A DNA stretch of 64,000 bases from contig NW_027266264.1 of assembly GCF_022045235.1 (NCBI RefSeq), positions 25,172,001 through 25,236,000 on the forward strand, in the 5' to 3' direction. Shown here piece by piece: positions 1 through 64,000 of this stretch. Under the pieces are notes generated by a model that saw only the letters and a program-made list of their open reading frames with translations, ran no database searches and was not told the origin of the DNA. Within the stretch, counting starts at the first letter, position 1; every line of letters starts with the position of its first letter. The position numbers were made by a program, and so were the translations under genes. The stretch comes from Haliotis cracherodii (taxonomy: Eukaryota).

Positions 1-345
1 AGTGTGGATCAAGTGTAACTGTGTGGGTATGGATCAAGTGTAACTGGGAGGGTATGGATCAAGTGTAACTGAGTGGGTGTGGATCAAGTGTAACTGAGTG
101 GGTGTGGATCAAGTGTAACTGAGAGAGTGTGGATCAAGTGTAACTGAGAGAGTGTGGATCAAGTGTAACTGAGAGAGTGTGGATCAAGTGTAACTGAGAG
201 AGTATGGTTCAAGTGTAACTGAGAGAGTATGGTTCAAGTGTAACTGAGAGAGTGTGGATTAAGTGTAACTGAGAGAGTGTGGATCAAGTGTAACTGAGAG
301 AGTGTGGATTAAGTGTAACTGAGTGGGTGTGGATCAAGTGTAAAT
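1..345. repeat. 25-bp tandem satellite (GGATCAAGTGTAACTGAGAGAGTRT), runs off window start
   Basis: About 14 direct units visible; same unit and orientation as the array at 13337-14735. Confidence 0.97.
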
Positions 346-1907
346 GATATCCTCTGCACAATGAGAATCAGACTTACTATGCACTCTGAAAGAAATCTGC
401 CCCGTCAGGAATGGCATGGGGCAAAACTGACGACATTAGGGTATATTGTCCAAAGCCTCTCCCCTTCCCTTTGTATATCTCCTTCAGGTCTCCCCCGCAA
501 GCCCGGGGCAAGCATTCTTGAGACAATATATGCTCGAGGGTTGGGGGCAAGGTGCTACCCTGCTGCGATGAACCAGACACCTGGCCGGGCTTATTTGTCG
601 AAACCACCCAACCGTGTTTAATAAAACCTTCAGTAAGAACCACTGCGTCAGAGAATGGAAACAATAGCTTAAAGAGGAACAGCGGTACAAAAAGTCTTTC
701 CCAATAGTCACATAAAATTGCGTTATAGGACGGCTTAGGGTCACAGCATATTGTTGAGGGTAAGGTACAGATTGTTATACATTAAACGTCAACGCCAAAG
801 AATACTCTCGATTTACCGCCGAAACAGATCGCATTCGGCTGTTCAAAATAGTGATGAACATTATTTAATGGATCACTGAAATGTCACTCTACATTTCAAA
901 CACCTATACCTGTTTAGTTTGATTTACAGCACAGTCAAGAAAAGCATCACTATTGACATATAGTCTCTATTGAAGGTGTGTGTGTTTGGTTGGGAGGGGG
1001 AGGTCGCATATTGTGATTTGGCAATTCAAAAATGTGTAATAGTTTTTGTATATAATATAGTTTTATATAAACCAAATGAGTCTGTTATTGTGTTATTATA
1101 CGTTTAGCATAGCCGATCACCTGTGCAATTTTCAAATGTATAATTCTTCAGTACTATTCTCGAGAAAAGGTATGGAGGATGGGTGGGTCCCGCACATCTA
1201 TCTGGGTCTATGTGTAACACTCAAAGAAGATATCTATTCATGTAATGGTATTCATATATTTATCACATAAATCAAATATTATTTATACTCATAATATAAA
1301 AAAATTGAAACTTGCACTCACTGCTGAAATAAACCAATGAAACTTTTTTTTTATTGTGATAAATATAAATCATTATTTCGACATGAAGTCGACGTGTTGC
1401 TTGGGTAGAGGTGTGTGGGCGATCAGTGCGTGAAGCAATCCATTTACGTATATCACAATCCTGAGATAACACTGCCCACCACGTAGTTTTCCACGTTGAT
1501 ATGAGACGGAGATCAGACAGCATATACAGACACACACATATATACATACCATATGTGTGTGCAATGGTTGGGTCATTACCGTGATATATATAACACATTT
1601 ATCATTGAGGGCTGACGTTTTAATTATTCTTTCATATGTACAATTTATTTTAGTGTGCAATGATGCAGTTATCGCATAATTGCATATATTGTGTATGTAG
1701 TATTATGCATATTGTATATTTTAAACGCCTTGTTATTGTTGACGTTATTCATTGAAAATTCAAAACGTCAATATTATATAAGTTGAAGCCAAATTCAACC
1801 CACCCCCGTAATGTTGCGTGAGAATATATAAGCGCAGTTCACGATCCTCGAGGCATTATCACACAAACCTGTTTACCCCATGCTGATTTCACCGTTAATT
1901 GTTTACT

Positions 1908-2194
1908 GGGGAATCCCCAGCCACGATGCAGACATGATGCTCCTTTCGCAGTATATAATTCAATAAGTTGTCTGGACGATATTTAGTTTTGGACATAACA
2001 GGTTTATTTGACAGTGAGTGAAATTCCACATGAGGCCCCGCGAGTGTCACGTTTACTGCATTTCGCCAGTAGTTTTAGTCAGCCCCGGCGGCTGCTGGAA
2101 TCATTGTTGATATCATGTGACTATGACGCGTATTCAGTCTCGTTTTGAGATTGACCCCTGACATCCCGTCTTGTTTACCGGCCTGTGTATAAAA
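1908..2194 (+). promoter_or_regulatory. Proximal promoter of GNAT copy 1 (kB site, E-box, TATA)
   Basis: GGGGAATCCCC 1908-1918, TCATGTGA 2113-2120, TATAAAA 2188-2194; block alignable with upstream regions of copies 2 and 3. Confidence 0.8.
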
Positions 2195-2217
2195 GAGCAA
2201 GCGATCGTGGCATCGTC

Positions 2218-2351
2218 ATACTTCTCTCTTCACTGCAAGAGAGATTTTGAGCAGCTCTGACAACAAGTCTATCAACGACACAGCGCCCATTTACCTGACA
2301 GCTGTTTTCCAGTATATACTGAGGATTATCAACTGTGTGCGAAACTCATAA
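2218..2351 (+). other. Non-coding first exon of GNAT copy 1; intron 2352-3249
   Basis: Starts about 30 nt after TATA (TSS approximate); donor AA|GTAAGT at 2352; acceptor TTTTTTCAG ending 3249, 9 nt before ATG; same layout in all 3 paralogs. Confidence 0.8.
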
Positions 2352-3258
2352 GTAAGTATATCGACGGTGTTGCATCATTTGGGAATATTGAAATTGCGAT
2401 TTTCAACATGCTTTGACAGTCGGCTCCCTGTGATCTTTGAGCCGAGACGATTTCACCGTTCTCAGTAAATAGGTCAGGTAAATACTCTAGATTGTAAAAC
2501 TAATTATGTTTCGTTATGCATGGCTTTTATACAGGAATGTATGTTGAATGAAAATATGTCCGCCTCGTGTCACTAACTGACTATGATTACAAATAGTAGC
2601 GCTGTAAACCAAACACATCTAAAACAGCACGTGTACACCTTATGTGTTCGGCCACATGTTTATGCGACAGTCACGTTGCCTTTCTCATAATAATACCTCA
2701 GCTTACATGCCTGAAACTACATATTGTCCTCGTAGTCTAATATGTTCTCGCGTTGATATGCTGCGCTGCTCTCGACATGGTGGCAGTTCATACCATGTAT
2801 TTGTCAGCGCTCGATGTAGTTATATATTTTTTTTACGTTCAGGGGTAGACTTACATCTAATCTCTGAAATGAGCATATCGTGCAAAAGAAATATCAGTTG
2901 TTAAATTATCTTTATAAAAATATTATTAAAAGGACTAAAGAGACTCTCTTCATAATGTAGTAATCTAGACTTGCCAAACATTATAGACTTGCATGGGCTG
3001 TATCTGATATATTTGTATCAGGGTCTGTAAGACAGACTAGTTCACGGGTAGAAATCGTTTTAGCGGTTCATTTATCCTTTAGATACGTAAATAATTTATT
3101 AAATGTTAATCTTATTTTGTGTCCGTGATTTGTTATATACTCGTTAACTTATCTTTAAAAATCGAATATTCCATCAAAAATAATGTGCCCTTTTTGTCTT
3201 GAATATCTATTGCATTATATACTAAATTTCCTTTTTAACTTTTTTTCAGGACTCCATC

Positions 3259-3831
3259 ATGCTGATAAATGACAAAGTCGAAAAAGTCAAGCGCCTCCCT
3301 GGCGTTGTCCCTCACACCACCACCCTCCCCGACGGCCGCTTCGTCATTATCGACACCATGAGCGACTCCCAGCTGTCGGAAACCTTCGGCCTCATCCAAG
3401 CCGCGGCCCAGAGCGGCAATGGTTTTGGGGTGGATGAATACACCTCAGAGAAGGAATTCCGTGAAGACATCGACGGCAGCTTCAACTTCGCCGTAATGAG
3501 CAAGGACACTGGAGAGATGGTTGCTGCATTCATGTTGGCCATCAGCAAGTATTACCGTGGCTGCAGCGTTGCCGACCCTTTCATCATTGTAAAGAAGTCA
3601 GAGAGAGGCAAGGGAATCGGCGAGTTTTGTCTCCAGATGTGTGTTGACTTTGCTCAAGATTTGAACTTCATGGGAATGTATGTGGACACTTTCAGCAACA
3701 ACCGTGGCATGATCAAAATCATCGAAAATGTTGGTGGATTCACCCAAGTGGGATGTCTTCCCATGGGCGGCAAGATGAAAGATGGTTCCATTGTCAGTTC
3801 AGTCATCTTCTACAAAGATTTCAATCCATAA
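3259..3831 (+). CDS. GNAT-family N-acetyltransferase, Mpr1/AZC-acetyltransferase-like (copy 1, 190 aa)
   Basis: Acetyl-CoA motif A VKKSERGKGIG, motif B-like FSNNRGMIKIIENVGGF, C-terminal GF.QVG.LP...SSVIFYKDF; three intact copies with full gene architecture. Confidence 0.93.
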   Translation: MLINDKVEKVKRLPGVVPHTTTLPDGRFVIIDTMSDSQLSETFGLIQAAAQSGNGFGVDEYTSEKEFREDIDGSFNFAVMSKDTGEMVAAFMLAISKYYRGCSVADPFIIVKKSERGKGIGEFCLQMCVDFAQDLNFMGMYVDTFSNNRGMIKIIENVGGFTQVGCLPMGGKMKDGSIVSSVIFYKDFNP

Positions 3832-4150
3832 ACTATTGACTTTTCTTCCATGGCTTTATCTCCATTACGTCTCTACGTAGTGTACACGTCATCGCGGCTG
3901 TGATGACGTCACAACAAGGTGTTATCTGCATGAACCACAGGTAACACTCAGAGAGAGCCACTTCCGGTTAGAAGAAGCCCAGTTCCGCTATCGTTCGCTG
4001 TCCAGTGCGAACGGTGGAGCCTGCTCGGTATATAGCTACGCTGGGTCAACCGGATTGCCTTGTAGACTGGTAAACATCGGATTGAATAGAAATGTGCAAT
4101 GAGAAACGTATTGTTCATGCAACAGTATTTGTTAGTCTCGCAGTAGAAAG

Positions 4151-4156
4151 AATAAA
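4151..4156 (+). terminator. Poly(A) signal of GNAT copy 1
   Basis: AATAAA at homologous position in all copies, followed by a T-rich tract. Confidence 0.7.
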
Positions 4157-4498
4157 CATAATATTAGCTAAACGATTTGTTTTGTTCTTTTTTTTATAAA
4201 TAAATACCAATACCCATGATGTCTGTGGCATCGTGAGTACCAACCATTAACACATCATTAGATGCTTTCCAATAAAGGAAACTGTGGCTGACGTCCGTGG
4301 GAATCTTGTCCTTTTCGGTAATGGGAGATTTTCAAAGGCAGAAGGAGACACGGCTGGCAGGGTTGTGCAGGGTTGTTCATGGGTTCGAATCCCGGACAAT
4401 GGTTCCTCACATCCAAAGTATGACATCAATGCTTACTGAAATGTTAGGAGCCTATACCAAGGAGTTGAACACACATTTGAATGTATTACTCTACAATA

Positions 4499-4672
4499 CA
4501 GTAAACTACGTTTATAAAGAACACGCTTATAACGAACTGACGGATATAACGAAATGTTTTTTGGTCCCGTCCATTTGCTGTATATATGTTGTAAATCTGC
4601 TTATTACGATCTACGGTTATAACGAACTAAATTTAGTGGTCCCTTTGAGTTCGTTATAACCTTAGTTTACTG
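4499..4672. mobile_element. MITE (Tc1/mariner-pogo type)
   Basis: 24-bp TIRs CAGTAAACTA.G.TTATAA.GAAC (21/24 match), TA on both flanks; related fragment at about 60185-60248. Confidence 0.8.
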
Positions 4673-4775
4673 TACCCTCCTGCTCACAGGACGCATTTTA
4701 ACCAAATACACACACAAGCAGCATTCATGTATGTCTGCATACATCAAATTGTTAAGGCATCCTCTGTTGATGAAA

Positions 4776-5555
4776 ATGGTCAAAATTGGCTACCACACTG
4801 TCATCAAGTATCTGCAGCTAAAATGGTTAATTCCAACAGCCAGGTATCCGAACATGGAGTCAAATTTAGGGAGTTATGCACCCTCCTTTCAGCACTGTTG
4901 GCAGCGGAGAGGGAGAGAGAGCCCTGAAGATGATCCATGATGCATGATCAGGAAGACTTTGAACTGCAACCACTTAGGAAACTTGATAAAATACATAAAA
5001 TTGATTATGAATGATGATACCATTACTCATGAAAGCGTTGAGAATATTCTGGACTGGACTGGACATGACAAAGGCTTCGGCACGCAGAGTTCCAAGTCTT
5101 CGGACTCCTGATCAGAAACGCTTTAGGTGCCTCATCTCTCGTGAGAGATTACTGCGTTGTGAGTGAGTGAGTTGGGTTCATTACACAGTATTCCAGTTAT
5201 ATCACGGCGTGTCAGCTTGATGTAGGTGGCAAGCCCGAAGTGATGCAGGTCTTTGCTGAAACCCATGAACACGGGTATCGTGCTGATCAACCTAGAAGCA
5301 TAATCGGGTCGAACCGGGATTCGAACACACGATGACACGTTTATGGTGTGCCCAAGGGGCACAGCTCTACACAGTGAATTGTACGCCGCTGTGAAGCAGA
5401 CCCAGCTCATTTTGTAACCATCGAGGAGTCTTTGGGTCACAAGTATCAGTCAGAGATTAAACAACAGGCAAAGCAGTGGAAACATCCAAAGTCTCATTGG
5501 AAAGAAAAGCAAAATCTGTTCCATCTGGCAAGGTGATGGTATCGGCTTTTAAGAA
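4776..5555 (+). mobile_element. Degenerate mariner transposase fragment, split by a SINE
   Basis: Translates to MVKIGYHTVIKYLQLK..APSF, GRESPEDDP, VPSLRTPDQK, FVTIEE, EIKQQAKQWKH (mariner-type motifs) with frameshifts and stops. Confidence 0.8.
5160..5390 (-). mobile_element. SINE family B, degenerate
   Basis: Matches copies at 7890/22992/24675; (GAGT)n tail. Confidence 0.8.
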
Positions 5556-5650
5556 CTCCATACTCAAAAGTAATCTCTGTTAAAAACAGAGTTCATTGTA
5601 CGATTCCAGTTATATCATAAGCATGTGTCTGGATTTTACAACTTTTGTAT

Positions 5651-5775
5651 GAGTGAGTGAGTATGGTTTTAGGCCGCTTTTAGCAATATTCAAGCAATAT
5701 CACGACGGGGGACACCCGAAAAGGGCTTCACACATTGTACCCATGTCGGGAATCGAACCCGGGTCTTTGACGTGA
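5651..5775 (-). mobile_element. SINE family A, 5'-truncated
   Basis: B-box GGTTCGATTCC and family-A body and tail on minus strand. Confidence 0.85.
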
Positions 5776-6639
5776 ACTTTCTACTAAGATTTCAAAGGGC
5801 ATCATACGACTCTTGCTCAGGAGTTGTTTTATCAAGGTTATAATAACATATAAGGCCTCAGAAAAGTTTTTATGAAACGTTTTATGGTAGACAGGTGGAA
5901 GACATTTCCAAATTATACGCATTAGTGAGAAACTGATCTCCGTGTGACAAATTGCTCCCGTGGTTTTAGGTGAATAGTTGACTTGCCTTTGCATGTGTTT
6001 CTGACAGGTGCAACAAAAGGGGGGGAAGGGGGCGGGGGGCAGGATAGGCTCACCTTTTCGCGAACGCCTAGTATCATCACTATTAAATGGTTATTCATAA
6101 ATACTTGCTCATGATATAGTCGGAATCGTACAATCGGCTCTTTATTGTCAGAGATTTCTTAGAAATATGGAACGGATTATGTGCCTTTATCCACTTTGTC
6201 AGTTGCGGTTACGACCTTAGCGTGCAGGACATAGATATTTAGCAATGTTTCAGGTTAGTTTTGTTAGACCTGGTCCACCTCTTAGACCTCTTAGCACCAT
6301 ATTCTCTCTACTGCACACAGCGCGTTCCACAGTTCTGGCAGGAACTCAGTCCACCAATGCTTTCTACTATCCGTCGTTTATTAGGTTTACTAGCATTTAG
6401 TAAATAAGACTTACTCGCTGGTTTTTCTTTTTCGTCTTCTGTTGAATAAGATCTGTTAACCCAACTGAAGCTATATCAATCTGTTCCGCTTGGGAGTTTG
6501 CCCAGAAAATCACTGTTTGACGTCATATATTTTGTATATCGCACAGTATCGTCGGCGGAAGCACGAGATCGTCCTTTTTTTAACTTTGTCGATACTACAT
6601 GTCCACTTCAACATAGCATGATCTAGTTTGGTTTCCATA

Positions 6640-6906
6640 TGTTTGTTTTGTTTGTTTGTTTGTTGTTTTACGCCGCACCTAGCAATATTCCCGCTATATG
6701 ACGGCTGTCTGTAAATATTCGAGTCTGGACCAGTCATCACGAGCATCGATCCACACAATCGGGCTACGATGACATGCATCAACCAAGTCAGCGAGCCTGA
6801 CCACCCGATCCCGTTAGTCGCCTCTTACGACAAGCATAGTCGCCTTTTACGGCAAGTATGGGTTGCTGAAGACCTACATGTATTCTAGACCAGATCTTCA
6901 CGGGTC
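6640..6906 (-). mobile_element. Retroposon family C (no tRNA head)
   Basis: 5' GACCCGTGAAGATC, GTCGTAAGAGGCGACTAA core, (AAAC)n tail, TSD TGGTTTCCATA 6629-6639/6907-6917. Confidence 0.9.
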
Positions 6907-7324
6907 TGGTTTCCATACGACCCACGACTATGTCAACAATATATATATGTCCTTTTTCTAGCATTATGTTTGTATCAGTGACTTAAAATTGACTAAACTT
7001 AACATGATTTGTTGGGGACTATACCATGTTCAACCACTGACTGGCCTTATGTGGAAACACATGTAAAATCATCCGACGACAATATGCATGACAAGAAAGA
7101 ATTCTCGCCTTCGACGTAGTTTGTCAACTCACATCTACTTTTAAATACACCACATGTATACAATAGTTCTCCACAAGTCTGATATTCTCGTATGTGTAAC
7201 AGTAACGTATCAAACTTTGATTAGGTAAGGTAAAACCAAACCCATTCCACACCAGTTCTCTGCCCTCGTGGTTAAATTACTCAATCGTGTTTACCACATG
7301 CTTATTGCCGCGTTAATCGTTTCC

Positions 7325-7610
7325 GGGGAAATCCCCAGCCGCTCAACACAAACAAGATAATTTTGTCCAAGTCAATGTTTTCGATAATTTGTCTGAACAA
7401 TATTTAGTTTGGCAAATAACAGGTTTATTTGACAATGTGTCAAATCCTGCATGACGCCCTGTGATTGACATGTTTACCACATTTCGTCATATGTAGAGGC
7501 CAGGCGGCTGCGGGAAATATTGTTGATATCACATGACAAAGACAGGCATCCAATCTCGCTCAGAGATTTGGCCTGACATTCCGTCCCATTCTGCCGTCAG
7601 GTGTATAAAA
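7325..7610 (+). promoter_or_regulatory. Proximal promoter of GNAT copy 2
   Basis: GGGGAAATCCCC 7325-7336, TCACATGA 7529-7536, TATAAAA 7604-7610. Confidence 0.8.
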
Positions 7611-7633
7611 GAGCAAGTGATCAAGGCTACCAT

Positions 7634-7761
7634 CACACTTCTCTCATGACTGCAAGTCAGATTTCCAGCAGCTCTGACAAGTTTTGCTACCAACGGCACC
7701 GTCTCCATTTACCTGACAGGTGTTTACCAGTACATACCTTGGTTTATAAACCGACTGCAAA
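7634..7761 (+). other. Non-coding first exon of GNAT copy 2; intron 7762-8442
   Basis: Homologous to copy 1 exon; donor AA|GTGAGT at 7762; acceptor CTCTTTTTTCAG ending 8442. Confidence 0.78.
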
Positions 7762-7889
7762 GTGAGTATATCTATCCTTGTTGCAATACTCGCGAATATC
7801 GAAATTTGAAATGTGGAGGAATCTACCTAAAATGTTTTATGTGACTTACTTCGTAATATCTAATTATTTTATATGTCTATAGTGGAACA

Positions 7890-8170
7890 GGGGGCACGGG
7901 TGGCCCAGTCGTCCAAGGCGCCGCAATTCGCTGTGCAGAGTTGCGTCCCTTGGGCACGCCAGAAACCTATGATTGTGGGTTCGAATCCCGGTTCGCTCCG
8001 ATTATGTTTCTATGTTTGTAAGCACCATACCCGTGCTCGTGGGTTTCACCGAAGTGGTAAACGTCTGAGATCACTTCGGGCTTTCCTCCCATATTTTACA
8101 TTTTCCTCCCGTGATATAACTGGAATACTGTTATAAGCGGCGTTAAACCCAACTCACTCACTCACTCACA
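7890..8170 (+). mobile_element. SINE family B (tRNA-Leu/Ser-like head) in the intron of GNAT copy 2
   Basis: A-box GTGGCCCAGTCG, B-box GGTTCGAATCC, (ACTC)n tail, TSD-like TA.TGGAACA. Confidence 0.9.
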
Positions 8171-8451
8171 TTACTGGAACATACTGACATTTCGATTCCT
8201 GAATTTGTCGACTTAAACGGAGGTACATATAACTGTGAGCTACTTAGCATTTCCTTTACAACCCTTCAATTTTAACCTCTTCTTAAGAAATGACTTACAG
8301 AGATTGCATTCCCCATTGCTCCTCATGTCCAATTATTCAGGTCACAGACTCACGCAAAGTCTTCCCATAACTTCAACAGTTCCCTTTCTGTTTTCGTCTT
8401 GCATGAGTATTTCATTGTACATTAAGTATCCTCTTTTTTCAGGACTCCATC

Positions 8452-9027
8452 ATGCTGATAAATGACAAAGTAGAAAAAGCCAAGTGCCTCCCTGGCGTTG
8501 TCCCTCACACCACCACCCTCCCCGACGGCCGCTTCGTCATCATCGACATCATGAGCGACTCCCAGCTGTCGGAAACCTTCGGCCTCATCCAAGCTGCGGC
8601 CCAGAGCGGCAATGGTTTTGGGGTGGATGAATACTCCTCAGAGAAGGAATTCCGCAAAGACATCGACGGCAGCTTCAACTTCGCCATAATGATCAAGGAA
8701 AGTGGAGAGATGGTTGCTGCATTTATGTTGGCCATCAGCAAGTATTACCGTGGCTGCAACAGCGTTGCCGACCCTTTCGTCATTGTAAAGAAGTCAGAGA
8801 GAGGCAAGGGAATCGGCGAGTTTTGTCTCCAGATGTGTGTTGACTTTGCTCAAGATTTGAACTTCATGGGAATGTATGTGGACACTTTCAGCAACAACCG
8901 TGGCATGATCAAAATCATCGAAAATGTTGGCGGATTCACCCAAGTGGGATTTCTTCCCATGGGCGGCAAGATGAAAGATGGTACCATTGTTAGTTCAGTC
9001 ATCTTCTACAAAGATTTCCATTCATAA
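8452..9027 (+). CDS. GNAT-family N-acetyltransferase (copy 2, 191 aa)
   Basis: Paralog of 3259-3831 with 14 substitutions plus one inserted Asn; motif A intact. Confidence 0.93.
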   Translation: MLINDKVEKAKCLPGVVPHTTTLPDGRFVIIDIMSDSQLSETFGLIQAAAQSGNGFGVDEYSSEKEFRKDIDGSFNFAIMIKESGEMVAAFMLAISKYYRGCNSVADPFVIVKKSERGKGIGEFCLQMCVDFAQDLNFMGMYVDTFSNNRGMIKIIENVGGFTQVGFLPMGGKMKDGTIVSSVIFYKDFHS

Positions 9028-9325
9028 TATATTGACTTTTCTTTCAAGGCTTTGTCAGTTACGTCTCTACGTGGTGTACACGTCATCGCGGCTATGATGG
9101 CGTTACAACAAGGTGTTATCTGCATGAACTACAGATAACACACAGAATGAGTCACTTCCGGTTAGAAGAAGCCCAGTTCCGCTTTTGTTCACTGTCCAGT
9201 GTGGTCAGTGGAGCCTGCTCAGCATGTATGTACGCTGGGTCAACCGGATTGACTTGTAGACTAGCTAACATCGAATTGTTGTTGTATTGTTCATGCAGCA
9301 GTATTTGTTAATCTGACAATAGAGA

Positions 9326-9331
9326 AATAAA
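9326..9331 (+). terminator. Poly(A) signal of GNAT copy 2
   Basis: AATAAA at position homologous to copy 1. Confidence 0.7.
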
Positions 9332-10289
9332 TACAATACAAACAAAATTATTTGTCTGTTATCGCCTGATTTTAGTTGAATACATATTCGCATGAAATGT
9401 TCTTTGAACCTTGCAGCATCTGGAGCATCGCTAGCACCAACACATAACTAACTCATCACTAGATGACCTTTAGAGTAAGAGGAGTCTGGTGATTTTGCAA
9501 AGAAAGAGAGGGGCACGAGTTGAGCCCCTAAAACATTCCATGATCTTTGTTTGAATCAGAGCTTCACCCTAAATGTGATCCCTGTTTTTATGTGATACCT
9601 TTTTTGTGTGTGTGTCAACTTAGTGGCAAACGTCCACTTTCCTGTCACGTAATCAGTGAAATATTGTTCAAAACGACGTTAAACCCAACTCACCGAGTTA
9701 GAGTTCACTCACATCATTAATTTACCTGCTCAATTACGCCCAGAACACTCAGAATTAGCAACGAGCCCAGATCATATGTCTGTGATCACTGGACCACAGG
9801 TCCCGAGTGATTAGAAAGGAATGTTTTTAACACTCGACTTTGTGGAAGAATGCGGACGTGACTCCAGAGGAATAACACCAGCACTTCCCTACAATCGACC
9901 CCATGGTACCGCCTACGTACCGACAACGCAAGAAGACATGCCTCTCTTAACAAGATATACAGTGGATGGCGAATGTATCTAACTGATTCTAAGCCTTCGT
10001 GATTGCTGACTAGGGCGACAATGACATTTCTCATCTTCCCTAAAAGACAGAACGTGAAAAGCTTTTATTGTAAAGTGGCATCCTGTATGCAGTTGGTACA
10101 TTCTACTGTTCACCTCTACCTTTCCTACAGACTTACAAATACACAGTCTGTGTAAGAATAAAAGTCCAGGTCCAGATAACGCGTGCAATGAACATTTGTT
10201 GTTTGCAGGCATTAATATTCTCGCGAAACTTACCACTTTATTTAACATAATTCTCAAAACGGAATATCCCTTCTAACAAAAACAAACTT

Positions 10290-11000
10290 GGATGGTCATC
10301 TCTTTTTAATAGGGTAAAAAAGATAAATCCAATCCAAAAAGCTATAGGGGAATTACTCTGACTTCATGTCTGGGAAAACAATTTGAAAATGTAATTTTAC
10401 AACGATTGGAAGAATGGTGTAAGGCACATTGTCCATCCTTTCCAGAACCTCTACAATTCGGATTTCGAAAAGAGCATGGTGCATTATGTCTGTCTTTACA
10501 TTACATGAATGTGTTTATTATGTATCTGGGAAATCACCTGCAGGCCTTCAAGTTGCTCTTAACACTGTTACACAGTATGCTTATGATCGGAGATTAACTT
10601 ACAATGCCACTAAAAAGCCAAACTGTTATATTCACTAGATTGAATTCCCAACATAATCCCTCCAAATTTCAACTGGGTAGTGTCACAGGTCAGATTGTGT
10701 AACATATGGGGGAGTCATTCTAAACATTTAACTAACATGTACGGATATGTTGACAAAATGCAAGACGCACCGGAAGCTCACTAAAGTCTGTAGGATTAAA
10801 TAGTTATGATCTCCACCCTAGTGTATGTGTAGAAATATGGCACTGATTGGTTCTCTCTACTAGCTTCTATGCGTGTGAGCTGCTAAGCGGCATACGACGT
10901 GGTAAAGAAACTGATCAGATAGAAAATGTCCAACGGCACTTTGCCAGAGTCATCGAAGATCTAGACCAAAACTCATTATCTGATTCAACCATAGCAAATC
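10290..11000 (+). mobile_element. Decayed non-LTR retrotransposon reverse transcriptase (CR1/L2-like)
   Basis: KKDKSNPKSYRGITLTSCLGKQFENVILQR, LQFGFRKEHG, SPAGLQVALN..LTYNATK, ENVQRHFARVI; internal deletion; element probably extends about 9.8-11.6 kb. Confidence 0.8.
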
Positions 11001-11699
11001 CTGGAATGTAGACACTAACGGAATTCATAGACAAATGCAGGCTACTCCTCCTCGGAAGACTGGGCAAACTCATGCTTCTCTCCTATGAAACAAATTATAT
11101 GTGCATACATAGCCTCAGCCAATGTTCATAATGTCAACACTAGCACTAGCATATGTGACATAATGATGTTAACTTCTTGTAAGTATAACCTTAAAAATGA
11201 TATGTGTAACTGTATCAGTACTGGAACATTTCCTTACAAAAATGAATGGAGAAGAAGTTAATGTGATGCAATATCCTCATATGAAGAAGATAGGTTGAAA
11301 CTCAGACTGTTACTGTACGAGAATCTGGCCCGATACGGGTCAATTCACTCTCAACTAAAACTACATATATTACGGCAACTCAAACTAACTTATCTTCATC
11401 TTAGGTATTGCCTCCACTACTCTCTTAAGATAGCCTCCCGACCCATTACATCACAAGGGCAGAATAATTAATTTTTATGTGCAGATCGTTTTCATCTAAC
11501 ATTTCTGTGGCTTTTTTTTTACATCACGCACACATTGCTGTGTGATCTTAATTCTAGTGACTTAAGCTAGATGTAAACGCTACTGGAATGTTGGTTAACC
11601 GTGCACTGTTTACAGCAACTGTAGTATACATATCTTGAGTCAACAGTTATATATATCATTAACATTATCTGTCAGTTAAAGACTGTATTATGACCGGGT

Positions 11700-11797
11700 C
11701 CCACGAAACTGGCTTCACGTGTAACCATGTATGGAATCGATCCTGTGTTTCGGAATGACGCGACAAAGGCTTAACCACTTGGCTACCACACCACCCC
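11700..11797 (-). mobile_element. SINE family A head, degenerate
   Basis: Diverged tRNA-like head on minus strand. Confidence 0.6.
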
Positions 11798-12101
11798 AGT
11801 CCCCAGTGTTACAAATACTTTGGTTATTTAGCATTTTTTCTATACTACTGTTAAGTTTTAAGGTTAAGGTACTTAAATATATTACCTGCAGTTGTGTTAC
11901 ACACTACCATGCTATTCACATTACAATGGAATTAAAGTGTGAAATCTAAAATAGATCAGCAGCGTCATTGAAGTCAGAAATTTGGTCAGTTACATCAAGT
12001 GAGATGAAACAGGAGGCTTTTATGACTCACAGACGAGGCAGACACCTGCGTAATTCAGTATTAACATGAGTATATGCCACTTACACGTGTTACGTAACAG
12101 T

Positions 12102-12245
12102 GGCGGGCGGGTAGCCTAGTGGTTAAAGCGTTCGCTCGTCAGAGGCCCGGGGTAGATTCCCCACCATGCGTGAAGCCTATTTCTGGTGTCCCCCGCCGTG
12201 ATGTTGCTGGAATATTGATAAAGTGGCGTAAAACCATACTCGCTC
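12102..12245 (+). mobile_element. SINE family A
   Basis: GGTAGCCTAGTGGTTAAAGCGTTCGCTCGTCA head and GGAATATTG..GGCGTAAAACCATACTC tail. Confidence 0.88.
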
Positions 12246-12289
12246 GGTTATACACAACATAACACAATATAGTGATTCAACTACAACCA

Positions 12290-12404
12290 CCTGGGCTCGG
12301 GGTCTGTATACTGTGTCAGAGTGGGGTATTCATGTTAAATTGCGGCATGGTATCTCAGTGAGCTTGCACTATAAATCGGCATCAGTCTGGACTAGTACAA
12401 GCAG

Positions 12405-12450
<46 letters not shown>
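12290..12450 (+). mobile_element. SINE family D 3' fragment with expanded (CA)n
   Basis: Matches reverse complement of about 40370-40480. Confidence 0.75.
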
Positions 12451-12451
<1 letters not shown>

Positions 12452-13203
12452 CAACATGACACAGTGACTGGAAACGATATAAACATGTTCTCTGTACAAA
12501 TTAAGGACCATGTGATGACAGCTGTCAATAAAATGTGTTCTCGGAGTGAGTTCACGCTTTTGTTATGAATCGTTATGTCATAAAGTATTAAACTGGCCTG
12601 TTCATTGCAAATGTACTGGTCACCGTTGTAACGTCAAAATATTCTCCTAAAGCACCTGTTGCAAAGTTCAAGTACAAAATGTCCATATGTTACGAATTGA
12701 CAAAAATGTGTTCGTTGTTTGATCTCGAGCCAACTAGGTCATATCACTACCGCACACATGTTGCAGAAAGGCTACTCAAATATGCTGTGTTTACACGTAT
12801 ATTGTACAAGTACATCACGATTGTCGTGCAGGAAAATGTAAATACTACAATACTTACACGTGTTGCTTGCTCTGCTTACACACTAAGTACCAGAAGTTGA
12901 TAAATATTTGTAGATATATGGTGTAAATGCAAGCCAACAGAAAAGTTACAATCTGACACAATGCTGTGTTATGTACATTAACTTAAAACTTTAATAAGTT
13001 TTAAAGAACCTCAGAACCTATGGTCACATTACCTTTGTCTGATACAATACTATGCAGTCACTGCATGTACGGTGTTGTATGTGTGTGATGTTGCGAGTGT
13101 GTAGCCCGTCATGAGATGACAGTTATTTTATTTAAAGCGACCTCACACTCCACTGACTGACCACATCACGGACTATGCACTATTCACAATAACATAGTAA
13201 CAA

Positions 13204-13254
<51 letters not shown>

Positions 13255-13292
13255 AGAGAGGAGAGTGTGTGTGATAGAGAGAGAGATAGAGA
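13204..13292. repeat. (GT)n/(GA)n compound microsatellite
   Basis: Direct reading. Confidence 0.95.
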
Positions 13293-13336
13293 GTGTATGA
13301 GGCATGCATGTGAGAATGAGTTGGTATTGGGGAATG

Positions 13337-14735
13337 TGTGACTGAGAGAGTATGGATCAAGTGTAACTGAGTGGGCATGGATCAAGTGTAACTAAGAGAG
13401 TATGGATTAAGTGTAGCTAAGAGAGTATGGATCAAGTGTAACTGAGTGGATATGGATCAATTGTAATTGAGAGAGTGTGGATCAAGTGTAACTGAGAGAG
13501 AATGGATCAAGTGTAACTGAGTGGGCATGGATCAAGTGTAACTAAGAGAGTATGGCTCAAATGTAACTGAGAGAGTATAGATCAAGTGTAACTGAGGGAG
13601 TATGGATCAAGTGTAACTGAGTGGGTATTGATCAAGTGTAACTGAGTGGATATGGATCAAATGTAACTGAGAGAGTATGGATCAAGTGTAACTGAGAGAG
13701 TATGGATCAAGTGTAACTGAGAGAGTATGGATCAAGTGTAACTGACTGGGTATTGATCAAGTGTAACTGAGTGGGTATGGATCAAATGTAACTGAGGGAG
13801 TGTGGATCAAGTGTAACTGAGGGAGTATGGATCAAGTGTAACTGAGTGGGTATTGATCAAGTGTAACTGAGTGGGTATTGATCAAGTGTAACTGAGTGGG
13901 TATGGATCATGTGTAACTGAGTGGATATGGATCAAGTGTAACTGAGAGAGTATGGATCAAGTGTAACTGAATGGGCATGTATCAAGTGTAACTGAGAGGG
14001 TATGCATCAAGTGTAACTGAGAGAGTATGGATCAAGTGTAACTGAGAGAGTATGGATCAAATGTAACTGAGAGAGTATGGATCAAGTGTAACTGAGAGAG
14101 TATGGATCAAATGTAACTGAGAGAGTATGGAACAAATGTAACTGAGAGAGTATGGATCAAGTGTAACTGTGAGAGTATGGATCAAGTGTAACTGAGAGAG
14201 TATGGATCAAGTGTAACTGAGTGGGCATGGATCAAGTGTAACTGAGAGAGCATGGATCAAGTCTAACTGAGAGAGTATGGATCAAGTGTAACTGATTGGA
14301 CATGGATCAAGTGTAACTGATTGGACATGGATCAAGTGTAACTGAGAGGGTATAGATCAAGTGTAACTGAGAGAGTAGGGATCAAATGTAACTGAGAGAG
14401 TATGGATCAAGTGTAACTGAGTGGGTATGGATCAAGTGTAACTAAGAGAGTATGGATCAAGTGTAACTAAGAGAGTATGGATCAAGTGTAGCTTAGAGAG
14501 TATGGATCAAGTGTAACTGAGTGGGTATGGATCAAGTGTAACTGAGAAAGTATGGATCAAGTGTAACTAAGAGAGTATGGATCAAGTGTAGCTTAGAGAG
14601 TATGGATCAAGTGTAACTGAGTGGGTATGGATCAAGTGTAACTGAGAAAGTATGGATCAAGTGTAGCTTAGAGAGTATGGATCAAGTGTAGCTGAGTGGG
14701 TATGGATCAAGTGTAACTAAGAGAGTATGGATTAG
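13337..14735. repeat. 25-bp tandem satellite
   Basis: About 56 units of GGATCAAGTGTAACTGAGAGAGTAT. Confidence 0.97.
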
Positions 14736-15024
14736 TGTGTTTCAAAGAACCTGACCAAAAGCACAGAAACAGCAAATCTGACACAACCAGAATTTCGAGA
14801 GGGGAAGGCTGCATAAAACACTTTCAGAGCCAAAACATCGGACACTTTGCCAAAGTTGAGGTAAATGTGAGGCATGATGATTAAATGTTTTTCACCAAAT
14901 ACATTGCTAGCTTACCATTCGTGCAAAAAAGGACATGTTTAACAGTGTACAATGAATAAGACAACAAATCTATAGGACAGCGGGGAATACGTTCGCTGCC
15001 GTTGGCCAACATTTCCTTGCGGAT

Positions 15025-15708
15025 AGCCGCATCATACAGCCGGGGGCAACGGTACCTTGAACAGATGCTCGAGGGATGGGGCAAGTTGCTGTCCTGCTGC
15101 GGTGACCCCGGAGCGTGGTCGGGCTATATGAGTCTACCCAGTCGTGCGTCACAAATCTTTACATAGAACAACTGCGTCAGAGAATGCAAGCAAAAGATGA
15201 ACGAGGAATAGTGATGACAGATTCTTGCCCAATAATTATATAAATTGCGTTATAGGACGGCTCGGGGTCACAGCATATATTTCAGATATGTTGACGGTTA
15301 GGTCCACTTTGTCATATCTAATGTCACAACATTTCACACGCCTACGCTTTTTTGTTTGTTTTACAGTTCAGTCACGATAACCATCAACAGTTTCATAAAA
15401 GGATTCTGTTCAGAACAGTTATATAAATAAAACATGTACCAGGTGTTCCTATACTTGTTACGAATGAATAATATATGTATATATTATATAAGTACTTGCA
15501 AGTCAAGTATACAGTCCATTATTTTTTAAATTTAAAACACAACACAACATTAGAGAACTTATTCGGAGGTGTGTTGTGTTTTAAATTTACAATGTTTACT
15601 ATCATCTGTAAAATTTCCACTAGGTTAACCGACCTCCCCCGTTCGCATAAAAGAGCACGCGATGAAGGGTATCGTCACGCTTCTATCTTCCCTGCAAGAG
15701 ATATTTGG
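15025..15708 (+). pseudogene. Relic fourth GNAT unit (upstream block, core promoter and start of exon 1 only)
   Basis: 15025-15400 aligns to 495-965; 15646-15708 CATAAAAGAGCACGCGAT..CCTGCAAGAGATATTTG aligns to copy 1 TATAAAAGAGCAAGCGAT..ACTGCAAGAGAGATTTTG; no CDS follows. Confidence 0.7.
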
Positions 15709-16866
15709 TGATATGTGATTATTTTATTGATTTGAGGAATTCATCTGGTGGACTACCTCCTGAAAGGTCAGATCATTCGTGGCCCATGGCCAATATTATG
15801 TTAATCTGCTTAAACATCTGTGTGAGAATATAAATGCGACATTTCGTGGAAAAGTCACAAGTTCTACCAGGTCTGATATCGCAATGCCTGCAGTCCATGA
15901 CTGGATTTGACCTCATCGAGCATTCTCATATTGACCAGATTTGGCATCGCAATCTTGAAGAAAGAACTATCAGGCAACTATAATGAAAATGAAAATGGCG
16001 TCATTTCTTTTTAAACAACTATGAGGAAGCCTACAGCAGCGCGATCCAAACACAACAGCATCCTTGGTAGAAGTGTGGGAGAGGATTAAGTTGAGATAAA
16101 TAAGAAGCAACCAACTCCACCAGCGCAGTCCATCATACACATGTACTAACCGAAAAAGGCAAGCGTGCTTCATATAAAGTTCCATAAAAATATTATTATT
16201 CTGAAATTAAATATTGTTTATGCGTCTTTCAAGACATATTCATGAAGACATCTCCTCCATTTTGAGGTAGTGATTCACAATTTGCAAGTGCCTGTCAATG
16301 CATGGCGCACCGTTTGCGTGTTATTTGGGAGTATGATACTCATACACGGGTTTTTTTAAATGCGTACAGCACACAATGATGTCGAGCTATCAGTTCTTTT
16401 AGAAACAATTTTGTTAAACCGTAAAAAAACGCTTAAGCAATGGCACAAAAATCAACGTCTACCCGACGTGGGTATGCTGCAGACAGGATAGGCGTAAAAC
16501 GAAGTTGCCAGACATTTTAATGTTCATCGAAACACATTATTATCTCGTTGGAGACGTTACCTACAGCAGGGCCACGACCCGGTCGTCCACGTATGACGTC
16601 ACGTCAACAAGGCAACCATGTTCGTTTGGTAGGTTACCACGCGCAACCGGTCGAGGGAGCACAACACCCGGCCCCGACGTCCAGAAGTTCACTCTAAGTT
16701 GCTTCCAAGTCACCGTAATGCACGCCTAGATTCGTGTAGGCAGTATCTGACAGGTCTGGGACAGTATACTGTTCACAGAGGAGTAATGGTTGTATCTGTA
16801 CAACTCTGATAATCGTGCAAGGGTATGCAGGCGTCCGTGGCAGTGCTTGCGTTACTCAACGTCGTC

Positions 16867-17410
16867 CATCTTCCCGAGGCAAGAGAGTTAACTGACTTTA
16901 AAAGTCCAGTTTCCACCCTTGCCGAACTAGGCTGGAATTCCTGGGCTCGATCGTAGCGCCACCAGTGGCTGTTACGAGTTATGTCCCTTCTATGCCTCTC
17001 CAATCAGAGGACCAATCAGATTCCACCTCTCGTATCACATGCATTTGCTTCAAACAAAATGGCGGCGCCCAGACAATCTGATCGACAATCAAGATCTATA
17101 TTGTAATACAACGGGTCTTACATCACGAAGTGCATCAAATCATGTGAGCACCTTGATTAAAAATTTGAAAAGATTTGGAAAATTTATGTTGACAACGAGT
17201 TTGCGGTGCACATGCTTTGCAAATCCTGCAATCGACCGAATTCTGCATGGCAGTTAACAAACCGGATTTCGATTTCGGTGCGCGATTGTGATTGGACCAT
17301 GCATAGACTCGTTAGTCCAGCCAAAATCAAACTCCATAATACCAGCCAAGTTCGGCAAGGGTGGAAACTGGACTTTTATAGTCAGTTAACTCACTTGACT
17401 CGGGAAGATG
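16867..17410. mobile_element. 544-bp non-autonomous DNA transposon (MITE)
   Basis: About 65-bp TIRs starting CATCTTCCCGAGGCAAG; flanks AACGTCGTC/AACGTCGTA (probable 9-bp TSD); second copy at 53648-54191. Confidence 0.92.
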
Positions 17411-17552
17411 AACGTCGTAAGTTTGGGGATGAAAGTGTAATTGTATGGAGTGGCTTCACAACAAACAGGAGGACACAACTCATCATTGTTAATGGCAATT
17501 TGAATGGCGTACACAAACGGGACCACATCTATATTGTTCAAGGTCTTGTGGG

Positions 17553-17760
17553 GAAACCTATGATTGTGGGTTCGAATCCCGGTTCGACCCGATTATGTTT
17601 CTAGGTTTGTCAGCACCATACTCGTGCTCGTGGGTTTCACCGAAGTGGTAAACGTCTGAGACCTGCATCACTTCGGGCTTTCCTCCCACATTTAGCTGAC
17701 AGGCCGCAATGTAACTGTAATACTGTTAAAAGCGGCGTTAAACTAAACTCACTCACTCAC
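17553..17760 (+). mobile_element. SINE family B, 5'-truncated
   Basis: B-box, body and (ACTC)n tail. Confidence 0.88.
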
Positions 17761-18318
17761 GATCTTGTTCTAACCTTTGTGAAAATGCAGAACCATAACA
17801 TCCCGTTGCAGCAGGATAATTCCCTTCCACATGTTGCCTAGTATAATTAGGCTAAGAACCTTTTAGCCACCCCTCATATATACAACTGATATCAATTAGA
17901 AACTATCATTCATAAAAATGCTAATGCGGCCGATTTCGCTTTAAGCTGCATCGTCTTGATTTACTGCACTCGTTGTACTACTCCCTAACTTAAATGTTAG
18001 TTATTAACTGATCCGAATGTTATATTAAAATACATGGGGGTGGGGAGGTGGAGGGGTTGGTTATCAATGGTCGGACATCTTTGCTTAACCAGCGCTAACT
18101 GACCTCGCAGGGTGTAAGTACAGATAGCGAACTACGGTGTGAAAACTATGATCCTTTCTAAGATGAAGACCATCATATGACTTCCTTTAATGAAATGCAT
18201 CTAGTAACGAGTGTTTGTACTATCGATGCTAAAGATGTTGCATGGTTAAAAAAATTCACCATGTGTATTAGTATTCAATTTAAATCAAACGATAACAAAT
18301 CTTTTTATTGGTATTTTA

Positions 18319-18324
18319 TTTATT
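18319..18324 (-). terminator. Poly(A) signal of GNAT copy 3
   Basis: AATAAA on minus strand at homologous position. Confidence 0.7.
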
Positions 18325-18641
18325 CTTGCAATTGCCAGACTAACAAATACTGTTGCATGAACAATACCTTTCTCATTGCACATTTCTAATACAATCCGAT
18401 GTTTACCAGTCAACAAGGCAATCCGGTTGACCCAGCGTAAAAAAATACTGAGCAGGCTCCACTGACCACACTGGACAGTGAACGAAAGCGAAACTGGGTT
18501 TCTTCTAACCGGAAGTGACACCTTCTGGGTGTTATCTGAGGTTGATGCTGATAACACCTTGTGACGTCATCACAGCCGCGATGACGTGTACACTACGTAG
18601 AGACGTAATGGAGATAAAGCCATGGAAGAAAAGTCAAAAGT

Positions 18642-19214
18642 TCATGGATTGAAATCTTTGTAGAAGATGACTGAACTAACAATGGTACCATCTTTCATCT
18701 TGCCGCCCATGGGAAGACATCCCACTTGGGTGAATCCACCAACATTTTCGATGATTTTGATCATGCCACGGTTGTTGCTGAAAGTGTCCACATACATTCC
18801 CATGAAGTTCAAATCTTGAGCAAAGTCAACACACATCTGGAGACAAAACTCGCCGATTCCCTTGCCTCTCTCTGACTTCTTTACAATGATGAAAGGGTCG
18901 GCAACGCTGCAGCCACGGTAATACTTGCTGATGGCCAACATGAATGCAGCAACCATCTCTCCAGTGTCCTTGCTCATTACGGCGAAGTTGAAGCTGCCGT
19001 CGATGTCTTCACGGAATTCCTTCTCTGAGGTGTATTCATCCACCCCAAAACCATTGCCGCTCTGGGCCGCAGCTTGGATGAGACCGAAGGTTTCCGACAG
19101 CTGGGAGTCGCTCATGGTGTCGATGATGACGAAGCGGCCGTCGGGGAGGGTGGTGGTGTGAGGGACAACGCCAGGGAGGCGCTTGACTTTTTCGACTTTG
19201 TCATTTATCAGCAT
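18642..19214 (-). CDS. GNAT-family N-acetyltransferase (copy 3, 190 aa, inverted)
   Basis: Differs from copy 1 by one residue (KDGS/TIV); acceptor TTTTCAG at 19224-19230 on minus strand. Confidence 0.93.
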   Translation of the reverse strand: MLINDKVEKVKRLPGVVPHTTTLPDGRFVIIDTMSDSQLSETFGLIQAAAQSGNGFGVDEYTSEKEFREDIDGSFNFAVMSKDTGEMVAAFMLAISKYYRGCSVADPFIIVKKSERGKGIGEFCLQMCVDFAQDLNFMGMYVDTFSNNRGMIKIIENVGGFTQVGCLPMGGKMKDGTIVSSVIFYKDFNP

Positions 19215-20272
19215 GATGGAGCTCTGAAAATATAAAGAGGGTACTTAGTATATAATGCAATAGATTTCAGGACATAAAAACCTGAAATTTATCAAATAAT
19301 AGGTAGCCTTGTTGATTGAAATTCATTTGGAAACAAATGGTATAACAAATCACGGAAACAAAATAAAATCATAAATCATATAGTATCAGAAAAGAATAGT
19401 GAACTGCAAACTGATTTCACCTCCTTTACTATGTAAAGCGTGGTATAACACTTGTGTTGTTGCCGAACAATGACATAAGGAGCGGTGTGATGTCAAGCGC
19501 TGTGGGCTGAACCACACTCGCGAGGCAATAGAACTGATATTAGACAACAGCTCCAGGCTCTAGGCCGTGTGTGAGACTATGACCTGACCCCACAAATTAG
19601 CCAATGTGCCCAATTGAGGAGCAACTGTGAATGAAATCTCAAGAATACGACACTTCTTAAGTAGAGAAGGAAATCGGGAAAGTTGTAGAGGAAATGCTTA
19701 ACACGCTCACAGTTAAATGTGCCTCGGTTTTGTCGACAATTTCCTGACTCAAAATGACACGTTCGCAGTTTTGAAAATAATTAGATATTACAAAATATTT
19801 TATATAAATCCTCAAAGATAGATTCATCCACGCTTTACACTTTATACAGTTTCTGCTATTTTTGAATCTGCAAATAGCGCGTGCTGGCTATCAATGGATC
19901 AGCCTCGAACCTTCTAGAAATTCTATATGGTGTTTGATTGTGATTCATAAACACATGCTCATGATAAAGTCGATAGTGTACAGTCGACTTTGCCTTTATC
20001 AGAGATTTCTTATCGACATGAAAAGGTTTGTCGCTTTATTTACGGTAGAATGGTAATATGCTAGGGTATCACTCCTGACGTCAGTGTTCCACTTTTCATC
20101 AAGATTTACTGATGACAGACAGTGAATCAGGCGACACGTTGATGTTGCGTCATGCGTGACTCACTCTTTTGAGTCTCAAGTCAGACAACTGCTAATGGAC
20201 TAATATGGACATGCTGCATTGTCTTTACCTCCTCGAAAATCAGTGTGAATTCGTCAATCAAAATAAAATTTA

Positions 20273-20489
20273 AAGCTTTTATGTTTGATTTTGTCTTTTA
20301 ATAACAAATTGTAGTATTTTTTCTTTGAGTATAAATCATATTTACAATTTGGTCGATAATTTGAAAGAAGATATTATTAAAGAAGGGCGTGACAAATGTC
20401 CAATTATCGACCAAATTGTAAATATCTTTTATACTCCAAGAAAATATGCTACAACTTTTATTAAAAGACAAAATCAAAGATAAAAGCTG
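20273..20489. mobile_element. AT-rich palindromic MITE in the intron of GNAT copy 3
   Basis: About 90-bp inverted arms (20273-20361 / 20402-20489), TA on both flanks; absent from introns of copies 1 and 2. Confidence 0.82.
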
Positions 20490-21158
20490 TAAATAATGAG
20501 CGGTCATGTGGTATTGATTGCCCTGTTTGTGCATTACAGCAATCCATCACTGCGAGTCGGCTCTATGTGTGCGGCGAGCCAGGTTATTGAGTATGACGTG
20601 TGGATATATCGAGCGCTGAGCAATGCATCGTATTAATTTCCAGCATGTCGAGAGCAGCGAAGCATATCAATACCTGCACCTAATAGACTACGCGGACGAA
20701 AGACAATTTCGGGCATGTAGACAGAGGTATTATTAGCAGCTGAAGGAGAAAATCAACGTGACTGGTCAAATAGGCATGTGGCCGAAGTGACCACTGTAGA
20801 TTGTGGTAATCTATAGCGGTACTACATTCACTACAGCCAGTCATCGACTCGAGGTTCACTTATTATCCGCCAACAAACATTCCTGTATTAAAGCCACGAA
20901 GAAACTTAACTAGTTTCACATTAAAAAAATATTTACTTGACGTATTTTCAGAGGAGGTGAAATCTTTTTTACATAAAGATCACAGTGACCTGACTGTCGA
21001 ACATGTCGAAAATCTCAACATTCATATTAGCAATTTAAGTAGTGATGCAATAATGATAAATATACTTATTAATAATTATACTTTGCATTTGTCATATATT
21101 CGCTCAACTTTTAAGTTTAAATAGTACCGAGTGATGCAATAATGGCAGTTGTACTTAC

Positions 21159-21291
21159 TTATAAGACTTCTGCTATCAGTTGGTAATCCACGGTATATAC
21201 ACCTGTCAGGTAAATGGACACGATATCGTTGGTAGTAGGACTTGCTGTCAGAGCTGTCTGAAATCTGTCTTGCTGTCAAGAGAGAAGTGTA
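21159..21291 (-). other. Non-coding first exon of GNAT copy 3; intron 19224-21158
   Basis: Homologous to exon 1 of copies 1 and 2; donor ATAA|GTAAGT at 21158. Confidence 0.78.
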
Positions 21292-21314
21292 GCGAAACCC
21301 TGGATCGCTTGCTC

Positions 21315-21596
21315 TTTTATACACAGGCCGGTAAACAGGACGGGATGTCAGGGGTCAATCTCAGAACGAGACTGAATGCGCGACATAGTCACGTGATATC
21401 AACACTTATTTCCCACAGCTGTCTGGGCTGACTTCTGCAACTGACGAAATGCAGTAAACATGTTTCTCACGGGAGCTCGTGCGGACATTGTCAAATAAGC
21501 CTGTTATTTGCACAACTAAGTATCGTTCAGGCAAAATATCGAACAATTTAGCCTGAAAAGATCAGCTTGTTTATGCTTAGTGGCTGGGGATTCCCC
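21315..21596 (-). promoter_or_regulatory. Proximal promoter of GNAT copy 3
   Basis: TATAAAA 21315-21321 (minus), TCACGTGA 21389-21396, GGGGATTCCCC 21586-21596. Confidence 0.8.
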
Positions 21597-21848
21597 CGTA
21601 AACGATTAATGCCTCAAGCAGCGGGCATGTGGTAAATAAGGTTGGGTGATTTCACCACGAGGACAGTGATCGCGGCTTCTCGCGCACCATGACAGGAGTG
21701 GGTTGGATTAGTTTTGCCTTAACTTTAACAAGACTTGCACTATATAAATACCATGAACACAATATATGCAATTATGCCATATAACTGCAACATTGCATAC
21801 TAAAAAAATTATTTGAAAAATTATAATTAAGGTGATTACAACAAAACT

Positions 21849-21965
21849 GATCCGTGAAGATCCGGTATAGAATAGGTCTTCACAACCCATGCTTGCCGTA
21901 AAAGGCCACTATGCTTGTCGTAAGAGGCGACTAACGGGATAGGGTGGTCATGCTCGCTGACTTGT
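21849..21965 (+). mobile_element. Retroposon family C, 3'-truncated
   Basis: GATCCGTGAAGATCCGG..GTCGTAAGAGGCGACTAACGGGAT. Confidence 0.85.
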
Positions 21966-22024
21966 GTTATCTCAAGCCATTGACTAGATTGTGACAGGGG
22001 TGGCTGAAAGGTTCTGAGTCTGGA

Positions 22025-22189
22025 TGAGTGAGTGAGTATGCTTTTACGCCGCTTTTAGCAATATTCCGGCAATATCACGGCGGGGGACACCAGAAATTGG
22101 CTGAGCACATTGTACCCATGTCGGGAATCGAACCAGGGTCTACGGCGTGACGAGGGAACGCTTTAACCACTAGGCTACCCGACCGCCCC
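22025..22189 (-). mobile_element. SINE family A (tRNA-Asp-like head)
   Basis: Full head and tail; TSD GGTTCT.AGTCTG. Confidence 0.92.
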
Positions 22190-35756: not shown

Positions 35757-35940
35757 AGTGAGTGAGTGAGTGAGTGAGTGAGTGAGTATGGTTTTACACC
35801 ACTTTTTAGCAATATTCCAGCAATATCAAGGCGGTGGATGCCAGAAATGGGCTTCACACATTGTACCCATGTCGGGAATCGAACCCGGGTCTTCGGCGTG
35901 ACAAGTGAACGCTTTAACGACTAGGATACCCGGCCGTCCC
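35757..35940 (-). mobile_element. SINE family A
   Basis: Full head and tail, TSD TAACTTAA. Confidence 0.92.
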
Positions 35941-36599
35941 GTAACTTAACCCTACTAATCAACGTGTTCGTAAATAGCAGTACATGGGCTAGGGGCGTGG
36001 TTGTAGTACTAGCGAGTAGGTTTTGAAGTTGTATATACAGTAAATAATGTGATAAAAGCGTACTAGCACAAGAAATTGTGGAAGCGCAACAACACAAATA
36101 AAACACGTGGACAGTCACGGTCTGCCACATTTCCAGACACTCTCGTGCCAGTGTTGCTCATCAAACTGTCAATGTCACGAGACGCCCTTGCGCTGCATGT
36201 CGTATACATGTCTTAGTCAGACAACACAAGAACACATATATTTGAGTACAAATATCCTGAGTATACGTCTGTGTTTTGACTGGCTAGATGTGTAGGTAGG
36301 TAGGTACTAGGTACCAGAGAGGTGTAGCAGTGAAGTAATCAATATTTGTGCGTTGAGACGAAATATATTGATCATTATTGATATGCGTTATATACTTCAT
36401 GAAAATACCTGCAAGAGATAGAACGGTATCGAAACCAAAACCTAACGCCCCCGACACACTGCCCGTGGACCATGAAATTTCTTCTTTCAGGGAAAGGTCG
36501 TCAAATTGTTATGAGCCATTAGTTTTTTTTATGTTCATTACCCACAGTTAACGTTTAAGCTTTCTTTTCTTGCTTTGATGCAGTATTTGTGATCAGATT

Positions 36600-37020
36600 G
36601 GAAATGCGTCGTCCACAACGTGATGAACGCACTGACAGCACTCAGCGAGAGGTAGTCAACGTGTTCAATGTGTCGCAGTTTGTGATTTACAGAATTTAAA
36701 ACAGGTTTCGGCAGACACAAAATGGTAATGGTCGGCCATGCACAGGGTGCCCTAGGTCAACAACGAAAGCCCAGGCTCAATTAATCAGAAACCAGCATTG
36801 AGAAGTCGAGTCCAAACAAAGTCAAATCGCCGTCACTTGCGTCAGGCCACCGGAGTTCAAGTAACTGACTGACCACGTCAGCCGAACTTGACCAGGCGCT
36901 GCAAGAGGACTGGACAACACTCCCTATGATTGTCAATGGGAGCTTGGTGGGTCAGACCATGCCAGGCCGTATACACGAATGTGTGACCAACCGTTGGTCC
37001 ATGACCCATTCTTGAGTCAT
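36600..37020 (+). mobile_element. Internally deleted Tc1-like relic
   Basis: TQREVVNVFNVSQFVIYRI*NRFRQT..GRPCTGCPRSTT (HTH and linker) joined to a C-terminal-like segment. Confidence 0.65.
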
Positions 37021-37090
37021 TCCAAACGTTCATTTTTGTACTTCTCACCCGTGCCGTCTTTCTTGGTTTTTGCACCCTCACAGTGTAACA

Positions 37091-37262
37091 GAGGCGGTCG
37101 GGTAGCCTAGTGGTTAAAACGTTCGCTCGTCACGCCGAAGACCAGGGTTCGATTCCCGACATGGGTACAAGGTCTGAAGTCCATTTCTGGTGTCCCCGCC
37201 GTGATGTTGCTTGAATATTGCTAAAAGCGGCGTAAAACCATAACACTCACACACTACACTCA
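37091..37262 (+). mobile_element. SINE family A
   Basis: A/B boxes and tail. Confidence 0.9.
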
Positions 37263-38007
37263 CATGTTCCGATGATTGGCATCACACACCTCGTCCCTCC
37301 TTGTTCTTAACCACCATTACCATCACTCGATGTTTCTGTTATCTTTTTTTCGAATATCCCTACCTATTTTGGAGAGTGTATAATTAGAAAACAACATCTT
37401 TACATGGATGTAGCACCAACGTAATAATGTATCAGCTAATCAGAGTGACATTAGATTATTATCTTGTTTCACGTTCATTTATTTGTAGTTCATAAAGATG
37501 ACCTTGCAACTTATTTGCCCGGGGGTCGTTGGTCATGTGTGTAGACAATAACAATGTTCGTCTAAGATGCTGCATCCATTATCTTTGAGATAACCACCTG
37601 TGTGAGAGAACATCTAGAGCCTTCAGTACTGTTATACACGTGTACTACTGTTCCTCGGACAAATCTTATCGTTACATACATCAGCGCTGTCAAGTGGACG
37701 GTACTTACCTGGGAACTACTAAAGTAGATAAAAGCTCGGGAGACCTTGAAGTTGTTTACTTGAACGTGGAACGATACGGAGATAAATCACCAACCTGCTT
37801 CACAGGACAATATGAATGACTAGTTTTGTTCATGGTACAACAAAAGTAATTGATTGCATTTGTCTTCAAGGGAAAATAAAAGCGACAAAAGTTTCCATAA
37901 TTGAAAGAAATCTCTGCAAAAACAATCTACTTATCGACTTGAAAGGAAAGTTGACTATTTAAAAGTAAGTTGTCCTTCATGTCATGGATAATTATTTTTG
38001 TGAATCT

Positions 38008-38286
38008 GGGGCACGGGTGGCCAAGTCGTCTAAGTCGCCGCGAATCGCTGTGTAGAGTTGCGTCCCTTGGACACGCCAGAAACCTATGATTGTGGGTTCG
38101 AATCTCGGTTCGCCCCGATTATATTTCTAGGTTTGCCAGCAGCATATCCGTGCTCGTGGGTTTTACCGAGGTGGTAAACGTCTGAGACCTGCATTACTTC
38201 TGGCTTTCCTCCCACATTAAGCTGACACGCCGTGATATAACTAGAATACTATTAAAAGCGGCGTTTAACCCAAGTCAGTCACGCAC
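38008..38286 (+). mobile_element. SINE family B, full length
   Basis: TSD TTTTGTRAATCT. Confidence 0.92.
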
Positions 38287-39256
38287 TTTTGTAAATCTGA
38301 ATCCTTTTGCATAGATCTAAATGTGAAATTGTTTTACTGGCCTCTCTTATTTCTAGATCAGGTATGTAACCAGTATATAATCAGTGGAAGGAATTGGCTA
38401 TTTGGCCGTCATTGAACTAAATACCTAGACTTCAACTCTTTGCCAAATCCCCTCCCAATGATTTTGCCAAACCGAGCAGAAATCCCGACACACGGTAGAA
38501 AGACAGAAAAAAACAGGTCAACAAGGATGGGAGCACAATTGGTTTCCAATGGGGATGTCTACTTGTTGCCGAAATGTCATATATCCAATTTGCACATAAG
38601 GTTTATCAAAGAGGAAGATTTTCACATTGTTACAGTAAACTTCAGATATCAATTGCTGTAATTTGTGACCAATTGCCAGAGCCTTTGAAGACAGAGATGA
38701 AACTATATCTAAAACCACCACGTTTAGTGGCAATTGCCACATGGACCAAGGAGTCACGTCTGTCATGTGGGATAATGATGTGGATCGTTTTTAGAATTCA
38801 CATGAAATTACTTCGACTTTCTGTGCATATAAAAAAGTTCTTCCTTGATTGTTTCAAAGATTATGATTAATCCTGTAACAGGGATTTGGTGGTAAATTTG
38901 CTGGACCGAGCAAGATATACCTCTTTGTACGGATTTTTATGGAACTGTGGAATCCCGAAACAAAAAGGGAATGGACATAAATTCGTGTTTTTAAGTCAAG
39001 CCAAACAGTGATAATACTGATTGTCAGATTCCAGCTGATGGCATTGTTATCTAAGGCTATGTCTGTGGGAACAGCTACAATCCTTTTATGTAGGGCAGCT
39101 TGGATGACAGCTGGCTGGAACAGTATGGGTTACAGTTTATTCCAATTCTGTTTCTTCTTTTTCGGTTTCTATATTCTAACAAAGACAACATCACGCACTG
39201 AAATGAGCCAATCTGAAAGACATTCCTCAGGCACTTCTCTGTTGGCCTTTTTATGT

Positions 39257-39524
39257 TGGTTGGTTGGTTTGTTGTTTAACGCTACACACAGCAATTAACC
39301 GGCTATATGACGGCGCTCGGTAAATAATCGAGTCTAGACCAGACAATCCAGGGATTAACATCATGAGCATCGACCTACAGAATTGGGATACGATGACGTG
39401 CATCAACAAAGTCAGCGAGCCTGACCACCCGATCCCGTTTGTCACCTCTTACGACAAGCATGGTCGCCTTTTACGGCAAGCATGGGTTGCTGAAGATCTA
39501 TTCTACCCCGGATCTTCACGGGTC
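39257..39524 (-). mobile_element. Retroposon family C, full length
   Basis: 12-bp TSD GCCTTTTTATGT 39245-39256/39525-39536 directly abutting the GACCCGTG 5' end. Confidence 0.92.
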
Positions 39525-39756
39525 GCCTTTTTATGTATGCGCTTCGTCAGCATCCATAATGAGTATAGCGCTGTGATCCAAATGGTAGCAGGTTGTTCAC
39601 AGTTTTTTAGGCCTTATAAAGAACTGGCGTAGGTCATTATGGACAATGTAGACGATACCTGTGATTGTATGATCAATATGATGGTAACAGTATGAGTCCT
39701 GGTATCACAAAGTAGTGGAGTTTACATTATGAGCGGCCATGCTCTACTTGGGTGAG

Positions 39757-39930
39757 GGGGCGGTTGGGTAGCCTAGTGGTTAAAGCGTTCGCTCGTCACA
39801 CCGAAGACCCGGGTTCGATTCCCGACATGGGTACAATGTATGAAGCCCATTTCTGGTGTCCCCCGTCTCTATATTGCTGGAATATTGCTAAAAGCGGTGT
39901 AAAACCGTACTCACTCACTCATTCACTCAC
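39757..39930 (+). mobile_element. SINE family A
   Basis: TSD CTTGGGTGAG. Confidence 0.92.
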
Positions 39931-40271
39931 TGCTTGGGTGAGATTGGTGCCAGTGGGAACATTTAACTGTTGGTGGTAACTGAGACGTGAAGGTTTCTGA
40001 GACATAAAGCTTCCATGCAAATACTCTGCAAACTAAGTACTACGACAGTCGCGATGGTAAATCCAAGATCAGGCTGTGATTGTGGGAAGCATGTGAATAG
40101 GGTATAAATGCACCCAGCACAAGTCAACTCCAAGACAAGACACTCCATGTCAACAGAAAATGCTATGCGAAAGTGTGGATAACATGATGCAAATGTACCT
40201 CATACAACCATGACAACTGTATCCGATGGAAACACTAAGTCTTAGTTTGTTATGAGCAAATGTTGGCATTA

Positions 40272-40638
40272 TGAGGTGAGGTGAGGTGAGGTGAGGTGAG
40301 GTGAAATGGGGTTTACTGTCGCGTCCAAGATTACTGCAATTTATATAGCGACGTGCATGCACGTGTGTGTTTGTGTGGCTGCTTGTACTAGTCCGGACTG
40401 ATGCCGATTTATAGTGCTGAGATACCATGCCACAGTTTAACATGAATACCCCACTCAGACACAGTATACTGACTCCGAGACGACCAGTCCTTGTTTTAGC
40501 CCCTTAATGCCGAGCGCCAGACAGGGTAACAACAAGTACCAACTGTTAACGTCTTTTTGTATGACGCGGACGGGGATCAAACCCCAGACCTTCCACTCTC
40601 TGGGCAGACGCTCTACCACTAGACCACGGAGGCGGTCG
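40272..40638 (-). mobile_element. SINE family D (tRNA head, Meta-domain-like body, (CCTCA)n tail)
   Basis: Head GTGGTCTAGTGGTAGAGCG..GGTTTGATCCCC then GTCATACAAAAAGAC..GGTACTTG..TGGCGCTCGGCATTAAGGG, resembling the MetaSINE domain as recalled. Confidence 0.75.
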
Positions 40639-42797
40639 TTGGCATGATGATGTAAATGTGTATCGTACAATCGCGACGAGCGGATCCGATGGTAAAACAT
40701 AGTCTTAGGTTTTTTATGCGAAATTATGGGTAATATAGTGTAAATGTGCATGGCACGTCAGCGACATCTGGTTCGGATGGAACCACCTTCTCTTGGTTTA
40801 TTTCGTCAACTTTGTTTGCTGAACTCAGTAAAACAACGTGTTAGTTTGTACCTCAACAACGACAGTCGCACCAACGGTAATAGTCTCGGTCTCTGACGTC
40901 AATTAAACGACAGTCGGATCGGATAGTGACATAAAGTGCATTAATTCCTTTGTAATTGTGTGGATAACACGTGAACAGAGTATAAATGGGCGTTGTGTCT
41001 GAAACTGTGTTTAAAAGTCAGATGTTATTTCTTTATACTTTCCCCTCACATCAAACTGACATATGTCTGGAAACGGCTTAAACACTCGCTCACTCATGCA
41101 CTCACTCACTCACTCACTCACTCACTCAACGTCATAGTTTACACCAGCAGTACAACAATTAGATGTATCATGTGTCAGACTAGGACACATCTAATGTTCC
41201 CTCGTATAGATAATCAATGTCCTTAATGACTCAGATAACCTGTTTCTCGTCCCGCTCAACAGAACATCTTAACGCTGTCACGATAGTTGGTCCTAAATCT
41301 TTAAGTTTGTGGAACGGTGCCAAGTATATATAAGTCATATGAGGCTATCAACGCCTGATCTAGTCAGACATGTGTATACCACAAACACTGACTCGACAAC
41401 CTGTATACGAAGTGATTATTTTCCAACCTTGACCAGACATGTATGTATATGCGGTGTAGAAATACCGCGAGACTATATTACGCTAATTTTAATATCTTTC
41501 GAGGTACATTCCAAACTATTTTGGACGAGGCCAAAAGTTACATTAGTTAGGTCAAAGTAAGACGTCATGACATCATGAAAAAGAACGTCGTGACGTCAAT
41601 GCGGGCAAAAACTGTCTATCTTTCAAAATACAACATATGTTACGAGCTTTTAAAAAAACGTATATATACTCACCGCCAAAATAAAGGCGGAACATAGAAA
41701 TGAATAGAAAAGTATGTACGTTAAGAAGATATGTTTCCAATGTGTAAAACTTACAATCAGTCAAGTGTTACCACAGCGTGTCTTTTCTTATCACGATATG
41801 ATGCACGTGATTTCCAAAGTTTACACGCTAATCCTGCACGAGACAAATGGTGCATCACGAGTTATGGATCTGTGACGTCACATGTGATGCGTTCATGAGC
41901 GTCGATTCTCGCAACATACCAGGATGTTCGTTTGTACGTCGAATCAATCAAATATATCTTGAATATCTTCATATATTAACACAGATGTATGGTATTCGCG
42001 TTTCTTTTGTCGATGAGTATATATATTCAGATACATATATTATACAGGGCTGAATGCCAATATACTCGGCACGAAGGGCATTGTCACGTGTATGAAGAAG
42101 TCACGTGCAATATCAAGATAATCAATCACTGATATATCAGCCTGTGCAAATATTGGTATCTCTCACAGTTAGGTCCATGAAGGCGGTCATGTTTGCACAA
42201 CCTTGAGCGAACAATGTCTCTAAAGAATATATGAAAACTTGCCCAGTCGTATGCCAGGTAAAAGAGGCCATGGTGGCCTTCACCTTTCTTCCCGTTTTAA
42301 TCTATTAGCATAGTTACAGTGTGGTAGCTGTATGTCAACAGCTGCAGTTACAGAAATTCGCAAACAACACATGACTAGGTAACACACGCCGGCGAGAATT
42401 ATTACAGCTGTTTCAGGCTGTTCTTACCTTGTAAATGTTATTTTTTCAAATGCATACGTACCATTTTGTAAAACAGAAAATGAATTATTAATACCCGTAT
42501 TCGATATGTCATAGATATGAATATAATAATATATGTCATAGATATGAATATGATAATATGTAACTGACGTCTGAGTCATCTGGCCATCAGGCCCAAACAG
42601 ACATGACTGTCCCTCTGAAATGGTCATGTTATTTCAATGTGCCTCAGTCACGCCTGGTGTCAGTTTAGACAGTCTATGAATGATCCCTCAAAACTGACGC
42701 TACACCTGCAAACTGTGTCAAATGTATATTGGACATGTGCCAGAGACAGATTTCAAATATACATGCAGGATATTCTTACTTTCTTGCGAACTCCATC

Positions 42798-43012
42798 GGT
42801 GGCACGGGTGGCCCAGTCGCGCCAGGCACTACACTTCGCTGGGTCCGAGTTTGTTTCTAGGTTTGTCAGCACCATAGCCGTGCTCGTCGGTGTCACCAAA
42901 GTCGTAAACGTCTGAGAGTTGCGCCATTTCTGGCTTCCTCCCACATTAAGCTGATTAGCCCTGATATAACCGGAATACTGTTAACAGTGGTGTTAAACCA
43001 AACTCACTCACT
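42798..43012 (+). mobile_element. SINE family B, internally deleted
   Basis: Head, body and tail match; B-box segment missing. Confidence 0.82.
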
Positions 43013-43149
43013 GACTAAATCCATACGTGCAATGAAAATATAATCTTATCGGCACAAGAAGGAGAATAGTTGTATTGATCTATGTTAGGGTTTTACTCGG
43101 TCAAAAACATGGTAAAAAACAAAGGGCACAAATCAGGTAACGTTGGGCA

Positions 43150-43412
43150 ACGTTGGTTGCTGAGTCCATGGCTTGGTGACCGTGTTTAGCAGCCAGGTTC
43201 CTGAGAGATTCTACCACACTGAAGCAAATATAGCACGTTGGATGTCTCCGTGAGCAAGTGAAAAATATGCCCGTCCCATGTTCAGCAATAAATGGTTACC
43301 CGGTAGGATGAGAATGTAGTGTCACTGTTAAGCATCTAGGCCCTCGCATGCAACTTGGGTTGTATATTCCCAAGAAATCTAAGAATGAAAACTTCAGTGC
43401 ACACTGATCCAT
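43150..43412 (+). mobile_element. Old SINE-like repeat (family E); related fragment at about 29150-29290
   Basis: Shared ATACTCCCCAGGGAGCTGAGAATGAAAA..CACTGATCCATT-like segment between the two loci. Confidence 0.5.
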
Positions 43413-43429
43413 TTACATATTAAAATAAA

Positions 43430-45015
43430 TAAATGGAGCAAAGAGGGTTTGGGTGATCCTGGCACAGTCAGGCTGATTAGGCTCATCACTACTCAGGGCC
43501 CTTAAGCTTGCCTCCTCTACACGCAGCCCAGACAGCGAATGGGACTTCTCCCAGAAAGCGCTGCTCAGTCGAACCCACTCAGACCTTTTGGGAGAATATG
43601 AAGACTCCCCAACACTCCAGCCTTCTGCATTATCCAGATTGTCAGAAGGGCTGTTATTCCTGGTAGCAAACCCGGGTACTCTCCCAATTTCAGTCAACAG
43701 ATTGGGAGGTACCAAAACCTTAAGCATCGAGAACAATTGGGAGTCGGGCATGCAAGCGTGGGCTGCAAGCGCTACCTTGTCAATCACACTAGTGTCAAAA
43801 GGGACAGAAAATTCAATCATATAAATGATTCCATTGGATTTTTCAAAAAGGACAAGATTAGGTGTGTTGGCCTGGATACGTCTGAGGCAGTATACGGAAC
43901 TATTCCAAAAAGAATTATATTTATCATTTTCGATGATGCTCTTTACATCCTGGGTCGTAACATTGATGGACCTCAAAACCACAAGCATTGCGAAGACGGT
44001 AATAACAGGATCGAGCCAATCGGTCATGTCGCTTAAGATACTGGGTTTGTGCTAAAGCTGGGCATCCGCTGACGATACGTTGGACAGTCATAGCATAATC
44101 TACATTTCATATCTACATTTGATGCAAAATCAAACATAGACGGTTGGAAGTGACTGGTCCTGAGCAGCAAACAGGAAGCCTTTCGTTTCACTTTTCAGGC
44201 CAACCGACTTCATCCAAGCGAAGGACTCTGTGGGGCTGCTGCCCTTCTCAACACACTGCACATGAATCCGATGCAGTGGTCGTTCAGGTAGCCTCTCCTT
44301 GGAAAACTGTGTTGATTTGATATGTCACTCCGCTTGGCTGACACTCATTTCTGTACCATCCAGCAGTACAGAACCATCAACAAAATCAACATTGATATTG
44401 AGATTATGCACCTTGGCTCTTTTAAGAACACTTTGGAATGCCTTGTTTTCATAATGAGTCTCGACATGCTTCATAAGTGGGTCATCAGACACAAATGTAT
44501 GCAAACGTGCATAATGCAATTCTGTCATGAACAGCCTCCATGTTAATCAAACCATGTCCTTCCATAATAATTGGTAAATATAAGCGATTGAGGGAAGAGC
44601 GAGGGTGGTGGGATCTATTGCTTGACATGATTGTTCGTGTTAGGGTGTCAATACCCTGAATTTCTTGTTTCGTACAATCAACAACACCAAAATGATACGA
44701 AAGGACGGCTAAAGAATTATCAGCAACATTGAAATTTAGATTATGTAACAAATGTTATTTTGGGGATAAAACTTACCTAGTAAAGTACAGATTCTAGTAC
44801 ATTTTTGTGTTGAGTCCCATCCGGCCAGGAGTGAGGCCTCCTGGCATGTGGGTTCGAATCCCGGATGAGACTTAACCTGAAACAGTACTAGAATCTGTAC
44901 TTTACTAAAAAAGTGTCATCCCAAACATAGCATTTGTTACATTTGACCACTTTCTAAATGGCATTGTGTGTCCATTAAGATTATGTCCCACATACTTGGC
45001 TCGTTGAAGAAAAAC
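43430..45015 (-). mobile_element. Decayed restriction-like-endonuclease LINE (R4/Dong-like), 3' part
   Basis: HHPRSSLNRLYLP..GHGL, KSETKGFLFAAQDQSLPT, FWNSSVYCLRRIQANTPNLVLFEK..IEFSVPFD (PD..D-type RLE region); frameshifted. Confidence 0.82.
44743..44977. mobile_element. Foldback insertion with tRNA-like centre inside the LINE
   Basis: 82-bp inverted arms 44743-44824/44861-44942; centre contains GGTTCGAATCC; flanking duplication AGATTATGT. Confidence 0.75.
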
Positions 45016-45931
45016 TCTGGAATGCCTTGTTTTCATCATGAGTCTTGACATGCTTAACAAGACGATCAGTAGTAGATGATGATGATGGAATTCGAGTAAC
45101 CGAGTTGTGACTGGTGGAAAATTTATCTTTTCAAAATGTATCTAAATCTAATCCACCATGAATTAGAACATATTTACATATTACCACAGTGATCATCAGA
45201 AGAATAGGTGTGACATGATGTGTGATGGAAACACATTTGAAAGTGTAGGTATTTTGCTTTGTGTGTGGTGGATGAAATAAATGTAAAGCACTTTAGCGTG
45301 AAATATGAGCGTATATAATCCTTGGGTCACGCGTGATCATATACTCACGTGTTGTCAATCTCTGGGAGGTCTTGACCTTCTAATGAATGCGAATGGTTGC
45401 TTGAGGGCAGATTAACGCCCTGGAAGCATATCTGTCTAGCGCTGCTGATATAATTCTATGTGACAGTCACCATGACTGATTGTTTGACAATGCAAACAGT
45501 TTTATAGGTCCATACAATTAAAATAAAACAACGTGTCACTTATTTTCCATGATTCAAATTGTTTCTTGAAAAATTAAAGTTGAATCGTGTAATCAATGTC
45601 AAGAAAATATAACACGATATTTCATTACGTCATATGGTTGTAAAATTACTTTATATATTTTTTTAATATTTTATACATTTATATTTCCCCGCGTGTCAGT
45701 GGGAAGAATGTGACGCTAAGCGCAGTCCCACGGGCACGATTATTGTGTCAAACAACAATTAATTTAAATGATAATGGTCCGGGTGAATATGGAATTTGAA
45801 CCCTAACTCGACTTTACACAAATGAGCAGAAGGTTCTATTCCACAATACGATCTTAAGGCTGCGTCCTAAGTCAGTGTTAAGTAGGGACTTAAGATCGCT
45901 CTTCTGGACCAAAGCTATGGACTGCAGACAT

Positions 45932-46042
45932 AGAGGTTGTCCCGCGAGTGTGTTTGGGGATGGTAAATATTCTGTATATAGTGTTTATTACTAATGCATC
46001 CATAACGTTACCATCCCAAAACACACGAGCGCGATAACATCT
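45932..46042. mobile_element. Small palindromic MITE-like element
   Basis: 35-bp imperfect inverted arms (..GTGTGTTT.GGGATGGTAA). Confidence 0.65.
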
Positions 46043-46877
46043 TTATGATATCATGACATTCTTCAATTCTGTGATCGTAAAATCGTATCAAATCTCTCAC
46101 GAACATCACCAAAATATTGCTGGTTTTCCTGGAAGGTGCGCATTAATATATATGACGTCAGAAGGTGGGTGATGTGTCAGTCGGACAGTTACAACGGCCA
46201 ATGTAGTTCAAACTCAAACCTGTTTTTTTATGCAGTGGCGTAACTACATATAGGCGAAACAATAATTGACTTCACAAATTATTTCTACTTGCCTTTCGCG
46301 GCAATCCATCGGCCTGTGGGCTTGAGCAACTGACCTTTATCAAAGGGAAGTTACTCTAACCCTAGTCTATGAGACGTCACGTTTGTTAAGAGCCTGCCTG
46401 TCCTGTCATATCGTTACGAAGTGCAGCCAGAGTACACACAGCAAGACGAAACACGTTAACAATTCGGACATATTTCGGCCAAATCCAACTGTTTTAATTT
46501 GTTGAAAAGGTTCTAAGCCTCATAGGTCTGCAAGCACAGACACTGATTTTCCGTATATTTGACTATTCTTTTGATGATGATAACAATTATCCCAGTAGTT
46601 TGTCCAGATCGCAGATGGTTAATTCTGACTCGATCGCTGAATGACAAGGGCGACGCCATGTTTGTTTGTAAACACTGAAAGTAGTCCCAATTTGAACTTG
46701 GTATTTGCATCTCTATCCGCATTTGACACCAGCGGATGTCGTTTTTATTCGTTGGCTTTATCCTGACGAGAAACCTATTTATTATATTATATATTTATTA
46801 TAATATTATAAGTCGACTGTGTGTATAAATTACATTTTTCAATACAAACACAATGTATATTGAGGATCAACTGATAA

Positions 46878-47850
46878 ACTCACTCACTAGCTGTCACTGG
46901 CTAGCCTAGTCTCATTCACAGCTGCCACTGGCTAATCCGGCCTCGCCCATTAGCCACCACTGGCTAATCTGGCTTCATTCACTAGCTGCCACTGGCTAAC
47001 CTGGCCTCGCTTACAGGCTGTCACCTACTTATCTGGCCTCACACACTACCTTCCACTGGCTAATCTGGCCTCATTCACTACCTTCCACTGGCTAATCTGG
47101 CCTCATTCACTACCTTCCACTGGCTAATCTGGCCTCATTCACTACCTTCCACTGGCTAATCTGGCCTCAGTCACTACCTTCCACTGGCTAATCTGGCCTC
47201 GCTTACCAGCTGCCACTGGCTAGCTAATCTGGCCTCATTCACTACCTTCCACTGGCTAATCTGGCCTCGCTTACCAGCTGCCACTGGCTAGCTAATCTGG
47301 CCTCATTCACTACCTTCCACTGGCTAATCTGGCCTCGCTTACCAGCTGCCACTGGCTAGCTAATCTGGCCTTACACACTATCTGCCTCTGACTTGTGTGG
47401 TTGACTCACACTATAGCTTCTACTGGCTAGTCTGGTTGACTCACACACTAGCTTCTACTGGCTAGTCTGGTTGACTCACACACTAGCTTCCACTGGCTAG
47501 TCTGGTTGACTCACACTATAGCTTCTACTGGCTAGTCTTGTTGACTCACACACTAGCTTCCACTGGCTAGTCTGGTTGACTCACACACTAGCTTCCACTG
47601 GCTAGTCTGGTTGACTCACACACTATCTTCTACTGGCTAGTCTTGTTGTCTCACACACTAGCTTCTACTGGCTAGTCTGGTTGACTCACACTATAGCTTC
47701 TACTGGCTAGTCTGACTGACTCACACACTAGCTTCCACTGACTTGTCTGGTTGACTCACACACTAGCTTCCACTGACTTGTCTGGTTGACTCACACACGA
47801 GCTTCCACTGGCTAGTCTAGTTGACGCACTCACTAGCTTCCACTGACTCT
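46878..47850. repeat. Compound minisatellite: 32-bp unit switching to a 35-bp unit at about 47390
   Basis: CTGGCTAATCTGGCCTCATTCACTACCTTCCA then CTGGCTAGTCTGGTTGACTCACACACTAGCTTCTA. Confidence 0.95.
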
Positions 47851-49929
47851 CAGGTGCATCTTAATGTACTTTGATGCACGTGTGTGCAATGTATGTACAA
47901 TGCACCTGTTTACACTCCGGCACACGTGTTTCACCTTTGCACGAGTTTACCGCATGGTCACACATAGTTTTTTAAGTCCTTGAGACAGATTTTTTTTCAT
48001 TTTCTTAAATAATTGCTTTGACGTCACTAACTTGTCACATAATGTGATAGATATACACAGGGTCAGTTAAAGTGTTAACGTATTCGGGTTTACACGCTGT
48101 CAACTCGTTCAGCTACTTGTCGTCCTCTAAAACAACACAGCAACGGTGCATGAAAAACGACGATGTGGTGACTGATACTTCCGCCCATGGAACATCTGTT
48201 TATTTTAAAGTGACTGGCGGTTTGAAATTTTATTTCATCCTTGTAAATCCCTAATGACATGACGATGACAGCATAGGTGATGTAGGTATGCGTAAAATTC
48301 ATTTGCTATGTTTAACATCTATAAAATGAGATAGGTATTTCATGTGCTGATAGCGGGCTCTAGGAGGTTTGACGATATGAACTGGACCCGAGATGGAACT
48401 ACAATGTAAATTTTGTTTATGACGAGTTCACGCGTTTCAAGACGCGTTTCAAGAAGCTTTCTCTGAACATAGGTGTATTTTACCTTCGGACTCGAAGTAC
48501 GGAGGCTAAACGTGTCAACTAGGTCGCGCTCTTGGAGTTAACACTGCAAGCCTGACCCTCCACCAGTTTACCAAACCTGAGCGTGGTTAGCAAGTCTGCA
48601 ACTCGTTAACGGTACCCGGGATGTTATAAGACAGTTACCCGGTACCCGGAGACGATATCAACCCACCAAACACTGGCAGTCCTAACACCGCCAGTTAGTA
48701 GAATCGTTTGCACGAACTACAGGTAACAAAGCCTTAAGGGGCTAACCATGGTCCGACTGGCAAGCAGTTACTTATAAAGGTATCATACAGTTGCGGAAAA
48801 AATCGTTTATACACAATTGGTAAATGATAACCTTACGATTTAGCTGTCTAGATTGCAGGACAATTACATGACGAGTAATAATTATATGTGTTACGTGCGT
48901 CAGCAGCGGAATGTTCTGGATTGTGAAAGGTGAATGGGTTTGTATACAGTACGAAACCTATGACATTGTTAACGATGTACACAAACGTCCAGCTCGTAAT
49001 AATTCCGTAATCCAGGCTTTTGTCACAGAGTTTTTCTTACAGAGAGAAGGGTCATTATCAAGGAAAGGTTATTTCTAAACGAATGATACGAGGTCATCCT
49101 GTCCTAGTCATCTGGAGCCGCTGACTGGCTTGGGTGACACAGATATGTGTTTCTGTACATTTGGCACTGTCAACCTTCTTGTAAAACTGGATATGTATAG
49201 ACAATCTGACACCTGAAACAGTGTCTGTACATACCAAATGTTGATGCAATTTTGCATTTTTTTAATGTTTTAATATTTATTTTTAGTATGCATATAGATG
49301 TATACATACTATGTGGATTCCCCCCCCCCCCCCCTTTGGCGTGTCTGAAACCTATGATACAGCGTTCGAATCCCAAATTCGCTCTGATTTGGTCACTAAA
49401 GTACTCATGGAAATGAAAAAAAAACACAGTTTTGCTGGATTTAATAATCGACACAAAGCATTACGTAGATGTAAATGCGAAATAACAAAACAACTTGAAA
49501 AGTACTCGTCTGGATTTGCTAGTTTTATCTCAGTGCTCAATACAAAATGTTACTTTTACGTTCTGATATTTTGACGATGATTCACTATCCCACAATACCA
49601 CTCACAAATCACTAACCACTGACAAATCACATGCAAGTGGGTTTCAAGCACCTGTTTTCACCTGTCGTCAAGGTGTCATAGGTCATGGACATTCACCTTG
49701 ATCTACTAACACCTGGTTATGCTCAGTTTCAAAATAGTCTGTTTTGTTCATATTTTTACACACTTTTACGTGTAAAAAGACATAAAAAACCTTTGATACC
49801 CTGTATTTGTGCCAAGGCCCAATTAGTACTAATTGAGTTGTTTGAATATTTATATATTTTGTATATTAACTGCATTTATTCAAATTCTGAGATCGAAAAA
49901 ACAGGGTTTTTTTCATTTCCGTGAGTACT

Positions 49930-64000: not shown

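Follow-up and report, generated by a model that had tools for sequence, protein, structure and literature searches.

Host-defence genes of C. elegans and Drosophila are controlled by TFEB/HLH-30 (CLEAR/M-box) and FOXO. Induction of the gene SAT1/SSAT, on its side, involves response elements for NF-kB and Nrf2. NF-kB control of mammalian SAT1/SSAT, a small GNAT, was reportedly proposed by Babbar, Gerner and Casero in 2006. We analysed a window of 64 kb (C1:25172001-25236000) from a 1.18-Gb Haliotis genome, which carries three tandem GNAT acetyltransferase paralogs of 190-191 aa, called A, B and C. A preliminary description had put forward the hypothesis that their promoters hold a positionally conserved three-factor module (Rel/NF-kB, MITF/TFE and Fox) responding to immune challenge or starvation. 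The reading that we tentatively favour, at just short of an even chance, is a genuine shared promoter whose kB palindrome would be a functional RHD site, the E-box and the forkhead-like sites being possible auxiliaries.

The three acetyltransferase genes

A common layout is found in A, B and C: a TATA box, an Inr-like element, a non-coding exon 1 spanning roughly 130-160 nt, an intron whose length is 898 bp in A, ~680 bp in B and ~1.9 kb in C, and a single exon containing the whole CDS and the 3'UTR (Table 1). The three proteins match PF00583 with 27.7-28.2 bits, the cut-off being 20.7. Their best protein matches outside come from H. rubra (95%), followed by H. asinina (91%); for a neighbouring paralog, the identity to a protein of H. 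rufescens reaches 98%. Homologues are present across molluscs, gastropods and bivalves both carrying the GNAT family. The AlphaFold model of the protein is compact, with a pLDDT of 88.6, and the nearest structures retrieved by Foldseek are 1vhs (a putative phosphinothricin acetyltransferase), PA4866 and SpeG, with E-values around 1e-10 and a TM of 0.75-0.85 to 1vhs. Weak profile matches were obtained with PAT, Mpr1 and the tabtoxin-resistance protein (Ttr), with E between 1e-4 and 1e-3, and the matches to diamine acetyltransferases are weak as well (E=0.014). An assignment as "Mpr1-like" was dropped because it relied on the weak profile match only (E=1e-4), no match being obtained with a single sequence. 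Altogether, the fold neighbours and the mollusc-wide family fit A, B and C products that are predicted small-molecule acetyltransferases.

No mention of the orthologue gene IDs was found in the literature, and a search on abalone, GNAT and NF-kB returned nothing specific to the A/B/C genes. A "Gnat-family acetyltransferase" EST, a candidate relative only, is 3.7-fold up in the haemocytes of schistosome-exposed resistant Biomphalaria (PMC2631019, Table 2).

Three other paralogs were identified outside the window. Paralog D, located 35 kb beyond it, has 56% amino acid identity, and two paralogs on C2 have 35% and 33%. All of them keep the acceptor-before-ATG structure, and neither promoter homology nor a kB site was found in the ~8 kb upstream of D and of the two C2 paralogs. 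Lacking promoter homology, these genes add no power to the conservation test described below.

Several other elements were noticed in the window. At positions 15647-15706, a stretch of about 60 bp that is 82% identical to positions 2189-2247 of gene A represents a fourth TATA/start-site block (GCATAAAAGAGCACGCGATG...CTGCAAGAGATATTTGG). This relic, which comes with no upstream promoter, exon or CDS, is apparently a duplicate that was truncated. Positions 2780-3180, 4380-4780, 5180-5380, 5580-5780, 6580-6980 and 7880-8165 are occupied by interspersed repeats, whose contig depths range from 1e4 to 5e6 in every run. Among the repeats of the A-B spacer and of introns A and B are tRNA-derived SINE-like elements (GGTTCGAATCCCGG box).

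Table 1. Features of genes A, B and C in the 64-kb window
Feature	Position	Strand	Description
Gene A upstream promoter	1835-2187	+	homologous in all three copies; three-way alignment; blastn boundaries 1835/7253/21669
Gene A Fox-like F1, TGTTTAC	1870-1876	+	TGTTTAC in B, TATTTAC in C, same column
Gene A Fox-like F2, TTGTTTAC	1900-1906	+	abuts the kB site; CGTTTCC in B, CGTTTAC in C; not conserved as Fox
Gene A kB-type palindrome, GGGGAATCCCC	1908-1918	+	within block TTAAT.GTTT.C.GGGG.AATCCCCAGCC (1897-1922)
Gene A Fox-like F3	2050-2056	+	CGTTTAC in A, TGTTTAC in B and C
Gene A E-box, TCATGTGA	2113-2120	+	in conserved block TGTTGATATCAYRTGAC (2105-2121)
Gene A Fox-like F4, TTGTTTACC	2172-2178	+	present in C, lost in B (CCATTCTGCC)
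Gene A TATA box, TATAAAAG	2188-2195	+	within the longest invariant run, GTGTATAAAAGAGCAAG (2185-2201)
Gene A exon 1 (5'UTR)	2190-2351	+	X1 RNA-like contig record 1; donor GTAAGT at 2352
Gene A exon 2 (CDS + 3'UTR)	3250-4163	+	X8 RNA-like contig record 27
Gene A CDS	3259-3831	+	190 aa, GNAT; ORF + Pfam
Gene B upstream promoter	7253-7603	+	three-way alignment; blastn
Gene B kB-type site, GGGGAAATCCCC	7325-7336	+	one extra central A; GGGAAATCCC still contained
Gene B E-box, TCACATGA	7529-7536	+	TCAYRTGA match
Gene B TATA box, TATAAAAG	7604-7611	+	sequence match
Gene B CDS	8452-9027	+	exon 1 end ~7761
Gene C kB-type site, GGGGATTCCCC	21586-21596	-	gene-strand reading GGGGGAATCCCC
Gene C E-box, TCACGTGA	21389-21396	-	likely ancestral CpG form
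Gene C TATA box, TATAAAAG	21314-21321	-	sequence match
Gene C CDS	19214-18642	-	ORF + Pfam

Core promoter and transcription

The positions of all kB, E-box and TATA motifs given in the preliminary description were confirmed by a sequence check of A, B and C. The GTGTATAAAAGAGCAAG block is invariant in the three genes, and a YYANWYY Inr-like element is found 30 bp downstream of each TATA box (TCATACT at 2216-2222 in gene A). The 350 bp that precede each of A, B and C most likely make up a genuine TATA/Inr-type RNA polymerase II promoter descending from one ancestral gene.

Three small contig sets with three organism labels, X1, X4 and X8, were taken as RNA-like, and X15 is a DNA run of organism H. 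In gene A, exon 1, the CDS and the 3'UTR are all covered by X1, X4 and X8 contigs, which are absent from the unique intergenic bins where X15 has a depth of ~10-15x. A spliced joint 2347->3250 is present in the X4 and X8 contigs. Gene A is thus transcribed and spliced as read from its sequence. For gene B, RNA-like depth was recovered over exon 1 in the bin 7580-7779 (X1 and X4) and none in 6980-7579. Consistent with a promoter located there, the X1 and X4 RNA-like contigs contain nothing upstream of position 2180 (bin 1980-2179). The first base of the X1 contig, 2190, falls within the TATA box, and contigs cannot prove a start. Besides, X8 (organism E) contains a contig of 417 nt covering positions 1937-2347 at about 1/6 of the mRNA depth and running through the E-box and two Fox-like sites, which means that the promoter region is partly transcribed in this organism. 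The contig's start at 1937, 19 nt downstream of the kB palindrome, may correspond to an alternative upstream start or to enhancer-associated transcription.

The mRNA was recovered in RNA-like contig sets from 14 runs, representing 7 organism labels and 10 studies, with no selection for challenge. This is a point in favour of a different use of the promoter, which we consider rather unlikely: the sites would be functional, but for the constitutive or tissue-specific expression (e.g. in the digestive gland) of a small-molecule detoxifying enzyme, and would be read by other factors. The nature of the protein goes in the same direction, its nearest relatives (phosphinothricin/methionine-sulfoximine N-acetyltransferases, SpeG, Mpr1 and the tabtoxin-resistance protein) being detoxification or polyamine enzymes.

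Conserved blocks of the three promoters

The promoters were compared in a three-way alignment comprising exon 1 and the ~355 bp that precede the TATA box, its three sequences being non-independent paralogs. The pairwise promoter identity is 69-73% when gaps are counted (73-75% by BLAST). The promoter is present in 3 copies in the 1.18 Gb, and a repeat or transposable-element origin was rejected on the basis of this copy number.

Between A and C, the CDS are 99.0% identical at the DNA level, with 5 synonymous differences and 1 non-synonymous one, for an identity of 86% in the 3'UTR and ~73% in the promoter. A patch of ~90 bp (2112-2200 in A, 21397-21311 in C) is 90-100% identical. This near identity of the CDS and of a proximal patch, in the midst of diverged introns, promoters and 3'UTRs, is indicative of gene conversion, with tracts that have the CDS and the core promoter at their centre, and some of the conservation is therefore inflated. 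The protein tree gave no duplication date, since the A/B/C clade was not resolved, probably through conversion.

Invariant columns make up 60% of the alignment, with the same fraction in the promoter and in the 5'UTR exon (0.60 each). This equality, together with the homogenised CDS and promoter patch, suggests that the motifs could be a non-functional residue of descent, the copies having diverged too little to lose them and patchy gene conversion having helped to retain them. The alignable part of the A-C intron, 70.7% identical compared with 74% for the promoter, points the same way. We consider this residual origin of the motifs unlikely. Against it stands the clustering of the invariant columns, which is significant, with five runs of at least 10 columns against 1.2 expected (P=0.0014) and nine runs of at least 8 against 3.4 (P=0.0008). 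The longest of them are the TATA block (17), a 5'UTR block (15), TGTTGATATCA at the E-box (11) and AATCCCCAGCC of the kB site (11), and the three-way identity profile peaks at 1891-1920 (kB), 1978-2007 and 2172-2200. The conserved blocks moreover coincide with high-information consensus sites. The promoter is still alignable in all pairs, whereas most of the A-B intron no longer is (only ~11% of intron A aligns to B, and ~62% to C). Lastly, among the differences listed for organism H (~5% noncoding divergence), 1 falls in the 155 bp of positions 2035-2189 and 24 in the 544 bp of exon 1 and intron. These listed differences are suggestive of a proximal promoter more conserved than the UTR and intron, which also argues against a mere residue of descent.

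To evaluate the motifs, 50 textbook consensus patterns were searched for three-way positional matches and compared with 1000 column-shuffled alignments. The top ranks were obtained, ahead of weaker patterns, by kB (0/1000 shuffles), TCAYRTGA (P=0.003), TRTTTAC at 1870 (P=0.012) and TATA (P=0.023). The choice of kB, TCAYRTGA and TRTTTAC in the preliminary description was thus not arbitrary. No three-way match to WGATAR, the GATA motif, was found in the A/B/C promoters.

Some conserved blocks are explained by none of Rel, MITF/TFE and Fox: ATAACAGGTTTATTTGACA at 1995-2013 and CCATTTACCTGACAG at 2287-2301 in the 5'UTR. The same applies to a DR1-like block, TGACCCCTGACAT, found at 2152-2164 in A and C only.

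The end of the kB site is separated from the TATA box by 270, 268 and 265 bp in A, B and C, respectively, which reproduces the reported spacing of 265-270 bp. Each copy matches GGGRNNYYCC in 2-4 overlapping registers. Over the window this pattern has 15 matches for 5.6 expected, a number reached in 3 of 100 shuffles; the three promoter occurrences are homologous and hence not independent events. Within the kB block (1897-1922), 4 of the 26 columns are variable and AATCCCCAGCC forms an 11-column invariant run. The block ranks among the top ~10% of alignment blocks, 11.6% of the 11-mers having at most 1 variable column. From the base composition, one would expect a perfect kB palindrome of 11 bp ~0.01 times in a window of 64 kb, so that its occurrence by chance is improbable, a further argument against non-functional leftovers. 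Of the three motif classes, and judging from these three paralogs, only the kB block appears conserved clearly above the promoter-wide background. The palindrome is the reverse complement of GGGGATTCCCC, the kB site of the mammalian MHC class I gene H-2Kb.

A transposable-element or repeat origin was rejected for the kB block too, the four other genomic occurrences of GGGGATTCCCCAGCC having unrelated flanks. A metagenome scan with the kB-block pattern yielded one unrelated contig, which shares the 25-bp kB block only and corresponds to a chance match. At an unrelated locus (C3:4955943), another GGGGATTCCCCAGCC directly follows a full CRE (TGACGTCAC) and may constitute a composite CRE-kB element.

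For the E-box, TCAYRTGA has 15 matches in the window for 8.6 expected, and 4 of 100 shuffles contain as many; here too, the three promoter matches are homologous. Its 5' flank TGTTGATATCA is an 11-column invariant run. Its core is of average conservation, with 2 variable columns out of 8, a level reached by 43% of all 8-mers. The centre reads CG in C, TG in A and CA in B, i.e. a CpG and its two deamination products. It had been pointed out that the three variants all fit TCAYRTGA; they do, but neutral CpG decay of an ancestral CACGTG predicts exactly these three. A metagenome scan with the E-box-to-TATA pattern gave no match.

TGTTTAC-type sites number 2-3 per 355-bp promoter, all on the sense strand, compared with 0.5 per kb in the window, which represents a density 10-17 times the background. 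Several such sites per copy had been announced, and this holds as a count, F1 being the only one strictly kept in all three copies; F3 is strictly kept in two of the three and, in organism H (X15), carries a C>A change at 2056 and reads GTTTAA. Positional conservation in these three copies appears to exceed the background for the kB block, but not for the E-box core, which is average, nor for F2 and F4, which are not kept in all three. The average level at which the E-box core, F1 and F3 are conserved would suit motifs merely inherited, as would the nature of the variants, which belong to the commonest mutation types (CpG transitions and homopolymer/A-run slippage).

Away from the window, a 1-kb locus-specific minisatellite (C2:~13578830-13579845), with a period of 32/64 and GTAAACA(A)/GTAAATG units, contains ~30 perfect matches to the forkhead core and, lying upstream of the 35% GNAT paralog, stops ~150 bp short of its coding exon. 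No further copy of it was found elsewhere in the genome.

Regulators and known systems

Two Rel-homology genes were identified in the genome, with PF00554 exons over the cut-off at loci on C45 and C12, and one MITF/TFE gene, with PF15951 over the cut-off on C56. A search of the genome for the FOXO_KIX domain gave no match, and neither did the controls. Under the reading that we favour, the A/B/C promoter would be one ancestral promoter carrying a handful of constrained blocks. The strongest block outside the core promoter would be the kB palindrome, ~270 bp upstream of the TATA box, most likely bound by one of the two Rel-homology proteins. With the palindrome as a likely RHD site, A, B and C are probably Rel/NF-kB-responsive. 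The E-box, with TCACGTGA as its ancestral form, and the same-strand TRTTTAC(C) repeats would be plausible auxiliary sites, their conservation not exceeding the background.

Forkhead, E-box and kB-like motif classes are each common to many factor families. Were the promoter instead devoted to constitutive or tissue-specific expression, FoxA-type factors could read TRTTTACC, USF, Myc/Max or other bHLH proteins the E-box, and HIVEP/Schnurri-type zinc fingers or NFAT the kB-like site. The ATAACAGGTTTATTTGACA and TGACCCCTGACAT blocks, outside the scope of the three named factors, would also be in line with such a programme. However, a perfect 11-bp classical high-affinity kB palindrome suits RHD dimers better than these alternatives, and the E-boxes of A (CATGTG) and B (CACATG) depart from CACGTG, for which USF and Myc have a preference, while staying compatible with MITF/TFE.

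The preliminary description had interpreted the locus as an "effector arm of innate immunity", a hypothesis drawn from motif names only. The three-factor module itself is partly supported, by a real promoter, transcribed paralogs, the ranks of the motifs in the 50-pattern test and the presence of RHD and MITF/TFE genes; the distant paralogs, which have no kB site, weaken it. Binding of the factors, like any link of A, B and C with infection or starvation, is something we infer. In its most extended form, the proposal would be that this abalone three-gene subfamily, under the joint control of Rel/NF-kB, a TFE-type bHLH-Zip protein and a forkhead factor, constitutes an inducible arm of chemical defence or detoxification whose enzymes, in times of infection or starvation, acetylate a toxin from microbes or algae, a polyamine or an amino-acid analogue; we regard this proposal as quite improbable. 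If the kB palindrome is functional, A, B and C would join the small number of mollusc genes for which a Rel-responsive promoter is defined. Innate-immune signalling would then be linked to a small-molecule acetyltransferase, which would be useful for abalone disease work and for finding the detoxified compound.

Compared with the H-2Kb kB element, the abalone core is identical over 11 bp on the opposite strand, and a TATA promoter follows a few hundred bp downstream of it. As for the Rel-dependent immune promoters of insects and molluscs, the abalone host likewise encodes RHD proteins (n=2). Insect immune promoters typically contain a GATA partner motif, whereas the abalone A/B/C promoters have no three-way WGATAR, and their kB site is restricted to the A/B/C subfamily. 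The resemblance to SAT1/SSAT lies in a small GNAT under putative NF-kB control; the abalone protein, with PAT/PA4866 as its nearest fold, is no orthologue of SSAT. With the TFEB/HLH-30 and FOXO systems, the abalone locus shares the motif classes TCAYRTGA and TGTTTAC, and the genome a MITF/TFE gene. The full CLEAR consensus is approached by copy C only (TCACGTGAC), and the E-box core is not conserved above background. The detoxifying GNATs 1vhs, PA4866, ArsN1, Mpr1 and the tabtoxin-resistance protein have the same fold as the abalone protein, with an identity of only 12-20%; for ArsN1, the abalone protein scores 37.7 bits, below the NCBIfam cut-off of 170. Of these enzymes, 1vhs and PA4866 are bacterial phosphinothricin/MSO acetyltransferases and Mpr1 comes from yeast, whereas the abalone family is mollusc-wide. 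The regulation predicted for A, B and C is reasonable and belongs to a familiar type rather than to a new kind of system.

What the first reader, a model, noticed from the sequence alone, without database searches (positions are those of the whole stretch)
3259..19214. Cluster of intron-free Mpr1-like GNAT acetyltransferases in an animal: candidate horizontally acquired detox/defence system
Seen: three intact paralogs whose CDS lies in one exon, visibly more GC-rich than the flanks, with the only intron in the 5'UTR. From memory of the family, the segment YRG..VADPFIIV...RGKGIG...A..L.F..M....F.NN....I....GF..VG.LP.......V...I.YKD parallels fungal Mpr1/Spt10-type and related bacterial GNATs more than animal NAT/AANAT/SSAT enzymes. 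The position matching Mpr1's substrate-binding Asn (CNAGF) appears to be Asp (ADPFI), hinting at another substrate. Inference: a microbial-type gene domesticated by gaining a promoter and UTR intron, then amplified for dosage, perhaps acetylating dietary (algal) or bacterial amines or imino acids.
Basis: partly seen in the sequence, partly recalled or inferred. Interest (0 to 1): 0.75.

Follow-up and report, generated by a model that had tools for sequence, protein, structure and literature searches.

The report
Ancient mollusc Mpr1-like acetyltransferase triplet
Three intact abalone genes encode an unstudied acetyltransferase that is distantly related to yeast Mpr1 and shared across snails and bivalves; it likely acetylates a small amine, its coding parts are likely kept alike by gene conversion, and it is an old inherited family rather than a recent import from microbes.

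Summary
Observation confirmed: three intact single-exon CDSs (190/191/190 aa) with a GT-AG intron in the 5'UTR (splice seen for two copies in probable RNA contigs). The Mpr1 likeness is real: Mpr1 is the top solved-structure hit of the family profile (E 9e-10), ties for best fold match, and its essential Asn178 is invariant (N148); Asn135 aligns with an invariant Asp106, the position of the PAT/ArsN acidic base. The recent-HGT reading fails. Orthologues at 41-95% identity run through gastropods and bivalves and follow the mollusc tree; the triplet is already annotated in four Haliotis species; three more paralogues lie in this genome; a second, deep clade sits on unnamed animal contigs. The best bacterial relative (Mpr1-like, Bacillota type) is only 21% identical, and the animal family forms its own clade beside, not inside, ten sampled bacterial Mpr1-like proteins. 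A transfer older than the snail-bivalve split remains open. New here: promoters and first exons of the copies differ by 19-25% but synonymous sites by 3-6%, indicating gene conversion of the coding exon. Substrate unknown; likely a small amine rather than Mpr1's imino acids.

The parts
1835..2351 (+). Copy A upstream block: promoter-like region with TATA-like motif at 2188-2194 and non-coding exon 1 ending at the GT donor (start of transcription not determined)
   Evidence: Homologous in all three copies at 75-81% identity; exon joined to 3250 in probable RNA contigs
2352..3249 (+). Copy A 5'UTR intron, 898 nt, GT..AG
   Evidence: Joint 2351-3250 'skips 898, GT..AG' in X1 and X2
3259..3831 (+). 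Copy A CDS, 190 aa Mpr1-like GNAT, single coding exon
   Evidence: identical to annotated protein P0107
3832..4172 (+). Copy A 3'UTR to poly(A) sites near 4163-4172
   Evidence: poly(A) loose ends in X2
7253..7761 (+). Copy B promoter-like region and exon 1
   Evidence: 73-75% identical to A and C blocks; splicing not observed
7762..8442 (+). Copy B predicted 5'UTR intron with a SINE-like repeat at 7890-8169
   Evidence: GT/AG sites by homology; repeat copies elsewhere in window
8452..9027 (+). Copy B CDS, 191 aa; 13-14 nonsynonymous differences and one extra Asn codon relative to A/C
   Evidence: identical to P0112
15647..15706 (+). Orphan fragment of the TATA/exon-1 block with no CDS behind it; possible relic of a fourth unit
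   Evidence: 82% over 60 nt to copy A; no further CDS match in window
18642..19214 (-). Copy C CDS, 190 aa, inverted; differs from A by 1 residue
   Evidence: identical to P0109
19224..21158 (-). Copy C 5'UTR intron, 1935 nt
   Evidence: GT/AG sites; spliced junction matches a loose end in X4
21159..21669 (-). Copy C exon 1 and promoter-like region
   Evidence: 75-81% identical to A and B blocks

Best explanation
The three genes are members of an old, vertically inherited mollusc family of Mpr1-like GNAT enzymes that likely act as homodimers transferring acetyl from acetyl-CoA to a small amine, and the abalone copies are old tandem duplicates whose coding exon is likely kept alike by gene conversion. 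Mechanism (inferred from alignment): direct transfer, with invariant Asn148 (Mpr1 Asn178) stabilising the leaving CoA thiolate and invariant Asp106 (Mpr1 Asn135; position of the PAT/ArsN acidic base) helping to hold or deprotonate the amine; Asp59/Glu60/Asp106/Asp143 would make the acceptor pocket more acidic than Mpr1's, favouring a cationic small amine or amino-acid analogue (dietary, microbial or endogenous) over proline-like imino acids. A and C would supply dosage of one enzyme from two differently regulated promoters; B has partly escaped conversion. The family predates the gastropod-bivalve split; its ultimate source (very old bacterial transfer or eukaryotic inheritance) is unresolved.
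For: Family: 61 of 62 profile hits at E<=1.1e-51, 41-95% identity; all 26 named hits are gastropods or bivalves. Tree: bivalves (96/96), patellogastropods (99/92), Haliotis+Gigantopelta (98/89), caenogastropods+Aplysia (99/95). Mpr1 likeness: top PDB hits of the broad profile are Mpr1 (9e-10) and 4h89 (1.5e-9); VIA Z 18.4-17.8 tie of 4h89, 1vhs, 1yvo, BAR, Mpr1, with Mpr1 aligning longest (180 residues, rmsd 3.1). N148, E60, G55, R116 invariant in 39 of 39 rows of the broad alignment; D106, D143, R100 in 39 of 39 of the core alignment. N178 essential in Mpr1 (PMC4964394, passage); Glu88/Asp85 base position in PAT/ArsN1 (PMC6465285, passage); D106 aligns with the Glu of the PAT-family strand in 1vhs and ArsN1a. 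Homodimer score 0.67, best of 3 controls 0.01, runs agree in at least 97% of contacts, pLDDT at least 87; mark reached by 21 of 30 microbial and 7 of 16 animal solved homodimers and 0 of 23 / 0 of 30 single chains; relatives are solved dimers, so the pass may be by likeness. Conversion: synonymous differences 4/122 (A-C), 7/122, 5/122 against 19-25% in promoter and exon 1, Fisher p 1.5e-7 and 3e-6; lineage residues (E8, K11) shared by all six copies of this genome and H. rufescens, while Lys69 marks one copy in each of four species; orthologous B promoter in another run differs at only 7/202 and 18/404 sites.
Against: No enzyme assay; substrate is inferred from residues alone. D106 is not kept in the second animal clade (Ser/Ala/Thr) and the register of D143 against Mpr1 Asn172 or Leu173 differs between alignments. 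The role of Mpr1 Asn135 is recalled; the primary paper could not be opened. Fold matches to PAT, Mpr1 and N-terminal acetyltransferases lie within 2 Z units, so fold does not fix the substrate class. Conversion is inferred from DNA of one genome plus proteins of three others; positional orthology in H. rubra and H. asinina was not checked. Range outside molluscs is poorly sampled because the full HMMER search never ran.
Confidence: 0.6

Rival explanations
1. Ancient horizontal transfer: a bacterial Mpr1-like gene entered a stem mollusc or earlier animal more than about 500 million years ago (date from established mollusc phylogeny), gained a promoter and 5'UTR intron, and diversified into several subfamilies. 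Compatible with the best explanation; it concerns origin only.
For: Best non-animal match is a full-length bacterial Mpr1-like protein (47 bits on the mollusc-only profile, 24-185 of 192 positions), above the 24 bits of fungal Mpr1; the whole GNAT domain lies in one exon in all six abalone genes and in the second-clade loci checked; named hits are confined to molluscs.
Against: [quoted passage not shown]
Confidence: 0.4
2. Eukaryotic inheritance: the animal family is the orthologue or old paralogue of fungal Mpr1/NgnA, kept in some invertebrates and lost in vertebrates and model animals.
For: Mpr1 ranks first among solved structures for the broad profile; deep second animal clade; no nesting in bacteria; Mpr1 orthologues occur across fungi such as Aspergillus NgnA (PMC8016842, passages).
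Against: No fungal or protist protein appeared among the hits of three word-limited searches; bacterial Mpr1-like proteins score higher than Mpr1 on the mollusc-only profile (47 against 24 bits). No fungal sequence could be put in the trees.
Confidence: 0.35
3. True Mpr1 activity: the enzyme acetylates cyclic imino acids (AZC-type algal compounds, hydroxyproline, P5C) for detoxification or oxidative-stress control.
For: Catalytic Asn and the aromatic of the G-x-x-[FY] loop (F56, Mpr1 Tyr75 through a bacterial bridge) are kept; abalone graze macroalgae (general knowledge).
Against: Asn135 position is Asp in 39 of 39 core rows, which would repel a carboxylate (role of Asn135 recalled); orthologues are equally conserved in carnivorous neogastropods, filter-feeding bivalves and land snails, so an algal diet does not explain the family.
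Confidence: 0.15
4. Recent, abalone-specific acquisition of a microbial gene, amplified by recent duplications.
For: Intronless CDS, GC above flanks, near-identical copies.
Against: Orthologues at 48-73% in other gastropods and bivalves following the species tree; no relative found in GTDB genomes by pattern scans (0 of 51 and 0 of 55 candidates confirmed); promoters of the copies are 19-25% diverged.
Confidence: 0.01

Closest known systems
Yeast Mpr1 (L-azetidine-2-carboxylate N-acetyltransferase; PDB 3w6s/3w6x/3w91) and Aspergillus NgnA
   Same: GNAT fold with N-terminal extension aligned over 180 residues (Z 17.8); Arg129/R100, Asn178/N148, Tyr75/F56 positions and C-terminal G-x-x-P...KD pattern; predicted dimer
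   Different: About 19% structural identity; Asn135 is Asp; the F-N motif before the catalytic Asn is Y-V-D; substrate untested; animal-only clade
Bacterial Mpr1-like GNATs (Kribbella 4h89 type and a Bacillota type with a G-E-A-F-P-Q loop)
   Same: Top VIA match (4h89, Z 18.4); best non-animal profile score, full-length and nearly gap-free (47 bits)
   Different: 21% identity; separate clade in the tree; themselves uncharacterised as far as these calls show
Phosphinothricin/methionine-sulfoximine/arsinothricin acetyltransferases (BAR/PAT, PA4866, YncA, ArsN1)
   Same: Tied fold matches (Z 18.0-18.3; first Foldseek hit 1vhs); Arg and acidic residue of the beta-4 strand align
   Different: ArsN1a model scores 38-40 bits against a cut-off of 170; PAT rows form a separate clade; lacks the N-terminal extension
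Annotated 'uncharacterized' Haliotis genes (H. rufescens LOC124131676/678/679/680; H. rubra LOC124286303/316/317; H. asinina XP_067667841-844)
   Same: Orthologous cluster; the three window proteins are in NCBI/UniRef letter for letter
   Different: No function or family assignment given there beyond N-acetyltransferase domain

Membership tests
GNAT superfamily | Pfam Acetyltransf_1 above gathering score; GNAT fold; R-x-x-G-x-G acetyl-CoA loop | tested here: met
   27.7-28.2 bits against cut-off 20.7; model pLDDT 88.8 matches GNATs; R116 and G121 invariant in the core alignment
Mpr1 family | Catalytic Asn178 | tested here: met
   N148 aligns with Asn178 and is invariant in 39 of 39 rows; role from PMC4964394
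Mpr1 family | Asn135 in the acceptor site (role recalled) | tested here: not met
   Asp in 39 of 39 core rows; Ser/Ala/Thr in the second clade
Mpr1 family | Closest sequence/fold relationship to Mpr1 among solved GNATs | tested here: inconclusive
   First by broad profile, second to 1vhs by core profile, tied within 1 Z with four others, not among the Foldseek rows shown
Mpr1 family | Acetylates cyclic secondary amines (AZC, cis-4-hydroxyproline) | not testable with these tools
   Needs an enzyme assay
Mpr1 family | Homodimer; missing beta-bulge | tested here: inconclusive
   Dimer predicted, 0.67 against best control 0.01, possibly by likeness; bulge not examined (coordinates not available)
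PAT/ArsN1 family | NCBIfam ArsN1 curated cut-off | tested here: not met
   37.7-40.3 bits against 170
PAT/ArsN1 family | Acidic general base on the beta-4 strand and substrate Arg | tested here: met
   D106 and R100 align with the Glu and Arg of 1vhs and ArsN1a; numbering equivalence to Glu88/Asp85 is inferred
Known animal GNAT families (NAA, AANAT, SSAT, GNA1) | Best sequence/fold match to an animal family | tested here: not met
   Human NAA50 8.5e-4 and NAA60 5.7e-3 against Mpr1 9e-10; eukaryotic N-terminal acetyltransferases at Z 16.5 or lower
Horizontally transferred gene | Nesting inside a microbial clade with support | tested here: inconclusive
   Not nested among 10 bacterial Mpr1-like rows, p-AU 0.043 for the closest grouping, but sampling is thin and has no fungi or protists
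Horizontally transferred gene | Narrow, recent distribution in the recipient lineage | tested here: not met
   Gastropods and bivalves throughout plus a second animal clade
Retrocopy | Intron-containing parent gene in the same genome | tested here: inconclusive
   All six matches in this genome are single-exon, but exon-by-exon searches can miss a split parent

The most novel reading that the evidence does not exclude
A bacterial Mpr1-like acetyltransferase was captured by an early lophotrochozoan or stem mollusc, re-tuned with an acidic pocket for a new amine substrate, and founded an unrecognised invertebrate phase-II detoxification family with cytosolic and peroxisomal (SKL-ended) branches; abalones keep a dosage-amplified triplet under old, divergent promoters by gene conversion.
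Probability: 0.25. Interest if true: 0.6.

Novelty: new variant of a known kind. Interest (0 to 1): 0.36.

Why it matters
Mpr1-type chemistry (Asn-assisted acetyl transfer) is described from fungi; an uncharacterised animal branch conserved across snails and bivalves points to a small-molecule acetylation pathway missing from mollusc biochemistry, with small soluble enzymes that are easy to assay. The converted coding exon under three divergent promoters is a neat case of concerted evolution in farmed abalones. It is not a recent HGT, which lowers the surprise.

Tried and rejected
Full HMMER search of cluster representatives never ran, so range outside molluscs rests on three word-limited searches. 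Pattern scans: GTDB genomes 0 of 51 and 0 of 55 candidates confirmed; viral contigs 0 of 126; these find close relatives only. ESM Atlas gave generic bacterial GNAT clusters at 0.96-0.97 for both queries, no use for origin. Plasmid tblastn with five animal queries gave at best E 2e-3, one none. No RNA holder on record as RNA was listed; contigs over copy B carried A/C-type letters in 3 probable RNA runs, which shows nothing about B's expression. Mpr1 was not among the Foldseek rows shown. PF13420 scan of the own genome found nothing. GC as a donor signature rejected: other paralogues have ordinary GC3. No other host gene recognised among 37 window ORF frames scanned. The phylum of the second animal clade could not be fixed. 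The primary Mpr1 structure paper was not held. Literature searches listed no paper on this mollusc family; supplements were not searched and may hold HGT or expression lists naming these loci. Earlier-findings look-ups gave nothing relevant (one search listed three unrelated proteases).
Full report
OBSERVATION. The window holds three unbroken ORFs: A 3259-3831 (+), B 8452-9027 (+), C 18642-19214 (-), each a Pfam GNAT. Each has an AG acceptor 9 nt before the ATG and a homologous upstream exon with a GT donor. Contigs of four probable RNA runs laid on copy A skip the intron: exactly 2352-3249 with GT..AG in 2 of 4 (one study), with six other letters at the joint in the other 2; one loose end matches copy C's exon 1 joined to exon 2; poly(A) ends lie at 4163-4172. 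B's splicing was not seen. CDS GC is 0.49-0.50 against 0.42. The host is an abalone (Haliotis), judged from 91-95% hits; the three proteins are already in NCBI/UniRef.

DISTRIBUTION. A single-sequence search gave 39 hits among 71 candidates and the core profile 62 among 2604; 61 lie at E<=1.1e-51 and 41-95% identity, and all 26 named hits are gastropods or bivalves. The own genome has three more single-exon paralogues: one about 35 kb past the window end (56%) and two on another contig (33-35%), each with an acceptor just before its ATG. H. rufescens and H. rubra each have three annotated close copies and H. asinina three gene models. A profile of divergent members found a second clade (P0062, P0120-P0131); its loci on metagenome contigs are animal DNA: introns, microsatellites, and an LDLa-LRR-7TM receptor next door. 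Its phylum is undetermined; the abalone genome has nothing closer than 22-31% to the three of its members tried. In L023 paralogues lie in tandem and one has a GT-AG intron in the coding region. An ML tree of 58 rows recovers bivalves, patellogastropods, Haliotis+Gigantopelta and caenogastropods+Aplysia as supported groups: vertical descent from before the gastropod-bivalve split.

RELATION TO MPR1. The core profile hits 1vhs (9.6e-5) and Mpr1 (1.7e-4); the broad profile ranks Mpr1 (9e-10) and 4h89 (1.5e-9) first of 70. The AlphaFold model (pLDDT 88.8) ties 4h89, 1vhs, 1yvo, BAR and Mpr1 at Z 18.4-17.8, Mpr1 aligning most residues; Foldseek puts 1vhs first and does not list Mpr1 among the rows shown. 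Counting in chain 3w6x: Arg129=R100, Asn135=D106, Asn178=N148, Tyr75=F56 through a bacterial bridge. Asn178 is essential in Mpr1, which acetylates only cyclic secondary amines and is a dimer (PMC4964394, passages read). D106 also aligns with the Glu of PAT-family proteins; Glu88 is the general base in ShPAT and Asp85 its ArsN1 counterpart (PMC6465285, passages read; equivalence inferred). Asn135's carboxylate-binding role is recalled. A homodimer is predicted at 0.67 against a best control of 0.01, with runs agreeing in at least 97% of contacts and pLDDT at least 87; the mark was reached by 21 of 30 microbial and 7 of 16 animal homodimers and none of the single chains, and relatives are solved dimers, so the pass may be by likeness. 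The interface holds conserved D59, S96, R100, G101, Y141, P168, G171. So it works like a Mpr1/PAT-type small-molecule N-acetyltransferase (inferred), but is not filed as Mpr1 because the Asn135 feature fails.

ORIGIN. Ten plasmid hits scored at most 30 bits on the mollusc-only profile; a Bacillota-type Mpr1-like protein from a phage-collection record scored 47 bits, full length, at 21% identity, below the 57 bits of the second animal clade. In a 41-row tree the 24 animal rows form one side (98/95), the 10 bacterial Mpr1-like rows another (97/92), unresolved with tabtoxin-resistance-like proteins; holding animals with the Bacillota-type trio gives p-AU 0.043, a marginal result for a group named after seeing the tree. 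No fungal or protist row was available, and the full HMMER search did not run. A spider orthologue group is labelled AZC acetyltransferase in PMC5381867 (one table row seen). Recent transfer is refuted; ancient transfer (0.4) and eukaryotic inheritance (0.35) remain.

CONCERTED EVOLUTION. Promoter blocks are 75-78% and first exons 79-81% identical among the copies, CDSs 96-99%. Synonymous differences are 4, 7 and 5 of about 122 sites (Fisher p 1.5e-7 for A-C, 3e-6 for A-B, against promoter plus exon 1), with a 100-column stretch of the CDS identical in all three and a patchwork of partners in the 3'UTR. B's promoter in another run differs by only about 4%, so the duplications are older than that divergence. 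Residues E8 and K11 are shared by all six copies in this genome and H. rufescens but not by H. rubra or H. asinina, whereas Lys69 marks one copy in each of the four species. This fits old duplicates with repeated conversion of the coding exon (inferred). GC3 is 0.63-0.64 in the triplet and 0.46-0.50 in the other three paralogues, fitting biased conversion or codon bias rather than a donor signature. B carries 13-14 nonsynonymous changes against 1 between A and C.

LITERATURE. Ten searches listed no paper on this family. Read: passages of PMC4964394, PMC8016842, PMC6465285, PMC5381867 and bioRxiv 10.64898/2026.09.25.754441; the first third of PMC12631010 (a different NAT, not relevant). Supplements were not seen.

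VERDICT. A real, conserved, uncharacterised mollusc branch of Mpr1-like GNATs, amplified and homogenised in abalones. New variant of a known kind; interest 0.36.

Noticed in passing
window 15647-15706 (with 13336-14732 and 15065-15316): A lone TATA/exon-1 fragment follows a second copy of the 25-bp minisatellite and of a 250-bp block that also lie upstream of copy A (1-347, 530-779): possibly the relic of a fourth duplication unit without CDS.
   Followed up: partly
G000:C1:25271251-25271793 (L004): Fourth cluster member about 35 kb past the window end, 56% identical, matching H. rufescens LOC124131680; not homogenised with the triplet.
   Followed up: partly
G000:C2:13579991-13591775 (L005, L006): Two divergent tandem paralogues (33-35%); L006's protein ends in SKL, a peroxisomal-type signal (motif recalled). 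Most second-clade proteins end in SKL/SKI/SRL/SNL/ANL, whereas the triplet does not.
   Followed up: partly
L023 4726-8579: Tandem array of at least four family members on an unnamed animal contig; one has a coding intron (7328-7501) and two appear by eye to lack the catalytic Asn.
   Followed up: partly
L019 2360-8722 (-): GRL101-like receptor gene (C-type lectin, LDLa, LRR, 7TM) next to a second-clade acetyltransferase.
   Followed up: no
window 30378-31100 (+): Truncated Tc1/mariner-type transposase ORF (HTH_Tnp_Tc3_2 E 9.7e-9, partial DDE_3).
   Followed up: no
window 7890-8169, 22991-23272, 24683-24966, 38008-38287: Abundant SINE-like repeat, one copy inside copy B's intron; very deep in all laid runs.
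   Followed up: no
window 20268-20494: A 230-nt palindromic element (81% self-complementary) inside copy C's intron.
   Followed up: no
window 34239-35594, 46879-47845, 51574-52647, 56462-57746, 61603-62156: Minisatellite arrays of 25-49 bp; the long repetitive ORFs at 57-58 kb come from the 33-bp array.
   Followed up: no
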